Shown one piece after another: positions 1-64,000 of a DNA stretch of 64,000 nucleotides (position 1 is the first letter of the stretch; every line of letters begins with the position of its first letter). Under the pieces are notes generated by a model, which saw only the letters and a program-made list of their open reading frames with translations, was not told the origin of the DNA and searched no databases. Origin of the DNA: an uncultured Planctomycetota bacterium (lineage in GTDB: Bacteria > Planctomycetota > Planctomycetia > Gemmatales > Gemmataceae). Made by a program: the position numbers and the translations under genes. Where the stretch lies: the NCBI GenBank assembly GCA_963784995.1, contig CAWATZ010000006.1, positions 328,853-392,852 of the forward strand. Reading direction: 5' to 3'.

Positions 1-2769
1 ACGACCGTGTGGACAATGTAGGTGTGCCCGGCCAGCCGGCGCTGCTCCTGCCGGCTGGTCAGTCGATACAGGCAGACCGGGGAATTGCCGCCCGTGCCCC
101 CGCCGGCGGCCAGCCGGCTGCCGTCCGGACTGAAGGCGACCGCCAACACCGGGCCCATCCCCGGGTGGACCACCATCAGCGCCTGGCCCGTCCGGGTTTC
201 CCACAGCCGGACCGTGTCATCGTCGCCGGCGCTGGCCACCAGGCTGCCGTCCGGGCTGAAGGCGACGCAATTGACGCGGGCGGTGTGTCCCAGCAGGGTG
301 ATCGGGTCTTCGCTGCCGATGAGGGGCCACAGCTTGACCGTGTGATCCTCCGAGGCGGAGGCCAGCAGCCCCGCCGAGGGGCTGAAGCACAGCGAGCGAA
401 CGACGCCGCGGTGCCGGCCCAGGGTGACCGGTTCCTTGTCGTCGGCAACCGTGTAGAGCTGGACCGCGTTCTGAGGACCGATGGCCGCCAGCAGGCCGCC
501 GTCGGGACTGAGGGCCACGGGGAAATAAGCAGGAGACCCTGCCCGGGTCTGAATTTCGCGCTTCAGGGCCAGCGAGGCCGGGTCGTGGAGTGAGACTCGC
601 CCATCGCTCCAGGCGACAGTCAGCAGGCTGCCTTTCCGGTCGAACGCCAGGTAGCGCGCGAACGAGGGGAAATTGAGCTGGGCAGGCGCGGCCACCGTCC
701 GGGGGGGCCTCGTGCAGTTTCAGGATCCCGAGGCCGGGAGTCCAGGTGGCATAGGCGAGAGAACGACCATCGGGCCGGAAGCGCACCGCGGGCAACGGCG
801 CCAGGGAATTATGGCGCTGCGCCAGCTTCAGGGCCGGGTCGGCAAGCTCGCGCAGCGACCGGCGCTCTTTCACGTCCCAGACTTGCAGCCGGCCATCGTA
901 GCCGGCCGTCGCCAGGAGTGTACCGTCCGGACTGAAATCGAGCGACCAGAGCGATTGGGTGTGGCCCAGGAACCGCGCTTCTTCGTGGATGTCGAACTCG
1001 CCCAGGCAGGCAATGGCCTCGCTGCGCAGCTGGGCGAGGTCCCGCTGGGGTGTCGGCAGCTGGGCCAGGCTCTGGAGCCGTTGCAGCGCCTGCAAGCGCC
1101 ACCCCGGGACATTGGCCAGGCGCAGCGCCCGGGTCTCGTTCAGCAAGGAATGGTACGTCAGGGCCAGGGCCTCGTCGCGAGTCTTGACGGCCTCGGCACG
1201 GGCGCCTTCTTTCTCGGTGAGTTCGTGGTTGATGCGCTGATGCGACCAGGCGGCCAGGGCCAGCAGCCCGAGCAGGCTCAGCTGCACCGCCGCCAGCAAC
1301 CCCGCCAGCGCCGGGTTGCGCCGGCACCAGCGCCACAGCCGTTCGCGCACGCTGGCACGCCGGGCCCGGATCGGCCGATCCTCGACAAACCGCTTCAGGT
1401 CGTCGGCCAGCTCGGTCGGACTCTGGTAACGCTGGGCCGGATCGCGGGCAATTGCCTTCAGGACAATGGTTTCCAGATCGCGCGGCACGGCCGGGTTGAG
1501 CTTGCGCAGCCGGGGCGGCTCCTCGTGGATCACCTGCTGGATCAGCTTGTTGCGGTCGGTCTCGTCGAAGGCCGGCCGCAGCGTCAGCAGCTCGTACAGG
1601 GTCAACCCCAGGCTGTAGAGGTCGCTGCGGGCGTCGGATTCGCCGTTGAAGCGTTCCGGGGCCATGTAGCGCAGGGTGCCGACAATGTCGCCGGTGTGGG
1701 TCAGATCGTCGTGATCGGCGGCGGCCTTGGCCAGTCCGAAGTCGGTGACCCAGACGGTTCCCTGGGTGTCCAGCAGCAGGTTGGAGGGTTTGATGTCCCG
1801 GTGCTGGATGCCCTGGCCGTGGGCGTAGGCCAGCGCCTCGGCCACCTGCATGCCGATGCGGGCCACGCTCTGGAAATACTGCCGGCTCGAATGGGTGACG
1901 GTCGAATGCTCTGCCTGTCCGGGGAGGTGAATGCCGGACGAACTGTGGCTGGCGGTTGCTGTCTCCCCGGCCTGCCCGGACGGTAGAGGCAGGGGAGCCA
2001 CCCTCTGGGGCTCGGAGCCTTCCACCAGCAGGGGCTCTGCTTCCGTCGGCGTACCAGCGCGGCGATCCGCTGCCGTGAACCGCCCTGTCAGGAGGGCCTG
2101 GGCCACGGCGGATGCTCCCGGCTCTCCAGGAGGGTCAGCTTGCAGCGGTGCGCTTCCCGGAGCGACCGCGGAGCGCGTGATGGTGCTGTTCTGGATCTGT
2201 CGCAAGCGCTTCAATTCGGTCAGGACCTGGTCCAGCCCCTGGCCCTGGATGAACTGCATGATGTAGTAGTGCAAACCCTCATCCGCGCCGACCCCATAGA
2301 CCGGCACGATGTTGGTATGGTGCAGCCGGGCCGCGGCCCGGGCCTCGCGTTGAAAGCGCTGCAGTTGCTTCGGATCGAGCAGGGAGTGCGTCAGCAGCAC
2401 CTTGAGGGCCACGTGCCGGCCCAGGGACACCTGCTCGGCCTCGTAGACAACGCCCATGCCGCCGTGGCCAACTTCGCGGAGGATGCGAAAATCGCCGAGG
2501 CGTTCCAGTTTCTGGGCCCCGGCCGCTGGTTGAAGAGACACCTCCCCATTGCCGCCGTTCGCCTGGAAGGCCCCCGTGATCGCGCCGGGCTCGGGACGGA
2601 GGTCTTCCATCAGGACCAGTGCGGGGAACAGGTCGCGGATCTGCTCGGCCAGCTCCGGATAGCGGCTGGTGTACTCGGTCAACGCGGGACGCTCGCCGCG
2701 GCGGTGGCGTTCCAGGAACTCCTGGGCCAGCTCTTCCACCGGGTTGCGCTCGGAACGGGATGGGCTCAT
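1..2769 (-). CDS. Ser/Thr protein kinase with C-terminal WD40 beta-propeller; continues past the window start; apparent frameshift at G7 run 700-706
   Basis: Kinase motifs HRDIKPSNLLLD, DFGLAKA and LRYMAPE, then a TM segment and WD40 repeats (WSLDFSPDGTLLATAGYDGRLQVWD). The WD40 reading continues in another frame below ~700 (…VAWSDGRVSLHD…GHTARVNCVAFSPDGS…) and runs off the window. The real start is most likely MSPSRSERN at 2769; the ORF-track extension to 2880 translates a repeat element. Confidence 0.8.
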
Positions 2770-2789
2770 GAATCGATTCTCCTGTTGCT

Positions 2790-2919
2790 CGACCCCTGCC
2801 GGCTTGCCCGGCAGGTGAAGCAGGTCAGTAGCTAGAACGGAAGGCGCGCACACGCTTATCTCGCCGCCCTTTCTAGCCATAGACCTCCTTCACCTGCCGG
2901 GCAAGCCGGCAGGGGTCGT
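2790..2919. repeat. Palindromic element PE-1, copy A (~130 bp; 31-bp terminal inverted repeats cgacccctgccggcttgcccggcaggtgaag, each holding an 8-bp hairpin; inner ggctagaaagg…tctagc stem)
   Basis: A near-identical copy lies at 7566-7697. The ends are conserved and the core is variable. It sits ~20 bp upstream of the start codon of the minus-strand kinase gene. Confidence 0.7.
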
Positions 2920-2942
2920 CCAAGGCCTCTCTTGAAGCCGAA

Positions 2943-3577
2943 TCACGACGAACCAAAGCCGGACAAACTGGCCAGGGTATCCTTGAGCCGTTTCAGGGCC
3001 CGGATAAACCCATGGCTGGCCTCGGACGAGCTGATCCCCAGCACGGCCGCGGTTTCGTCGTTGTCGAGCATCTCGAAATGCCGCAGCGTCAGGATCTCGC
3101 GATCCAGGGGATCCATGCCATTGAGGACATCCTGGAGCCGGGTCTGCATCTCCGCGCGCTGGGCCGCCGGACTCGAGGAAGCGACCCGGCCCAGGAGATG
3201 GGCGGCCAGGGAAGCCGAGGACGCCTGCGGCAAGGCGCCCCGGTAGAGAGAAACCTCCTGGCCCGCGTTCTCCACGCGGCCCCGAGATGCTGCCGGTGCA
3301 GGTCCATCAGCTTCTGGCCGGCCAGAGAACGCAGCCAGAGAAAGAACGGCAGCGAACGATCGCGGCTGTATTCCGGCAGCCGTCGTGTCAGGTCATTGTA
3401 GGCTTCCCGCAAGATCTCGGACGGGCTAATGCGGCCTTGCAGCCGGCGATCGAGGCGCAGGCGCACCATCTGCCGCAGGCGCGGCTGGTGTCGCGCGAAG
3501 AGATCGGTCAGGGCCTGGTTGTCGCCAGTGCCGGCCCGGTGCAGCAGATCCGTGGTCACGGCCGAGTCGCTTCTCAT
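2943..3577 (-). CDS. ECF-type sigma-70 factor (apparent frameshift near 3275-3290)
   Basis: The N-terminal ORF (3089-3577) has sigma region 2 (LTDLFARHQPRLRQMVRLRL…EILREAY). The C-terminal ORF (2943-3275) has region 4 (LDREILTLRHFEMLDNDETAAVLGIS…RALKRLKD). The two ORFs overlap in different frames. Confidence 0.7.
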
Positions 3578-3733
3578 GGTTGCCTCCTTTCCCGGAGGGC
3601 CAGGGCCGGAAGGATTTCACCGGTGGACATGGGCTATCCTCGGTTGCGGACAGGGTTCTGGAACAGCCCCCATGTTACGCCAGGGCCAACCCAGAAGCAA
3701 GAATCACGTTGGTGCTGGGCCATTCCGCTCTCA

Positions 3734-3852
3734 GAGCGTTCGGAAGAAATGGCGAGCGGCGCGGCGTCAGCCCGCCGGTAGCGGCCGCACCAGGACCGGC
3801 GGGCTGACGCCGCGCCGCTCGCCAGGCCTCGCGCCGTTTCTTCCGAACGCTC
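3734..3852. repeat. Long GC-rich hairpin element PE-2, copy A (core ggcgagcggcgcggcgtNagcccgccgg / ccggcgggctNacgccgcgccgctcgcc, with extended arms and a 12-nt bulge)
   Basis: The inverted repeat was read directly; a homologous copy is at 30746-30826. It lies between the ECF sigma start and the cheA-like 3' end. Confidence 0.6.
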
Positions 3853-3877
3853 TCAAGTCCAAGGTCTGCTCATCCAT

Positions 3878-6752
3878 TCAGGTCAGCAACCGCCGCACCG
3901 CGCCGAGGAAGCGGTCGCGGTCCAGCTTGACCTCGTAGCTGCTGAAGCCGCACTCCAGCGCCCGGGCCTGGTCGGCCGGGCTGCTCAGCGTGGTCAGGGC
4001 CAGCAGCGGCACGTTCCGCAACCCCGGCCGCTGCCGCACCGCCCGGGCAAAGTTCCAGCCGTTCATCTCCGGCATCTCGATGTCCGAGACGATCAGGTCG
4101 AACTGTTCCTGCTCCAGGACCTCCAGACCCCGGGCCCCGTTCACCGCGGTCACGACCTCGTAGCCTTGCCCTTCCAGGTAGCCCTTGACCAGCAGCCGGA
4201 AGAACTGCGTGTCCTCCACCAGCAGCACGCGCCGCTTCTTCCCCGGTTGCGGCCGGGCCGCGGGGCCCCCTTCCAGCAGGTCCACCAGGCGGAAGATGTC
4301 CAGCACCAGGGTCAGCCGGCCGTGAACGTGAGCCGAGCCGAGGACGCCGTCCTCCTGACAGGTTTCGGTGTCCAGCTGCGTCGAGAGCGTGGCCGTGTCC
4401 AGCAGGCGTGTCATCAGCAGGGCCACCGGTCTCTGCACGTTGCGCGGCAGCAGCAGATACATTTGCGACATTTCCGGAGCCGGCGAGACGGGCAGGAGCT
4501 TGTCTAGCCGCAAGACACGCATCGAGACGCCGTCGATGGTCACGAACTCCCGGTCGCCGATCCGTTCCAGCCGGCTGCTCGGCAGCAGCACCACCCGGCG
4601 GATCATCGGCAGGGCCATCGCGAACTGCTCGCGCTCGCCGTACTGGAACAGCAGCACCGATTGGGCGTCGCGCTCGCCCAGCTCCTCGATTTGGCCCGGC
4701 TTTTCCAGCGGCAGATCAAAGGACACACCCGCATGCTGAGCCACGCCTTCCAGATCGAGGATCAGGGCCACCCGGCCGTCGCCCATGATGGTCGCCCCGG
4801 AGTAGCAGCGCAGGGCTTTCATGGTGGACTGCATCGGCTTGACGACCACTTCCTCGGTGTTGAGGATGCGATCGACGATCAAGCCGTAGCGCGACCTGCC
4901 CGCCCGGACCACGGCGAAGAACACCGGCCCGCCTCCGGACGCCTTCTCCTTCCCCCGCAAGCGGTATTGCTCGACAATCGCAGATTTGTCCGCGGCGGTG
5001 AACGGCCGACGGCGAGCAAGCACCTCGCTCAGACGCACCAGGGGCAGCAGCCGCTGACGCAGCCGATACACTTCCTGGTCGAAAGCACATTCAATCTGGT
5101 TGCCGCCCTGGCCGGGAAAGATACAAACCAGCTCCTCCAGGTCTTTTTGCGGGATGGCGAAGCGGTCCTCGCCCACGGCCACCAGCAGGCAGGGGATGAT
5201 GGCCACGGTCAGCGGCAGCCGCAGCGAGAAGGTGCTGCCCTCGCCGGGCACGGAGTCGATCTCCAGGGCCCCGCCCAGCTTGTCCACGTTGGTCTGAACC
5301 ACGTCCATGCCGACGCCGCGGCCCGAGATGTCGGTGACGCGCTCGGCGGTGGTAAATCCTGGGAGCAGAATCAGCCCCATGATCTCACGCGGACCCATCG
5401 CCGCCAGCTCCTGCGCCGACTTGACGCCCAGCTGCAGGGCCTTGCGCTTGATTCTGTCCACGTCGATGCCGCGGCCGTCGTCGTGGATGGTCACGTGGAT
5501 CTGGCTGCCCTCGTGCCGGGCCCGCACGGTGATCGTGCCCGTTTCCGGCTTGCCGGCCTGCTGGCGCTCGGCGGGCGTCTCGATGCCATGATCGCAGCAG
5601 TTGCGGACCAGGTGCGTCAGCGGATCGGACAGCATCTCCAGGATGCTCTTGTCCAGCTCGACCTCCTGCCCCTCGATGACCAGGTCAGCCCGCTTGCCCA
5701 GTCCCCGGGCCAGGTCGCGGACCAGGCGCGGGAACTTGTTGAAGAGATTGCCGACCGGCTGCATCCGCGTCCGCATCACCGCGTCCTGCAGTTCGGACGT
5801 GACCGCGTTGAGCCGCTGCACGATGCGGCGCACGCCTGGGTCGGCCGGGTCGATGGCCAGCAGGGCCTGGTTGCGGACCAGCACCAGCTCGCCGGCCAGG
5901 GTCATCAGTCGATCCAGCAGGCCCACGTTGATGCGCAAGGTGTTGACCCGCTCATCCTTGCGTGCCGGCTCGCCTGCTGCGGGGCCGACAAGGGCATGTT
6001 CGGGCTCCAACGAGCCGGAAGCGTCAGCGACGGGGAATGAGGAACCGTCGCTGACGCTTCCGGCTCGTTGCAGCGTCACCTGGGCGGTCGAGAGGCCGAG
6101 CGCCGAGCAGAGCTGTTCCGGCTCCAGATGGCTGCTGTAGGTGGCCAGATACCAGATAGGGCCGGTGGGCAATCCCTTCCGCAGATCGGCCCCGGGTACG
6201 TCCAGGCGAGCCTCGACAATGGTGCCGAAGGCGAGCAGGCTCTTGACCAGGGCTAGCGGGCTGTTCCTGCCGATCCCGGCAATACTCGACCAGGTCGATC
6301 CGGAGGGAGTACGTCCGGCGCTCCGGCTGGCTGGAGTGCGGAAGCAGGGCACCGGAGGTCAGCTGGGCCAGGGCGCCCGAAACCTGCCGCTGCAAGCGGT
6401 CGCGGACGATCGTGACATCCACCTGGTTGCTGCGTTCGACGTCGTCCAGAAGGGTGAGGATCAGGTCGGTGCCGGCCAGCAGGGCGTCGAGCTGGCTCTC
6501 GTCGGGCCGGGCGTTCTGCTCCCGCAGGCGCTTGAGCAGGGTCTCCATCAGGTGGGCCAGTTCGGTGACGTTGTGAAAGGCAAAGAAGCCGGCGCCGCCC
6601 TTGACCGAGTGCATGGCCCGGAACAGCCGATCGATCCGATAGCGGACCGCCACGTCGGGGGCCTTTTCCAGGGCGAGCAGGTCATCGGTGACGTTGGCCA
6701 GGTGCTCCTTGGCCTCGCTGACGAACTCGAAGATCATGGTGCGTTCGGCCAT
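3878..6752 (-). CDS. cheA: CheA-like histidine kinase with C-terminal receiver domain (Hpt-HATPase-CheW-REC hybrid); apparent frameshift ~6250-6330
   Basis: ORF 6024-6752 is an Hpt/P1 domain (RAMHSVKGGAGFF). ORF 3878-6352 carries HATPase_c (HLVRNCCDHGIE…GRGVGMDVV), a CheW-like region and a C-terminal REC (VLLVEDTQFFR…DIEMPEMNG). The two ORFs are contiguous but in different frames. Confidence 0.75.
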
Positions 6753-6754
6753 GA

Positions 6755-7549
6755 TCAGCTCCCGGTCCGTTTCAGTGCGTACTGTCTCTCCAGCCCTGTT
6801 GCCTGGAACAGGGTTGCCAGGTCAGGCCCGACGTTGACCAGTTCCAGGGCGGTTTCTTCTCCCGGTCCGCTCGCCGTGCGGGCAAACAGCTCCAGCAGGG
6901 CCAGCCCCCCGACGTCGATTTCGCGCGTAGCACCCATGTCCAGCCGGAAACTCCGGCCGCCGCTGTCCAGCTGTTCAAGCAGCGTCAAACGCACTTGCTC
7001 CGCCGTACTGTTGTCGAGATGAGGGGGAATGCCGATCGTGCGGGAGAGACCGTCCACGACAACGGCGATGGCCGAGGTCCGCGATCGGGTTGGCTCGGCA
7101 GGAGCTTCAGCTTCCGGAGAGTGTGCTGGTTTCTTCGCCGAGCGCGGCTTGCTCTGGCGGATCGAACCGATCTCCTGAATCAGCTTTTCCAGGGAGGCCG
7201 GCTCAGGCGGGGTCTGACCAGGCCCGGCAATCCGGGTGAGGGCATCGACGCCGCGGAGCAAGACGTCGATGGCCTCGCTGCTCAGGGTCAGCTGGCCATT
7301 CTGAGCAGCCACGAGGCAGTCTTCCATGACGTGGGCCACCCGGACGCCGTCCTCGACGCCGACGATCCGGGCCGCCCCCTTGATGGAGTGGGCGGCACGC
7401 ATCAGCGCCTCGATCAGCTTGAGCTGGCCCGGCTCCTTCTCCAGGGCCAGCAGGCCCTCGCTGAGCGTTTGCGTATGGGTCTCGACCTCGGCCCGGAACA
7501 GGTCGAGCATGGCATTGTCACTGAAGTCCTGTGCGTTGCTGGCGGCCAT
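6755..7549 (-). CDS. Hpt-STAS fusion protein (His phosphotransfer domain plus anti-sigma-antagonist-like STAS domain)
   Basis: The N-terminus has an Hpt motif (RAAHSIKGAARIVG). The C-terminus is STAS-like (SFRLDMGATREIDVGGLALLELF…LELVNVGPDLATLF). Its stop lies within 3 nt of the cheA-like start, so the two genes form an operon. Confidence 0.7.
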   Translation of the reverse strand: MAASNAQDFSDNAMLDLFRAEVETHTQTLSEGLLALEKEPGQLKLIEALMRAAHSIKGAARIVGVEDGVRVAHVMEDCLVAAQNGQLTLSSEAIDVLLRGVDALTRIAGPGQTPPEPASLEKLIQEIGSIRQSKPRSAKKPAHSPEAEAPAEPTRSRTSAIAVVVDGLSRTIGIPPHLDNSTAEQVRLTLLEQLDSGGRSFRLDMGATREIDVGGLALLELFARTASGPGEETALELVNVGPDLATLFQATGLERQYALKRTGS

Positions 7550-7565
7550 GATCGACTCCCGTTTC

Positions 7566-7697
7566 CGACCCCTGCCGGCTTGCCCGGCAGGTGAAGAAGG
7601 TCACAGGCTAGACAAAGACGAGGGAAAATGCGCTTCGGCGCTTTGCCTTTCTAGCCAGCGACCTCCTTCACCTGCCGGGCAAGCCGGCAGGGGTCGC
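7566..7697. repeat. Palindromic element PE-1, copy B
   Basis: Same 31-bp terminal inverted repeats and inner ggctagaaagg/tctagcc stem as 2790-2919. It is 17 bp upstream of the Hpt-STAS start codon. Confidence 0.7.
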
Positions 7698-7723
7698 TTT
7701 TCATTCTGGACGCATCCCGCAGT

Positions 7724-9211
7724 TCAGGGCAACTCCGTTGCTCCCATCAGGAACCGGTCACACTCCCGCGCGGCGCCGCGGCCCTCGTTGATGGCCCACA
7801 CCACCAGGCTCTGCCCGCGCCGCATGTCTCCCGCCGCGAACACGCCCGGGACGTTGGTACTGAACTTGCCGTGCTCCGCTTTCGCATTCGATCGGCCGTC
7901 CTTCTCCACGCCCAGCTGGTCGATCAGCTGGCTCTCCGGACCGCTGAATCCCAGCGCGAACAGCACCAGCTGGGCCGGGTAGACCTTCTCCGTTCCTGGG
8001 ATGGGCCGCGGCATCGCCCTGCCGTTGTCCTTGATCCACTCCACCTGGACCGTGTGAATCTCCTTGACGTGCCCTGACGCATCTCCGCCGAACTTGGAGG
8101 TCTGGATCGCGTACAGGCGGGGGTCGTCGCCGAAGATCGCCCTGGCCTCCTCCTGCCCGTAGTCCAGCTTGTACACCTTGGGCCACTGCGGCCAGGGGTT
8201 GTCCGGGGCCCGGCTCATGGGCGGCATCGGCACGATCTCCAGCTGCAGGATGCTCTTGCAGCCGTGGCGCAGCGACGTGCCGACACAGTCGGTGCCCGTG
8301 TCGCCGCCGCCGATCACGATCACGTCCTTGCCACGGGCCGAAAGATACTGACCGTCCTCGTGCCGGCTGTCCAGCAGGCTCCTGGTGTTGGCGTGCAGGA
8401 ACTCCATCGCGAAGTGGATGCCCATGAGGTTCCGGCCCTCCGTGCGGCCAAAGAAGTCGTTCGGCTTGGTCGCGCCACCGCACAGGACAATCGCATCGAA
8501 ATCCCGACGCAGCTGATCCGCTGGGAAGTCCTTGCCGACCTCGCAGTTCGTCTTGAACTTGACCCCTTCCGCCTCCAGCAAATCGACGCGGCGCTGCACA
8601 ATCCGCTTGTCCAGCTTCATGTTCGGGATGCCGTACGTGAGCAGTCCGCCGATGCGGTCGGCCCGCTCGAAGACGGTGACAGTGTGGCCGGCCTTGTTCA
8701 GCTGGGCCGCGCAGGCCAGCCCCGCCGGGCCGGAGCCGACCACGGCGACCTTCTTGCCTGTCCGCCAGGCCGGGGGTTGCGGTGTGACCCAGCCCTCCTC
8801 GAAGGCCTTGTCGATGATCGCGCATTCGATGGTCTTGATCGTCACCGGATCCTTGTTGATCCCCAAAACGCACGATCCTTCGCAGGGGGCCGGGCACACC
8901 CGGCCGGTGAACTCGGGAAAGTTGTTGGTCTTGTGCAGCCGGTCGAGCGCCTCCTGCCACAGGCCACGATAGACCAGGTCGTTCCACTCGGGGATCAGGT
9001 TGTTGATCGGACAGCCCGAGGCCATGCCCTCCATCAGCGTTCCGGTGTGGCAGAACGGCACGCCGCAGTCCATGCAGCGAGCGCCTTGCTTCTGGAGCAG
9101 AGCTTCGTCGGCGTGCTCGTGGAACTCCTCCCAGCTGTGAACGCGCTCGGCGGGGGAGTACACGAGGGGCAGTTCCCGTGGATATTCCATGAAACCTGTT
9201 GGCTTGCCCAT
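7724..9211 (-). CDS. gltD: Glutamate synthase (NADPH) small subunit
   Basis: [13 protein letters not shown]…[10 protein letters not shown]…[14 protein letters not shown]…; a full-length GltD-like protein of 495 aa. Confidence 0.9.
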
Positions 9212-9231
9212 GTCTTACCTCGTTCCGGGTA

Positions 9232-9446
9232 GTGATTGATGATGAAGAAGAGCATGATTAAGATGAAGATTTGGATTAGGAAGAGGATTAAGAGCAGGAT
9301 GAAGAGTAAGAGTAAGACTCCACGCGCCCTCTCACGGCTGTCCTACTCTTACTCTTGCTCTTTCTCTTAATCCTCTTCCTACTCTTCTTCTTTATCTTAC
9401 TCTTTCTCCTCTTCTTCGAGCCAATCACCACTGAACCACTCAGCCA
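9232..9446. repeat. AT-rich polypurine/polypyrimidine inverted repeat (~80-nt GAA/GAG-rich arm followed by its CTT/CTC-rich complement) between gltB and gltD
   Basis: The arms gaagaagagcatgattaagatgaagat…gagtaagagtaag and cttactcttgctctttctcttaatcctcttcc… are near reverse complements. GC content is far below the window average. Confidence 0.6.
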
Positions 9447-12400
9447 TTACTTCCCGCCAACCCGTGCCACGTCATGGGCGTTCGCATCGAATGCCGCCAT
9501 CACCGCTTCCTCTTCCGACAGACCCAGCTGCTTGAATTTCAACTGCGTTTCAATCACGCGCCGGTAGTCGTTGGGGTAAACCTTGACAAACCGCGGCACC
9601 ATTGTCCTCCACGCCCCCAGCACCTGCCAGGCCCACTCGCTGCGCGTGTACTCGGCGTGCTTGAGGATCATCTGCCGGACCAACTCGATCTCCTCGGCAT
9701 CCTCCAGCTTGAACAGCTTGACCATCTCCTGGTTGCAGTTGCGCGGGAAGTCGCCGGTCTCATCCAGAACGTAGGCGATGCCGCCCGACATGCCCGCCGC
9801 GAAGTTCTTGCCGGTCGGCCCCAGCACAACCACCCGGCCGCCCGTCATGTATTCGCAGCCGTGATCGCCCACCGCCAGGACCACCGCGTTGATGCCGCTG
9901 TTGCGCACGCAGAAGCGCTCGCCGGCCATGCCCCGTACGTACGCCTCGCCGCTGGTGGCTCCGTAAAAGGCGACGTTGCCGATGATCACGTTTTCCGACG
10001 CGACAAACGTCGAGCCCTCCGGCGGCATGACGATGATCTTGCCCCCAGACAGACCCTTACCAACGTAATCGTTGGCGTCGCCTTCGAGCATCAGGGTGAT
10101 GCCCCGGGGCACGAAGGCCCCGAAACTCTGGCCGGCAGAGCCCCGGAAGCGCAGCAGGATTGTGTCCTCCGGCAGACCGGCCGCGCCGAAGCGGCGCGTG
10201 ACCTCGCTGCCCAGCATGGTGCCGACGACCCGGTTGACGTTGCGGATCGGCATGGGCGGCGGGGCCACCCTCGTGCCATTTTCCAGGGCCGGCTTGCACA
10301 TCGGAATCAGCGTGGTGCGGTCCAGCGCCTCGTCCAGGCCGTGGTCCTGTTTGTCCTTGCAATACCACACACGGTTGGCCGCCTCTTCCGGCTGGTGGAA
10401 GATCGGCGACAGGTCCAGGCCGGAAACCTTGTAGAAGTCGATGGCCTTTGTCGTCTCCAGCACCTCGCTGTGCCCCACCATCTCCTCGAGCTTGCGGAAA
10501 CCCAACTGGGCCATCCATTCGCGGACTTCCTCGGCGATGAAGCGCATGAAGTTGACCACGTGCTGCGGGTCGCCGGTGAACTTCTTGCGCAGCTCCGGGT
10601 CCTGGGTGGCCACGCCGACCGGGCAGGTGTTCAGATGGCAGACGCGCATCATCACGCAGCCCAGCGACACCAGCGGCGCGGTGGCGAAGCCAAACTCCTC
10701 GGCCCCGAGCAGGGCCCCGATGACCACGTCCCGGCCGGTCTTGAGCTGGCCGTCCACCTCGACGACAATCCGGCTGCGCAGGTCGTTGAGCAGCAGCGTT
10801 TGCTGGGTCTCGGCCAGGCCCAGCTCCCAGGGAGCGCCGGCGTGCTTGATGCTGGTCAGCGGGCTGGCGCCCGTGCCGCCGTCGTGGCCGCTGATCAGCA
10901 CCACGTCGGCGTGGGCCTTGGAGACGCCGGCGGCGATGGTGCCGACGCCGACCTCGGCCACCAGCTTGACACTGATCCGGGCTTGCGGATTGGCGTTCTT
11001 CAGATCGTGGATCAGCTCTTTCAGGTCCTCGATGCTGTAGATGTCGTGGTGCGGCGGCGGCGAGATCAGCCCGACGCCCGGCGTCGAATACCTGACCTTG
11101 GCGATCCAGGGATAGACCTTGCTGCCGGGCAGCTGGCCGCCCTCTCCCGGCTTGGCTCCCTGGGCCATCTTGATTTGCAGCTCTCTGGCCATGACCAGGT
11201 ATTCGCTGGTGACGCCAAAGCGTCCGGAGGCCACCTGCTTGATTGCGCTGTTCTTCGAGTCGCCGTGCTCGTTGGTCCAGCGATAGCGTTCGGGATCTTC
11301 GCCGCCCTCGCCGGTGTTGCTCTTGCCGCCGATGCGGTTCATGGCGATGGCCAGCGTCTCGTGTGCCTCCTTGCTGATCGAGCCGTAGGACATGGCGCCC
11401 GATTTGAACCGGCGCATGATCGATTCGACCGGCTCCACTTCCTCGATGGGGATGGGCTGCCGGATCGATTTGAACTCGAACAGACCGCGCAGGGTGCAGA
11501 GCCGCCTGGCCTGGTTGTTGACCAGACTGCTGTATTCCTTGAACACCTTGTAGTTGCCGGTTCGGCAGGCGTACTGGAGCTTGTGGATCGTCTCGGGATT
11601 GAAGAGGTGATACTCTCCCTCGCGCCGGTACTGGTAGTGGCCGCCGGCATCGAGGGTCCGGCCGGTGCCGGTTCGATCGGAGAAGGCCCGGCCGTGGCGG
11701 GCCAGCACTTCCGCGGCAATCACGTCCAGGCCGACGCCGGAGATCCGCGACGCCGTCCAGGTGAAGTAGCGGTCGATCACGCTCTTGTTCAATCCGACCG
11801 CCTCGAAGATCTGGGCGCCGCAATAGCTCTGGGCGGTCGAGATGCCCATCTTGGACATCACCTTCATGACGCCCTTGCCGAGGGCCTTGACGTATTGCTT
11901 GATCGCCTTGGCGTGGTCCATGCCGTTGAGCGGCATGCTGGCGGAGCAGGTCGTCGAGGGTCTCAAACGCCAGGTAGGGGTTGATGGCCCCGGCCCCGTA
12001 GCCGATCAGCAGCGCGAAGTGATGCACCTCGCGCGGCTCGCCGCTCTCCAGCACCAGGCCGACCTTGGTCCGCGTGCCCTCGCGGATCAGATGGTGATGG
12101 ACGCCGGCCACCGCCAGCAGGGCCGGGATGGGAGCGTGCTCCGCAGTCACCCCGCGATCCGACAGGATGATGAAATCGTGACCGGAAGCGACGGCGGCGC
12201 TGACCTTGCGGAACAGCCCCTCCAGCGCTCGTTCCAGCCCCACGGCCCCGTCCCCGGCCGGGAAGAGGATCGGCAGGGTGATGGTCTTGAAACCGCCCGG
12301 CCCGCTGCCGTCCAGCCGGCGGAGCTTGTCCAGCTCCTCGTTCTTCAGGATGGGCGTATCCAGCTTGATCTGCCGGGCGGACACGGGGGTCGGCTCCAGC

Positions 12401-14061
12401 AGATTGCACTCCGCGCCGATGGTGGTCTCCATCGACATGATGATCTCTTCGCGGATGCAATCGACCGGCGGGTTGGTCACCTGGGCGAACAGCTGCTTGA
12501 AGTAGTTGTACAGCAGCTGCGGCCGATCCGAGAGGACCGCCAGGGCCGCGTCATTGCCCATCGAGCCGACGGCCTCGTTGGCTTCCTGGGCCATCGGCGG
12601 CAGCAGGATCTTCAGGTCCTCGGTGGTGTAGCCGAACACCTGCTGGCGCAGCAGCACCGTTTCGTGGTCCGGTTCGTGGAACCTCGGCCCCACGGGCAGG
12701 TCGTCCAGGGAAACGAGGTTGTCGCGCACCCAGTCCGCGTAGGGCAGGGCCTGGGCCATTTGCTGTTTCAGCTCCTCGTCGGCGATGATCCGGCCCTGCT
12801 CCAGATCGACCAGGAACATCCGGCCCGGCTGCAGCCGGCCCTTGTGCAGCACCCGCTCCGGCGGAATGTCGAGGACGCCGACTTCGGACGCCATGATCAC
12901 CAGGTCGTCCTTGGTGACGTAGTAGCGCGACGGCCGCAGGCCGTTGCGGTCCAGCACGGCGCCGATGCGGACGCCATCGGTGAAGGCGATCGACGCCGGT
13001 CCGTCCCACGGCTCCATCAGGCAGGCGTGATACTCGTAGAAGGCCCGCTTGGCCGGGCTCATGGTCCTGTCGCCGCTCCACGGCTCCGGGATCATCATCA
13101 TGACCGCGTGCGGCAGCGACCGGCCGGCCAGCACCAGCAGTTCCAGGGCATTGTCGAACTTGGCCGAATCGCTGCCGCTCTCGTCGATGATCGGCAGCAG
13201 CTTCTCGACGTCCGGCCCGAACAGCTCGGAGCGGAACATCCGCTCCCGGGCGTGCATCCAGTTGACGTTGCCGCGCAGCGTGTTGATCTCGCCGTTGTGG
13301 CACAGGTAGCGGTAGGGATGGGCCCGGGCCCAGGTCGGGAAGGTGTTGGTGCTGAAGCGCGAATGGACCAGCGCCAGGGCCGAGTCCATCGCCGGATCTT
13401 TCAGGTCGGGGAAGTAATGCTCCAGCTGCGGGGCGTTGAGCATGCCCTTGTAAATCAGTGTCTTGCTGGACAGGCTCGGCAGGTAGAACATCCCGCGCTG
13501 TTCCAGGCCCGACTCCCGAGCAGCCTTCTCCATGCGCTTGCGGATGACGTACAGCCGGCGCTCGAACGCCAATTCATCGCCTGGAAGACAGCCCTCCCGA
13601 CCAATGAAAACCTGCCGCATCGCCGGCTCGCCCCGTTTGGCAGTGGGGCCGATGTCGGTGTTATCGGTAGGCACGTCCCGCCAGCCCAGGACGGTCTGTC
13701 CCTCCTCGCGGACGATCTGCTCGAAGGTCTCCTCCACAGTCCGGCGCTGCACCGGGTCGGTGGGCAGGAAGACCAGACCCGCACCATAGGCTCCGGGACC
13801 GGGAAGGCGAATCCCCAACTGATCGCATTCCCGCTGCAAGAAGCGATGGGGCATCTGCAAGAGAATGCCGGCCCCGTCTCCGGTGTTCTTCTCGCAGCCG
13901 CACGCGCCGCGATGCTCCAGGTGTACCAGGATCTGGATCGCTTTGCGGACAATGTCGTGCGACCGGCGGGCTTTCAGATCGACGACAAAGCCGACGCCGC
14001 AGGAATCGTGTTCGTTCTGCGGGTCATACAAACCTTGCCGGGAAGGAACCGCCTCCGTCAT
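9447..14061 (-). CDS. gltB: Glutamate synthase large subunit (apparent frameshift ~11955)
   Basis: The N-terminal ORF (10057-14061) has the class-II amidotransferase start [27 protein letters not shown]. The C-terminal ORF (9447-11966) has the FMN and GXGXG domains (…[12 protein letters not shown]…). Together they make one ~1530-aa GltB. Confidence 0.9.
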
Positions 14062-15071
14062 GGCACTGTCCTCTTTCTGCGGGTATGGTTCTGGTCCCGC
14101 TTCGCGTTGTCGTCTGGGTGCTGGTTTGTCTCACTCGTGGCTCCGTTTCGTGACCCGGCCGCGGCCTGGCCATTCTCGGCCGAGCGCAGCAGTTCAATGA
14201 AAGCCAGGGCCGCGTTGCCCGGAGGCTGTCGTCGATGAATGATGCCGACGGGGCGGACCAGCCGGCATCCCTCCAGGTGTAAGGCCCGGAGGGTCCCCGC
14301 TTGCAATTCCTCACGCAAGGTCGGCTCGGGCAGCAAGGCCAGCCCGCCGCCGATCTCCACGTCTTTCTTGATGTGTTCGATGTTGTCGAACGTATGCACC
14401 ACCTCGACCTCGACCCGCTTCTCGCGCAGGAACCGGTCGATTTCACGCCGGATCACCAGGTCCTTGTCAAAGGTGACAAACTTCTGGCCATCCAACTGGT
14501 CCGGCTGGACCGTCTCCAGCTGGGCCAGCGGGTGAGCGGGCGAGCAGACCACCACCATTTCCTCTTCCCGCCAGGGAAGCACTTTCAGCTCGCGCAGCCG
14601 GCCGGGAAACGAGACCAGGCCCAGATCGACCGTCCCCTCCAGGACCCGCTGGTACACCTGGTCGGGATGGACGTAATCGATGTGGACCCGGGCGTGGGGA
14701 TGCTCCGCCTCGAAGCGCTCGACGTATTGCCCCATGTCCCACAGTCCGACTGAGTAGATGGCCGCCACGCGCACGCTGATGGCCTGGCCGATAAACGACC
14801 GGCGCAGGGACGCCTCCAGCTCCAGATACTGCTCGATCAGCCGCTTGCAGCCCTCGTAATAGGCCTGCCCCATGGGCGTCAGCTGCATCGGCCGCTTGGT
14901 GCGGTCGAAGAGCAGGCCTCCCAGGCTCTCTTCCAGGTTGTGAATCCACCGGCTCACCGTGGGCTGCGGCAGATTGTTCACCTTCGCGGCTTCCGAGCAG
15001 CTTCGCAAGCTGGCCACGTCACAGAAGACTTTCAGCTCCGCAAGCTGCGGAAGATTGGTCAGCTGTTGCAT
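14058..15071 (-). CDS. LysR-family transcriptional regulator; its stop overlaps the gltB start (ATGA)
   Basis: HTH region [30 protein letters not shown] plus a LysR substrate-binding domain. The likely start is MQQLTNLPQ at 15071. Confidence 0.8.
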
Positions 15072-15204
15072 GGAGAGAATGTTAAGTATCCGCTGGGCGA
15101 ATAGCAAGATGACATTGGATAAAAAAAGTGAATTTGTTGAAGACGCCAGGAGCGAAGAACGGACGATCGGCACGATCGAACGGGGGTCCAGACGAGTGGT
15201 TGAG

Positions 15205-15510
15205 GGGAAAAAGAAATGGGGCTGTTTGGCCACACGTGGCAAACAGCCCCGGACTCTGGAGGACGTCTACGACACGACCTGGGACTCGGAAGGCTCTCGG
15301 ACCCGCCGAAGCGCTTCGCGAAGTCTTCCCGGTGGAAGACCGACTGGCGGGCTTGCCCCAGGCCACCGGGAAGACTTCGCGAAGCGCTTCGGAAGCGGGG
15401 CTGAAACAGCCTTCCCTGGGATGCATCGGACAGCAAACGCTCGGGCGGCGCAACGCCGCCCTGGTGCAAAGCACCGGAGCTAGACCTGGCCCTCCAGAGG
15501 CCCCGTCCCT
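15205..15510 (+). repeat. Structured repeat element R, copy 1 (~300 bp, multi-hairpin)
   Basis: It aligns with 18745-19062. The ends are conserved and hairpins A and B are maintained by fully compensatory changes. Confidence 0.65.
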
Positions 15511-15640
15511 GGGGTCGGTGAAGGAGTGTTTTACAACAGCTTTCGCCATCTCGCAAGCAAGGCAGAAAAAAACTTGAACGCGCCGGGCCTGTTTCAGGCA
15601 CTACAGTCCAGGAAGCCAATCACTGAGGGAGAACCGACCC

Positions 15641-18600
15641 ATGAAGCCAAGCCTTGCTCTTGTGCTGGCCCTGACGACTCTGGCCGCGGGGGTCAGCCTG
15701 GCCGCCTTCCAGCCGGCGGTCCCCGGGGCTGTAGGGAACGCCCTCCGTGGCGTTCCGGAGCCGGTCGCCGCGATCGAGCCGGAGCTGTTCGTGCCGCCGC
15801 CCGATCCTGGCGTCAAACCCATCAACGAGGAGGTGCTGACACTGGCCTTCTCGCCCGACGGCAAGAAGCTGGTCACCGCTGGGGCCTGGTGGGGGCTCGG
15901 AGGGCAAATCAAGATCTGGGACGTGGCCAGGGCCCGGGAACTGGTCACCCTCCGGGGCGTTCCCGGAGTGCGGACGGTCGCGTTTTCCCCACAGGGGACG
16001 CTCTTCGCCACCGGCGATTTCAAAGGGACGATCAGACTGCGCGACAGCACCACCGGCGAAGAGCGTGCGGCGGTGAAAGCCCAGCAGGCTGGCATCAATG
16101 GCCTGGCCTTTTCGCCGGACGGCGAGACGCTGGCCTGTGCCGTGCTGGATCGGACCGTGAAACTCTTCAGCGTGAAAGACCTGAAGGAGCGGCAAGTCCT
16201 TCGCGGGCACACCGAGATGGTCCTTTCGGTGGCGTATTTCCGCCAGGCCCCGGCCATCGTGAGCTGCGGCGGAGACAGGACCGCCCGGATCTGGGACCTC
16301 ACCACCGGCAAGGAAAAGTTTATCCTGAAAGGTCATGCCGGCGGCGTCGAGATGGTGGCCATTTCGCCGGACGACCAGGTGATCGCGACGGCCAGTTGGG
16401 ACGCTACCATCCGCCTCTGGGATGCGGCCACGGGTCAGGAACAGGCCACCTTCAAAGCGGCCAAACCGATCCCATTCAACGCCGTGGCTTTTTCCCCGGA
16501 TGGGACCCGCCTGGCCGGCGCCGGCGCGGATGGGACGGTCAGCCTCTGGGACGTGAAGACCAAACAACTGATCGGCAGTCTGCAAAAACACGTGCAGACC
16601 GTCTGGACGCTGGCCTTTTCTCCGGACGGCAACCTGCTGGCCAGCGGCAGCAGCGACACGACCGCCAAACTGTGGGACCTGAAGGCCGGCAAGGAAGCGG
16701 CGACGTTGCGGACCAGCCTGGCCGGTCAGCTCCATTCAGCCGGTCCTGAGCCTGGCTCACGCACCCGATGGCAAGGTCTTTGGGGTTGCCACGCAGAACA
16801 AGACGGCACAGGTCTTCGACAGCCAGACCGGCGATCGGCTGTTCGTCCTGGAGGGGCATACCGACACGGTTACCTGTCTGACGTTCGCGCCTGACGGTCA
16901 GACGCTGGCCACCAGCAGTCTGGATAGGACCATCAAGATTTGGGATCGGGCCACCGGCAAGGAAAAACACACCTTGAAGGGCCACGGCGCCAGCGTGCAG
17001 GCCCTGGTCTTCGCCGCGGACGGCAAGACACTGGCCAGTGCCGGGGACGACAAGGTCATCAAGGTCTGGGATGCCCAGCAAGGGAAAGAGCTGGCCACGC
17101 TCAAGGGGCACGAGGCGAGTATCCGGGCCCTGGTCCTGTCGCCGGACGGCCGGACGCTGATCGCCGGCAGTGTGGATGGCGTCATCAAGGTGTGGGACCT
17201 GGCCCAGCAAAAGGATGCGAAGACTTTCAAGGGGCACGAGGGCAGCGTGCGGGCGCTGGCCGTATCCGCGGCGGGGCTCCTGGCCAGCGGCGGCGACGAT
17301 GGCATGGTAAAGCTGTGGGACCTGAAACAGGGCAAGGAGGGCCTCACCCTGAAGCATCCGGCCGAAGTCCTGTCGCTGGCTTTCTCTCCGAGCGGCCAGA
17401 CCCTGATCAGCGGCTGTCAGGACTCGACTGTCCGGATGTGGGACCCGGCCACCGGCAAGGTCCGGGGCACCCTCACCAGGCACGGCAGCGAGGTCACGGC
17501 CCTCTCCGTCCATCCTCAGGGAGAGTACCTGCTCAGCGGTGGGAGCGAAGGCGTGCTGCTGCGCTGGCCAAAACCCGTCAGCGGCTTGCCGCAGTTGCCC
17601 TTGCTCTTCCGCCAGGATTTTCGGAACCAGCAGATCGCTGGGGATTCCTTGAAGTATCTCTCTGCCGAAGCAGCCAAGCGGTGCAAGGTGGAAGCCGAGG
17701 GCCTGCGCATCAGCCTGCTGGGCAAGAACGGCACACTCCAGAAGAGCGGCATCCAGACCCGCTTCGGAGTTCAGGGCGATTTTGACGCTACCGTGTCCTA
17801 CGAACTGCTTCAGGCGGAGTGGCCCCGAAAAGGCCCCGGCGTCGGGGTGCGGTTGATCGTGGCGGCCAACACGCCCAGCAGAGGAGAGCTGATGCTGGGT
17901 CGCATGAACCGCCTCGATGGGCTTGGCTACGCCTGCAACCTCTCGGCCCGGGACGCGGAGGGAAAACAGCAGATCAGGTCGGAAGGGTTCGCCACCGAGG
18001 TCCGCTCGGGCAAGCTCCGCCTGGTGCGTCAAGGGGCGATCGTCACGTGTCTGGTGGCGGAAGAGGGCTTCGATCGCTTCCGCAAGCTGTGCGAGCGCGA
18101 GCTGGGGAAAGAAGACCTGATGAACGTCCGCGTGGTCGCCGACGCCGGCGCCGCGGACAATCCGCCCCTGGAGATCCGGATTCGCGATTTCGAGGTCCGG
18201 GCCGAGCAGGTCGCGAAGGCGGCTCCGGTCCCAGCAGCCAATCGGCCCGTTCAGGGAGACCCGGCGATTCAACCCCCTGTCGGGGTGGTCCCGGACGTTC
18301 CCCGGAAGACGCCGCCAGACCCCCAGGCTCAACCCCCCTCTGGCGGGGTCAAGGACGGTGCCGGCAAGACCTCGCCGGACGAGTCGGATACGTGGCTCCT
18401 CATCCTCGCGATCATTGGGCTGGTGTTCGCTGGAGCTTTCTTCGCCTGGGCCCTCTGGTTCCGGCTGAGGCAGGGTCGAGCCGAGGCCAAATCCCTGGCG
18501 CAACCCACCGGGCGCGCGGCTGACTCCTCGGAGAGGCCAAAGACAAGGACCGAAGCGGTGAAGACGGACCGCCCGGTGCAACGCCCCGGGAGTGCGGCCA

Positions 18601-18719
18601 TTTCCTTTGCCTGTCCGGATTGTGGGCAGAAGCTCAAGGTCAAGGCGGAGGTGGGCGGCAAGAAGATCAAGTGCCCCCAGTGCAGCAAGCCCGTTCTGGT
18701 GCCGCAAGGCGAAGCGTAG
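15641..18719 (+). CDS. Large secreted WD40-repeat protein (signal peptide, ~14 WD40 repeats, C-terminal TM helix and CxxC…CxxC zinc ribbon); apparent frameshift ~16730
   Basis: ORFs 15641-16894 and 16974-18719 are contiguous WD40 repeats in different frames; the second frame stays open upstream (…PVLSLAHAPDGKVFGVA…). The C-terminus has WLLILAIIGLVFAGAFFAWALWF and CPDCGQK…CPQCSKP. Confidence 0.75.
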
Positions 18720-18744
18720 CCTAACGCGGACAAGAACAACCGGC

Positions 18745-19062
18745 GCGGAAAGAAACGGGGCTGTTCGACAGGTTTGCCGAACAGCCCCGGACTCTGGAGG
18801 ACGTCTACCACGAGACCTGGACCACGGAAGGCTCTCGGACCCGCCGGGCAATAGTGCCCTGGCCAGCGGCTGGGACCACGCCTGGCGGGGTTGTTCCAGA
18901 CCAGCCGCTGGCCAGGGCACTATTGCCCGGAAGCGGGGCTGAAACAGCCTTCCCTGGGACGGATGCACAGCGAAACGCTCGGGCGGCGCAACGCCGCCCT
19001 GGTGCAAAGCACCTGAGCTAGACCTGGCCCTCCAGAGACCCCTTCCCTGGGGGTTTGTGCGA
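18745..19062 (+). repeat. Structured repeat element R, copy 2
   Basis: Aligned with copy 1; it lies between the convergent WD40 and dihydroxyacetone-kinase 3' ends. Confidence 0.65.
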
Positions 19063-19099
19063 GGGCTGTTGTATTCCAGCGGGAGCCGGCGGACAAGCA

Positions 19100-20800
19100 T
19101 CAGGGAAGGGTCAGGGCGCCGAGCCAGACGGCGACGGCCTCCGCACCGGGGTCTGGATGACCGAGGGCGCGGGCGCCGAGGTAGCTGGAACGCCCGCGCC
19201 GGGGCAGCATCTCGGCCGTCGCCCGGGCGGATGCGGCGGCGGCAGCCTGTGCGGCTCGGAGGGCCTCGGCCGAGGGCCGGCCGGAACGGATCGCGTCCTG
19301 GAACGCTTCCGCGGCCGGCAGCAGGGCGTCGAGCATGGTCCGATCGCCGCGGCTGGCGCCGCCCAGCTCGGCGATGGCCGCGCAGCCGGCCTGGAAAGCA
19401 TCCGCCCACGTGCTCGGGTCCAGGGGCCGACCGCGGAGAGTCTGGCTGGCTCGCAGGAAGAACGCGGCATAGAGCGGGCCGGACGTTCCTCCCAGGGCGC
19501 GCTGCAAGGTCAGGCCAAGGGCGTGCAGCGCGGCGGCCGGATCATCGAGGGGATACGCCGGCAGTTGCTCCTGGACGGCCCGGGCGCCTCGTTCCAGGCT
19601 GATGCCGAGATCGCCGTCGCCGACCACCTGGTCCATCCGCGTCAGCTCCGGCGCTGCCTCGATCAGCGCTCGGGTGGCAGCCTGAAGCGCCGCTCCCAGA
19701 GCTTGTCCGAGTCGGGTTTGCGGCGGAGCCGGTGCGGCGACAGCGACCGGAGGCGCCGGCGGCTCGGAAGTCGGCGCCGGCCGGGTTCGCGGCCGGGCGG
19801 CGGCGTTGGGCCAGGCCGGGGCGTCCGTCGGAGCGTCCAGGCGGGCCAGCAGCCCCGTCTCGACCGGCAGGACGGAAAGAGAGATTCCGGACATTTCCAG
19901 AGCGGAAAGGAACGTGCCGAGGTAGACTCGCTTCACCGTCAGTCCTCGGTCCTCCAGGACAGCGAGCGCTCGCCGCGTGGCGATGGCCAGCTCCATCGTC
20001 GGCGTCGCGCCGAGATTGTTCACCAGCAGCACGACCCGGCTGCCGGGCTCCGGTTTCAGGTCGGCAAGGATCGCGTCGAGGAGATGATCGACCAGGGCAT
20101 CGACCGGCTCCAGCGGTCCACGCCGGACGCCCGGCTCGCCGTGAATGCCCAGGCCAAGCTCGATCTCGTTCTCGCCAAGAGTAAAGGTTGGTCGCCCGGC
20201 AGCCGGGACCGTGCATGGCGAGAGAGCCACGCCCATGGTCCGCACCGCCCCGGCTGCGGCCCGCGCGATGGCAGCGACATCGGCCAGCGGCAGGCCCGCC
20301 TCGGCGGCCGCACCCGTGACCTTGTGGACCAGGATCGTGCCGGCCAGTCCGCGCCGCCCGGCATGCTCGACCGAGCCGGCCAGGGCCACGTCGTCGGCAA
20401 CCAGAACGATCTCGACCGGGATGCCCTCGGCGCGGGCCAGCTCAGCGGCCAGGCCAAAGTTGAGCCGGTCGCCGGTGTAGTTCTTGACGATCAGCACCGC
20501 CCCGGCCGGCCCCGCCGTGGCCCGGATGGCAGCGAGGACGGCATCGGGGCTGGGTGAGGTGAACACGTCGCCGGCCACCGCGGCGCTCAGCATCCCTCGA
20601 CCGACGTAACCGGCATGGGCCGGCTCGTGGCCGCTGCCGCCGCCGGAGATGACCGCCACCGGCCGCTCGGCTGGCGTCGGAACGTCGGCGCGGATCAGCA
20701 CTGTCTGGCCGGGGAGCCGACGCAGCCCGGGGTAGGCGGCGGCCAGCCCCTCGATCATCTCCTCGACGACGGCTTCCGGGCGGTTGATGAGCTTTTTCAC
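19100..20800 (-). CDS. Dihydroxyacetone (glycerone) kinase, fused DhaK-DhaL type; GTG start
   Basis: DhaK motifs ISGGGSGHEP and NYTGDRLNFGLA; DhaL motif DGDLGISLERGA. Confidence 0.85.
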   Translation of the reverse strand: MKKLINRPEAVVEEMIEGLAAAYPGLRRLPGQTVLIRADVPTPAERPVAVISGGGSGHEPAHAGYVGRGMLSAAVAGDVFTSPSPDAVLAAIRATAGPAGAVLIVKNYTGDRLNFGLAAELARAEGIPVEIVLVADDVALAGSVEHAGRRGLAGTILVHKVTGAAAEAGLPLADVAAIARAAAGAVRTMGVALSPCTVPAAGRPTFTLGENEIELGLGIHGEPGVRRGPLEPVDALVDHLLDAILADLKPEPGSRVVLLVNNLGATPTMELAIATRRALAVLEDRGLTVKRVYLGTFLSALEMSGISLSVLPVETGLLARLDAPTDAPAWPNAAARPRTRPAPTSEPPAPPVAVAAPAPPQTRLGQALGAALQAATRALIEAAPELTRMDQVVGDGDLGISLERGARAVQEQLPAYPLDDPAAALHALGLTLQRALGGTSGPLYAAFFLRASQTLRGRPLDPSTWADAFQAGCAAIAELGGASRGDRTMLDALLPAAEAFQDAIRSGRPSAEALRAAQAAAAASARATAEMLPRRGRSSYLGARALGHPDPGAEAVAVWLGALTLP

Positions 20801-20857
20801 GTTTCAATCGTTTCAATCGTTTCCATCCGCCCCCGGACCGACCCGGGGGAAACGCGG

Positions 20858-20920
20858 AACAGCGGCAGAGCGGAGCGCGTGAACGTTCACGCGCTCCGCT
20901 CTGCCGCTGTTCCGTCCGCG
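20858..20920. terminator. Perfect 29-bp-stem palindrome between the LTXXQ gene and the dak gene; candidate intrinsic terminator or attenuator (no U tract)
   Basis: cggaacagcggcagagcggagcgcgtgaa-cg-ttcacgcgctccgctctgccgctgttccg read directly. Confidence 0.4.
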
Positions 20921-20954
20921 TTGCCGTCACGCAGTTGAGGGGCAGAACCTGGGG

Positions 20955-21973
20955 TTAGCCCTGTGGCTGGCCACCCTGCGGTTGGCCACCTTGAGGCTGG
21001 CCACCCTGGGGCTGGCCACCTCCTCGACCCTGACGACCACCTCCTCGACCCTGACGACCCTGGCCTCCCGGATTTCCCTGGCCGGCCTGAGCCGGGTCGG
21101 CCGGCGGCACGGTTCCCGAATCCGCCAAACCCACCCCGGCCTCGACCCTGCCGTTTGAACTCCGGACCGAGCATCTCGTCCCACTTGTTTTGTTGATCGG
21201 TCGTGAGGACTGCCCGCAGGTCGTCCTTTTGCACCTGGCGCGACTCCTCAGCCTTCTTGCGCATTTCATCCATCCATTTCGCCCGTTCCTCCGGGTCGGC
21301 TGGTGGCTGGTTGTTGCCTCCGTTGCCACCGGGGGCGCCCCGGCCCCGGCCACCGGGGCCGCCCCGGCCGTTCTGGTCTTCCATCTTCTGCTTGAGTGAC
21401 GCAATCTGAGCCTTTGTTAACCTGAGCGTCTGGGCAACGTCATCCTTGTCATCGACCCAGGCTTGCTTCTCTGCGGCGCGACTGGTAATAGATCTGTCTG
21501 AGCCGGAGCATTTGCTCGGGACTCAGGGCGCTGGTGATCGCCTTGAGGGCGACCCGGTGATAGTAGTTCCTCTTTTTCTCTTTCTGAGGCGGAGGGAGGA
21601 TCAAGGTTTCCGGGTTGCGGGACACGTCATAGTTCATCAGGTCGCGGATCTCCCGGACTTTCTCCTTCTGTTCGTCGGACAGGTTCAGCTCGGTCGCCAC
21701 GTCCTCTCCCCTGAGCAAATCCGGGGCCATCTCCCCAAACCGGGACGGGCGGGTGTCGGACATCATGGCATACGTGGTCACCCCGAGCAGCACGATGAAA
21801 GCTACCGAGCCGATGATCACCAGCCGACCGTAGCGCTCCCACCACGTCTTCGGGACAGTCCCTGGAGGAAGTTTCCCGGCCGGCTTTCCGGGAACACCCG
21901 TTGTGACGCCCCTCGGAGTCGGGACTCCGGGTCTGGTGGTGATGTCTTTCTTCTGCATGGCGAGTCTCCCCAT
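20955..21973 (-). CDS. Membrane-anchored LTXXQ-motif (Spy/CpxP-like) periplasmic protein with a Gly/Gln/Pro-rich low-complexity tail; at least one apparent frameshift ~21440
   Basis: TM segment LVIIGSVAFIVLLGV; LTXXQ-like motifs LNLSDEQ, LSPEQ, RLTKAQ, VLTTDQQ; a (GGQPQ)n tail. ORFs 21446-21973 and 20887/20955-21404 are contiguous in different frames. The 3' end is uncertain. Confidence 0.5.
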
Positions 21974-22151
21974 GTTTCAATCCGCCCCCAGGTGGATCCC
22001 GGGGGAAACGAACCGGCGTTTCCAGTATCAACACCGCAGCCGGGTGGATGTCCCACCGGTTTGCGGATTCTTCTGCCTCGTTCTCGTTTCAAGGATGGAT
22101 TTTAGCACCGAAGCCGTCTCGTTGGGTATCCCGGAATTCGCTGGGGGGCGT

Positions 22152-23098
22152 TCAGGCGGTCTCGAAGCAGGCGACGATGGCCGTGACGTTGTCCTTTCCG
22201 CCCCGCGCGTTCGCCTCGACGATTAGACGCTCACACGCCGGCTTCGGTTCCTTCTCGGCAGCGAGGATGGCGGCGATGTCCCTGTCGTCGAGCATGTCGG
22301 TCAGCCCGTCGGAGCAGAGCAGGATGCGGTCGTCCGGCTGCAGTTCGGCCATCTGCACTTCGGTCTGCACTCCGACCGAGCCTCCTCCCAAGACGTTGGT
22401 GACGACGTGCCGCCACTGGTGATGGACCACCTCCTCCGGTTTGATCACTCCCCGCCGGGCCAGCTCCCCCGCCAGAGTGTGATCGACGGTCAGCTGCCGG
22501 ATCTGGCTGCCCCGCAACAGGTAGCAGCGGCTGTCTCCCGCATGAAACACCCACAGCTTCCAGCCGCTGGTAAAGGCCATGGTCAGGGTGGTGCCCATGC
22601 CAGCGAACTCCGGATGGTGCGCCGACTCCTCGGCCAGGCGGGCGTCGGCTTCCCGCAGCGCCGTCCGAAAATCCTTCAGCACCGTCGGCTCGTCTGCCGT
22701 TTGCAAGTTGGAGAAGCGCTTGAGGATGTGCAGCACGTAGGCTTCGATGCTGGCCACGGTCATGGCGCTGGCCACCTCCCCGGCGCGGTGGCCGCCCATG
22801 CCGTCGGCGACCAGGAAGACGTACGCCCGGTTGCGGCCATGCTGCGTCTCCGGCTGCGGCAGGCTGGTCTGCCGGACCCAGAGCGTCCGGGCCAGCTCCC
22901 CGATCAGGAACTGGTCCTCGTTCGAGGAGCGGACCTTGCCCTTGTCGGTGCTGCCGTGGCTGCGCACCCTCGGGGGAGCTTGCGTGGGAAGCACGATCGG
23001 AGCTGTATCGTCGGGTCGAGTCACGCGGCCTGCCCTCCTGAGACGTCTGGCAAGCGATCTCTCCTGGCGATCCTGACCAGGAAATGACCGGGCTGGCA
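22152..23098 (-). CDS. PP2C-family Ser/Thr phosphatase
   Basis: DKGKVRSSNEDQF…FLVADGMGGHRAGEVAS…LLCSDGL…GGKDNVT. The N-terminal two-thirds of the 613-aa ORF is antisense to the methyltransferase and was rejected. Confidence 0.8.
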
Positions 23099-23277
23099 TT
23101 GAGATTTCTTGAGGATAGCGGTGTGGGAGCCGCGATGCAAGCCAGAGGTGCAGGCCCCGATGAAAGTCGCGATTTGCTGGACCGGGTCGGTCCCGTTTCC
23201 GAATAATAGTTGCAGGGTGGGAAGACGAGCCGCTCGTTTGCCGATACCCTGCCGACAGCGGAGCCAGGAAAAGTCCA

Positions 23278-24077
23278 TGCTTCACGAACAAGTTACCCAG
23301 ACTCTGCTGCAACTGCTGCATTCGACACCGCCCAGCGCCGATTCCCTTCTGGCCGCGTTGCGGCTGCTGGCCAAGCATCGCTCCCTCCTCCTCCAGAACA
23401 CGCTGATCCAGTTGTGTGGCAGCCGGGTCCTTTCCGGACCCTTCGAGGGAATGGCGTTCCTGCCCACGTCGGCGGAAGGCTGTCACGTCCCGAAATTGCT
23501 GGGCTGTTACGAGGCCGAGCTGCATCCGGCGATGGAAACGGTTGTCCGCGGCGGCTGCGAGGTGATCCTCAACGTCGGCTGCGCCGAGGGTTACTATGCG
23601 GTCGGCCTGGCTCGCCGCCTGCCGGGCTGCAAGGTGCTCGCCTTCGACAGCAATCCGGCCTCCCAGGCCTCTTGCCGCCAGCTGGCAACGCTGAACGGCG
23701 TCCTGGACCGCATCGAGGTCGGCGGCTTGTTCCAGGGTCAGCAGTTCGCGGATTATGCCTCGAAAGCGACCCTGGTGCTGTGCGACGTCGAGGGCGCGGA
23801 AGGGGAGCTGCTCGATCCCGTCGCGTTTCCCGCTCTGCGGGGGATGGACGTGATCGTCGAATGCCACGATTGTTTTCGCCCGGGCCTCTCCGAGGAGCTG
23901 CAGCGCCGTTTCGCGGGCAGCCACGTGATTGAGCGGTTCCAGCAAACCCTCCGGGCCGTGTCGCTGCCCCCCTTTTTCGCCCAGCTGGGGCACCTCGATC
24001 AGCTCCTCGCCGTCTGGGAATGGCGGTCAGGACCGACGCCGTGGCTGGTCATGCGTAGGTCAGGCTTTCCAGCCTGA
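23278..24077 (+). CDS. Class I SAM-dependent methyltransferase
   Basis: Motif I VILNVGCAEGYYAVGLARRL; start MLHEQVTQ. Confidence 0.7.
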
Positions 24078-24113
24078 CACTTGCGGTCGTGTCAGGCTGG
24101 AAAGCCTGACCTA
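24058..24113. terminator. 23-bp-stem hairpin between the convergent methyltransferase and WD40 genes; candidate bidirectional terminator
   Basis: aggtcaggctttccagcctgaca…tgtcaggctggaaagcctgacct. Confidence 0.45.
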
Positions 24114-24118
24114 CGGCA

Positions 24119-25123
24119 TCATCCCTTCATTGCGTAAACGATGGCCCGGTTGTGGCCGACCATGAAAACGGTGTCGCCGGCGTCATTGAGAAGGAAGTCG
24201 TGAACGTGCATCGGCACCTGTTCCTGACGCAGCACTTTTTTGGCAGCCAGGTCGAAGAACAGGAAGAAGCCGCTGCCCGCTCCGCCCGCGCCCAGCAACC
24301 ATGCGCCGGAGGGATGGAACTGCAGCCGATTAACCAGCCCCTGGAAGCGGTCGCTGACGAACTCGTGGGTCCGCTCCCCCTTCCGCCAGTCGAACACCTC
24401 CACGCGGCCCTTGGCCTCCAGGTGGTCGATGTTGCCGATCTTGCCCGTGCCGCCGACCGCCAGGAACTTGCCGTCCGGTGAGAAGGCCAGCGACCGGGGA
24501 CCGCCGATCGAGTGCCGCCGCGCCACCGGGTCCCAGGTGTACATGATGGGAGCTTCCATCGTCGCCACCTGCTTACCGGTCTCCACTTCCCAGACGATGA
24601 TCCTGGCCGGCTTATCGACCGTGGCCAGGTGCTTGCCGTCGGGCGAGAAGGCGCAGGCGTAGAGCATCGAAGTGAAGTTGTGCGGGGTCAGCTCCTTGTG
24701 GCCGCGCAGCTCACGGATCAGCTTGCCGGTAGCACCGTCCCACAGCTTGCAGACCATGTCGTCGGCGACGCTGGCCACGATCTTGCCGTCCGGAGAGGTA
24801 ACCACCTTGCGGATCCACTTGCTATGGGCATCGACGGTGCGGGCCATGCTGCCGACGGTGGTGTCCCACCAGATCAGCTTGCCGTCGTAGCCGCCGGAAA
24901 CGACGGTCGAGCCGGTCACTGCCACGGAAGTAACGTAGCTGGCGTGGGCGGCCAGGGGTTTGAACTCGGGCTTGGCTTGCGTCAGGTCGGTTTCGTAGAC
25001 CTTGAAGTCGGAGCTGCCGACAAAGAAGCGATTGGTCCCGGGCAGGCGGGCAATGCCAAAGAGGATGTCGGGCCGGCTGACGTTCAGGGTTTGCTTGATT
25101 TTATCGGGATTGGGGGCAGGCAT
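24119..25123 (-). CDS. WD40/beta-propeller repeat protein
   Basis: Repeats with GYDGKLIWWD, VADDMVCKLWD, AFSPDGKHLATVD, AFSPDGKFLAVGG; likely start MPAPNPDK. Confidence 0.6.
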   Translation of the reverse strand: MPAPNPDKIKQTLNVSRPDILFGIARLPGTNRFFVGSSDFKVYETDLTQAKPEFKPLAAHASYVTSVAVTGSTVVSGGYDGKLIWWDTTVGSMARTVDAHSKWIRKVVTSPDGKIVASVADDMVCKLWDGATGKLIRELRGHKELTPHNFTSMLYACAFSPDGKHLATVDKPARIIVWEVETGKQVATMEAPIMYTWDPVARRHSIGGPRSLAFSPDGKFLAVGGTGKIGNIDHLEAKGRVEVFDWRKGERTHEFVSDRFQGLVNRLQFHPSGAWLLGAGGAGSGFFLFFDLAAKKVLRQEQVPMHVHDFLLNDAGDTVFMVGHNRAIVYAMKG

Positions 25124-25145
25124 GGGTGGGGTCCTTGAGTAGCGC

Positions 25146-25250
25146 AGGTGAATGTCTTGGTTAGCCGCGACGCGGAGCGGCGGAGCCGCGCAGCGGAGCG
25201 CGTTCGCGGCCTCGAACACGCGCTCCGCTGCGCGTCGCGGCTAACTGAGG
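25146..25250. terminator. Long imperfect GC-rich palindrome overlapping the DUF1501 stop codon
   Basis: gttagccgcgacgcg…cgcagcggagcgcgtt / aacacgcgctccgctgcgcgtcgcggctaac. Confidence 0.4.
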
Positions 25251-26593
25251 ACGGCCTTGATCGGGTTAAAGCCCTTGTCAACCAGCGGCACCGGCCGGGA
25301 GCCGACGTAGTAGTTCTTGTGCGGGTTGATGCCCAGGGCCGCGTAGATGGTGGCGAACAGCTCGCCCGCCCCCACCTCGCCCTCGGTCACGCGCTGGCCC
25401 TTGTCATCGGTCTTGCCGTAAACGCCGCCCTTGATGCCGGCGCCCGTGAGGCTCACGCTCCAGGCCGAGGCGAAGTGATCGCGGCCCAGGCTGGCGTTGA
25501 TCTGCGGCGTCCGGCCGAACTCGGCCATGGTGATGATCAGCGTGTTCTTGAGCAAGCCGCGCTGCTCCAGGTCATCGACCAGGGCGGCCATGACGTGATC
25601 CAGCTCGGGCACCAGCTCCTGGTGCGTCTCGAAGTTCTGGCCGTGGCTGTCCCACCAGGCCCGGCTGACGCGGACAAACGGCACGCCCGCCTCGACCAGC
25701 CGCCGGGCGACCAGCGTTTGCTGGCCGAACTGGGTCGGTCCATAGGCGTCGCGCATCTTCTGCGGCTCCTGGCTGGCGTCGAACAGCTTCTCGCTGGCCA
25801 TCAGTCCACGAACGCGCGAATACGCCTCGGCATGGCTGCTGACGGCCGAGGTGCCCCGGCCCTCGCTGAAGCGCTTGCTGAGGAAGTCGCGCAGCTCGGC
25901 CCGCTGCTGATGGTCCTGAGCGGTGATGTCCTTCAGGCGGGTGAGGTTCTCGGGGATCATGCTCTTGTACAGCTCCATCGGCTCAAAGCGAGCGCCAGGA
26001 AGCCCGCTGCGCCGGGAGCCATGCCGCGGCCCTCGGTCTCGAAATAGAAGTGGACGTAATCGGGCACCGGGCTGTCCGGCTTGCCCAGCTCGCGAGCCAG
26101 CACGGCTCCCAGGTCGGGATACTTCAGGGTCGCCTCGTCGCGCCGGCCGCGCATCATCACCTTGGCCGCGCTGCCATGATCGCCGTTCTTGGTGTTCAGC
26201 GAGCGGATGACGCAGGTGTGCTTCATCCGCTGGGCCATCTTCGGCATCAGTTCTGAGATATGGACCCCTGGGACCGAAGTCGGGAATGGCCCGGAAGGGG
26301 CCGCCCGTGGTCGCGCCTGGCTTGGGGTCCCAGGTCTCCAGCTGGCTGGCGCCGCCGGCCAGCCACAGCACGATGCACGCTTTCTGCTGCCGTTTCAGCT
26401 CATTGGCCAGGGCCGGGCTGCCGAGGACGTTGAGGCCGGTCATGTCGGCGGCAAAGCCGGCCGAGCCGGCCGCCAGGGCGCCGAGGAAGCCGCGGCGCGT
26501 CAGGGGGTGATCGAGAGATCCGCAGAAGGATCGGTCTTTTCGGGAGGCCATGTGTCGCTCTCCTGAGAGGGAAGGGTTTTGGGGTGGGATCAA
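25241..26593 (-). CDS. DUF1501-family protein (Tat signal; sulfatase-like fold); two apparent frameshifts ~25960-26250
   Basis: RRGFLGALAAGSAG; TWDPKPG; the C-terminus has DxHG-like motifs (AEFGRTPQ…DHFASAWS). The middle segment matches DUF1501 only in the alternative-frame ORF 25957-26247 (IRSLNTKNGDHGSA…). Confidence 0.75.
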   Translation of the reverse strand: MIPPQNPSLSGERHMASRKDRSFCGSLDHPLTRRGFLGALAAGSAGFAADMTGLNVLGSPALANELKRQQKACIVLWLAGGASQLETWDPKPGATTGGPFRAIPDFGPRGPYLRTDAEDGPADEAHLRHPLAEHQERRSWQRGQGDDARPARRGDPEVSRPGSRAGSRAGQAGQPGARLRPLLFRDRGPRHGSRRSGLPGARFEPMELYKSMIPENLTRLKDITAQDHQQRAELRDFLSKRFSEGRGTSAVSSHAEAYSRVRGLMASEKLFDASQEPQKMRDAYGPTQFGQQTLVARRLVEAGVPFVRVSRAWWDSHGQNFETHQELVPELDHVMAALVDDLEQRGLLKNTLIITMAEFGRTPQINASLGRDHFASAWSVSLTGAGIKGGVYGKTDDKGQRVTEGEVGAGELFATIYAALGINPHKNYYVGSRPVPLVDKGFNPIKAVLS

Positions 26594-28227
26594 TGGTTGA
26601 AACGGAACTCCGCACTGGTAATCAGGGCCCAGACCAGCTGCCGATACGCATCGACCGGCCGGTCTTGCCTCTCCTTGAGGAACTTCTCCAGCACGGCCAA
26701 CTCATCCGCTTGCGGGCCACGGCACAGCGTCGCCGATACGGCAACGTGAATCGCCTCCCGGGCCTCCTTGCACGCCTTCATCCGGCCAATCAGCCGATCG
26801 GTCCCGTCGGTGAGGAACTCCTGGGAGAGGCGGTCGCCGTTGCTGAACAGCAGCGCCTCGCTGACGCCGACCTGGAAGTCCTCGCCGGGCTGTTCCAGCA
26901 GGCTGGCGAAGCCGCGAGCACTGCTCTCCTGCCCTTCGACGAACTTCTCGAACTCCTCCGGTTTGCCGGCCTGTACCCGGCTGGTGTCGGTGGTCGCCAG
27001 CCGCAGCGACAGGGCCAGCTGCATGGGCGTCAGCGGCCGGACCCGGGTCACGGCAAAGAGGTACGGCGGCGGCAGAGTACTGCTGTGCCAGCGGCTGGCG
27101 CGGGCGTAGGTCTGGCTGAGGACCAGGCCGCGGATCAGCCGCCGCAGGTCGTAGCCGTGCTCGGCCGTGTCGCGGGCCAGGAAGTCGAGCAGCTCGGGAT
27201 GGCTGGCCGGGTTCTCGGAGTGCATCTGGTCCAGCGGCATCACCAGGCCCCGGCCAAACAGCCGATACCAGAGGCGATTGACGATGTTGCGAGCGAAGAA
27301 GCCACGCTGGTCGGGCTGCAGCGACAGCTCCACCAGGCTCCGGCGGGCGCTGAATTTCGGGGCCGGCGGCGGCGTCTTGGTTCTCTTGTGCTTCTCGAAC
27401 AGTTCCTTGTCCTTGCGGATCTCGTCGCCGCTGGGCTCGCGGAGACTGGCGTCGGCGACGGTCTTGCCGGTCAGGAACATCATCCGGGCCGTCTTTTCCT
27501 GGCCCTTGGTGGTCTTGAACTTGACCAGGCCCAGTTCGCGCTCGCCCAGGAAGCCGCCGTTGTCGAAGGTCCGGCTCAGGAACGACTTCAGGCCATAGAA
27601 ATGGTCCTGCTTCCAGTCCTGCACCAGCGGATGATCGTGGCACTGGGCACAGCTGACGTTGACGCCGAAGAACAGCGAGCTGACCTCGGCCGTCAGCCGG
27701 TCCTGGTCCTTGACGCGCACCTGGAGGAAATCGCTGGCGCCTTTCAGGGCCGGGTTGCTCTCGTCGGGCACCATCAGGGCGCGATAGATCCGGTCCCACG
27801 ACTGGCCGGAGGTAAGGGCCCGGGTCAGGAAATCGCGGATGCTGTTGCGATAGCCGGCCATGAGGGTGGCGTCGAGGTCGGTGGCCAGGTGGCGGACCGC
27901 GGCCGGGGAGGCCAGCAGCCGCTCGACCAGCTTGACCTTCTTATCGGGATCGGTCGATTCGACGAAGGCCCTGGTTTCCGCCGGGGTCGGGATCCGACCG
28001 ACCAGGTCGAGCATCAATCGCCGCAGCAGGGTGCTGTCGTCGGCGGGACCGGCCGGCTTCACGTTCTCTTCTTGCAACCGCAGAATAACATAGTGATCGA
28101 CAGCCTGCTCGATGGGCTGAGTGGGCGGCAGCAGATCGTCGGCGCGGACGGCGAAACCACAGCAGAGGTGGGCCAGGACGGCCAGAGGCAGGAGGTAGCG
28201 CATACGCTGTTCCTTTCGGTAGGACAC
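26590..28227 (-). CDS. DUF1549/DUF1553-family protein (PSD1-like), secreted
   Basis: VSCAQCHDHPLV (DUF1549) and RLWYRLFGRGLVMPLDQM…NPASHPELLDFLA (DUF1553). Its stop overlaps the DUF1501 start, the canonical planctomycete pairing. Confidence 0.8.
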   Translation of the reverse strand: MSYRKEQRMRYLLPLAVLAHLCCGFAVRADDLLPPTQPIEQAVDHYVILRLQEENVKPAGPADDSTLLRRLMLDLVGRIPTPAETRAFVESTDPDKKVKLVERLLASPAAVRHLATDLDATLMAGYRNSIRDFLTRALTSGQSWDRIYRALMVPDESNPALKGASDFLQVRVKDQDRLTAEVSSLFFGVNVSCAQCHDHPLVQDWKQDHFYGLKSFLSRTFDNGGFLGERELGLVKFKTTKGQEKTARMMFLTGKTVADASLREPSGDEIRKDKELFEKHKRTKTPPPAPKFSARRSLVELSLQPDQRGFFARNIVNRLWYRLFGRGLVMPLDQMHSENPASHPELLDFLARDTAEHGYDLRRLIRGLVLSQTYARASRWHSSTLPPPYLFAVTRVRPLTPMQLALSLRLATTDTSRVQAGKPEEFEKFVEGQESSARGFASLLEQPGEDFQVGVSEALLFSNGDRLSQEFLTDGTDRLIGRMKACKEAREAIHVAVSATLCRGPQADELAVLEKFLKERQDRPVDAYRQLVWALITSAEFRFNH

Positions 28228-28593
28228 CAGGGCATCCGGGGAACAAACCGGAAACCCAGCAAATCGGCGGGTGCCTGGGAGAGGGAGGGCATCCCAGGGT
28301 TGGTATATTGGGTTATTATGGTCAGGTCCGCTGAGGAATGCAAGTAGGTGATTTCGCGACAGCGGAAATCGTTCCGGAAGTCGTTGGGCCCCTTGCGTTT
28401 TCCGTTTTGATCATCTTACCCCTGTTTCCGTTGCGATGCTGTCGCCCTTCTTTTCCGGCGAATTCGGTATTTCTCCGATTCTCCTGCCAAGTGCGCAGAA
28501 TCCCGCCGCCGATAAACTTTATGGATTGACGCGACGGATCAGGCATTCCTGCTTTGCTCGGCCGGCCCGTCCAGGGAGGAAAGGAAGGAATCC

Positions 28594-29385
28594 ATGCGAC
28601 CTTCGGTTTGGCTGTTGCGGTTGGGGGCTGGCCTGCTGGCCTGCGTCACGGCCCTGAGGTGCCAGCAAGTCCATTGTTCGGCCCAGTGCTGTCCAGCCGC
28701 CGCGGGGCACGTCTGCCCGTGCGTGATGCAGTGCCCCTGTCAATGCGCCAGTCCTTCGGCGTCCGTCGGGTATCCAGCGGCACTCCGCATTGAAACGGTG
28801 GAACCGCCTCGGCCCACCATTCCCCCGCGAATCGTGGCCCGGCCGAGCGTCCCGAAGCTGGTGGTCGTCCAGCAGTTGCATTCGCCTTACCAGCCGTATC
28901 GTGCTTACCAGACGCACCAAGCTTACTCGGCTTATGCCCCCAGGCCCGTCCCACTTTATCCAGTGCCGCCTCCGGTCTCTGCCGTGCCGTTGCCCCAGTC
29001 CAGCCCGCCCATCGTCTGGACGGCGTCCCGGGCTCCGCGCCAGGAAGTCACAGGCCCCGAGATCACTCCCCTCGGACACGCGGAGCAACCCCAGGCCGGG
29101 CCCGTCACTTCCGTTTCAGTGACCCGCTTCCCCTACGCTCACCAGAGCAACTACCTCTGGCTGATCGGCATTCTGGAACGGGGGCCCGAGGTCGGCACCT
29201 GCGCGCTGCGCTTTGGCCGGCCGGACGAGCCGGACCACTACGGCGGCCGGCTGCCCCTGGTGGCGCCGCAACCCATCGCCGGCTACCACATTGGCCAGGT
29301 GCTGCGCGTGGAGGGACACGTGGTCCGCGACAACAATCAGTTCGCCTACCAGGTCGAGCGCATCGAAGTGCTGGGACAGCCCTGA
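28594..29385 (+). CDS. Secreted Cys-rich/Pro-rich hypothetical protein, paralog 1
   Basis: Signal peptide; CQQVHCSAQCCPAAAGHVCPCVMQCPCQCA; a Pro-rich linker; a conserved ~90-aa C-terminal domain shared with 29667-30621. Confidence 0.55.
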   Translation: MRPSVWLLRLGAGLLACVTALRCQQVHCSAQCCPAAAGHVCPCVMQCPCQCASPSASVGYPAALRIETVEPPRPTIPPRIVARPSVPKLVVVQQLHSPYQPYRAYQTHQAYSAYAPRPVPLYPVPPPVSAVPLPQSSPPIVWTASRAPRQEVTGPEITPLGHAEQPQAGPVTSVSVTRFPYAHQSNYLWLIGILERGPEVGTCALRFGRPDEPDHYGGRLPLVAPQPIAGYHIGQVLRVEGHVVRDNNQFAYQVERIEVLGQP

Positions 29386-29666
29386 GAATCAGTCCCCAAA
29401 GGTGCAAACGGCTCGGCGAGAGCGACCGGGAGAAGCAGGCAACGCGGAGCAAGCAACGAAATCTGGAAAGCTGAATCAAGTGCGGTGACACCCATCTCCG
29501 ATATAGATAGTAGAAAACAGCACGAGGCTTCCCGGAGGGAAGCCAACGGGCGCTGTTCATCGCTAGCAAAGGAAGAGGAGCGAGGGCCCGGCCTGAAGAG
29601 CGACCAGGGTCGCCTGGGCCGCGGGGCCTGGTACTCCCGAACTCGTTTATGGAGGAATTGTCTCGT

Positions 29667-30621
29667 GAATGCTGCGTTCCTGCTGACCACGGCCGCGTGG
29701 CTTTCGGGCGCGGAGATGGCGCCCGCTGCACCGGCCGCTGCCGCACCGGCCACTGCTGCTCCGGCAGCAATGGCCCCGGCCCCCTCAACCACGATCCTGT
29801 CGGCCCCTTCCGGTATGATCATCGAGCGCCCCGGCAGGGGCCTGCCACGGTCCCAACTGTGGCGCCGCTCCGATGGTGACGGGCGACTGTGGTTGTGTCG
29901 AGGCCAAGCCCGGTTTCTTCTCGCGTTTCCGCCGGTCCAAGCCGGTCGATTGCTGCTGTGACTGTGCGGCCCCGGCGCCGCGCCGGTGGTTGTGCCCACC
30001 CCCTGCTGCGATCCGTGCAAGGAACCGCGCCGGGGTCTGTTCAGCCGGTTGTTCAGCCGCAACACGCCGGCCCACGATTGCTGCGATTGTGCCCCGGTCG
30101 GGCACATCGCTCCGGTCCCGCACGGCGGCACCGTGATCTACGGTGCGGCGCCCATGCAAATCGAGACCGTTCGCCCGACCGCCGAGCCGGTCAAGAAGCC
30201 AACGGTTGAGCCGGGCAAGCCGATGCCCTCCGGCAAGACTTCCATCCTGATGCCGCCGGCCGTGGACCTGGCCCCGACCAACCCCAAGGTGAGCGAGACG
30301 GAGAACCTGCACCCTTTTGAAATTAGCCGTCAGTATGAGTCGCGCGTCGATCGTGCGCCGGATTACAGCTGGATCACGGGGCAGCTGTTTTACGTGCATG
30401 CTGACGGCGGCAGGTGGGTCCTCCGTTACGCACCGCTTGGTCAGGAAGACCCACACGGTGGTGGGGTGATTCTGGCTCGGGATCGGCAGATGGATAGCTA
30501 TCGGGAAGGCGACCTGGTCCGGGTCAAGGGCGAGTTCCTTGATGAAAGGCCTTCGCTTTACCTGGGCGCTCCGCTGTACCGGACCTCGGACATCGAACTG
30601 GTGGATCGGACAGGCCATTAA
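29667..30621 (+). CDS. Secreted Cys-rich hypothetical protein, paralog 2 (GTG start; about 2 apparent frameshifts ~29820-29990)
   Basis: Signal peptide VNAAFLLTTAAWLSGA; repeated C-rich modules (…KPGFFSRFRRSKPVDCCCDCA / CCDPCKEPRRGLFSRLFSRNTPAHDCCDCA) spread over 3 frames; C-terminal domain DYSWITGQLFYVHADGGRWVLRYAP…LVRVKGEF homologous to paralog 1. Confidence 0.5.
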
Positions 30622-30687
30622 CCGGCCGACCGCTCCGGATCACTCGGCCCTCCGCGTTCGTGCAACAGCGCCGCGGACCAACTTCAG

Positions 30688-30737
30688 CAACAGCACGACC
30701 CCGGGATCGAGGAATCGATCCCGGGGTCGTGCTGTTG
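30688..30737. terminator. Perfect 23-bp-stem hairpin with GGAA loop between convergent genes
   Basis: caacagcacgaccccgggatcga-ggaa-tcgatcccggggtcgtgctgttg. Confidence 0.45.
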
Positions 30738-30745
30738 TTGCGGTC

Positions 30746-30826
30746 GGCGAGCGGCGCGGCGTAAGCCCGCCGGTAAAGACTGCCGATACCGGCGGGCTCA
30801 CGCCGCGCCGCTCGCCGCGCCGTTCC
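30746..30826. repeat. GC-rich hairpin element PE-2, copy B
   Basis: ggcgagcggcgcggcgtaagcccgccgg…ccggcgggctcacgccgcgccgctcgcc; homologous to 3751-3832, including the shared downstream gcgccgtt…ctcaag flank. Confidence 0.55.
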
Positions 30827-30840
30827 CTCAAGGGTGTCCG

Positions 30841-32667
30841 TCAATTCGGTGGCAGCACTCCCGGCGTGGTGGGCGTGTTCGACGTGTCCGGGGCCGCATC
30901 GGAGTAGATGCGCGTCGCCTCCATCTTGATGACCGGCTCCTGCAAGTTGGTGCTGGTCATCTGCAGCTTGAAGCGAACCGTGCCCGGCTCCAGGGCCTTG
31001 ACGTGGATACGGAAGATGCCGTCCGCCTTCGGGGCCAGTTTCTCGATCGGATCAAAGATGATGAGCTTGCCTTCGGGGTGGTACTTGACCGGACCCTGGG
31101 CGCTCTTGAACTCCATCTTGTCCGGCACCGTGGCCACCAGCTTGATGTCGGTTTCCGTTTGCGAGCCGGTGTTGGTGACGTGGAACTCGTAGCCGGTGTC
31201 GCCGCCGACCTCGATCGGGTCCTCCGTATCGACCATTTCCAGCAGCAGGGCGGACAGACCCTCGACGCGGGTGGTGAACTCGGCCTCGGCGCTCAGGCCG
31301 CGGGCGCCGCTGACCCGGGCCTTGTGCTTGAAGGTGCCAAGGGCAATCGCCTGGGTCTCGAACTTGACCTCCTTGGCCTGGCCGGCGCCGATCTCGCCCA
31401 GGAACCACGACACGGTCCGAATGTTGTAGTCGTGCCGGCCGCCATCGCTGGCCGCCAGCACCTTGAAGCCTTCGGGGACCACGTCGGAGACGGTGACGTT
31501 GGTGGCCGGAGCATTGCCCGGGTTGGTGACTTTCAGCGTGTACAGGGCCTTGCGATCCAGGTATTTCAAACCGGGACCGTGCATGGTCAGGTCCAGACGC
31601 GGCATGATCACGGTGGTCTTGACCGAGTCCTGAGCCGTCAGTCCGCCGTCGGCCTTGGCAACGGCATCGACCGACTCGACACCGCCGTTCTTGCCTATGG
31701 CCAGGCACAGGAGCTGAACGCTGCGGGTCTCGCCGGCGGCCAGGTTGCCGATCTCGAAGATGCGCACGCGGTCGCTGGAGCCATCGCTGTTGGCCTTGGG
31801 GGCTTCCAGACCGGCGCTGAGGGTGGTCTCGATCTTGACCCGGTCGGCCGAGCCGTCGCCGGGGTTGGAGACCGTCAGCGTGAAGCTGGCGGTGTCCCCG
31901 ACCAGGACTTCCTTGGCGGTGCTGGCCTTGAGGGTCAGCTTGGGCTCGCGAATGCGGATGCGCGTCACGGCCGAGCCGGTGAAGGTGACCCAGGCCTGGG
32001 GCATGACGTCACCCTTGGTGTTGGCCTGCAACTTCATCTGCAGGTTCTTGTCCTGCCGGGCCATCAGGGTGCCCAGTTCCCACATGAGGACGTTGTTTTC
32101 CTGAATCGACTTCGGTTCGGTGACGCCGATCGTCATGCCCTGGGGAATGCGGACTCGGACCAGCACCTGCTGCACCGGGATGTTGCTGGTATTGCGCACC
32201 ACCAGGGAGTAGTCGGCAGCCTGGCCCACCTTGGCGTTGGGCGGCCCGATCCACTCCATGCTCACCGAGGGCTCCTGGCGGCCCGTGGGGCCTTCTCCCA
32301 TCACCCCGGGGTCAATCACCCTGTCTTCCCCTTGACTGAACTTGATGGGCTGAGGGAGATCTCGATCCCGCGAACGGACCCCGCCCGGCCCACTTCCCGG
32401 GGGGGCCTCCGCTGAGTTCGGTGTCACCGGTTGTCCCCCGAGACCGGGCATGGTGCCGGGTGCCGGGGTACTGCCAGGGTCAACGGGTTGCACCAGTTGG
32501 GCTCCCGGGACAACCGGCGGTCCCAGCGTGCCGCTGGGGCCGGGAGCTTCTGGCTCCGGGCTCGCGGGCGGATAGGAGCCGGAGGGCTGGGCCAGAGCCA
32601 GGGCAACCAAGCCGATCAGGCAGGCCCCCAGCACGCCGAGCCCCGTCATCAGGTAACGGACGCGCAT
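30841..32667 (-). CDS. DUF11 (conserved repeat domain) cell-surface protein, secreted
   Basis: Signal peptide; repeated motifs of the form TLKVTNPGNAPATNVTVSDVVPEGF and FTLTVSNPGDGSADRVKIETTL. Confidence 0.75.
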   Translation of the reverse strand: MRVRYLMTGLGVLGACLIGLVALALAQPSGSYPPASPEPEAPGPSGTLGPPVVPGAQLVQPVDPGSTPAPGTMPGLGGQPVTPNSAEAPPGSGPGGVRSRDRDLPQPIKFSQGEDRVIDPGVMGEGPTGRQEPSVSMEWIGPPNAKVGQAADYSLVVRNTSNIPVQQVLVRVRIPQGMTIGVTEPKSIQENNVLMWELGTLMARQDKNLQMKLQANTKGDVMPQAWVTFTGSAVTRIRIREPKLTLKASTAKEVLVGDTASFTLTVSNPGDGSADRVKIETTLSAGLEAPKANSDGSSDRVRIFEIGNLAAGETRSVQLLCLAIGKNGGVESVDAVAKADGGLTAQDSVKTTVIMPRLDLTMHGPGLKYLDRKALYTLKVTNPGNAPATNVTVSDVVPEGFKVLAASDGGRHDYNIRTVSWFLGEIGAGQAKEVKFETQAIALGTFKHKARVSGARGLSAEAEFTTRVEGLSALLLEMVDTEDPIEVGGDTGYEFHVTNTGSQTETDIKLVATVPDKMEFKSAQGPVKYHPEGKLIIFDPIEKLAPKADGIFRIHVKALEPGTVRFKLQMTSTNLQEPVIKMEATRIYSDAAPDTSNTPTTPGVLPPN

Positions 32668-33042
32668 TTCTTCCCCTCTTCACCTGGGACTGGAACTGTT
32701 CGATTGCTCCCCGCAGAGCAAGATCGACCTTCACAAGAAGGCCGGCACTATAGCGTGGTCTCTTTCCGGGTCAAGGGGGAATTCGCTGAAAAACGGTCTC
32801 GAACCAACCACCTCCGTCTTGGCCAGGTGTTCCCGGGGATGGGCTCCGTTTCTGGTTGGAGGCCGAGAAACAACTCGGCTAGCCGCTGCTCCCGCTATCG
32901 TCCGCTGCCGGCGGACGATCTCATGGTTGTCCTTTTTTTCGTGACACAAGGAGCGCAGGAACGTTCTTCATCAAATCTTGTTTTGCCATTGCCGGCGATT
33001 CCTGAATAATAAGCTCTTTTCTCAATCCCCCGGGAGACAACC

Positions 33043-35595
33043 ATGCGCGCTTCCACGTTCCTCGTGTTGCTGCTCGCCCTTCCGCTGACCGCTGTAGGGA
33101 ACGCCCTCCGTGGCGTTCCGCCGACAATCCCCGGCCCCACCAAGGAGGGGTTCCTTCTGCCCAACGGCTGGCATCTCACTCCGGTCGGCAAGCACCTCGT
33201 CACCACCGACCTGCCGCTGAACATCCTCCCGCTGGCGGACAACAAGCACGTGCTGGTGGCCAGCAGCGGGTTCAATGCCCACGACCTGATGCTGATCGAC
33301 GTCACGCGAGAGCCGAAGCTGGTTGCCAGGATGACCCAGCGGCAGAGCTGGTACGGGCTGGCCACCGACCCTGCCCAGAAGAAGGTGTGGTGGAGCGGCG
33401 GCGGGCAGAACACCCTCCACGTCTTCGACCTGGCCGGCGCCAAGCTGACCGGCGTCACCAAGGCCGACCCGAACGTCAGCAAACAGGACCCGAAGGACCT
33501 GGAGAAAGCGGCCCAGGAGATGGCGGCGGCGCCCGGGTTCAAGAGCGGGCTGGCCTTCCACGCCCAGTCCGGCACGCTGTTCTCCCTGGACATCCAGCAC
33601 AAGGTGGAAGGGAAGACGACGAAGGAAGGGCGGATCAACGCCATTCGCGTCGAGGACGGCGCCACCCGGACCGCAACGCTCGGCGGCCGGCCCTACGACG
33701 TGGTTGTCGGCCCCGGCGGCAACCAGCTGTTCGTGTCCGACTGGACCGGCCGGCAGGTCCTGGTGATCGACCCGAAGGAGCTGCGCGTGGTGAAGAAGAT
33801 CGGCGTCGGCGAACATCCCAACCAGATGGCCCTGCACAAGGATGGCCGACTGTTCGTCGCCTGCGCCAGCAGCAACAGTGTCAGCGTCATCGACACCAAA
33901 CGGGGCGTCGTGACGGAGACGATCTTCACCAGTCTGTTCCCCCGTGCCCCGGCCGGCAGCACCCCGGACGCGCTGGCGATCAGCCCGGACGGCGAATGGC
34001 TGTACGTGGCCAACGCGGACAACAACTGCATCGCCTGCATCGAGATCGAGGACGCCAAGAAGAGCCTGGTCCGCGGGTTCATCCCGACCGGCTGGTATCC
34101 GACCAGCGTGGCCGTGACGCCCGACGGCAAAAACATTCTGGTCGGCGTCGGCAAGGGGTTGCAGTCGAAGGCCAACCCGTTCTTCACCAAGGAACAGCTG
34201 GAGAAGCTGGAGAAGACGGCCACGCGGCGACTCATGCCCTACCCATACATCGGCACGACCCTGAGCGGCGCGCTGTCGGTCATCCCCAGGCCGAACAGAG
34301 AGAAGTTGGCAGAATACACGCAGCAGGTGTACCGGAACTGCCCGTACTCGGACGAGCAGCTGACCGCCGCCCCGCACCCGGTGAAGACCAGTATCCCGAC
34401 CAGGGTCGGCGACGAGTCCCCAATCAAGTACGTGATCTACGTCATCAAGGAGAACCGCACCTACGATCAGGTGTTCGGCGACCTGGCCGAGGGCAAGAAC
34501 CCGAAGGGCAACGGCGACCCGAAGCTGTGCATGTTCCCCCGCAAGGTGACGCCCAACCACCACAAACTGGCCGAGGAGTTCGTACTGCTGGACAACCTGT
34601 ATTGCAACGGTCAGGTGTCCCGCGACGGCCACCCGTGGAGCACGATGGCCTACCACACCGATTATGTGGCTCGCGACTGGCATCTGACGTACAGCCGCCG
34701 CAAAGGCGTCGAGGACGACGAGGAGGGCAAGCTGGAGAACGCCCCCGGCGGCTACCTCTGGGACGCCTGCGCCCGGGTCGGGCTCAGCTACCGCAGTTAC
34801 GGCGAGTACGGCAAGCGCGTGAGTGACGGCCAGGGGGGGCTGAAGATGGAAGGCCGGGTGCCGGGTCTCGTCGGCCACGTCTGCCAGGAGTACGGCATCG
34901 CCAAGGCGAAGGGCAGTCGGCCCCGCGACACCGACAACGTGGAGGTCTTCATCAAGGAATACGATGCGTTCGTCAAGGCCAGGACGATGCCGCGTTTCAT
35001 CGTCATGAGCCTGGGCGAGGACCACACCAACGGGACGCGCACCGGGTCGTACACCCCGCAGGCGTGCGTCGCCAGCAACGACCTGGCGCTGGGCAAGCTG
35101 GTCGAGCACGTGTCCAACGGCCCGCTGTGGAAGCAGACCGCCATCTTCATCATCGAGGACGACGCCCAGAATGGCCCGGACCACGTGGATGCCCACCGCA
35201 CGGTCGGCCTGGTGGTGTCGCCGTACACCAAGCGGAAGCACGTGGACAGCACCCAGTACGCCACCGTGTCGATGATCCGCACGATGGAGCTGATCCTCGG
35301 CCTGCCGCCGCTCAGCCAGTACGACGCCGCCGCCCGGCCGATGTTCAACTCCTTCACGGACAAGCTCGACGCCACTCCCTATAAACACACTCCGGCCGAG
35401 ATCGACCTCAACGCCAAGAACGCCAGGGACGCCTTCGGGGCGGAGCGGTCGAACAAGATGGACTTCAGCGACTACGACCGGGTGGACGACTTCGAGCTGA
35501 ATGAAATCCTCTGGTACGCGGTGATGGGTGAGAAGGCCCCGCAACCACCTGCCGTCCGCCGAGCCATCGCCTTCCGGTCGCAAGGGAAGGAGTAA
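33043..35595 (+). CDS. Secreted YVTN-type beta-propeller fused to a phosphoesterase-family (PLC/acid-phosphatase-like) domain
   Basis: Signal peptide; beta-propeller repeats (QLFVSDWTGRQVLVID, RLFVACASSNSVSVID, WLYVANADNNCIACIE); phosphoesterase hallmark YVIYVIKENRTYDQVFGDL and SLGEDHTNG. Confidence 0.8.
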   Translation: MRASTFLVLLLALPLTAVGNALRGVPPTIPGPTKEGFLLPNGWHLTPVGKHLVTTDLPLNILPLADNKHVLVASSGFNAHDLMLIDVTREPKLVARMTQRQSWYGLATDPAQKKVWWSGGGQNTLHVFDLAGAKLTGVTKADPNVSKQDPKDLEKAAQEMAAAPGFKSGLAFHAQSGTLFSLDIQHKVEGKTTKEGRINAIRVEDGATRTATLGGRPYDVVVGPGGNQLFVSDWTGRQVLVIDPKELRVVKKIGVGEHPNQMALHKDGRLFVACASSNSVSVIDTKRGVVTETIFTSLFPRAPAGSTPDALAISPDGEWLYVANADNNCIACIEIEDAKKSLVRGFIPTGWYPTSVAVTPDGKNILVGVGKGLQSKANPFFTKEQLEKLEKTATRRLMPYPYIGTTLSGALSVIPRPNREKLAEYTQQVYRNCPYSDEQLTAAPHPVKTSIPTRVGDESPIKYVIYVIKENRTYDQVFGDLAEGKNPKGNGDPKLCMFPRKVTPNHHKLAEEFVLLDNLYCNGQVSRDGHPWSTMAYHTDYVARDWHLTYSRRKGVEDDEEGKLENAPGGYLWDACARVGLSYRSYGEYGKRVSDGQGGLKMEGRVPGLVGHVCQEYGIAKAKGSRPRDTDNVEVFIKEYDAFVKARTMPRFIVMSLGEDHTNGTRTGSYTPQACVASNDLALGKLVEHVSNGPLWKQTAIFIIEDDAQNGPDHVDAHRTVGLVVSPYTKRKHVDSTQYATVSMIRTMELILGLPPLSQYDAAARPMFNSFTDKLDATPYKHTPAEIDLNAKNARDAFGAERSNKMDFSDYDRVDDFELNEILWYAVMGEKAPQPPAVRRAIAFRSQGKE

Positions 35596-35620
35596 GTCGA
35601 TCTCCTTATTGCCGATTTGG

Positions 35621-35790
35621 AGTGCGGCAGTAGCTTTGCTCTGCCGCTTTTGTTTCTCCTGTTTTTCTTTCTTCTTTTGGTCTTTGTTTCTTGTACTGTT
35701 GGTGGAACAAGGGAAAAGCCAAAAACAAAAGGCCAAACAAAAGCGGCAGAGCAAAGCTACTGCCGCACTCCAAAAAAGGGCAAATGTCGA
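35621..35790. repeat. AT-rich inverted repeat (39-bp perfect outer stem ttggagtgcggcagtagctttgctctgccgcttttgttt, then a CTT-rich arm and its GAA-rich complement) between convergent genes
   Basis: Read directly; low GC content; composition is analogous to 9232-9446. Confidence 0.6.
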
Positions 35791-35792
35791 AC

Positions 35793-36161
35793 TCAGTAGC
35801 CCTGGTTCTTCAGCAGGACCAGGCAGTCGTTCAGCATCTTCTCGACGTCGCTGCGGGTCGAGTCACGGAGAGGTCCAGCCAAGGCGGCGGAAAACAGGGT
35901 AGCAGCCCGGCTGAGGTCGCCGGCCTTCTGGAAACAGGAAGCCGCGCTGATGCGATGTACCGCGGCCTCCAAACTCTCTCCGTGGGCATCCAGCAGCGCG
36001 GCGATTCGCTCCTCGTAGGAGGCGGCGGACGCCCACACCAGCTGGGCGGTTTCCGCCAGGCCCATCGTCGTCAGCGCCTGCGCCTTGGAGAGAATCTCCG
36101 TTTTCTGAGTCAGCAGCTCTTCAATTTGCCGGCGAGACGCCCCGGGCTTCGGTTTCGCCAC
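35793..36161 (-). CDS. Hypothetical protein (122 aa)
   Basis: Clean ORF; no motif recognised. Confidence 0.4.
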   Translation of the reverse strand: MAKPKPGASRRQIEELLTQKTEILSKAQALTTMGLAETAQLVWASAASYEERIAALLDAHGESLEAAVHRISAASCFQKAGDLSRAATLFSAALAGPLRDSTRSDVEKMLNDCLVLLKNQGY

Positions 36162-36227
36162 GTTCGGCCTCCGGAAAAGAAGCTCCTGCTCCCGCTCGTT
36201 GGGGCGCTCGGCACGATCGAAGCGGGA

Positions 36228-36802
36228 TCAAGGTGCCGGCACAAAGAACAGTTCCGCAACTCGGAAGCGCAGATCGGGGAAGGCTGGGGCGCCCGTGATG
36301 TCGTCGTTCTCCTCCAGCACTTGCGGCAGCTGGTTCGGCAGGAGCACGGTCGCGGTGCGGTTCTCCGGATCAATGACCCAGACGACCGCGACGCCGCGCT
36401 GGAGGAATTCGGTCACCCGGCGCAGCACCTTGCCCCAGTTATCATTGGGAGACAGAACCTCGACGGCGAGCTGCGGCACTTCCTCACTGTACTTGCGTGG
36501 AGTTGGTCGTAAGGCTGTGACTGGTCGTACAGGAACACGTCGGGGCCGCGCACGGTGTCCGGGTTACGCTCCAGCACCAGGCCAGTATCGTTGGCGCAAA
36601 CGCGACCCTTGCGGCGCTGGCGGAGGTAGGCGCCGAGCAAGTAGTTGACGTTATGGCAAACGACGCCGTGCCGGTCCCCCGGACGAGACATTTCGACCAC
36701 CTTTCCGCGTTCGAGTTCAAAGTGCCGGTCGCGATTCTCGGGGCGGTGACACCATTCGTAGAACTCGTCTGCGGTTAGCGGCCGCGTCGAGACGGTGGAC
36801 AT
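36228..36802 (-). CDS. Uma2-family (DUF820) endonuclease; apparent frameshift ~36480-36500
   Basis: N-terminal ORF: PLTADEFYEW…HFELERGKVVEMSRPGDRHGVV…DVFLY. C-terminal ORF: PQLAVEVLSPNDNWGKVLRRVTEFLQRGVAVVWVIDPENRTATVL. The two overlap in different frames. Confidence 0.65.
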
Positions 36803-36877
36803 GTTGTTGGTTCCCTCCGTGTGTGGACGCTGGACAATCTTTTCCGCTTCCAATCGATAGCAACGACTGGCTTGGTT

Positions 36878-37560
36878 CTACCTGGCCTTCTGGAGCTGCT
36901 GGAGGGCGTACTCCACGATGCGCCGAACCGACGGGGGCGAGTTGGGGAGCAACCCACGAAGGTGGGAAATTGCCCGCCGATCACCGTAGTAGCCCATGCG
37001 CTTGCGGCCGAACACTTTACTTGTTCATCGGAATCGTCGAGAGCCAGCACCAAACTGGCGAACACGTCCTCTCGGTCTTTGAAACTGGTGAGCGAGCCGA
37101 TTGCAGCAGAGCGGACGCACGGACCCGGATCATTCAAGAGCGCCAGCAACGGTTCCGGAGTAAGTGCTTGCGCCGCGAACCCCCATAGCCAGGCTGCGTC
37201 GGACCGCTGGCGTTCCGAAGGCTCTCGGATCATCCGAAGCAATGCCGGCGTGGCCTCCTCGGGGTTGGCCCAGACCAGACCCGTAACCAGTGCGGCCAGT
37301 CCATCGTTGTCATGTCCCTCTTCCTCGCCGAGTTGCAGAGCGTGCAGCAGCTGTGGTAACGCCCCCAAACCTTCGAGACGAGCAATTGGAACTGCTGCAG
37401 CCTCGCGAATGAAGAAATCTCTACCCTCAGCAAGGAGCTGGTGAAGGCGCGGCAGCCAGGATTCGTCGGCCGCTTTGTCGAGTGCCTCACAAGCTGCGAC
37501 GGCGCGGTTGACTTCCTCGACGTTGTGCAGGTCAGCCAGGATGCGATTCCACTCGGACAT
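36878..37560 (-). CDS. HEAT-repeat protein (frameshift ~37010)
   Basis: HEAT-like repeats (LPRLHQLLAEG…; ALLALLNDPGPCVRSAAIGSL). After DDSDEQ the repeat continues in the +1 frame (…MGYYGDRRAISHLRGLLPNSPPSVRRIVEYALQQLQKAR*), ending at 36878. Confidence 0.6.
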
Positions 37561-37643
37561 CGACGCACCATTTCGCCGTGAAACTCGTAGTCAACCGGCT
37601 GGCTGACTCTCCCGGTATCTGCTGCCGATTCGGGCGCGGTTGG

Positions 37644-37898
37644 CTATTTCGAGATCCCAGCAGGGTGGCCGCCCTCGGTTGCGGCTACTGGTTCGCCAGT
37701 CCCCATGCTCTCGATTGGAAGAAATGACAGATAGTCTCGGACCTCAAGTTGCATGCGGTCCACTTCAGCCAGGAATCCGGAAGCGGCTGCGCGGTAGTTC
37801 ACCGGGTTGGTCTCTGTCCTCCGGAGCTGAGCGATTTGTTGCTGGAACCAGGCGATGCGTTCCAGAGTCGTTTGCAGCTCCTGGTCGTTGGCGATCAT
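37644..37898 (-). CDS. Small hypothetical helical protein (85 aa)
   Basis: ORF from MIANDQELQTTLERIAWFQQQIAQLRR…; no HEPN Rx4-6H motif. Confidence 0.35.
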   Translation of the reverse strand: MIANDQELQTTLERIAWFQQQIAQLRRTETNPVNYRAAASGFLAEVDRMQLEVRDYLSFLPIESMGTGEPVAATEGGHPAGISK

Positions 37899-37965
37899 GA
37901 TTCCTCCCCCACAATCTCGACAATGCCACGCTGGCCGCCTTCGCGCCTTATCTGCCAATACTCTA

Positions 37966-38342
37966 TCATAGCCTGCTCCCCACCAAGCCCCGAGCACGCT
38001 TTGTCCAGAAGATGCTCGCTCCAAAATGAGCATCCGCTTCCATGTGCCGAAACACCAAAGCAGCCTCACCCTTCACGGTCGTCAAGTCGAAAGTGTCCTC
38101 CATGAGGAGGACGATGTCAACGTCTTTCGGTTCAGCCTTGGCAGTGACGAACGAACCAAACACGACGAAACGCGCCAGTTGTCCGGTGGAGGTCACAAGC
38201 TGGTAAATGCGATGCAGCCTGCCGGCAACGGTACGGCGCGCTGAATCGTTCCTTGACCGAAGCGTTCAAGAATACCAGAGAGTGTCGCACGATGCACGCC
38301 TGGAGGAAGATCTCCGTCTTCATTGAACGCAGGCAATGTCAC
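37966..38342 (-). CDS. Putative minimal nucleotidyltransferase-fold protein (GS…DxD); apparent frameshift ~38230; start codon uncertain
   Basis: …LPPGVHRATLSGILERFGQGTIQR | RTVAGRLHRIYQLVTSTGQLARFVVFGSFVTAKAEPKDVDIVLLMED… read across two frames. Confidence 0.4.
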
Positions 38343-38410
38343 TGGTGCCACGCTCGCAAGCTCTCCTCTGGGATCGTAGCGATTCCGCAGTCCCTTCCCC
38401 AGCACCCGCC

Positions 38411-41400
38411 TCACCGCGGCGGCTCCGTGTACCCATTCCCCCTGCCATCGCCCGGCCCATGGTGCCCCGGTTCGGGATGGTGCTGGATCGGCGCCGGGTG
38501 GTAGCTGTCCGTCGCCCCATCGTCCAACCCCATCATCGCCAGCCGCCGGTCGGCGAACCACTGGATCACGGAGTAGAACACCGGCGTCAGGAAGATGCCG
38601 AAGATGGTCACGCCCAGCATGCCCCAGAACACCGCCGTGCCCAGCGTCCGTCGCATCTCGGCACCGGCCCCCTCTGACAGCATCAGCGGCACCACGCCCA
38701 GGATGAACGCGAACGACGTCATGATGATCGGCCGCAACCGCAGCTGGCACGCCGACAGCGTCGCCTCCTTGCGCGGCATGCCCGTCTCACGCTGCGCCTT
38801 GGCGAACTCCACGATCAGGATGGCGTTCTTGCACGCCAGGCCCACCAGCACCAGGAAGCCGATCTGCGTGAAAATGTTGATGTCCATCCTGGCCATGACC
38901 ACACCACTGATGGCGCACAGCAGACACATCGGCACCACCAGGATCACGGCCAGCGGCAGCGACCAGCTTTCGTACTGCGCCGCCAGCACCAGGAAGACCA
39001 GCACCACGGCCAGCAGGAAGACCCAAGTGGCCGTGTTGCCCGTCGCCAGCTGCAAATAGGCCAGCTCGGTCCACTCCGTCCGCATCCCCTGCGGCAGGTC
39101 GGCGTTGGCCACGTCGAACAGCCGGTCGATCGCCTGGCCCGACGACGTGCCCGGGCCGGCGTCGGCGTAAATTGCCGCCGAGGCGTACATGTTGTAACGC
39201 ATCACCAGCACCGGGCCGCTCACGAACTTCACCTGCGTGAAGGCCGACAGCGGCACAAACTGACCCTGGTCGTTGCGCACCCGCAGATGCTTGATGTCCT
39301 CCACCGATTGGCGGAATTTCTCCAGGGCCTGGACGTTCACCTGCCAGGTCCGGCCGAAGCGGTTGAAATCGTTGATGTAATAGGCGCCCAGGTTGGCCTC
39401 CAGTGTCGTCCGCACGTCGTCGATCGAAACGCCGCGATCCTTGGCCTGGGCCCGATCGATGACCAGCTCCAGCCAGGGCGTGTCGGCCCGGAAGCTGGTG
39501 AACAGACCTTGCAGTTTCGCATCGTTCGAGCCTTCGTGGACCACGTCGTCGGCGCTCTTCTGCAGCATCGCCAGGGTGTTGTCGCCGGTGTCCTGCAAGA
39601 TGATCTTGAAGCCGCCCGCCGTGCCCAGGCCCTCCACCGGGGGGGCACCGAAGATGTTCACGATGGCATTGGGCACCTCGTCGTTGAACTGCTCCTCCAG
39701 CTTGGCCGCGATGTCGTCGGCCGACAGATTGGGACGATCCTCGAACTCCTCCAGCATCACGTACAACGCTCCAAAGTTGGAGGCGTTGGCATTGAGAAGG
39801 ATCGACTGGCCGGCGATGGCAACCGTGTGCTTGACACCCCTGGTATTCAGGGCCAGTTCCTCGATCTTCTTGACCACGGCCTGAGTCCGGGGCAGGGCGG
39901 CGGCGTCGGGCAGCTGGACGTTGACCAGCAGGAAGCCCTTGTCCTGCTGGGGAATGAAGCCGGTCGGCGTCGTCTGGAAACCGTACCAGGTCAGGTACAA
40001 GAGGCCGCCATAGAGCAGCAGCACCACGGCGCTGACCCGCAGCAGACCGCCCACCGAGCGGACGTAGGCGGTGGTCGAGAGATCGAAGCCCTTGTCGAAG
40101 CCGCGGAAGAACCAGCCCAGCAGGAAGTTGACCGGCTTCGACAGCAGCACGCCGATCCCCGTGGCCACCAGCACACCCAGCACGATCGGCCCCCACAGGC
40201 GCAGGGCGTCCAGCTGGGCCGTGGTCAGCTGTAGGATCGGTTCGGGGCCGGTCAGTTGCAGGGCCGACAGGGCCTCGCCGGCCCAGTGCCGGCCGATCTT
40301 GTGGCCCAGCCAGGCGCCCAGAGGCGGAAAGACAAACCACGGCATTGGCTCAAAGATGCCCTTGACCCGCCGCCGCAGCAGAATGGCCGACAGGGCCGGG
40401 CTGAGGGTCAGCGAGTTGAAGGCGGAGATCAGCGTCGAGACGGCGATGGTCACGGCGAACTGGCGGAAGAACTGGCCGACAATGCCGGTGATGAAGGCGC
40501 ACGGCACGAACACCGCCGCCAGCACCAGGCCAATGGCGATCACTGGGCCGGACACCTGCTCCATCGCCTTCAGACTCGCCTCCCGCGGCGACATGCCGTG
40601 TTCGATGTGATGCTCCACGGCTTCGACGACGACGATGGCGTCGTCCACCACGATGCCGATGGCCAGCACCAGGCCGAACAGCGTCAGGTTGTTCAGACTG
40701 AAGCCGATGGCGGCCATCACGGCGAAGGTGCCGACGATGGCCACGGGCACGGCGATCAGCGGGATCAGGGTGGAGCGCCAGTTTTGCAGGAACACCAGCA
40801 CCACCACGGCCACCAGCACGATGGCGTCAAAGAGCGTCTCGAACACCTCCCAGACCGATTCGCGGATGAACGGCGTGGTGTCGTAGACCACCCGGTAGTC
40901 GTAGCCGGGCGGAAAATACTCCTTCAGCTGCCGCATGCGCTTCTTGACACGCTCGGCCACGTCCATGGCGTTGGAGCCGGGCAGCTGGTAGACCGACAGG
41001 GCCACCGACGGCTTGCCGTCCATCGTGCAGGTCTGGTCGTACGACTGAGCGTCAAAAGCGACCTTGGCCACGTCCTTCACGTAGACCAGCGTGTTGCCGT
41101 CGTTGCGCAGCATGATGCGCTCGAACTGCTCGGGCGTCTCCAGCCGGCCCAAAGTGGTGATGATGTACTGCGACACCTGGCCCTTCGGCGTCGGCGGCTG
41201 GCCGATCTGACCGGCGGCCACCTGGATGTTCTGCTCGCTGACCTTGTTGATCACGTCCTGGGCGTTCAGACCGTAGGAGGACAGTTTCTGCGGGTCCAGC
41301 CACAGCCGCATGCTGTAGTTGCGCTGGCCGATGTAGGTGATGTCGCCGACGCCCGGCAGACGGGACAGCTCGTCGCGGATCTGAATAGTGGCATAGTTGG

Positions 41401-41866
41401 ACAGCTGCAAGCTGCTGCGCGAGTTGTCGCTGGAGAAGAGGTTGACGATCAGCAGCACGTTGGGTGACTTCTTCTTGACGGAGATACCACGCCGCTTGAC
41501 CAGGTCGGGCAGGATCGGCTCGGCCAGCGACTCGCGGTTTTGCACCAGCACCTGGGAGATATTAAGATCGGAGCCGGGCTGGAAGGTGACCGTTAGAGTG
41601 TAGTTGCCGTCGTTGGTGCATTGCGACGACATGTACATCATCCCTTCGACGCCGTTGACCTGCTGCTCGATTGGAGCGGCCACGGTGTCGGCCACGACCT
41701 GGGCGTTGGCGCCCGGGTAGGAGGCGGACACTTCGACCGTCGGCGGCGCGATCTCGGGATACTGAGCCACCGGCAGGGTGAACAGCGAGATGCCGCCGCC
41801 CAGCACGATCACGATCGATAGCACCGACGCGAAGATCGGCCGGTTGATGAAAAAGCGCGAAAACAT
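38411..41866 (-). CDS. RND (HAE1/AcrB-family) efflux transporter
   Basis: MFSRFFINRPIFASVLSIVIVLGG… with 12 TM segments and large periplasmic loops; full length. Confidence 0.9.
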   Translation of the reverse strand: MFSRFFINRPIFASVLSIVIVLGGGISLFTLPVAQYPEIAPPTVEVSASYPGANAQVVADTVAAPIEQQVNGVEGMMYMSSQCTNDGNYTLTVTFQPGSDLNISQVLVQNRESLAEPILPDLVKRRGISVKKKSPNVLLIVNLFSSDNSRSSLQLSNYATIQIRDELSRLPGVGDITYIGQRNYSMRLWLDPQKLSSYGLNAQDVINKVSEQNIQVAAGQIGQPPTPKGQVSQYIITTLGRLETPEQFERIMLRNDGNTLVYVKDVAKVAFDAQSYDQTCTMDGKPSVALSVYQLPGSNAMDVAERVKKRMRQLKEYFPPGYDYRVVYDTTPFIRESVWEVFETLFDAIVLVAVVVLVFLQNWRSTLIPLIAVPVAIVGTFAVMAAIGFSLNNLTLFGLVLAIGIVVDDAIVVVEAVEHHIEHGMSPREASLKAMEQVSGPVIAIGLVLAAVFVPCAFITGIVGQFFRQFAVTIAVSTLISAFNSLTLSPALSAILLRRRVKGIFEPMPWFVFPPLGAWLGHKIGRHWAGEALSALQLTGPEPILQLTTAQLDALRLWGPIVLGVLVATGIGVLLSKPVNFLLGWFFRGFDKGFDLSTTAYVRSVGGLLRVSAVVLLLYGGLLYLTWYGFQTTPTGFIPQQDKGFLLVNVQLPDAAALPRTQAVVKKIEELALNTRGVKHTVAIAGQSILLNANASNFGALYVMLEEFEDRPNLSADDIAAKLEEQFNDEVPNAIVNIFGAPPVEGLGTAGGFKIILQDTGDNTLAMLQKSADDVVHEGSNDAKLQGLFTSFRADTPWLELVIDRAQAKDRGVSIDDVRTTLEANLGAYYINDFNRFGRTWQVNVQALEKFRQSVEDIKHLRVRNDQGQFVPLSAFTQVKFVSGPVLVMRYNMYASAAIYADAGPGTSSGQAIDRLFDVANADLPQGMRTEWTELAYLQLATGNTATWVFLLAVVLVFLVLAAQYESWSLPLAVILVVPMCLLCAISGVVMARMDINIFTQIGFLVLVGLACKNAILIVEFAKAQRETGMPRKEATLSACQLRLRPIIMTSFAFILGVVPLMLSEGAGAEMRRTLGTAVFWGMLGVTIFGIFLTPVFYSVIQWFADRRLAMMGLDDGATDSYHPAPIQHHPEPGHHGPGDGRGNGYTEPPR

Positions 41867-41879
41867 TATTGGCTCTGCC

Positions 41880-43076
41880 TCACTTGCCTGTCTCGTTGTT
41901 TTGCTCGAATGTTGGCTCACCGTAGGACGGCTCTCCCGAGCCGTCCGGACGGCTCGGGAGAGCCGTCCTACGCGGCCCTTGGGGCTGAGTGAAACCCCAG
42001 CGCAGGATTACGACCAGCAGCGCCACGGCCACCGGCACGATGGCGGCTTTGAGTCCCGTCGTCCAAACGGAAGCCCAGCTGAACGGTGGGACGTCCTGGG
42101 CCACGACGTAATCAAGGCCGGGCGGGAAACGAGCCTTCAGCTGCTCCATCGACTTCTTGACGCGCTCAGACACCTCCCGGGGGTTGTCGCCGGGGATCTG
42201 GTAGATTTCCAGTCCTACCGCTGGTTTGCCGTCCACCGTGCAGTCCGGGTCGTTGGGCTGCTCGCGGGGTTCAATCCTGGCCACGTCCTTGAGACGCACC
42301 AGCTTGTCGCCGGCGTTGTGCAGGATGATGTCTCCAAATTGCTCAGGGCTCTCCAGCCGGCCTAGAGAGGTGATGACCAACTGCGGCGGCTTACCGTGTT
42401 CCATGGGCGGTGGGTCAATCGGCGCGGCCACCTGGACATTCTGTGCGTTGATCGCGTTGACGACGTCCAGGGCGCTGATACCGTTGGATAACAGTTTCTT
42501 CGGGTCCAACCACATCTGCAGGTGGTTGTCGCGCCGGCCAATGCAGATCACGTCGCCGACGCCGGGGACCCGGGACAGTTCATCGCGGACAAAGATCGTG
42601 GCGTAATGGCTCAGGAACACGACGTCGTGCTTGCCGTCGCTGGAGTAAAGCTTGACGAGCATCAGCGCCTTCGCCGATCTCTTCTTGACGGAGACGCCCT
42701 CGTACTGCACTTCTGCGGGAATCGTCGGCAGCGCCAGCGCGACGCGGTTCTGCACCAGCACCTGCGCCATGTCCAGGTCGGTCCCACGCCGAAAGGTGAT
42801 GATCAACTCGCAGTTGCCATCATCGGCGCATTTCGAGGTCAGGGACGCCATCCCCTCGACACCTTGGATCTCTCTTTTGAGTGGAGCGGCCACGGTGTCG
42901 GTCACGGTCTGGGCGTTCACTCCCGGATAGGATGCGGACACGACCACCGTTGGCGGGCCGGTTTGCGGGGACTGGATGACCGGCAGCGTAAACAGAGCGA
43001 CGCCGGCTCCCAGCACGATCCCAAGTGCCAGCACCGATGCGATGATCGGTCGATAGATGCTCAAGCGCGAAAACAT
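41880..43076 (-). pseudogene. Truncated RND transporter fragment (N-terminal ~345 aa only)
   Basis: MFSRLSIYRPIIASVLALGIVLG…; homology ends after the first periplasmic loop and TM2 (~aa 345), and the remaining ORF tail translates the palindrome. Confidence 0.7.
41922..41971. repeat. Perfect 25+25-bp palindrome (no loop) just upstream of the RND start
   Basis: gtaggacggctctcccgagccgtcc|ggacggctcgggagagccgtcctac. Confidence 0.6.
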
Positions 43077-43103
43077 TAGGTGTACCCCGCTTCATTCAGT
43101 CTG

Positions 43104-43181
43104 CCGAGCCGCGCACGCAGCGCAGCGGAGTAAGCGGCCCGCAGCAACCGCTTACTCCGCTGCGCTGCGTGCGCGGCTCGG
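43104..43181. repeat. Perfect 34-bp-stem palindrome with 10-nt loop, overlapping the RND 3' end
   Basis: ccgagccgcgcacgcagcgcagcggagtaagcgg-cccgcagcaa-ccgcttactccgctgcgctgcgtgcgcggctcgg. Confidence 0.6.
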
Positions 43182-46100
43182 ACCCTTCGCAAAGGCGTCG
43201 TGCCTTGGTCTTTTTTCCACGTGTGAGATGCCTTTGCCTCGGGGTCTTAACAGCTTCGGCAACCACGGCAGCCCCAGTGCCAGCGCTCCCAGCACCAGAA
43301 ACAGTATCCGGCTAAACTGCCGGGCCCGCACCGAGGAGAACAGCGGTATCTCAACAAAGCCTTCGATGACGTAGAAGAACACCGGCGTCAGGAAGATGCC
43401 GAACAGGGTCACGCCCAGCATGCCGCTGAACACCGCCGTGCCCAGCGAGCGCCGCATCTCCGAGCCGGCTCCGATGGACACCAGCAGCGGCACCACGCCC
43501 AGGATAAAGGCGAACGACGTCATCAGGATCGGCCGCAAGCGCAGCCGGCACGCCTCCAGGGTGGACAGGTCGCGCGCCAGACCATCCTCGCGCTTGTGCT
43601 TGGCGAACTCCACGATCAGGATGGCGTTCTTGCTGGCCAATCCCACCAGCACCACGAAGCCAATCTGCGTGAAGATGTTGATGTCCGTCCCGGTCACGGC
43701 CACGCCGGTCAGCGAGCCGAGGATGCACATGGGCACCACCAGGATCACCGCCAGCGGCAGCGCCCAGCTCTCGTACTGCGCCGCCAGCACCAGGAACACG
43801 AACACCACCGCCAGCGGGAAGATCAGGCTGTTCCAGACGTTTTTCGCGGCGTCGATCTGAATGTAATTGATCTCGGTCCACTCAAAGCCCATCGACTGCG
43901 GTAGGGTGTCGTTACAGAGTGCCTCCATGGTGTCGATGCCCACGCCCGAGGACACGTCGCTGCGGCAGCTGCCGACAATGGCGGCGGCCGGATACATGTT
44001 GTAGCGTGCCACCAGGATCGGACCGCCGACCTCCTTGATGGTCATGAGCGAGCCCAGCGGCACCATGCTGCCCTTGTTGTTCCGCACCTTGATCAGACGG
44101 ACCTTGTCGGGATTGTCGCGGTAAGGCCCCTGCGCCTGGACGACCACTTGCCAGGTCCGGCCGAACTTGTTGAAGTCGTTGACGTACAGCGAGCCGAGGT
44201 AAATCTGCAAGGTGCTGAACACGTCGCGCGGATTGACGCCCATTGTCTGGCACTGGTCGCGATCCACGTCCACGTACAGCTGCGGCGCGTTGGCCCGGAA
44301 GACCGTGAAGGCACTGGCGATCTTGTCGTTCTTGCGAGCGGCGTTGATGACCTCGTCGGTCTGTTTTTGCAGCTCGGCCAGGCTGTTGTCGCCGCGGTCC
44401 TCGATGATCAGCTTGTAGCCGCCCGCCGAGCCCAGCCCCGAGACCGGCGGCGGTCCAAAGATCGAGATGATCGCCTCGGGAATCTCCTCGCTCAGTCGGG
44501 CCCGCAGCCGATCGGCGATGGCGTTGCTGGACAGACTGTGAGCGACCCCGTTTTCATCGACGTAAGGGTAACGGCGCTCCTCGAAGGATTTGAGGGTGAT
44601 GAACAGGTTGCCGAAGTTGGAACCGTTGGCGCTGAGCGTGAACGACGAGCCGGCAATGGAGATGGTGTGGGCCACGCCGGGCATCCGGCGAATGATTTCG
44701 CTGGCATGGTCCATCACCTTCTGGGTCCGCTCCAGCGAGGCGGCGTCGGGCAGCTGCACGGCGGCGAAAAGCCGGGACTGGTCCTGGTCCGGGATGTAAC
44801 CGACCGGCAGCCGGGTCGAGATCCACCAGGTCAACCCCATCAGGCCGCCGTACACCACCAGTACCAGGACACAGCCACGCAGGGCCAGGCCCACCAGTTG
44901 CGTGTAGCCCCCGACCGTCTGGCGGAAGCACCAGTTGAACAGGCGGAAGAACCAGCCCAGCAGCACGTCCAGCGCTCGGCCCAGTACGTCCTTGCGGGCG
45001 TTGCGAGGCTGGAGCAGGATGGCGGCCAGGGCGGGGCTCAGCGTCAGCGAGTTGAACGCCGAGATCACGGTCGAGACCGCAATCGTCAGGGCGAACTGGC
45101 GGAAGAACGAGCCGGTGATGCCGCTGATGAAGGCACAGGGCACAAACACCGCCGACAGCACCAGGGCCACCGCCACCACGGGGCCCGACACCTGCTCCAT
45201 CGCCTTGTGGGCGGCGGCCCGCGGCGACAGGCCATGCTCGATGTGATGCTCCACGGCCTCGACGACGACGATGGCGTCATCGACCACGATGCCGATGGCC
45301 AGCACCAGGCCGAACAGCGTCAGGTTGTTCAGACTGAAGCCAATGGCCGCCATCGCAGCGAACGTGCCCACGATGGCCACGGGGACAGCAGTCAGTGGGA
45401 TCAGGGTTGAGCGCCAGTTTTGCAGGAAGATCAGCACCACGATGGCCACCAGCACGACGGCCTCGATCAGAGTGCGGATGACCTCGTCAATCGACTCCTG
45501 AACGAACGGCGTGGTGTCAAAAACGATGGCGAAGTCCAGACCCTCGGGGAAATGTCTCTTCAGCTCCTCCATGCGGTTGCGCACGTTGCTGGCAGTGCTG
45601 ATGGCGTTGGCGTAGGGCAGCTGGAAGATGGCCAGGCCGGTGGACGGATACTGGTCCATCTTGATGGTGGTGTCCAGGTTGCGGCCGCTCATCTCGGTGA
45701 AGCCCACGTCCCGGAGGCGGACCGGCCGGCCATCGCTGGTGGTGCGCAGGACGATGTCGTTGAACTGCTCCGGATCGCTCAGCCGGCCCAGCGTGGTGAT
45801 GGTGAACTCGAAATGCTGGTCCGCCGACGTCGGCTGCTGACCGACGTGGCCGGCCGCCACCTGCCGGTTCTGCTCGCGGATGGCGGCAACCACGTCGGCG
45901 GCGGTCAGGTTCAGCTCCGCCAGCCGGTCGGGATCGACCCACAGGCGCATGCTGTAGTCCTGCTGGCCGAAGACGAACACGTCGCCGACGCCGGGAACCC
46001 GGGCCATCTCGTCCTTGAGTTTGATGGTGGCATAGTTACTGATGTAGAGCCGATCATAGCGCCCATCAGGCGAGTACAGGTTGACGACCAGGAGGATGTC

Positions 46101-46505
46101 GGGGTTACGTTTGCGCGTGGTGACGCCGGCCTGCTTGACCACGTCGGGCAGCAAGGGGAGAGCGAGGTTGACCCGGTTCTGCACCAGCACCTGGGCGAAG
46201 TTCAGATCGACGCCCGGCTTGAAGGTGACGCTGAGGCTGTAGGAGCCATCGTTGGCCGAGCTGGAGGACATGTACAGCATGTTCTCGACGCCGTTGACCT
46301 GCTGCTCGATGGGAGCGGCCACGGACTCGGCCACGACCCTGGCGTTGGCGCCCGGGTAATTGCACTGCACCATGATCATGGGCGGCGTGATCTGCGGATA
46401 CTGGGCCAGCGGCAGGTGGAACACGGCCACGGCACCCGTCAGAGTAATGACGATGGACAGCACGGAGGCGAAGATTGGCCGTTCGATGAAGAAGTGCGAG
46501 AACAT
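43152..46505 (-). CDS. RND (HAE1/AcrB-family) efflux transporter, paralog
   Basis: MFSHFFIERPIFASVLSIVITLTGAVAVF…; full length; the C-terminal tail may be extended through the palindrome. Confidence 0.9.
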   Translation of the reverse strand: MFSHFFIERPIFASVLSIVITLTGAVAVFHLPLAQYPQITPPMIMVQCNYPGANARVVAESVAAPIEQQVNGVENMLYMSSSSANDGSYSLSVTFKPGVDLNFAQVLVQNRVNLALPLLPDVVKQAGVTTRKRNPDILLVVNLYSPDGRYDRLYISNYATIKLKDEMARVPGVGDVFVFGQQDYSMRLWVDPDRLAELNLTAADVVAAIREQNRQVAAGHVGQQPTSADQHFEFTITTLGRLSDPEQFNDIVLRTTSDGRPVRLRDVGFTEMSGRNLDTTIKMDQYPSTGLAIFQLPYANAISTASNVRNRMEELKRHFPEGLDFAIVFDTTPFVQESIDEVIRTLIEAVVLVAIVVLIFLQNWRSTLIPLTAVPVAIVGTFAAMAAIGFSLNNLTLFGLVLAIGIVVDDAIVVVEAVEHHIEHGLSPRAAAHKAMEQVSGPVVAVALVLSAVFVPCAFISGITGSFFRQFALTIAVSTVISAFNSLTLSPALAAILLQPRNARKDVLGRALDVLLGWFFRLFNWCFRQTVGGYTQLVGLALRGCVLVLVVYGGLMGLTWWISTRLPVGYIPDQDQSRLFAAVQLPDAASLERTQKVMDHASEIIRRMPGVAHTISIAGSSFTLSANGSNFGNLFITLKSFEERRYPYVDENGVAHSLSSNAIADRLRARLSEEIPEAIISIFGPPPVSGLGSAGGYKLIIEDRGDNSLAELQKQTDEVINAARKNDKIASAFTVFRANAPQLYVDVDRDQCQTMGVNPRDVFSTLQIYLGSLYVNDFNKFGRTWQVVVQAQGPYRDNPDKVRLIKVRNNKGSMVPLGSLMTIKEVGGPILVARYNMYPAAAIVGSCRSDVSSGVGIDTMEALCNDTLPQSMGFEWTEINYIQIDAAKNVWNSLIFPLAVVFVFLVLAAQYESWALPLAVILVVPMCILGSLTGVAVTGTDINIFTQIGFVVLVGLASKNAILIVEFAKHKREDGLARDLSTLEACRLRLRPILMTSFAFILGVVPLLVSIGAGSEMRRSLGTAVFSGMLGVTLFGIFLTPVFFYVIEGFVEIPLFSSVRARQFSRILFLVLGALALGLPWLPKLLRPRGKGISHVEKRPRHDAFAKGPSRARSAAE

Positions 46506-46531
46506 CGAGCCAACCTCCCCTTCCCATTTTC

Positions 46532-46622
46532 TCCCCTCACCCCGCCGGTTAGCCCGACGCGCCAGCGAGGGAACAACGGACTCCCTCGCTGGCGCTTCGG
46601 GCTAACCGGCGGGGTGAGGGGA
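46532..46622. repeat. 41-bp-stem palindrome (1 mismatch) with 9-nt loop between the MFP and RND genes
   Basis: tcccctcaccccgccggttagcccgacgcgccagcgaggga…tccctcgctggcgcttcgggctaaccggcggggtgagggga. Confidence 0.6.
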
Positions 46623-46630
46623 GAAACGAA

Positions 46631-47968
46631 TCACTCCGCGGTGGTTGGCTGCTTCCGGGCGTTGTCCTGCGGGCGGGAGGGGAACAGCTGTGTCAGGGGC
46701 GAGGTCGGCGGCTTGGCCGTAGGCTGCTGCTTGAACTTGACCTTCTGCTTGGCCCGCACTTGCTGCATGCCGGCCACGATCACCCGCTCTCCTCGGGCCA
46801 GGCCTTCCTTGATCACGCGCATGTGGCCGATGGCCTGGCCGAGCGTCACCTGGCGATACTCGACCTCACCGGAGCCGGTCTCCTTGCCGGTCTGCTCGTC
46901 GGCCTTGACGACCCAGACAAACTTCTTGCCCTGGTCGCTCTGCAGGGCCTCGTCGGGAATGAGCAAAGAACTGTAGGGGTTGCCGATCGGCAGGCGGATG
47001 CGGGCGAACAGGCCTGACTTGAGCTTGCCATCGGAGTTGTCAAAGACGCCACGCATGCGGATGGTGCCGGTGTTAGCGTTGATGCGGTTGTCCTTGAAGT
47101 TCACCTTGCCCTTGTGAGTAAACTCCTCCTCGTTGGCCAGGCGGATGACGATGGGGAACTCCAGGTCCTTGAACCAGGAACTCGACTCGGACACCCCGGC
47201 GACCTTCAGCAGTTCGAGGTACGTGCGCTCGTCCACGTCGAAATAAGCGTAGACGGGGTTCTCGGCGATGATGGTGGTCAGCAGCGTGCTGTCGGCGTTG
47301 ACCAGGTTGCCCGGATCGACGTTGCGCCGGCTGACCTGGCCATCGATGGGCGAGACGACCCGGGTATATCCGAGCATGATCGTCGCCTTTTCCCGGGTCG
47401 CCTTCTGTGCCGCGACCTGGGCAGTGGCCTTTTCCACGGTGGCGACGGCCACGTCGTATTCCTCCTGGGTGACGGCGCCGGTGGGCAATAGCCGCCGAGC
47501 CCGGGCGACGTTGCGCTCGGCGAGGTGGCGGTCCGCTTCAGCCAGCTTGACGTTGGCCTCCGCCTGGGCCAGATCGACCTCGAACGGCTTGGGTTCGATC
47601 TGGAACAGCAGGTCGCCCTTGTGAACGTCCTTACCTTCCTTCTTGGGATCGATCGCCCAGACGACGTAACCGGAAACCCGCGGCCGCAGATCGACTGTGT
47701 GGATGGCGTCCAGCCGGCCGGTGAAATCCTGGTAGTCCAGGACCGTGTCGGTGACCGGCTGAGTGACGACGACCGTGACCGCCTTTTTCTCCTTGGTGAC
47801 CGGCGCATGGCCGCAGCCGGAAACCAGCACCAGCAGCACGGTGAACCCAGCCGCCCCCAGCAGACGCCAGGTCCAACCGTGAACGCGGAACGGAATGCGT
47901 CTTCGCTCGGCACTCCCCGTTCCGAGTTTCGAGTTGGAACGGTGCCTGGAGAGAGATTCGTTCATCAA
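46631..47968 (-). CDS. RND efflux membrane fusion protein (periplasmic adaptor, HlyD/AcrA family), lipoprotein
   Basis: Lipobox LVSGC; coiled-coil and beta-barrel MFP architecture (QAEANVKLAEADRHLAER…). Confidence 0.85.
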   Translation of the reverse strand: MMNESLSRHRSNSKLGTGSAERRRIPFRVHGWTWRLLGAAGFTVLLVLVSGCGHAPVTKEKKAVTVVVTQPVTDTVLDYQDFTGRLDAIHTVDLRPRVSGYVVWAIDPKKEGKDVHKGDLLFQIEPKPFEVDLAQAEANVKLAEADRHLAERNVARARRLLPTGAVTQEEYDVAVATVEKATAQVAAQKATREKATIMLGYTRVVSPIDGQVSRRNVDPGNLVNADSTLLTTIIAENPVYAYFDVDERTYLELLKVAGVSESSSWFKDLEFPIVIRLANEEEFTHKGKVNFKDNRINANTGTIRMRGVFDNSDGKLKSGLFARIRLPIGNPYSSLLIPDEALQSDQGKKFVWVVKADEQTGKETGSGEVEYRQVTLGQAIGHMRVIKEGLARGERVIVAGMQQVRAKQKVKFKQQPTAKPPTSPLTQLFPSRPQDNARKQPTTAE

Positions 47969-47982
47969 TTGTTCTCCTCAAT

Positions 47983-48045
47983 CGCGTTGTGGCACGGTCA
48001 GGAGACCGTGCCACAACTCGGCACGGTCAGGAGACCGTGCCACAA
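47983..48045. repeat. Tandem REP-like hairpins (gttgtggcacggtc-agga-gaccgtgccacaac, ×1.7) upstream of the MFP gene
   Basis: 14-bp perfect stem; the same family appears at 49917-50000. Confidence 0.6.
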
Positions 48046-48196
48046 CGCGCCGGGTGTGTTGGCCCCGAGGCGGACTGACCGGTCAGTTCCATAATGGTTT
48101 TAGCGGAGCGGCGCAGGCTTGTCAATCAGAAAAGCTCCGAAAACGGAAGGAATCGAAAGATACGGAGAAACCCGTCCTGGTTTTCCCCGAACACTT

Positions 48197-49876
48197 TCAG
48201 CTCTTGCTGGCTTGCCGGGTCTGGCGGGCGTGGCGGAGCGCGACCAGGAGAAACAGGCTGACCAGGGCGCCCAGGGCGAGGGGGCCCCACTTCAGCCCAG
48301 AAGGCAGCAGCAGGGCCAGCACGAAGAACGCCATGCCGAACAGGTACATCCTGCCCCAGTAAACCCCCCCCAGCGAGAAGAAGGTGGCCCCGACCAGGAC
48401 CGCTCCCCAGGGGAAGACGGTCAGCGGGTCCCAGGGGCGGTCCGGCGGACGCATCTGGTAACTCAGGATCGCCAGAGTCACCATTCCCAGCAGCAGGCCG
48501 ACGCGAATGGACCAGAGATGGCGCGTCGTAGCGTTGAGCGGCACCCGGAAACCTTCGCCCGAGACGAGCAGGTAAATCAGGATCGCACTGGCCATGCTGG
48601 CCAGGGTCACCACCAGGGCAATCCAGCCATACCACGGGCTGCGGAACGCCAGCACCAGGATGGCCAACTGGAACAGGAAGGGAACCGGGATCAGCAGCTG
48701 CAGAGAGTCAAGCGACTTCAGGGAGACCGGCAACTCACGCGAACGGTTCAGCGTCCAGGCCAGCCGATCGATCAGGTTGGGCGAGCGGGCCCGGATTGGC
48801 TCACGCTCCAGGTAGCGCTCCAGGTCCTCTGCCAGGGCGGCGGCCGAGGCGTAGCGCTGCTCCGGCTCCTTTGCCAGGCACTTCAGGCAGATGGTCTGCA
48901 GATCGACGGGCAGCTCGGGATAATGCCTGCGCGGGGCCACGGGTGCTTCCGAGCGGACGCGCTCCAGCGTTTCCAGCAGGTTCGCACCCGCAAAGGGGGG
49001 CTGGCCGGTGAGACATTCGTACAGGATCGCTCCCAGTCCGTAAACGTCGGTTCGTGGCCCGATCTGGCGATTCCGCCCATCGGCCTGTTCCGGGGCCATG
49101 TAACTGGGCGTACCGAGGACGGAACCGGAGACGGTCAGGGCTGGTCCGGGAGAGCGGTTGCCTGACTGCGACAGCGAGCCATCGCCGGCCAGGAGCTTGG
49201 CCAGGCCAAAGTCGCCGATCCGTGGGGAGCCGTCACCGGCGAGCAGGACGTTGCTGGGTTTGAGGTCGCGGTGGATGACGTGCTGCTGATGGGCGAAGTG
49301 GATGGCCCGGGCCAGGGTGGCAACCAGGGCAGCGGCCTGGTCCGGAGGCAGCGGTCCGGAGTCGAGCCGGTCGGCCAGGCTGCCGCCATCGACGTACTCC
49401 AGCACCAGGTAAGGACAGCCCTGGGCCTCGCCAATCTCGAAGATGCGCACGATGTTGGGATGCTGCAGCCGGGCCACGGCCTCGGCCTCGACCCGGAACC
49501 GGCCGGTTTCCTCCCCCGCCGGCTCGACCCCGGCCAGGATCATCTTCACCGCCACCAGCCGTTTCAAGGACAGTTGCCGGGCCTTGTACACCTTGCCCAT
49601 GCCCCCACTCCCGAGCAGGCTCAGGACCTCGCAATCCGGCACCTGGGGCAAAGTGGGGCTGGGCAGGGGCGGCGGAACAGCTACCTGGAGGGTCTCGGTC
49701 CCACGGGGAGCGTTGGGGATGCGATACATCGCCTCCAGGGCCGCGATCCGCTGGCGGACCTCCTCGACCAGCTCCGGGTGATCGCCGCACAGCTCCTCCG
49801 GGGTCGCTTCCCGGCCTTGCTCGCGCAGCTCGTCCCAGCGCAGCAGGATGTCGCCGATCGGGTCGCTGGTTGCCAT
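48197..49876 (-). CDS. Membrane Ser/Thr protein kinase (N-terminal kinase, C-terminal ~6 TM helices)
   Basis: GSGGMGKVYKA, HRDLKPSNVLL, DFGLAKL, SYMAPE; hydrophobic C-terminal half. Confidence 0.85.
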   Translation of the reverse strand: MATSDPIGDILLRWDELREQGREATPEELCGDHPELVEEVRQRIAALEAMYRIPNAPRGTETLQVAVPPPLPSPTLPQVPDCEVLSLLGSGGMGKVYKARQLSLKRLVAVKMILAGVEPAGEETGRFRVEAEAVARLQHPNIVRIFEIGEAQGCPYLVLEYVDGGSLADRLDSGPLPPDQAAALVATLARAIHFAHQQHVIHRDLKPSNVLLAGDGSPRIGDFGLAKLLAGDGSLSQSGNRSPGPALTVSGSVLGTPSYMAPEQADGRNRQIGPRTDVYGLGAILYECLTGQPPFAGANLLETLERVRSEAPVAPRRHYPELPVDLQTICLKCLAKEPEQRYASAAALAEDLERYLEREPIRARSPNLIDRLAWTLNRSRELPVSLKSLDSLQLLIPVPFLFQLAILVLAFRSPWYGWIALVVTLASMASAILIYLLVSGEGFRVPLNATTRHLWSIRVGLLLGMVTLAILSYQMRPPDRPWDPLTVFPWGAVLVGATFFSLGGVYWGRMYLFGMAFFVLALLLPSGLKWGPLALGALVSLFLLVALRHARQTRQASKS

Positions 49877-50066
49877 GTGCTACTGTCCCGGGACTTCGCC
49901 GTGCATCGCCTCGCTGTGTGGCACGGTCAGGAGTCCGTGCCACAACTCGGGGGGGCCTGCGCTCGCTCGCTGTGGCACGGTCTCCTGACCGTGCCACACA
50001 ACTCGTGGTGCCTGCGGCTACAGGTGGTTGCTACTGTCCCGGCACTTCGCCGTGCATCGCCTCGTG
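49870..50066. repeat. Intergenic block: ~40-nt direct duplication of the sigma-factor 3' end (…EAMHGEVPGQ*) flanking two REP-like hairpins (tgtggcacgg…ccgtgccaca) and a G7 run
   Basis: 49877-49913 and 50030-50066 are near identical; hairpins at 49917-49947 and 49965-49999. Confidence 0.6.
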
Positions 50067-50777
50067 CAGTTTCAGGCACGCCGACTGCCAGCGGCGCTTG
50101 ATCGTCCGCGCACAGACACCGAGCAGTTCGCCTGCGTCGGTGTGCGACAGACCCTGATACCAGATCAGGTCAAAGACCTCGCGCTCCTCCTCGGGCAAGG
50201 CGCTGACCTGCTGGTGGAACTCCGTCCAGAGAGCGAGCCGGCCCGGGTCCAGCGAGGCGTCCGCGGGGCCGGCGGCCTGTCCAGTACCGAGTCCGCCGCC
50301 ATCGCTGTGCCGATGTTCCCCCTCGCCGTGGGGGCCAAAGTAGTGCCGGGCCAGGTCCAGCAGTTCGCGCCGGATCTCCAGGGCGGCCAGGCGATAGAAG
50401 TCACGCGGGGAGGGCGGCGTGACCGTCTGCAGGGCGCGATACAGGCGAAGCAGGGCATTCTGGAGAACGTCGGCCGTTTCCTCCCAGCGGCGCAGACGGG
50501 GATAATCCTTGAACATGACGTGGGCCAGGGAACGGAGCCGCTCGCCGGTGGCGTTGATCAGCTCCCGGCGGGCCTGCTCGTCACCCTGCTGCAGCCGAGC
50601 CAGCAGGTACTGCAGCCGGCCGGTCAGGCCCAAAATCGGTTCGGCGCTGTTTGGGGTCACGGTATCTCCCCTCGCGTGGTTCCCTGCCAGTATAGCCGGT
50701 CGCGCGAATGGCACCAGACGATTGCTACCGGACGGCGTGACCCATCCCACGCACGGCATCTTGAGCGCTTTCCTCAA
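50031..50777 (-). CDS. ECF-type sigma-70 factor (Planctomycetes STK-associated type)
   Basis: Region 2 (LQNALLRLYRAL) and region 4 (REVFDLIWYQGLSHTDAGELLGVCARTIKRRW). Confidence 0.8.
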   Translation of the reverse strand: MRKALKMPCVGWVTPSGSNRLVPFARPAILAGNHARGDTVTPNSAEPILGLTGRLQYLLARLQQGDEQARRELINATGERLRSLAHVMFKDYPRLRRWEETADVLQNALLRLYRALQTVTPPSPRDFYRLAALEIRRELLDLARHYFGPHGEGEHRHSDGGGLGTGQAAGPADASLDPGRLALWTEFHQQVSALPEEEREVFDLIWYQGLSHTDAGELLGVCARTIKRRWQSACLKLHEAMHGEVPGQ

Positions 50778-50890
50778 GCCTTTGTCCGGATCTGGCCGAT
50801 GGTAAGGATTGAGCCGATTGTTTGACCTTTTCTGACATTGACTTCTTCAGCTCGGGAATGCAGAGCCGATCAGCACAAAAGGAAATACGC

Positions 50891-52534
50891 ATGTTCAAAC
50901 AAGCCAGGTCCGGGATTCGCACGTCCTGGAGTTCGCGCCTGCTGCGCGGGCTGGGGGCGGTTGGACTGGCCGGCGTGGTCCTGCTCAGCGGCGGCTGCGT
51001 CGTGACCGGCCCTCTGGAATGGATCAAGAACGGCTTCAAGGTCGGGCCCAACTACTGCAAGCCGCCAGCACCGGTGGCCGAGCAATGGATCGGGGCCAAC
51101 GATCCGCGTACCCAGGGTCCGCCGCCGCGCGACGGCGACTGGTGGACCGTCTTCCACGATCCCATCCTTAACGCCCTCATTTGCCGGGCTTACCAGCAGA
51201 ACCCAAACCTCTTCGCCATCGGCACCCGTGTCCTCCAGGCACGGGCGCAGCAGTCCATCGCCGTGGGCAACGTCTTCCCTCAGACCCAGCAAGTACTTGG
51301 ATTGTATCCCAACGGCACCATGGCCGGCAGTCCGTCCCACATCGATTTCACCGGCTTCAACCTGAGCTGGGAGCTGGATTTCTGGGGGAAATACCGCCGG
51401 CAAGTGGAGTCCGCCAACGCCAAGCTGGACACCTCGGTCGAAAACTACGACGACGCCCTGGTGACGTTGCTGGCCGACGTGGCCACCAATTACGTCCAGT
51501 ACCGGGTCGCCCAGATGCGGATCAAGATCGCACGCGACAACCTGCAAACGCAGGAGAAGCTGGTGGCGCTGTCCGAGCAGCAGCAGAAGGTCGGCACCGC
51601 CACCGCCCTCGACGTGGAGCAGCTCCGCACCCTCATGGAACAGACCCGCTCCACCATCCCGTTCCAGCAGATTGTCCAGGGACAGGCCAACGATCGGCTC
51701 TGTATCCTGGTGGGCGAGCCGCCCCACGACCTGGAGTGTGAACTCGGCCCGGGCCCGGAACTGGGCAGCATGCCGATGCCGGCGACCCCGGCCTGTGTTG
51801 CCGCGGGTATCCCGGCCGATTTGCTGAAGAGGCGTCCCGACGTCCGCAGCGCCGAACGCCAGGTGGCGGCCCAGAGCCCCCAGATCGGCGTGGCCACGGC
51901 CGACCTCTACCCCAGCATCTCCGTCGGCACCGCGCTGGGCGACGTGGACCTCAACCTGGGCGGGGCGCTGAAGTCCAGCGGTTTCCTGGGGTTCGTCACG
52001 CCCTCGTTCAGCTGGAACATCCTCAACTACGGCCGGCTCGTCAACAACGTCCGCCTCCAGGATGCCAAAACTCAGGAATTGATCGCGACCTTCCAGAACA
52101 AGGTGCTGAGTGCGGCCCAGGAAGTCCAGACGGCGCTGCGGGGCTTCCTGCGCTCCCAGGAACAGTCCGAGGCCATCGCCCGCAGCGCCACCGCGGCGGG
52201 CAAGGCCACCAAGATCGAGGAGAAGCTGTTCACCGACGTCAAGGCGGACATCAATCGCCTGTTCACCCTGGAGAATTCCCAGTTGCAGGAGCAGGACAAC
52301 CTGGCTGTGGCGCAGGGCAACATCGCCCTCAACTTGATCGGCGTCTACCGGGCCCTCGGTGGCGGCTGGGAAATCCGCTGCCGGGAGGGCGCTTGCGACC
52401 TGGGAGGAATTCCCGGCATTAAGCCACAAACAGGGCCGGCCGCCCCCGAACTGCTTCCGCAACCGGGACCCGCCATGGAACCCCGCAAGGACGCTCAACC
52501 GATGGGCGATAGGAAAGGAGATCAAAAGCCATGA
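50891..52534 (+). CDS. RND efflux outer-membrane factor lipoprotein (NodT/OprM family)
   Basis: Lipobox LSGGC; two OEP repeats; …GGGWEIR… near the C-terminus; the start MFKQARSG is inferred. Confidence 0.85.
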   Translation: MFKQARSGIRTSWSSRLLRGLGAVGLAGVVLLSGGCVVTGPLEWIKNGFKVGPNYCKPPAPVAEQWIGANDPRTQGPPPRDGDWWTVFHDPILNALICRAYQQNPNLFAIGTRVLQARAQQSIAVGNVFPQTQQVLGLYPNGTMAGSPSHIDFTGFNLSWELDFWGKYRRQVESANAKLDTSVENYDDALVTLLADVATNYVQYRVAQMRIKIARDNLQTQEKLVALSEQQQKVGTATALDVEQLRTLMEQTRSTIPFQQIVQGQANDRLCILVGEPPHDLECELGPGPELGSMPMPATPACVAAGIPADLLKRRPDVRSAERQVAAQSPQIGVATADLYPSISVGTALGDVDLNLGGALKSSGFLGFVTPSFSWNILNYGRLVNNVRLQDAKTQELIATFQNKVLSAAQEVQTALRGFLRSQEQSEAIARSATAAGKATKIEEKLFTDVKADINRLFTLENSQLQEQDNLAVAQGNIALNLIGVYRALGGGWEIRCREGACDLGGIPGIKPQTGPAAPELLPQPGPAMEPRKDAQPMGDRKGDQKP

Positions 52535-52857
52535 GACGCCAGACGTGGATCGGCGCCGTCCTCCTCGCGCTGCTCGTGGGGGGCTGGACCTGGGCTGGGG
52601 AGCCCGCCTGTTGCGAGCCGGGTCCGGGCCTGCTGCACAAGGTGGGGCCGGCCGGGGGCTGGAACCCTTACGGCGGCGGCCTGCTGCACTGGTGGAAGCC
52701 GTGCTGTTTCCCGCGCTGCGGGGCCCCGGACGACTATTGCCGCAAGAAGATGCCCTATCCCTGCTGGCACGGTTACCCGCCCTGGTACGTCTGGGGGCCC
52801 CCGGAAAGCTGTTGCCCGCCCGGGAATTGCTGTGGGTCAGCCAGAGATCCTCGTTAA
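52531..52857 (+). CDS. Small secreted Cys/Trp/Pro-rich protein (108 aa, 10 Cys incl. CC pairs); start overlaps the OMF stop (ATGA)
   Basis: Signal peptide MRRQTWIGAVLLALLVGGWTWA; CCEPGPG…WWKPCCFPRCG…YCRKK…PCWHG…SCCPPGNCCG. Confidence 0.5.
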   Translation: MRRQTWIGAVLLALLVGGWTWAGEPACCEPGPGLLHKVGPAGGWNPYGGGLLHWWKPCCFPRCGAPDDYCRKKMPYPCWHGYPPWYVWGPPESCCPPGNCCGSARDPR

Positions 52858-52903
52858 CCGGCGGCAGGTTCGCAAAGGCGAAAGCCCGCATGACGGCTCG
52901 GCC

Positions 52904-53614
52904 TCATCCTCCCAAAAATTCGACCGGCTCGTGTTGGCTCCAGTCCAGCCAGGCCGCGGAACCGTCTATCAGGCGGCCGGGGTTGACCACCAAGGTGCTG
53001 GCAATCCTCTGCACGCCGCGCCGCTCCGTCGGGCCTGCCACGACGCACAGACTGGGTCGCAGGCTGTCAATGAGGTCGCCAATGAGCGCGTTCCCTTCCG
53101 GTCCCCCAAGGACGCCTGGGGGAGGTTCGGGCAGCAACAGCACCCTGCGCGGCTTGTTGGAACGGCGCAAAGCCCGCAGGAAGTAGAGCGCCCGGGTTCG
53201 AGAATAGGAGTCCTCGCGCATCAGGGCCTCTTCCGCAATGGCGACGCCCAGCCCGGATACGGCCAGATCCCGTTCCTCGACAAGGGTCGCATGGACCACG
53301 TGAACGTTGGGAAAGTCCTCTTCCCCGGCCATGGCCAGGCGTCTGAATTCGTCCAGCGGCTCGAAACTCGGCTCAGGAATCACCGCGCTGAAGACCCCCA
53401 GACCGCCGAGCGCTTTGAAAAACTCCATGACGAACAGTGCGTCCTCGCGCGTGATGCCCCAGGGGGTGGTACGCGTAGCCATCTCCCGTTGTGGACTCAG
53501 GACACCTCCGGCGAACAGGATTGCTTCCGGTTTGCGCTGGCGTGCCCATTGACACAGCCTTTCGAGGCTTTCGGTTTTACCATGGACGCCGCTGCACAAG
53601 AGGAGTCGTTTCAC
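52904..53614 (-). CDS. Metallophosphoesterase (calcineurin-like) family protein; GTG start inferred
   Basis: (V/M)KRLLLCSGVHGK…ILFAGG…; phosphoesterase-like motifs. Confidence 0.6.
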   Translation of the reverse strand: MKRLLLCSGVHGKTESLERLCQWARQRKPEAILFAGGVLSPQREMATRTTPWGITREDALFVMEFFKALGGLGVFSAVIPEPSFEPLDEFRRLAMAGEEDFPNVHVVHATLVEERDLAVSGLGVAIAEEALMREDSYSRTRALYFLRALRRSNKPRRVLLLPEPPPGVLGGPEGNALIGDLIDSLRPSLCVVAGPTERRGVQRIASTLVVNPGRLIDGSAAWLDWSQHEPVEFLGG

Positions 53615-53675
53615 GTCAATCACCTCGTCCTTTGCCAGGGCAGGCACGGGCCAGCCTGGATGCCAGTCTTCGCGC

Positions 53676-54794
53676 CTACGCCATGGACCCGATGGTCCTG
53701 CGGAAGCGGAAGAGGGCGACATTGAACAGGGTCGTGCCGATCACGGCGAGGGCGAGGAAGTTCGGCCAGACGGTCTCCAGGCCCGCCCCGCGGTACAGGA
53801 TGCTCTGGGCGATCATGACGAAGTGGGTGGTGGGCGCCGCCAGCATGATCTGCTGCACCCACTCGGGCATGCTCTCGCGCGGGGTCAAGCCGCCCTGGAG
53901 CACCTGCAAGGGCAGCAGCACCAGGATCATCAGCAGGGCGAACTGCGGCATCGTGCGGGCGAAGGTGGCCAGGAACATGCCCAGCGACGTGGTGGCGAAC
54001 AGGTGCAGCGCCGCCCCGCACAGGAACAGGGCGACCGAGCCCTGGATCGGGACCAGAAGCCAGCCCTGCACGACGAAGGCCAGGGAGAGGGCGGAGGCGA
54101 CGAGTACCACCAGCCCCATCGACCAGATCTTGCTCGTCATGATCTCGAACGGCGTCACCGGCATCACCAGCAGGTGCTCGACCGTGCCGCGCTCGCGCTC
54201 GCGGATCAGCGCGGCGCCGGTGAGCAGGACCCCCAGCATGGTGATCTGGTCGATCAGCGACACTACGCCGCCGAACCAGGACCGGGTCAGGTTGGCGTTG
54301 AACCGCACCCGCTCCTCGATGTTCACCGGCGGACTGAAGTTGCTCCGGTAGCGCTGCAGCCACGACTGCACCTCGCCCAGCACGATCGTCTGCACGTAGC
54401 CTGAGCCGCTGAACGCCTGGCCGACGCGGGTCGCGTCGGTGTTGAGCTGGATCGTGGGCGCGCGCCCGGCCAGCACGTCCTCCTGGAACCGGGGGGGATG
54501 TTCAGCGCGAAGGTGTCCAGTCCGGCGTCCATCCGGTTGTCCATTTCTGCGCGACACCAGCTTCGGTGGCTTGAAGAGCGGCGGCTGGAAGGCGTTGACG
54601 ATCCGCAGCGACAGCGGCGACTGGTCCTCGTCCACGATGGCGATGGGGGCCTTGTGAAGCGTGTCCGGCAATCCGGTCGCGGTCGAATAGATCACGACCG
54701 TGAAGGCGAAGGCGATCAGCAGCAGCATGATCGGGTCGCGGACCAGGCTCCACCATTCCTTGACGCCCAGGTGCAGGATGTTACTAACGCGCAT
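53676..54794 (-). CDS. ABC-2 type transporter permease (YhhJ-like)
   Basis: MRVSNILHLGVKEWWSLVRDPIMLLLIAFAFTVVIYSTATG…APIAIVDEDQSPLS matches the YhhJ N-terminus; 6 TM segments at the C-terminus. Confidence 0.75.
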   Translation of the reverse strand: MRVSNILHLGVKEWWSLVRDPIMLLLIAFAFTVVIYSTATGLPDTLHKAPIAIVDEDQSPLSLRIVNAFQPPLFKPPKLVSRRNGQPDGRRTGHLRAEHPPRFQEDVLAGRAPTIQLNTDATRVGQAFSGSGYVQTIVLGEVQSWLQRYRSNFSPPVNIEERVRFNANLTRSWFGGVVSLIDQITMLGVLLTGAALIRERERGTVEHLLVMPVTPFEIMTSKIWSMGLVVLVASALSLAFVVQGWLLVPIQGSVALFLCGAALHLFATTSLGMFLATFARTMPQFALLMILVLLPLQVLQGGLTPRESMPEWVQQIMLAAPTTHFVMIAQSILYRGAGLETVWPNFLALAVIGTTLFNVALFRFRRTIGSMA

Positions 54795-54797
54795 GGC

Positions 54798-57649
54798 TCA
54801 GGTCTCCTGTTTCTTCAGAAAGGCCGCGCTCAGCCCGATCAGCACCGGGATGGTGATCAGCAAGGGCAGGTACGATCCATACAGGCCGCCAAAGCCCAGC
54901 GCCTTGTTGAAGGTGCCGCGGGAGATCGTGATGTAATGGGCGGTGGGGTAAATTTCCCCGGTCAGACGACCAAAGCCCTCCAGCGAGGAAACCGGGTCGA
55001 TGAGGCCGCAAAAATTCGAGGCGGGGATCAGCGTGATGACGGTCGTCGCGAACAACGCCGCCACCTGGGTGCGCGTCAGGGTCGAGACGAACAGCCCCAG
55101 CCCGGTGGTGCAACTGACGTAGAGCAGCGCGGCGACGGCCGCGGCCCAAAAATCCCCCTTCATGGGCACGCCAATGACTGTCACCGCCAGCGCCGTCATC
55201 ATCAGGAAGTTGAGCATCCCCAGGGCCACGTAGGGGAGCTGCTTGCCCAGCAGGAACTCCAGGCGCGTCGTCGGCGTGACGTAGAAGTTGATGATCGAGC
55301 CGAGGTCTTTCTCGCGGACCACCGACAGCGTCGCCAGCATGGCCGGGATGAGGAGCAGCAAGAGCGGGATCACGGCCGGCACCATCGCCGGCAGGCTCTG
55401 GACGTCGGGGTTGTAGCGATACCGCAGCTCGATGTTGGCGGGCATGACCAGCTGGCGCTGACCCAGGCCGAGTTGCTGGCGCTGGCCGAGCCGGTGTCGG
55501 GCCTCTTGCTGTAACCAGCGGAGGTGGATCTGCTGCACGTAGCCCCGGATCGTCTCGCCGCGTGTCGGCATGGAGCCGTCGATCCAGACGCCAATGCGCA
55601 CCGGCCTGCCGTTGCTCACGTCCCGGCCGAAGTGGGGGGGATCTCGAGGGCCATGCTGATCTCCCCCGACTTCATGCGCCGGTCGAGTTCCTCGTAGTCG
55701 GTGATCGGCGGCCGCTCGGTGAAGTAGCGGCTGGAGCCGGCGATGTCGATGGCGTAGTCGGTGCTGACGTTCGTCTGGTCGCGGTCCAGCACGGCGTATT
55801 TCAGGTGTTCGACGTCCAGGGAGATGCCGTAGCCCATGATGAACATCAGGAGCACGGTGCCCAGGCCGGCCATCGACATGCGGATCGGGTCGCGGGTCAA
55901 CTCTGTCAGCTCGCGGTAGCTGCAAGCCAGCATCCGCTGGAGGCTGAACCAGGAGTTGGTTCGGGCCGGGCCGGAGTGGGGCGTCGCTGCCGCGCCCGCC
56001 TCGACCGGGACGCTTTTCTGCGCCGCCGGCGGCGCGTCGCCCTGGGCCTTTTGGGCGTCTTCCAGGTAGCCGATGAACGCATCGGACAGCGTTGCCGCGT
56101 GCCGACTCTGGATCACCCCGGCCGGGGTATCGACGACCAGCACCTTGCCGGCGTTCATCAGCGAGATGCGGTCGCAGCGCAGGGCCTCGTTCATGAAGTG
56201 GGTGGTGATGAAGATCGTCACCTTGTCCTTGCGGGACAGCTCGATCAGGTGTTCCCAGAAGCCGTCCCGGGCCACGGGATCGACGCCCGAGGTCGGCTCG
56301 TCGAGGAGCAGCAGGGCCGGCTTGTGGATCAGCGCCACGGCCAGCTGCAGGCGCTGCCGTTGCCCCAGGGGGAGCGAGTCGGGCAGCGCCTCCATGATTT
56401 CATCGAGGCCGAACCGCGCGGCCGTTTCTTCGACGCGCTGCGGGATCTCGGCCCTGGGCACGTCAAAGAGCTGGGCGTGCAGGACCAGGTTCTGCCGCAC
56501 CGTCAGCTCGGAATAGAGGGAGAAGGCCTGCGACATGTAGCCGACCTTGCGGCGGACGGTGACGTCATTGGCATCGACCGGCTCGCCGAACAGCCACGCC
56601 TTCCCCTCGGTGGCCGGCAGCAGGCCGCACAGCATCTTCATCGTCGTCGATTTGCCGCAGCCGTTGGCGCCGAGGAATCCGAAGATCTCCCCCTGCTCGA
56701 TCCGGAAGCTGACGTGATCGACCGCGACGAAATTGCCGAAGCGCTGGGTCAGGCCCTGCGCCTCGATGATCACCTCGTGTTCTCCCGGCGGGCGCGGGGG
56801 GACCACCACCTCGTGGTGGCCGCGCCTCATCTCCTCCGGCAAGAGGGAGACGAAGGCCTCCTCCAGGGACCGGGCGCCGGTTCGCGCCGGCAGCTCCGCC
56901 GGCGTGCCGGCGGCGAGCACGTGGCCGGCGAACATCGCCACCAGGTGGTCGAAGCGGGCGGCCTCCTCCATGTAGGCGGTCGAAACCAGGACGCTCATGC
57001 CCGGCCGGTCCGCCCGGATGCGATCGACCAGCTCCCAGAACTGCCGGCGCGACAGCGGATCGACGCCGGTGGTCGGCTCGTCGAGGATCAGCAGGTCGGG
57101 GTCATGGATCAGGGCGCAGACCAGGCAGAGCTTCTGCTTCATGCCGCCGGACAGCTTGCCGGCCGGCCGGTTGGGGAAGCGCCCCAGCCCGATACTGTCC
57201 AGCAGCCCGGCGATGCGGTGCTTGGCCTCGGCCCGGCTGAGGCCGAACAGTCGGGCGAAGAAGTCGGAGTTCTCGAAGCAGGACAGGGTCGGGTAGAGGT
57301 TCTTGCCCAGGCCCTGCGGCATGTAGGCGATGCGCGGGCAGGCCTCCCGGCGGAAGCCGGCGTCGGCCATGTCGCCGCCGAGCACCTCGACGTGCCCCTG
57401 CTGGATGCGGCGGGCGCCGGCGACCAGCGCCATCAGGCTGGACTTGCCCACGCCGTCCGGGCCGATCAGCCCGACCATGCAGCCGGCCGGCAGATCGAGG
57501 GTGACGGCATCGAGGGCATGGGTCTTGCCGTACCGCAAGCTCACGTCCTTCAGTCGCGCCACCGGCTTGTCCGTGACAGGGTGACAAGGTGACAAGGTGA
57601 CAAGGTGACCGGGCATCGGCCGTCCCACACTATCTTCGCTCGTACTCAT
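54798..57649 (-). CDS. RbbA/YhiH-like ABC protein: two ATPase domains fused to an ABC-2 permease; apparent frameshift at G7 run 55634-55640
   Basis: Two Walker A sites ([18 protein letters not shown]), two signature motifs (LSGGMKQK, …LPLGQRQRL) and a permease tail; the ORFs 55616-57649 and 54798-55925 overlap in different frames. Confidence 0.8.
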
Positions 57650-57700
57650 GGCTTCTCCTTCACCTTGTCACCTTGTCACCTTGTCACCTTGTCATCTTGC
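57573..57700. repeat. (GGTGACAA)4 tandem array and its inverted complement (TTGTCACC)4, forming a perfect 30-bp stem around a 52-nt loop that holds the rbbA RBS and start codon
   Basis: Arms at 57581-57610 and 57663-57692. The array also encodes the UbiB C-terminus (…DDKVTR*) and rbbA codons 12-21. Confidence 0.7.
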
Positions 57701-59382
57701 TCCGCCGCGGCGATGGAGCGGCGGAGCCGGATGCCGAGGTAAGCCGCCAGAACCAAACAGGCGAAGCCCAGCGCCGGTCGCAGCAGGCCTGGCTCGGCCC
57801 CGTCGCTCCGGCTGAGCAGCAGCGCCGAGCTGAGCAGCAGCGCGGCGGTAAGCAGTCCCTCCACAAGGCGGTGAATGCTCGCTTGCAGCTGGCGGTGCTC
57901 GTGTTTCAGCTCGAGCGTGCCGGCTCGAAAGCGGTGGAGGATGTCGGCCAGATCATCCGGGACCAGCCGGACCAGGCGATCGTAGCCGCGGGCCGCCCGC
58001 CGCGCGTTCCGCCACCAGCGTCCCGGCCTGACCAACCGGCCCCCGGAGCGCGCCTGGTAGTCAACGATCAGCTCCATCAGGCTGAACGCCGGGTCGAGCT
58101 GCCGCGCTGAGCCATCCAGAACCATCAGGGTCCGCAGCAGCAGGGATGCGTTGGGCGGCAGGAGGATGTGGTAGCGGGCGATGATGTCGATCACCTCCCC
58201 CAGCGCCGACCCCAGCTGCAGCTCCTTGATCGGCCGGGAAGCATACTCGGCGATCAAGGCCGCCAGGTCGGCGCAGAGCGCCTGGCGATCGAGATCGGGA
58301 GGAGGCGTCCCCAGGCGAATGACTTGCTCCGCCAGTTCCTCCACGTCGTTCTCGGTCACGGCCAGGAGCGCCGCCTCGAGGTCCTCGCGGAGTCCTTCGT
58401 CCAGCCGCCCGACCATGCCGCAGTCGAGGACGCCCACCACGCCGCCCGGAAGGATGACGTAGTTGCCCGGGTGCGGGTCGGCGTGAAAGAAGCCATCGCG
58501 GAAAATCATGTTCAGGTACATCGTCCCGGCCCGGCGGGCGAAGGCGGCACGGTCCACCTCGCTGGCCGCCTTCCCAACGTCGCAGCCGAGGACCCCTTCG
58601 AGCAATTCCATGGTCAGGACCCGTCGCCCGGAGAGTTCGGGGTAGACCCGGGGGAAATGCACGCCCGCGTCGCCGGCGAAGCGGCGGGCGAACTCTTCGA
58701 GATTGCGCCGCTCGGCCGTCAGATCCAGCTCGCGAAGCAGCGTCCGGCGAAACTCCTGGACCGTATTGACGGGCCGGTAGTTGCGGAGGGCGGCCACGCG
58801 CTTCTGGGCCAGTTTCGCCAGGCCGAGGATCAGGTCCAGGTCCCGGTGAACGATCGCCTCGATCCCGTCGTGCTGGACCTTGACGACCACCACCTGGCCG
58901 CCACGCAACCGAGCCCGGTGAACCTGCCCGATCGACGCCGACGCCATTGCCTCGGGACTGAACTCCTCGAACAACTCCTCGGGAGGCTTGCCCAGTTCGG
59001 CCTCGATCGTGCGGCGGACGACCTCAATCGGTTCAGCGGGGGTGCCGGACTGCAGCTTGCTCAGCTCGGCTGCGAGCGCGTTCCCGACCAGATCGGGACG
59101 GGTGCTGAGCATCTGACCCAGCTTGACAAAGGTCGTGCCGAGTTCCAGCAGCGCCAGCCGGATGCGCTCCTCCCACCCGAACTGGTCGAGCCGTTGCCCG
59201 TTGGGAGTGACCAGCCATTGGCGCAGCCAGCTGGCCCGTGACGTCCCCAGCCAGTCCGCCAGCCCGTACTTCCCGAGGACGAGCAGGATTTGCCGAAGGC
59301 GAGCTTCGTTCTCCTGAAACCGGGCCAGGGTTTTAAGCAACATGGAGGTATCCTCGCGGCTTCCTCTGGGCGGCCGGGGCAT
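57676..59382 (-). CDS. UbiB/ABC1 (AarF-domain) atypical kinase with C-terminal TM segments
   Basis: ASIGQVHRARL…VVVKVQHDGIE…HADPHPGNYV…DCGMVG. Confidence 0.8.
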   Translation of the reverse strand: MPRPPRGSREDTSMLLKTLARFQENEARLRQILLVLGKYGLADWLGTSRASWLRQWLVTPNGQRLDQFGWEERIRLALLELGTTFVKLGQMLSTRPDLVGNALAAELSKLQSGTPAEPIEVVRRTIEAELGKPPEELFEEFSPEAMASASIGQVHRARLRGGQVVVVKVQHDGIEAIVHRDLDLILGLAKLAQKRVAALRNYRPVNTVQEFRRTLLRELDLTAERRNLEEFARRFAGDAGVHFPRVYPELSGRRVLTMELLEGVLGCDVGKAASEVDRAAFARRAGTMYLNMIFRDGFFHADPHPGNYVILPGGVVGVLDCGMVGRLDEGLREDLEAALLAVTENDVEELAEQVIRLGTPPPDLDRQALCADLAALIAEYASRPIKELQLGSALGEVIDIIARYHILLPPNASLLLRTLMVLDGSARQLDPAFSLMELIVDYQARSGGRLVRPGRWWRNARRAARGYDRLVRLVPDDLADILHRFRAGTLELKHEHRQLQASIHRLVEGLLTAALLLSSALLLSRSDGAEPGLLRPALGFACLVLAAYLGIRLRRSIAAAEQDDKVTR

Positions 59383-59388
59383 GGTCCG

Positions 59389-60452
59389 TCATTCCGGAAG
59401 CCTCACCTGCAAATGCGCGGGCCATTCGGCCTGCGGGTCCAGCTGCACGTAGGCCACACCGGGCAACCCGGTCTTGACGTCGCGGACGTACTTCTTGAGC
59501 AGCTCCGGCGGTACGTGGGCCTTGATGCGGAACGTCAGCTTCTGCCGCTCCACGGCGGTTTCCACCGTCTTGGGCGTGAACTGGGCGACGTCCGCGACAA
59601 AGGTCACCTTGGCCGGGATGACGAACTGCGGAACGGCATCGAGGACCAGACGGACCTCGGCCCCCAGCTTGACCCGGCCCGCCTCGGCCTCGGGCAGGAA
59701 GAAGGTCATGTAGACGTCGGAGAGATCGATCATGTTCAGCACTTTCCCGCCCGATTGCAGCATCTCGCCGGGCTGGGCGACGCGGTACTGCACGCGACCG
59801 CCGCGCGGCGCTTTCAAGGCGCTGTCGTTGATGTCCGACTCGATTCGTTCGATGGTCGCCTTCGCCGCCTCGACGTTCGCTTTCGCGGTAATGATGAACG
59901 ATTCGGCCGTGGCGATGGCGGCTTCCGCCGCCGCCACGTTCGCTTTCGCGGATTCGACGGCCGCCTTGGAGCTGAAGAGGGAGGCGCGTCGGGTATCGAC
60001 CTCCTCTTTCGACATGCCGCCCGTCTTCACCAGCTCCTGCGCCGGGTCAGATTCTTGCTCGCCAGATCCATCTCGGTCTCGCGCTGGGCGACCACGGCTT
60101 CATTGGCCGCCTTCTCGCTCTTGCGCTGCACCAGGGTGCTCTGGGCGCTTTTCACGGCGCTTTCTGCCTGGCGGAGTTTCGCCACGGCTTCCCGGCGCTG
60201 GGCCTGGAGCGTATCGGTATCCATGTAGGCGACGACTTGACCGGCGGTCACGTAGTCGCCTTCATCCACCAGCTCCTGCTTGATGCGGAGCGCGAGTTTG
60301 GTGGCAATGTCCACCTCGGTCGCCTCGATGCGGCCGTTGCTTTTCGTGAATCCTGCCGGCAGCGGGGCGGGCTGGAAATACTTCCAGCCGAAGTAACCGG
60401 CAACGCCCAACCCAATTACCAGGATCAACAGGAGCCATTTTCGAGCGGTCAT
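59389..60452 (-). CDS. HlyD-family secretion/membrane-fusion protein (YhiI-like); apparent frameshift ~60030
   Basis: N-terminal TM and coiled coil (ORF 60027-60452) followed by HlyD beta-barrel/lipoyl motifs (ORF 59389-60030: …[33 protein letters not shown]…). Confidence 0.75.
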
Positions 60453-60465
60453 GGTTCGTTCCCTC

Positions 60466-60957
60466 TCATGCGTTCGCAGTTGTCTCGACCTCGGAAGTGC
60501 AGACGGATGCCTCCGGAGAGGGGGCCTTCACGACCAGCACGGGGCAGGGGCAATGCCGCACGACTTCCTCGGTCTTGCTTCCCCAGAAGAGCCGGCTGAG
60601 CCCGGTACGACCGTGGCTGCCCATCACGACCAGGACCCCTTCGCCCAGCTCCCGGACCTTCTCTTCGAGCAGATGCCTGGCTTTGGACTTGGTACCTACC
60701 ACGACGGCGTACTGAACCGGCACTTTGGGCGTGTCTGCCTGGAGGGTGCGGTACTCCTCCCAGAGGTCGAATGCTTCCGGAGCGTGCGGATCGAGGAGGA
60801 CTTTCCCCTCCTCGGTGACGATTGCCGGGGGAGAGACAACGTGGAAGACGACAACCTTCGCGCCCAGGGCCTGGGCGAGCGACCGAGCGACATGGAAGGC
60901 TTCCTTCGACGGTTCGTCGAAATCGGTCGGGTGAATGAGTGTCTGGAACGGCGGCAT
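60466..60957 (-). CDS. Universal stress protein (UspA family)
   Basis: …VVVFHVVS…GVLVVMGSHGRTGLSRLFWGSKTEEVVRHCPCPVLVV. Confidence 0.7.
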   Translation of the reverse strand: MPPFQTLIHPTDFDEPSKEAFHVARSLAQALGAKVVVFHVVSPPAIVTEEGKVLLDPHAPEAFDLWEEYRTLQADTPKVPVQYAVVVGTKSKARHLLEEKVRELGEGVLVVMGSHGRTGLSRLFWGSKTEEVVRHCPCPVLVVKAPSPEASVCTSEVETTANA

Positions 60958-61221
60958 GACATACCTCCTTCGGCCAACCTGGCCGGTATTGCCCCGCTGA
61001 ACGCCTCGGCGGCGTGGATTCACTTGGGGGCCTCCAGTTTGCTCTCGTTCTGTTTCCTTCCCTTTGCACTTGATGTGCCGAGTTGAACGCCTCCCTACGT
61101 TTCCGGCGCAGGTGTTTGGAAGAAAAGGAGTTGTGTCGGCAAATCATCTGTCAGACGTGCGAATGCTTGGTGTGCGAGAACGCACACCCAAACCCGAACT
61201 CGCTCACCATCCTCGCGGGCG

Positions 61222-63279
61222 TTACACGCCTCGGCGAGTCATTCCGGCGATCGAATGAGCGCGGACGAGGTACGATGAAGATGGGAGGCAGGACCTGTCG
61301 GCTGGCTCAGGAAAATCGTCCGGGCTGATCAGGCCGGTGTCGAAGACCAGCTGCCATTCGCCGGGCCGGCCTTCCTGGATCTCGAACGTGACGTCCCTGT
61401 CGGACGCATTGATCATCACGTAAAGGTCGGTGTCCTGTTGCGAGGCCCCGCACAGGTAAAAGGCCAGCGTGCGGGAATCGGGCCCCATGTCCACCGTGGG
61501 GCCCGTGCCATACCAGCGAACGTCCTCACGCCAGAAGCGGCTCCGGCCCAGGGAAGGGTGGGCCTTGCGGAAAGCGATCATGCCGCGGAAGAACCGAAAC
61601 ACGTCCTGGTGGACGCGGAGCCGGTCCCAGTCGAGCCAGCTGGTCGTGTTGTCCTGGTTGTAGGGGTTGTTGTTGCCGCCCTGGGTCTGCAAGAACTCGT
61701 CGCCCGCACGGAGCATGGGCGTCCCGTTGGCCAGCAGCAGCAAGCAGCAGAAGTTCTTCGCCTGTCGCTTCCGCAGCTCCAGAACACGCGCCGGGATCCC
61801 CTCGTCCCCTTCCCAGCCGCAGTTCCAGCTGTAGTTCTCCTCCGGGCCGTCCGTGTTGTTGTGGCCGTTGGCCTCAGTTGCGCTTCCGGTCGTACGAGAC
61901 GAGGTCGTACAGGGTGAAGCCGTCGTGGCTGGTGACGTAGTTGACGCTCTGGAACGGGTGAAAGGCGTGCGTCCGGTCGTCCGGGAACAGGTCATCGCTG
62001 CCGTAGAGCCGCTGCATGAGGGCCGGCACCAGGCCGGGGTCGCCGCGCACGAAGCGGCGCACGTCGTCCCGGAAGCGGCCGTTCCACTGCAGGCACAACT
62101 TGGAGGGGAAGGACCGTCCCAGCTGATACGCCCCCGCGGCATCCCAGGGCTCCGCGATGACGCGGAAATCCAGGGGACCCGGCGGAACAACGTCGATCGG
62201 GTCCTCCCAGTTGAGGGAACCGTCGTCGTTCCGCGCCAGGACAGAGGCGAGGTCGAACCGGAAACCGTCCACGTGCATTTCCTCGGAACCAGTAACGCGC
62301 GCTGTCCACCGATCAGCTTGCGGACGGCGGGCTTGGAGCAGCGCAGCGAATTGCCGGTCCCGGAGAAGTCCGCGTAGGGCTGTCCGGCGTTGCCGGACAT
62401 CAGGTAATAGGTGCTATTGTCGATTCCCTTGAAGCTGTAAATCGGCCCGCGCTGGTCGCCTTCGGCCGTGTGGTTGTAGACCACGTCGAGGATGACCTCG
62501 ATGTCCGCGGCGTGCAGCGCCTTGACCATGGCGCGGAACTCGTTGTGCTGGTCGCACTCTTCGGGCCGGCTGCCGTAGCCGTGGTGGGGGGCGAAGAAGT
62601 TCAGGGGCATGTAACCCCAGCAGCTCCCCTCCTGCGGGTCGAACTGGAAGACGGGCATCAGCTCCACCGCGGTCACGCCCAGGTCTTTCAGGTAGGGAAT
62701 CTTCTCCATCACCCCCGCGTAGGTGCCGCGCCGGTCCGGACTCACGCCGGAGTTCGGGTTGTTCGTGAACCCGCGAACGTGCAGCTCGTAGATGATCGCG
62801 TCCGACTGATGCCGGGGTCGTCGGTCGTCGCCCCAGTCGAACGGCTCGCCGGCGCCGGCGAGCAGCCCCAGGGGGGCCTTGCCGGCGTTGGAACCGGGAC
62901 GCGACGCCGCCGCCCGGTCGAAGGCCGGGGGGAAGAAGACGGACTTGGCGTAGGGGTCGAGCAGGACCTTGTCCGGGTCAAAGCAGTGCCACTCCAGGCC
63001 GCCCTGCGGCTCGGGGCCGGCCACCGAATAGGCGTAGTAGCGCGCGCCGCGGAGCAGGGCCTGGGGGACCCGGCAGTGCCAGATCCTTCCGGATTTGTTG
63101 CGGAGGTAATCGAAGCGGTAGCGTGAAAACGGGATTGACCAGGTCCGTTTCGGCGTAGAGCAGCAGCGTAACGCTCTCCGCGTCCTTGGAGTAGAGAGCG
63201 AAGTTCCACGCCGAGTCTTTCTCGACCCAGCTCGCGCCCAGCGGAAACGGCATTCCTTCCGTCGCGGTCCAGTCTTGCA
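61222..63279 (-). CDS. glgX: Glycogen debranching enzyme GlgX / isoamylase (GH13); at least 3 apparent frameshifts
   Basis: N-terminus MQDWTATEGMPFPLGASWVEKDSAWNFALYS; catalytic core (IYELHVRGFT, GVTAVELMPV, VILDVVYNHT, HVDGFRFDLASVL in the alternative-frame ORF 61874-62278); C-terminal domain. Confidence 0.8.
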   Translation of the reverse strand, partial: CKTGPRRKECRFRWARAGSRKTRRGTSLSTPRTRRALRCCSTPKRTWSIPFSRYRFDYLRNKSGRIWHCRVPQALLRGARYYAYSVAGPEPQGGLEWHCFDPDKVLLDPYAKSVFFPPAFDRAAASRPGSNAGKAPLGLLAGAGEPFDWGDDRRPRHQSDAIIYELHVRGFTNNPNSGVSPDRRGTYAGVMEKIPYLKDLGVTAVELMPVFQFDPQEGSCWGYMPLNFFAPHHGYGSRPEECDQHNEFRAMVKALHAADIEVILDVVYNHTAEGDQRGPIYSFKGIDNSTYYLMSGNAGQPYADFSGTGNSLRCSKPAVRKLIGGQRALLVPRKCTWTVSGSTSPLSWRGTTTVPSTGRTRSTLFRRVPWISASSRSPGMPRGRISWDGPSPPSCACSGTAASGTTCAASCAATPAWCRPSCSGSTAAMTCSRTTGRTPFTRSRASTTSPATTASPCTTSSRTTGSATEANGHNNTDGPEENYSWNCGWEGDEGIPARVLELRKRQAKNFCCLLLLANGTPMLRAGDEFLQTQGGNNNPYNQDNTTSWLDWDRLRVHQDVFRFFRGMIAFRKAHPSLGRSRFWREDVRWYGTGPTVDMGPDSRTLAFYLCGASQQDTDLYVMINASDRDVTFEIQEGRPGEWQLVFDTGLISPDDFPEPADRSCLPSSSYLVRAHSIAGMTRRGV

Positions 63280-63291
63280 TCAGAGTTCCTT

Positions 63292-64000
63292 TCAGGTCGG
63301 GCGGTAAACGAGGACCGGCGACTCGGCAGCCCGGACGAGCTGATCGGCCACACTTCCCAACAACAGTCGTTTCAGGCCGCCCTGGCCGTGCGTGGCCAGG
63401 GCGATCAGGTTGCTCGCTTGCGCCCGGGCCTCCTCCATGATGGCCTCGGCTGCGTGATGGGCGACGACGACCCGGGTCTGGAGTTGCAACCCCTGTTCGC
63501 GCAGCCTCCTGGCGACGCCCTCCAGGTATGCCTGCGCCTCCGCCGTTGTTGCTGTCTCGCCCAAAGCGCGGTTGAAAGGGGAGGACCAGGAATCGACGAT
63601 CCGCAGGAGGACGGAGTGCCCCTCCATCAATCGGGCCAGGTCCAGGGCCGGGCCCAACACTTGCTCGGCAAGCGTCGAGCCGTCGAGGGGGATCAGGATG
63701 TTGCCCAGGATGGGCTCCAAGAAGACCCCGAGCCCCGTCTTTCCTGGGCGCGCCAGCAGGACGGGTACGTGAGCCCGGCGGATCAGTTCGTCCGCCACGC
63801 TGCCGATCGCGATGCGACTCAGGGCACTGCAGGGGTGCGTGGTCGTCACGATCAGATCGGCCCCGATGGTACGCACCCGCTCCAGGATTCGATCCGCCAC
63901 CCCTTCGGGAGGCAGTGCCTGGCCGGGAAGCACGTTCACGGTGACCGAGACCGGCGACACGGAGGCCGCCCATTTGGCGGTGGTGTCCAAATAGGACTGC
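63292..64000 (-). CDS. Tandem-domain universal stress protein (probably continues past the window end)
   Basis: Two Usp-like halves (…ADLIVTTTHP…PVLLARP and ILIPLDGS…NLIALATHGQGG…SPVLVYRP); the first domain looks N-terminally incomplete. Confidence 0.6.
   Translation of the reverse strand, partial: QSYLDTTAKWAASVSPVSVTVNVLPGQALPPEGVADRILERVRTIGADLIVTTTHPCSALSRIAIGSVADELIRRAHVPVLLARPGKTGLGVFLEPILGNILIPLDGSTLAEQVLGPALDLARLMEGHSVLLRIVDSWSSPFNRALGETATTAEAQAYLEGVARRLREQGLQLQTRVVVAHHAAEAIMEEARAQASNLIALATHGQGGLKRLLLGSVADQLVRAAESPVLVYRPT

What the first reader, a model, noticed from the sequence alone, without database searches (positions are those of the whole stretch)
3878..7549. Hpt-STAS fusion co-transcribed with a CheA-REC hybrid kinase: possible phosphorelay-to-partner-switch coupling
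The 264-aa protein at 6755-7549 joins a histidine phosphotransfer domain (HSIKG) to an anti-sigma-antagonist-type STAS domain. The STAS domain has Gly at the usual phosphoserine position (EIDVGGLALL). Its stop abuts the start of a CheA-like kinase that has its own Hpt and a C-terminal receiver, with no cheW, cheY or MCP nearby. A His-Asp-His relay ending on a STAS output domain would link chemotaxis-type signalling to partner-switching control. The neighbouring ECF sigma factor and Ser/Thr kinase at 1-3577 are possible targets. I am not aware of an Hpt-STAS architecture as a characterised module.
Basis: partly seen in the sequence, partly recalled or inferred. Interest (0 to 1): 0.6.

Follow-up and report, generated by a model that had tools for sequence, protein, structure and literature searches.

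The report
Detached CheA phosphotransfer domain fused to STAS
A small protein that joins a chemotaxis-kinase phosphotransfer domain to a non-phosphorylatable STAS protein-binding domain is real and always sits just ahead of a CheA-receiver hybrid kinase in planctomycete bacteria; it is an uncharacterised variant of a known signalling design rather than a new kind of system.

Summary
ORF 6755-7549(-) encodes a 264-aa protein with a CheA-type P1/Hpt domain (His54 plus the CheA catalytic set Lys57, His73, Glu76), a disordered linker and a STAS domain closest in fold to SpoIIAA and RsbV. The SpoIIAA Ser58 position is Val213, with Gly214 next to it, and it is never Ser or Thr in the family.

Its stop lies 2 nt before the start of a CheA-REC hybrid kinase. 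The cheA "frameshift" is a CCC/CC homopolymer problem at 6258-6260. Removing one C gives an intact 957-aa protein, 86% identical to an intact relative, with dN/dS about 0.19. The ECF sigma gene and gltB nearby are also frameshifted, so the assembly is error-prone.

Hpt-STAS is a conserved, unnamed family, seen full-length only in Planctomycetota. In all 18 related loci it precedes CheA-REC. In most loci cheW-MCP-cheB-cheR follow, and in Pirellula-type loci a REC-PP2C phosphatase is adjacent. The window keeps only the two-gene core. The ECF sigma and Ser/Thr kinase are not conserved neighbours.

Most likely it is a trans-acting second P1 domain of a Wsp-like kinase, with the STAS domain docking or acting on a downstream partner. 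Classical Ser-phosphorylation partner switching is excluded. I rate it a new variant of a known kind, of moderate interest.

The parts
6755..7549 (-). hpt-STAS gene (264 aa): P1 domain, linker, STAS domain
   Evidence: Pfam finds Hpt, STAS_2 and STAS. AF2 mean pLDDT is 91. The N-terminus matches homologues. dN/dS is 0.19 against L084.
7160..7543 (-). CheA-type P1 (Hpt) domain, aa 3-130. Phospho-acceptor His54 is at codon 7388-7390. Lys57, His73 and Glu76 correspond to E. coli CheA K51, H67 and E70.
   Evidence: H54, K57 and E76 are invariant and H73 is at least 90% conserved in 103 sequences. Residue-by-residue alignment to T. maritima and E. coli CheA P1. The PDB profile hits only CheA P1 domains.
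7064..7159 (-). Pro/Ala-rich flexible linker, aa 131-162
   Evidence: pLDDT is 54-66. Length and sequence vary among homologues.
6767..7063 (-). STAS domain, aa 163-261. The SpoIIAA-Ser58-equivalent is Val213 (codon 6911-6913).
   Evidence: Foldseek matches SpoIIAA and RsbV at TM 0.78-0.85. hmmsearch alignment to SpoIIAA. Family residues at this site are P47/A38/V15 of 108.
3878..6752 (-). cheA-REC hybrid kinase gene, 957 aa once one C is removed from the CCC run. Domains: P1b 6462-6728, dimerisation 5771-5944, HATPase 5207-5629, CheW 4733-5191, second CheW-like 4286-4672, REC 3926-4228.
   Evidence: It is 84-86% identical to the intact 957-aa CheA of L084.
6258..6260 (-). CCC homopolymer where the cheA reading frame breaks (apparent frameshift)
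   Evidence: L084 CheA aligns over residues 1-166 up to 6258 and over 166-956 from 6259 in another frame. The independent Logan contig L001 has CC here. Deleting one C gives an ORF with no internal stop.
7566..7696 (.). Palindromic intergenic element (47-nt arms) between gltD and hpt-STAS. It bounds the operon upstream.
   Evidence: the repeat finder reports 94% complementary arms. A second copy lies at about 2791-2918.
3733..3853 (.). GC-rich hairpin (30-nt perfect arms inside 34-nt 85%-complementary outer arms) just after the cheA stop. It is the likely operon end.
   Evidence: the repeat finder; sequence.

Best explanation
The 264-aa protein is a detached, second CheA-type P1 phosphotransfer domain. 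A flexible linker tethers it to a STAS domain that cannot be phosphorylated at the usual serine. It is the conserved first gene, translationally coupled, of a Wsp-like (alternative-cellular-function type) chemosensory operon of Planctomycetota. Its partner is a hybrid CheA with its own P1, two CheW-like domains and a C-terminal receiver, and no P2 domain.

Proposed mechanism: the CheA kinase domain phosphorylates His54 of Hpt-STAS in trans. The same happens with liberated P1 domains and with multi-Hpt CheAs. The STAS domain acts as the protein-binding module, playing the role P2 plays in classical CheA or CheS plays in rhizobia. It brings P1~P to a downstream partner or changes partner binding. 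In Pirellula-type relatives the obvious partner is the adjacent REC-PP2C phosphatase. In this genome the partner is unlinked and unknown.

Shown: domain identities, catalytic residues, loss of the phosphoserine, conserved gene pairing, purifying selection, and the operon context in relatives.

Inferred: trans-phosphorylation by CheA, the docking or output role of STAS, and the identity of the partner.

The cheA frameshift is an assembly error.
For: - The Hpt domain is of the CheA P1 type. H54, K57 and E76 are invariant and H73 is at least 90% conserved. They align with E. coli CheA H48, K51, H67 and E70. The PDB profile hits only CheA P1 domains, at E=1e-18 to 1e-9.
- This P1 is 57-66% identical to the P1 of WspE-type kinases from four phyla. 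CheA's own P1 is only 28-35% identical to them.
- In all 18 related loci, Hpt-STAS is followed by CheA-REC, with gaps of -4 to +6 nt in most.
- dN/dS is 0.19-0.27 for both genes.
- The layout of P1, disordered linker and alpha/beta domain mirrors CheA P1-P2. The top Foldseek hit is the P1-P2 structure 2lp4.
- The STAS phosphosite is never Ser or Thr in Hpt-fused members (0 of 18). It is Ser or Thr in 27 of 58 of the nearest non-Hpt STAS domains.
- REC-PP2C is adjacent in 8 of 18 loci, and Hpt-STAS carries the only STAS domain nearby.
- Published context: separately encoded Hpt genes in cheA operons are regarded as bipartite CheAs, liberated P1 is functional, and over 90% of multi-Hpt CheAs carry a C-terminal receiver and mostly lack P2 (PMC10782961). 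The STAS-only protein CheS binds CheA and modulates CheY binding (PMC12654446).
Against: - No biochemical data exist for any member.
- CheA keeps its own apparently competent P1, so a second P1 is not strictly needed.
- In this window and its closest relatives no REC-PP2C, cheW or MCP is linked. The partner is therefore unknown, and the two-gene module may work differently from the full operons.
- STAS has no demonstrated receiver-docking function outside CheS.
- Phosphorylation of His54 by back-transfer from the CheA receiver cannot be excluded from sequence.
Confidence: 0.55

Rival explanations
1. A His-Asp-His relay runs from CheA P1 to the CheA receiver to His54 of Hpt-STAS. The STAS domain is the output, and its binding to an anti-sigma factor or kinase partner is switched by the phosphorylation state of the fused Hpt. 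This would be a partner switch driven by His~P instead of Ser~P. The ECF sigma and Ser/Thr kinase next door could be the targets.
For: - Hybrid kinases with a receiver commonly pass phosphate on to an Hpt.
- The STAS domain is closer to SpoIIAA, RsbV and TM1442 (E=2.5e-8 to 2e-6) than to MlaB (E=1e-3).
- Its nearest STAS relatives include 13 RsbW-like kinase-STAS fusions.
- Isosphaerales-type operons contain no separate output regulator, so Hpt-STAS is the only non-core gene.
- Loss of Ser is consistent with another switch replacing it.
- Che clusters linked to partner switches are known, for example the S. oneidensis che1 locus with CrsR/CrsA and F7 stage-1 clusters.
- A Ser/Thr kinase lies directly downstream in the window, L082 and L006.
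Against: - The Hpt has the full CheA P1 catalytic set, so it can be a direct kinase substrate.
- No anti-sigma factor or RsbW-like gene is conserved near any locus.
- The ECF sigma and Ser/Thr kinase are absent from the closest relatives L083 and L084, and a hairpin separates them from cheA.
- From my own knowledge, not checked here: ECF sigma plus Ser/Thr kinase pairs are a self-contained module common in Planctomycetes.
Confidence: 0.2
2. Hpt-STAS is an internal modulator of the kinase rather than a pathway branch. The STAS domain binds CheA-REC itself, as CheS does. The extra P1 acts as a phosphate buffer or sink that tunes flux to the CheA receiver and CheB, with no separate downstream target.
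For: - The two-gene module persists alone, under purifying selection, in the window clade.
- Translational coupling suggests a stoichiometric complex.
- CheS gives a precedent for STAS binding CheA.
- Multi-Hpt CheAs with reversible Hpt-receiver transfer are known (PMC10782961).
Against: - It does not explain the recurrent adjacency of REC-PP2C.
- It does not explain why an operon without any output regulator would exist.
Confidence: 0.17
3. The locus is a decaying remnant. cheW, MCP, cheB and cheR have been lost, cheA is a frameshifted pseudogene, and Hpt-STAS is no longer functional.
For: - The window sequence has a frameshift in cheA.
- The accessory che genes present in relatives are missing from the whole 64-kb window.
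Against: - The frame break is at a CCC homopolymer, and another assembly shows CC there.
- The ECF sigma gene and gltB (an essential-type gene) are also frameshifted within 14 kb, which points to sequencing error.
- The repaired CheA has no stops, intact N, G1, F and G2 boxes and the receiver Asp by inspection of the sequence. dN/dS is 0.19.
- Relatives L083 and L084 have the same two-gene layout with intact 957-aa CheA.
Confidence: 0.05

Closest known systems
Bipartite and multi-Hpt CheA kinases of the ACF and Tfp classes (WspE, ChpA; R. sphaeroides CheA3/CheA4; separately encoded Hpt genes noted by Berry et al. 2023, PMC10782961)
   Same: - A CheA-type P1 domain is encoded as its own gene in the cheA operon.
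- The kinase has a C-terminal receiver and no P2.
- The system has more than one Hpt.
- The detached P1 is 57-66% identical to WspE-type P1.
   Different: - Here CheA keeps its own P1, so the system is not simply split.
- The detached P1 carries a STAS domain. The survey of 13,673 CheAs does not mention STAS.
P. aeruginosa HptB-HsbR-HsbA pathway, and S. oneidensis CrsR/CrsA encoded in the che1 locus
   Same: It shares Hpt, STAS and (in relatives) a REC-PP2C phosphatase, and so connects His-Asp signalling to STAS-type modules. In Shewanella the link is to a Che cluster.
   Different: - Hpt and STAS are fused here.
- The STAS domain lacks the phosphoserine (HsbA Ser56).
- The REC-PP2C of relatives has no kinase or anti-sigma domain.
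- The Hpt is of CheA P1 type, not an HptB-type stand-alone Hpt.
- No such phosphatase lies in this window.
CheS of Sinorhizobium meliloti and Agrobacterium fabrum
   Same: A STAS domain encoded in a che operon that binds CheA and affects receiver (CheY) interaction (PMC12654446).
   Different: CheS is a STAS-only protein in a flagellar chemotaxis system. Here STAS is fused to P1 in a Wsp-like system. CheA binding is not shown here.
Anti-sigma-factor antagonists SpoIIAA and RsbV
   Same: Same fold (TM 0.78-0.85, rmsd about 2 A) and the generic STAS motifs.
   Different: - Val, Pro or Ala at the phosphoserine position.
- No cognate kinase or anti-sigma factor nearby.
- Fused to P1.
P. aeruginosa Wsp system
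   Same: A hybrid CheA-REC, and in relatives an MCP, CheW, CheB and CheR. JGI names the Hpt-STAS protein itself WspE or CheA.
   Different: - Gene order differs.
- There is one cheW.
- There is no REC-GGDEF output. Some relatives have REC-PP2C instead.
- Only the kinase and Hpt-STAS are present in this window.

Membership tests
CheA P1 / Hpt domain (PF01627) | Helical-bundle fold and a profile match above the curated cut-off | tested here: met
   59.5 bits against a cut-off of 24.6. Five helices at pLDDT above 90. TM 0.84 to 1i5n.
CheA P1 / Hpt domain (PF01627) | Phospho-acceptor His in HS(I/V)KG plus the CheA-specific Lys, His and Glu (E. coli H48, K51, H67, E70) | tested here: met
   H54, K57, H73 and E76 have identical spacing. 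They are invariant or at least 90% conserved in the family.
STAS domain (PF01740 / PF13466) | STAS alpha/beta fold and a profile match above the cut-off | tested here: met
   32.5 bits (cut-off 29.2) and 26.4 bits (cut-off 22.6). Foldseek matches SpoIIAA and RsbV.
Partner-switching anti-sigma antagonist (SpoIIAA/RsbV/HsbA type) | Phosphorylatable Ser or Thr at the SpoIIAA Ser58 position | tested here: not met
   Val213 in the window. P, A or V in 100 of 108 family members. 0 of 18 Hpt-fused representatives have Ser or Thr.
Partner-switching anti-sigma antagonist (SpoIIAA/RsbV/HsbA type) | A cognate RsbW/SpoIIAB-like kinase or anti-sigma factor encoded nearby | tested here: not met
   None appears in the Pfam-annotated gene lists of 7 related loci. 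Nothing was detected in the window flanks. Genes elsewhere in the genome could not be checked.
Partner-switching anti-sigma antagonist (SpoIIAA/RsbV/HsbA type) | An associated PP2C (SpoIIE/RsbU-type) phosphatase | tested here: inconclusive
   REC-PP2C is adjacent in 8 of 18 related loci. It is absent from the window and from its closest relatives within 10 kb.
Wsp-like / ACF chemosensory system | A hybrid CheA with a C-terminal receiver | tested here: met
   The repaired CheA has Hpt, H-kinase_dim, HATPase_c, two CheW-like domains and REC.
Wsp-like / ACF chemosensory system | MCP, CheW, CheR and CheB in the same cluster | tested here: not met
   Absent from the 64-kb window. Present in 13 of 18 related loci; a 14th, L087, shows cheW and the start of the MCP before its contig ends.
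Wsp-like / ACF chemosensory system | Assignment of the CheA core to the ACF class by the Wuichet-Zhulin class models | not testable with these tools
   Only indirect evidence. The core is 34-36% identical to WspE-like kinases. JGI names the Hpt-STAS protein WspE or CheA.
Wsp-like / ACF chemosensory system | A REC-GGDEF (WspR) output | tested here: not met
   No GGDEF gene is seen in any related locus listing.
Bipartite (split) CheA with separately encoded Hpt | [quoted passage not shown] | tested here: met
   A 2-nt gap in the window. The pairing is conserved in 18 of 18 loci.
Bipartite (split) CheA with separately encoded Hpt | The CheA core lacks its own Hpt | tested here: not met
   CheA retains a P1 with the HS(V/L/I)KG motif and the conserved Glu in all loci.
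CheS-like STAS accessory protein | The STAS domain binds CheA and modulates receiver binding | not testable with these tools
   This needs a binding assay or a complex prediction. Only the analogy from PMC12654446 is available.

The most novel reading that the evidence does not exclude
Hpt-STAS is the output element of a chemosensory pathway. Histidine phosphorylation of the fused P1 domain, instead of serine phosphorylation, gates what the STAS domain binds (a REC-PP2C phosphatase, a kinase or an anti-sigma factor). This would be a His~P-driven partner switch wiring a Che-type array directly to Ser/Thr-phosphorylation or sigma-factor control in Planctomycetota.
Probability: 0.15. Interest if true: 0.75.

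Novelty: new variant of a known kind. Interest (0 to 1): 0.42.

Why it matters
Chemosensory arrays that control something other than motility are common, but their outputs are mostly unknown, and Planctomycetota signalling is almost unstudied. This family marks a conserved operon with two unusual properties:
- Part of the kinase's phosphotransfer capacity sits on a separate protein with a STAS protein-binding domain.
- In many genomes the operon has no conventional response-regulator output.

If the STAS domain docks or controls a PP2C phosphatase or another partner, it would show how a Che-type array is wired to Ser/Thr-phosphorylation networks. It would also extend the known uses of STAS beyond phosphoserine switches.

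For annotation, it shows that "Hpt domain-containing protein" or "WspE" labels on proteins of about 260 aa hide a distinct family. It also shows that surveys restricted to CheA cores miss such accessory P1 proteins.

Tried and rejected
- Fusion as artefact: rejected. More than 100 independent clusters carry both domains in one ORF.
- Hpt-STAS as the N-terminus of one long CheA with a spurious stop: rejected. All 18 loci have a stop codon, of varied type, and a separate CheA start. A STAS-only search of 1.84 billion representatives found no CheA-length protein.
- A fused Hpt-STAS-Hpt-CheA ancestor in Desulfobacteraceae (L067): the 1124-aa kinase has three Hpt domains but no STAS.
- ECF sigma and Ser/Thr kinase as conserved partners: tblastn finds no ECF sigma in any related locus. 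Kinases appear only in L006, L082 and L049, with about 30-48% identity in the kinase domain, so they are not clearly orthologous.
- Search of the window for cheW, MCP, cheB, cheR, REC-PP2C, or extra REC, STAS or Hpt: nothing found.
- Conserved neighbours beyond the operon in Isosphaerales loci: none.
- Promoter and terminator consensus scan: uninformative. It found 0 promoters, and terminator-like sites were at the shuffle level.
- The afdb50 fold library was unavailable, so UniProt-level taxonomy of structural neighbours could not be obtained.
- Literature searches for "Hpt-STAS", for STAS+Hpt+CheA, and for STAS domain + histidine phosphotransfer found no description of this architecture.
- MlaB-type STAS: considered and set aside. 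Anti-sigma antagonists score 3-5 orders of magnitude better.
Full report
**1. What is in the sequence**

The window is about 66-69% G+C over the region studied. The ECF sigma next door hits a Planctomycetaceae-specific sigma subfamily.

ORF 6755-7549(-) encodes 264 aa. Pfam gives Hpt at E=3.8e-16 (aa 14-104), STAS_2 at E=1e-7 and STAS at E=6.3e-6 (aa 177-256), all above the curated cut-offs.

An AlphaFold2 model built on 103 homologues has mean pLDDT 91. It shows five helices (aa 3-130), a low-confidence linker (131-162) and an alpha/beta STAS fold (163-261). Foldseek against the PDB returns:
- CheA P1 (1i5n, TM 0.84);
- SpoIIAA (1th8_B, TM 0.78, rmsd 1.8 A);
- RsbV (6m36, TM 0.85);
- as top hit, the two-domain CheA P1-P2 structure 2lp4.

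A family profile against PDB sequences hits only CheA P1 domains at the N-terminus (E=1e-18 to 1e-9). At the C-terminus it hits anti-sigma antagonists (TM1442 at 2.5e-8, SpoIIAA at 1.8e-7, RsbV at 2e-6) well ahead of MlaB (1e-3).

**2. The Hpt domain is a genuine CheA P1**

His54, Lys57 and Glu76 are invariant and His73 is at least 90% conserved in 103 family members. They align one-to-one with E. coli CheA H48, K51, H67 and E70 and with T. maritima H45, K48, H64 and E67. From my own knowledge, this is the residue set required for phosphorylation by the CheA kinase domain.

This P1 is 57-66% identical to the P1 of WspE-like kinases of Pseudomonas, cyanobacteria, Chthoniobacter and Desulfobacteraceae. 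CheA's own P1 in the next gene is only 28-35% identical to them.

**3. The STAS domain cannot be phosphorylated at the canonical site**

In 108 family members this position is Pro 47, Ala 38 or Val 15.

I searched 1.84 billion cluster representatives with the STAS part alone. This gave 76 hits, of which Pfam finds Hpt in 20, an RsbW-like HATPase_c_2 domain in 13 and REC in 6. By the HS(I/V/L/F)KG motif, 18 carry Hpt. None of the 18 has Ser or Thr at the phosphosite, against 27 of the other 58.

Loss of the phosphoserine is therefore a specific property of the Hpt-fused clade. The rest of the conserved pattern (D179, R187, D204, GLAxL, TG) is the generic STAS motif.

**4. The kinase and the frameshift**

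The hpt-STAS stop (TGA, 6755-6757) is followed 2 nt later by the ATG of cheA. Both starts have GGGAG about 6 nt upstream.

cheA is split between 6024-6752 and 3878-6352. An intact 957-aa CheA-REC from a relative (L084) aligns at 84% identity over residues 1-166 up to 6258 and over residues 166-956 from 6259 in another frame. The break is at a CCC run (6258-6260).

An independent Logan assembly contig (L001, 99.6% identical) has CC there, though it carries a 1-nt deletion of its own nearby. Removing one C gives a 957-aa ORF with no internal stop. Pfam on it finds Hpt 9-97, H-kinase_dim 270-327, HATPase_c 375-515, CheW 521-673, a second CheW-like domain at about 694-822, and REC 842-942. By inspection the kinase boxes and the receiver Asp are intact.

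dN/dS against L084 and L083 is 0.19 and 0.27 for cheA, and 0.19 and 0.26 for hpt-STAS.

Two other genes within 14 kb are also split by frameshifts:
- The ECF sigma gene has region 2 in 3089-3577 and region 4 in 2943-3275.
- gltB has GATase_2 and a truncated central domain in 10057-14061, and GXGXG in 9447-11966.

The assembly is error-prone, and the cheA frameshift is best read as an artefact.

**5. Operon limits**

A 47-nt-arm palindromic element (7566-7696) separates gltD from hpt-STAS. A GC-rich hairpin (3733-3853) follows the cheA stop. The unit in this window is the two genes.

**6. Relatives**

The protein search gave 1028 hits. Most of the top 120 are 215-310 aa with both domains. Sources name them "Hpt domain-containing protein", "WspE", "CheA" or "anti-anti-sigma factor", and the named organisms are Gemmataceae, Isosphaeraceae and Pirellulaceae. 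In one genome per species, full-length matches were found only in Planctomycetota (Singulisphaera, Tautonia, Isosphaeraceae, Pirellula). All other hits were to the P1 of WspE-like kinases.

In 18 related loci:
- Hpt-STAS is always followed by CheA-REC. The gap is -4 to +6 nt in 13 loci; the other five measured -137 (two loci), -7, +27 and +44 nt.
- 13 continue with cheW, an MCP (4HB-HAMP), cheB and cheR; a 14th, L087, shows cheW and the start of the MCP before its contig ends.
- 8, the Pirellula-type loci, have an adjacent REC-SpoIIE/PP2C response regulator without a kinase domain.
- In Isosphaerales-type loci the conserved block is exactly Hpt-STAS to cheR, with no separate output regulator.

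The window's own clade (62-79% identity; L083 and L084) has only the two-gene core with intact CheA and unrelated flanks. L082 retains cheW and the MCP. No cheW, MCP, cheB, cheR, REC-PP2C or further REC, Hpt or STAS is detectable anywhere in the 64-kb window.

**7. Mechanism**

The most economical reading is a Wsp-like chemosensory kinase with two P1 domains, one of which is detached and fused to STAS.

Published surveys support several elements of this. Separately encoded Hpt genes in cheA operons are treated as bipartite kinases, and liberated P1 is functional. [quoted passage not shown] The same survey never mentions STAS (PMC10782961).

I therefore infer two things. First, the CheA kinase domain phosphorylates His54 in trans. 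Second, the STAS domain, tethered as P2 is to P1 in classical CheA, is the protein-binding part.

There is precedent for a STAS protein binding CheA and modulating receiver binding in CheS (PMC12654446). The recurrent REC-PP2C neighbour makes that regulator the best candidate acceptor where it is present.

Chemosensory clusters linked to partner-switch modules are already known:
- F7 stage-1 clusters carry antagonists and a serine phosphatase (PMC7184735).
- The S. oneidensis che1 locus carries CrsR/CrsA (PMC9855816).
- The HptB-HsbR-HsbA pathway uses separate Hpt, REC-PP2C-kinase and STAS(Ser56) proteins (PMC6482189).

The general idea of coupling is therefore not new. The fusion, and the replacement of the phosphoserine, are.

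**8. Rival readings**

It gains some weight from operons with no other output gene. It is not favoured, because the Hpt is a complete P1 and no anti-sigma partner is conserved.
- The ECF sigma and Ser/Thr kinase are not conserved neighbours and sit beyond a hairpin. A kinase directly downstream in three loci (window, L082, L006) is only a weak lead.
- A purely internal modulator or phosphate-sink role is possible.
- A pseudogene remnant is unlikely.

**9. Verdict**

The locus is a member of a widespread but uncharacterised planctomycete family, best described as a new variant of the multi-Hpt/bipartite CheA theme. Interest is moderate. The higher-interest reading, a His~P-gated STAS partner switch acting as the pathway output, is not excluded but has no direct support.

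Noticed in passing
window 7566-7696 and about 2791-2918: A palindromic intergenic element of about 130 bp (47-nt arms, 94% complementary; core CCTGCCGGGCAAGCCGGCAGG, itself a small hairpin) occurs twice. One copy lies between gltD and hpt-STAS. The other lies between the ECF sigma gene and the Ser/Thr kinase gene, where it overlaps the 5' end of ORF 217-2880, so that ORF's true start is probably further downstream. It looks like a REP/MITE-like repeat.
   Followed up: partly
window 3733-3853 and 30758-30804: A GC-rich hairpin with 30-nt perfect arms follows the cheA stop. Its core GGCGTCAGCCCGCCGGT recurs as an inverted pair, with one mismatch per arm, at 30758-30804. This suggests a second family of intergenic palindromes.
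   Followed up: no
window 2943-3577 (-): The ECF sigma gene is split by a frameshift. Region 2 is in ORF 3089-3577. Region 4 (Sigma70_r4_2, E=5.9e-8) is in the overlapping ORF 2943-3275.
   Followed up: partly
window 9447-14061 (-): The glutamate synthase large subunit gene gltB is split near 11.9 kb. GATase_2 and a truncated central domain are in 10057-14061, and the GXGXG domain is in 9447-11966. Together with cheA and the sigma gene, that is three frameshifted genes in 14 kb, typical of an uncorrected long-read assembly.
   Followed up: partly
L006 10933-11868; L082 17367 onward; window 217-2880: A Ser/Thr protein kinase gene (with WD40 repeats in the window and L082) lies directly downstream of the che cluster in three loci from different clades. 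The kinases are only 45-48% identical in the kinase domain, and kinases are abundant in Planctomycetes, so this may be chance.
   Followed up: partly
L067 4243-11610 (Desulfobacteraceae MAG): A Wsp-like cluster with a 1124-aa CheA carrying three Hpt domains. It is followed by cheB, a REC-adenylate/guanylate cyclase and a REC-PP2C regulator, giving two different outputs on one chemosensory kinase.
   Followed up: no
L002-L007 and L075 (Isosphaerales-type loci): Complete six-gene chemosensory operons (Hpt-STAS, CheA-REC, CheW, MCP, CheB, CheR) with no CheY or other output regulator, and no conserved flanking gene.
   Followed up: partly
proteins P0127, P0128, P0143, P0154 and others (about 245-255 aa): Among the nearest STAS relatives, Pfam finds an RsbW-like kinase domain (HATPase_c_2) in 13 members. 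P0163 is confirmed individually as REC-NMT1-HATPase_c_2-STAS. The listed IDs are candidates for a HATPase_c_2-STAS single-chain fusion, judged only by their length and by retaining Ser at the phosphosite; their domains were not resolved one by one. If so, anti-sigma kinase and antagonist sit in one polypeptide.
   Followed up: no

Follow-up and report, generated by a model that had tools for sequence, protein, structure and literature searches.

The two direct repeats in the 64-kb stretch of DNA analysed here (the window) are, with a probability of roughly 0.7, self-contained retron msr-msd non-coding RNA (ncRNA) genes of the type XIII (Mx162-like) lineage, each read from the minus strand as a template for a reverse transcriptase (RT) acting in trans. 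A retron template RNA is one from which a bacterial reverse transcriptase makes hairpin DNA and, judged from sequence and predicted folding, both repeats appear to carry every hallmark of such an msr-msd RNA.

Two minus-strand RNA genes and their predicted fold

Copies A (15210-15556) and B (18749-19096) lie in direct orientation, with scaffolds that are 89-96% identical. A repeat search recovered three direct-repeat blocks, all offset by 3538 nt, three conserved strings each occur exactly twice in the window where shuffles expect none, and folding against shuffles gave z-scores of -9.9 and -11.5 for the two copies. These repeat, shuffle, and folding analyses confirmed the original prediction of two direct copies in which a hairpin is preserved with unrelated sequence. 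A third copy was not found within the 64-kb window (≤3 mismatches; nhmmer).

15237-15308 and 18775-18846: direct-repeat block 1 of copies A and B (89%)
15390-15426 and 18928-18964: direct-repeat block 2 (95%)
15435-15514 and 18973-19052: direct-repeat block 3 (96%)
15306-15335 and 15363-15392: perfect inverted repeat of copy A, 30-nt arms, 100% complementarity, 27-nt loop
18844-18873 and 18901-18930: perfect inverted repeat of copy B, 30-nt arms, 100% complementarity, 27-nt loop

The stem formed by each inverted repeat was previously described as perfect and 28 bp long; it is perfect in both copies and measures 30 bp. Its two sequences are completely different over ~20 bp, with conservation or semi-conservation of the outer CCG/CGG and of ~8 bp at the apex; the loop joining the arms is conserved in part.

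Each repeat forms an ncRNA gene in its own right, encoded on the minus strand between a promoter and an intrinsic terminator. The ends initially assigned to the element fall short, as the promoters at 15528-15556 and 19068-19096 belong to it; that of copy B begins 4 nt past the stop codon of a Dak kinase gene. A match to the promoter expression TTGnnn-N16/17-TA[ACG]AA[AC], whose background is 0.004 per 95 nt, is found at the equivalent position in 15 of 17 distinct members of the family described below, against 0.004 expected. A terminator scan detected the terminator of copy B and missed that of copy A owing to a bulge, the latter being identified by eye. This same structure had been noted as a hairpin with compensatory changes, which holds for one pair (T-A to C-G), yet it is the intrinsic terminator of the opposite strand, i.e., a hairpin followed by TTTCTTT on the minus strand. 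The RNA had thus been read on the wrong strand: the transcripts would run on the minus strand from ~15520 to ~15215 (copy A) and from ~19060 to ~18755 (copy B), and the plus strand of the window corresponds in sense to the predicted cDNA (msDNA). In 5' to 3' order of the RNA, the features of the two genes are as follows.

15528-15556, minus: copy A promoter, -35 TTGCGA, 17-nt spacer, -10 TAAAAC
19068-19096, minus: copy B promoter, -35 TTGTCC, 17-nt spacer, -10 TACAAC
15501-15514, minus: copy A 5' leader hairpin, CCCC-AGGGAC-GGGG
19039-19053, minus: copy B 5' leader hairpin
15489-15499, minus: copy A a1, 5' strand of the closing stem, CUCUGGAGGGC, partner at 15254-15264
19027-19037, minus: copy B a1
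15478-15488, minus: copy A invariant CAGGUCUAGCU with TAGC, predicted priming (branching) G at 15480
19016-19026, minus: copy B invariant CAGGUCUAGCU, predicted priming G at 19018
15463-15475, minus: copy A msr hairpin 1, GGUGC-UUU-GCACC
15443-15461, minus: copy A msr hairpin 2, GGGCGGCG-UUG-CGCCGCCC
19001-19013 and 18981-18999, minus: copy B msr hairpins
15287-15420, minus: copy A msd long arm, helices 5-8 (basal conserved, variable, apical module)
18825-18958, minus: copy B msd long arm
15306-15392, minus: copy A variable hairpin, apical loop 15336-15362 with a CUGG/CCAG mini-helix and a 3' bulge
18844-18930, minus: copy B variable hairpin, apical loop 18874-18900
15254-15270, minus: copy A invariant GUAG (G opposite the priming G), then a2 (CCUCCAGAG)
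18792-18808, minus: copy B GUAG and a2
15210-15251, minus: copy A intrinsic terminator, 11-bp stem with inner GCCAC/GUGGC, then AUUUCUUU (read from sequence)
18749-18789, minus: copy B intrinsic terminator, 15 pairs, then GUUUCUUU (terminator scan 18789-18756)

Retrons are defined by one to three msr hairpins and a long msd hairpin, with the priming G most often in a TAGC context (PMC6868368; anatomy also in PMC7736814). Correspondingly, the RNAs described here have complementary a1/a2 ends of a length within the retron range of 8-30 nt, a predicted priming G in TAGC at the inner end of the resulting stem and facing a second G in the predicted fold, and short msr hairpins (within the range of one to three) followed by one long msd hairpin whose variable stem falls within 10-50 bp. 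All 14 full copies of the family form a cognate a1/a2 duplex of 8-11 bp, the sequences of which covary (CUCUGGAGGGC, CAGGAGG, CCGGAGGG, UUUUGGAGGG, UCCAGAGGGC, CCCUGGGGGC, GUCGGGAG, and CCCGGAGGA), with a mean energy of -19.2 kcal/mol for cognate vs. -14.5 for non-cognate pairs, while CAGGUCUAGCU and GUAG are unchanged in 13/13 copies. In the MFE fold of 15252-15500 (minus strand), the a1/a2 stem plus GUCUA:UAGAC stops directly 5' of the G in UAGC. The msr hairpins (helices 2 and 3; 5 and 8 bp) are 100% paired, helix 3 with two compensatory GC-to-AU changes (copies L001b and L013). Over the whole structure, 97.2% of cells are paired, compared to 80.3% when shuffled and ~41% when slid, and compensatory changes affect 34 pairs. 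The 5' leader hairpin is optional, being missing from the short-leader copies L012, L015, L023, and L024 (from the alignment and the distance to the -10 box). The a1-to-a2 span is 249 nt, and the plus strand at 15268-15430, the predicted msDNA sense, yields z = -10.1 when folded as DNA.

Searches of Rfam 15 returned nothing real, either for the whole window at the gathering threshold or for 14900-19400 at E ≤ 1, the only matches being spurious ones to mir-4672 and VA. SRP, 6S, Y RNA, bridge RNA, omega RNA, CRISPR, and attC were each considered and rejected on anatomy and context.

The variable helix

Among 13 copies, both sides have changed in 25 of the variable helix's 29 pairs while 98.4% of cells remain paired, which bears out the earlier suggestion of a functional structured RNA whose hairpin is kept without its sequence. 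Helix length is fixed at 29-30 bp, and pairing is almost strictly Watson-Crick, which is unusual. G·U pairs occupy a single one of 325 cells in this helix vs. 53 of 728 in the scaffold (p = 6e-8), i.e., a >10-fold depletion. The variable helix contains seven non-Watson-Crick pairs, six of them 5-8 bp from the apex; four of the seven are A·C in the RNA and hence G·T wobbles in the cDNA, a wobble asymmetry (4 vs. 1) that is statistically not significant. The stem arms also hold nested mini-palindromes.

Stem sequence turns over faster than the silent sites of neighboring genes. Orthologous stems, none of the pairs with both stems known being closer than ~86% amino-acid identity, agree at 6-7 of 21 positions (random expectation 0.29) and are thus randomized, whereas identity at four-fold sites of the neighboring gene is still 71-74% (p = 2e-5 to 2e-4); the non-coding flanks are ~70-80% identical. 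An apparent stem SNP between L027 and L028 lies within the palindrome 10 nt from a contig end and was attributed to the assembly having followed the other arm. No targets of the variable arms emerged from blastn-short searches of the window and all loci, which matched the arms alone, and IMG/VR contained no exact match to 20-mers of three stems or to a scaffold motif; these searches therefore lend no support to a spacer or guide origin of the stems.

The RNA family and the type XIII operon

The original prediction had proposed a search for further copies, and exact-motif scans recovered ~17 distinct ones, each with its own near-perfect stem of equal length; true homologues came only from Gemmatales/Gemmataceae MAGs and metagenomes. 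Scaffold conservation reaches 89-100%, against randomized promoter spacers, terminator loops, and flanks, a contrast that indicates purifying selection rather than decay. Metagenome contigs often break at the element, and these breaks show it to be repeated within genomes.

Among the loci compared, the only conserved neighbors were those of a type XIII retron operon. At five orthologous loci (L019, L020, L027/L028, L029, and L030), the RNA sits directly upstream of this operon and on the same strand. PADLOC names the operon retron type XIII (HEAT-ARM/WGR, SWIM, RT): the products at L027/L028 match HEAT-ARM_XIII (E = 0) together with WGR_XIII (2e-42), a second HEAT-ARM_XIII (3e-191), SWIM_XIII (1e-187), and, on the 127 RT residues available, RT_XIII (1e-14). 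L019 and L020 share the same first operon gene as L027/L028, and the operon's last product, 429-430 aa when complete, is an RVT_1 protein (precomputed Pfam). L019 and L020 are syntenic at only ~70% nucleotide identity, so that the linkage between RNA and operon is old. Even there, the RNA has its own terminator and the RT follows ~12 kb, or four to five genes, downstream, a non-canonical distance.

In the window itself, neither an RT/RVT domain nor any other type XIII protein was detected (Pfam; tblastn), and the two copies are orphan genes whose RT is presumably supplied in trans. Since both retain promoter, a1/a2, TAGC, perfect stem, and terminator, these orphans look functional at the sequence level. 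Similarly, one MAG carries orphans (L005 and L006) with scaffolds nearly identical to that of the operon-linked copy L003 (= L020).

Type XIII corresponds to RT clade 10, with Retron-Mxa1/Mx162, Sau1/Sa163, Mxa2/Mx65, and Nex2/Ne144 (Mestre et al. 2020, PMC7736814), and has SWIM (cluster 114) and WGR/HEAT-ARM (cluster 216 etc.) proteins as markers (PMC7736814). The RNAs described here resemble this type in their a1/a2 stem, TAGC-type priming G at its inner end, short msr hairpins, and single long msd hairpin; in size, with a span of ~249 nt vs. 241 nt for the Mx162 primary transcript and a predicted cDNA of ~160 nt vs. 162-163 nt; and, at related loci, in the accompanying set of SWIM, WGR/HEAT-ARM, and RT genes and in vertical inheritance. 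In this comparison, which for Mx162 covers anatomy and size, they differ in that their host belongs to the Planctomycetota, and in their perfect, strictly Watson-Crick stem, where known msd stems are usually mismatched or wobbled (PMC6868368). The ncRNA also stands apart from the RT and occurs as dispersed independent genes, while in a canonical retron it is contiguous with the RT gene in an msr-msd-ret cassette.

A partial precedent is Retron-Nex1 (Ne160) of Nannocystis exedens which, in the summary of Lampson & Rice 1997 given in PMC6868368, comprises several msr-msd copies on one chromosome, with the nearest RT more than a kilobase away; the same bacterium also has the clade 10 (type XIII) Ne144. 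As summarized there, those repeats were read as products of duplication or retrotransposition; here, by contrast, every copy combines its own promoter and terminator with a conserved scaffold and a stem shared with no other copy, which indicates that the genes are maintained. The proposed arrangement would also parallel engineered systems in which one RT serves several separate, trans-supplied ncRNAs with differing msd payloads, with the difference that here it would be natural.

Competing explanations and proposed mechanism

If the retron reading is correct, the 5' end of the RNA (a1) would pair with its 3' end (a2), leaving the TAGC G at the stem's inner end, the two msr hairpins as a handle for the reverse transcriptase, and the long arm as the msd template. 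A type XIII RT encoded elsewhere in the genome could then prime from the 2'-OH of this G and copy the long arm into a ~160-nt msDNA of plus-strand sense with a perfect 30-bp hairpin, such that one RT would generate an msDNA repertoire differing only in ~20 bp of stem. Under this mechanism the helix would have to form in RNA template and complementary DNA alike and, since a G·U in RNA becomes a C·A mismatch in cDNA, only Watson-Crick pairs would suit both, which would account for a helix without G·U.

We consider it unlikely that the element instead represents a stand-alone family of structured Gemmatales sRNAs, with a regulatory or scaffold role, that no RT ever copies; its position at the operon would then reflect regulation or chance, and its helix would act as a fixed-length spacer or dsRNA-binding site. 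The individual promoters and terminators, the distance of most copies from an RT, the empty Rfam searches, and the fixed helix length would all suit such a family, but an RNA-only helix should accept the G·U pairs that are depleted here. This explanation also leaves unaccounted for both the deeply conserved placement of the RNA in front of a retron operon and the co-occurrence in one RNA of a1/a2, a TAGC G where the stem ends, a second G facing it, msr hairpins, and an Mx162-like size. Another possibility, quite unlikely in our view, is that the copies are decaying, non-functional remnants of a duplicated or retro-inserted retron ncRNA gene, as proposed for the msDNA-like repeats of N. exedens. 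The Ne160 repeats, as summarized in PMC6868368, offer a precedent, and the element is absent from corresponding loci of two relatives: that of L025, the closest relative of the window's LysR (79% aa), which has other neighbors, and that of L026, related to the GluRS-linked locus (89% aa). However, relics are difficult to reconcile with scaffolds conserved amid randomized spacers, loops, and flanks, with the retention of promoters, a1/a2, TAGC, and near-perfect stems, or with the presence of promoter and msr, both of which retro-inserted msDNA would lack.

The original prediction also raised a hairpin-dependent mobile or recombination element (MITE-, attC-, or IS-end-like) delimiting an excisable or duplicable WD40 cassette, which now appears highly improbable. 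Direct copies do flank a gene here, the element is repeated within genomes judging from the contig breaks, and recombination between direct repeats is physically possible. Nonetheless, the pair at L001, 1.6 kb apart in direct orientation, encloses two unrelated small genes and no WD40 gene, the genes enclosed at different loci show no relationship to each other, and one copy keeps its chromosomal position across genomes only ~70% identical in DNA. No integrase, transposase, or recombinase was found near any copy; the borders show neither terminal inverted repeats nor target duplications; and similarity extends precisely from the -35 box to the terminator of what is a minus-strand gene. A MITE or IS-derived repeat was discarded on similar grounds, the inverted repeat being internal and different in each copy. 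Integron attC sites are imperfect hairpins of 57-141 bp with conserved ends, R/L boxes, and extrahelical bases, located beside an intI integrase in cassette arrays. Like them, the repeats flank a gene as direct copies and keep hairpin structure while sequence varies, but here a perfect stem lies inside a 300-nt conserved, transcribed scaffold with the variable part internal and the ends conserved, the opposite of attC logic, and an attC or gene-cassette origin was rejected.

Returning to the retron reading, we would rank three potential causes of stem hypervariability. First comes diversifying selection on the msDNA, which would serve as a sensor or decoy in conflicts with phages. Recombination of msDNA carrying RT errors into its own gene comes second, much as msDNA can recombine with homologous chromosomal sequence in engineered retron recombineering. 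Template switching between the two arms of the DNA palindrome ranks third, and would explain both the clustering of non-Watson-Crick pairs near the apex and the nested mini-palindromes. A broader and more doubtful proposal is that Gemmatales type XIII systems are natural multiplexed retrons, in which one RT operon would serve dispersed ncRNA genes whose ~20-bp msDNA duplex, as the specificity determinant (sensor or decoy), is actively diversified by msDNA write-back and/or arm-to-arm templated repair.

Mx162, the first retron to be discovered, belongs to type XIII, for which to our knowledge no function is yet known. With its strictly Watson-Crick pairing and a turnover above that of silent sites, the stem points to the msDNA itself as the object of selection or mutagenesis, and so offers a concrete handle on the role of msDNA in this lineage. 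If dispersed, RT-less ncRNA genes act in trans, a retron need not be a compact cassette, surveys confined to the surroundings of RT genes would miss most of the template repertoire, and genome engineering would gain a natural precedent for multiplexed, trans-encoded retron donors. On a practical level, the element breaks metagenome assemblies of these bacteria.

As for the gene between the two copies, its WD40 protein was dismissed as a retron component, because its HEAT-ARM_XIII match involves generic WD40 repeats alone (profile positions 84-285 of 1972). The "giant WD40 gene" of the original prediction is also not a single ORF: the frame shifts between ~16695 and ~16878 (ORFs 15641-16894 and 16974-18719), and the repeat search gave a WD repeat spacing of 268.

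Repeat copies and the RNA gene family

Three blocks make up the direct repeat on either side of the WD40 gene; all are displaced by the same 3538 nt between the copies, and their identities are 89%, 95%, and 96%. Each copy carries a perfect inverted repeat whose arms are unrelated between the copies, while the loop between the arms is partly conserved. Each conserved string has exactly two occurrences in the 64-kb window and none in shuffled sequence, the folds of both copies beat their shuffles by ~10 standard deviations, and a search of the window with the family profile (nhmmer) returned no third copy. The repeat search of the window thus agrees with the original prediction of two direct copies with perfect stems of differing sequence. 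The genes next to both copies are ordinary ones: the WD40 gene on one side and, on the other, a LysR regulator (copy A) or a Dak1/Dak2 kinase (copy B).

Features of the repeat region
14061-15071, minus strand: LysR regulator
15210-15556, minus strand: copy A
15306-15335/15363-15392: perfect inverted repeat of copy A (30-nt arms, 27-nt loop)
15641-18719, plus strand: WD40 gene
18749-19096, minus strand: copy B
18789-18756, minus strand: terminator of copy B (terminator scan)
18844-18873/18901-18930: perfect inverted repeat of copy B (30-nt arms, 27-nt loop)
19103-20800, minus strand: Dak1/Dak2 kinase

Two motif scans were made, with an exact 20-mer against a single genome for each species and with a degenerate 26-mer against metagenomes. 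All true homologues that they returned came from bins of Gemmatales or Gemmataceae and from metagenomes of soil or peat. About 17 distinct copies were left once identical contigs were dropped, a lower bound because these were single-shot exact-motif scans. Four further hits in Acidobacteriota bin219 (L004, L007, L008, and L009; JAXGLX010000002.1) were rejected as an unrelated segment sharing the 20-mer GGGGCTGAAACAGCCTTCCC by chance; its four identical copies represent a multi-copy, apparently coding element of that genome.

Each of the ~17 copies has its own near-perfect stem, of equal length and with the same conserved loop. A promoter motif (TTGnnn-N16/17-TA[ACG]AA[AC]) occurs at a fixed upstream position on the window's minus strand in 15 of the 17, against an expectation of 0.004 per 95 nt, and every copy has a G+C-rich hairpin and then a U-tract at its end. 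Similarity between copies is bounded exactly by the -35 box and the terminator. Promoter and terminator indicate that the RNA is read from the minus strand rather than the plus strand originally assumed, which makes the smaller hairpin described earlier ("hairpin A") its terminator. Rfam 15 holds no family for this RNA.

Retron anatomy and the type XIII operon

Structure was analyzed by RNAalifold across 13 full copies, in which 97.2% of cells were paired (80.3% after within-column shuffling and ~41% with sliding partners) and 34 pairs had changed on both sides. The original proposal of a functional RNA that keeps its structure and not its sequence is borne out by these figures. In every copy the 5' and 3' ends pair over 8-11 bp, with sequences that differ by lineage. 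This closing stem encloses, in order, the invariant CAGGUCUAGCU, a pair of short hairpins (GGUGC-UyU-GCACC, then GGGCGGCG-UUG-CGCCGCCC with two compensatory changes), and a long arm. The basal helices of the arm are conserved; beyond them come the variable helix, of 29-30 bp, and a mini-hairpin at the apex that is likewise conserved and carries an 8-nt 3' bulge. Energy minimization of 15252-15500 (minus strand) gives the same architecture, with a terminal stem (the paired ends a1/a2 plus GUCUA:UAGAC) that stops immediately 5' of the G in UAGC.

In retron msr-msd RNAs the a1/a2 ends form a stem that has the priming G, mostly part of a TAGC, at its inner end; between one and three hairpins make up the msr, and the msd is a long hairpin whose stem is highly variable (PMC7736814, PMC6868368). 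The anatomy observed here is that of a textbook retron msr-msd RNA, and the data establish the gene structure, the fold, and, by this anatomy, the family membership. The a1-to-a2 span is 249 nt, compared with 241 nt for the primary transcript of Mx162.

One copy of the family is positionally conserved between two loci (L019 and L020) that are syntenic at ~70% nucleotide identity, where the RNA lies just upstream of, and in the same orientation as, a gene for 1066-1154 aa. Fetching orthologues of this gene revealed a conserved operon.

Products of the conserved operon
Product 1: ~1070 aa
Small ORF: some loci only
WD40/HEAT protein: 650 aa
HEAT protein: ~1550 aa
Further protein: ~621 aa
RVT_1 protein: 429-430 aa

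PADLOC matched these products to HEAT-ARM_XIII (E=0; also WGR_XIII, 2e-42), HEAT-ARM_XIII (3e-191), SWIM_XIII (1e-187), and RT_XIII (1e-14, over 127 residues of the RT). This protein set is that of retron type XIII (the Mx162/Mx65/Sa163/Ne144 clade), which is noted for vertical inheritance and a distinctive ncRNA structure and is already known from Planctomycetota; one paralogue of the RNA is thus demonstrably linked to a type XIII operon. The operon-linked RNA is complete at L028 (2085-2352) and interrupted by the contig start at L027, L029, and L030; other contigs start 145-409 nt upstream of the gene. Contigs start in or near the ncRNA because it is a multi-copy repeat, a palindromic RNA gene that breaks metagenome assemblies. 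The contigs of P0246 and P0244 are among those starting in the ncRNA or 145-409 nt before the first operon gene. A separate ~70-bp repeat occupies intergenic gaps of the operon in direct and inverted copies of 85-94% identity (L028 5617-5686 and 6274-6344; L027 3352-3421, 4009-4079, and 12894-12962), bracketing the small ORF and also directly preceding the RT gene.

The window copies are orphans, distant from any RT: an RT domain is absent from all ~45 window ORFs, and tblastn of the window with the five operon proteins gave WD40-repeat similarity as its sole match. Other orphans adjoin TPR, GH99-like, GluRS, DUF7133, and SNF2 genes, at positions that are not conserved in relatives. Scaffolds are 89-100% identical, with promoter spacers, terminator loops, and flanks randomized, and in one MAG two orphans (L005 and L006) match the operon-linked copy (L003, the same as L020) almost base for base, stem excepted. 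Judged from sequence, orphan copies look maintained. The simplest reading is that they would be used in trans by the type XIII RT of the genome, for which Nannocystis exedens Ne160, with several msr-msd repeats and no RT within a kilobase, offers a precedent.

Turnover and strict pairing of the variable helix

Between the orthologous operon-linked copies (L020, L028, and L029), identity is 90-100% in the scaffold, ~70-80% in the downstream non-coding sequence, and, in the neighbouring gene, 71-74% at four-fold degenerate sites (random expectation 45%). Of 21 stem positions no more than 6-7 agree, equal to random expectation (P = 2e-5 to 2e-4), and the stems of L030 and L019 are two further unrelated sequences. 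Stem turnover is therefore faster than that of silent sites, as seen in orthologue pairs with both stems that are no closer than ~86% amino-acid identity.

Pairing in the variable helix is Watson-Crick almost without exception: G·U occupies 1 of 325 cells, against 53 of 728 in the scaffold (p = 6e-8), whereas msd stems generally contain mismatches and wobbles. Seven pairs in the 15 complete hairpins are not Watson-Crick. Six are found at 5-8 bp from the apex (P = 2e-4, indicative only, since this interval was chosen post hoc), and four are A·C in RNA and so G·T in the cDNA. If the helix has to form in both template RNA and cDNA, it would admit Watson-Crick pairs only. Such strict pairing fits a retron product, as does the titration of MutS by mismatched msDNA stems. 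The L028 stem has a C·C mismatch 4 bp from its base, where L027 has the complementary base at position 10, 10 nt from the contig end; the two loci have 2 differences in 10.8 kb, and their stem difference reflects either real polymorphism or an assembly that ran through the opposite arm.

Reverse transcription from the G of TAGC, at 15480 in copy A and 19018 in copy B, would produce an msDNA of ~160 nt in the sense of the window's plus strand, and the predicted molecule scores z = -10 as a DNA hairpin. No stem recurs among genomes, which makes it unlikely that the turnover comes from paralogues exchanging stems out of a fixed set. The turnover may instead reflect diversifying selection on the msDNA in phage conflict, or RT errors written back when msDNA recombines with its own gene. 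It might also arise by arm-to-arm template switching in the palindrome, which would leave apex-proximal base pairs uncorrected; the apex-proximal part of the stem contains the mismatch cluster and semi-conserved sequence. Nested mini-palindromes in the arms exceed chance, with a summed longest perfect stem of 81 versus 59 ± 3.5 in mononucleotide shuffles, a moderately strong excess.

The WD40 gene and apparent frame breaks

The positional conservation of one copy between L019 and L020, at ~70% nucleotide identity, leaves the suggestion of a mobile or recombination element unsupported. Nor is a WD40 "cassette" upheld, as the direct-copy pair in a Gemmatales MAG (L001) encloses two unrelated small genes. 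Copy pairs a few kilobases apart probably reflect local duplication. The two L001 genes (185-1550) are convergent and without Pfam match, and copy b there adjoins a SWIM-containing SNF2 helicase matching DpdE/ZorD-type defence models.

The WD40 gene, one of three β-propeller genes in the window, is of a type ordinary in Planctomycetes, and its reading frame changes internally, within 16695-16878. Frame 2 holds the WD repeats at 16355 and 16610, and frame 0 those beginning with the repeat at 16878; the spacing is 268 nt at the change, and neighbouring spacings are 255, 252, and 246. The gene is either a pseudogene or carries an assembly indel error. Indel errors in the assembly are suggested by a second apparent frameshift, in the housekeeping gene gltB (9447-14061, minus strand), where glutamate synthase seems split over two frames at ~11900-12005: the ORF at 10057-14061 holds GATase_2 and a truncated Glu_syn_central domain, and a second high-GC3 ORF (9447-12005) overlaps it in a different frame. 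Elsewhere, a 403-aa fragment at 41883-43091 (minus strand) matches the AcrB profile over no more than positions 1-349 and sits between full-length AcrB-type genes (38414-42007 and 43155-46601, both minus strand); it is either a truncated paralogue or another frame break.
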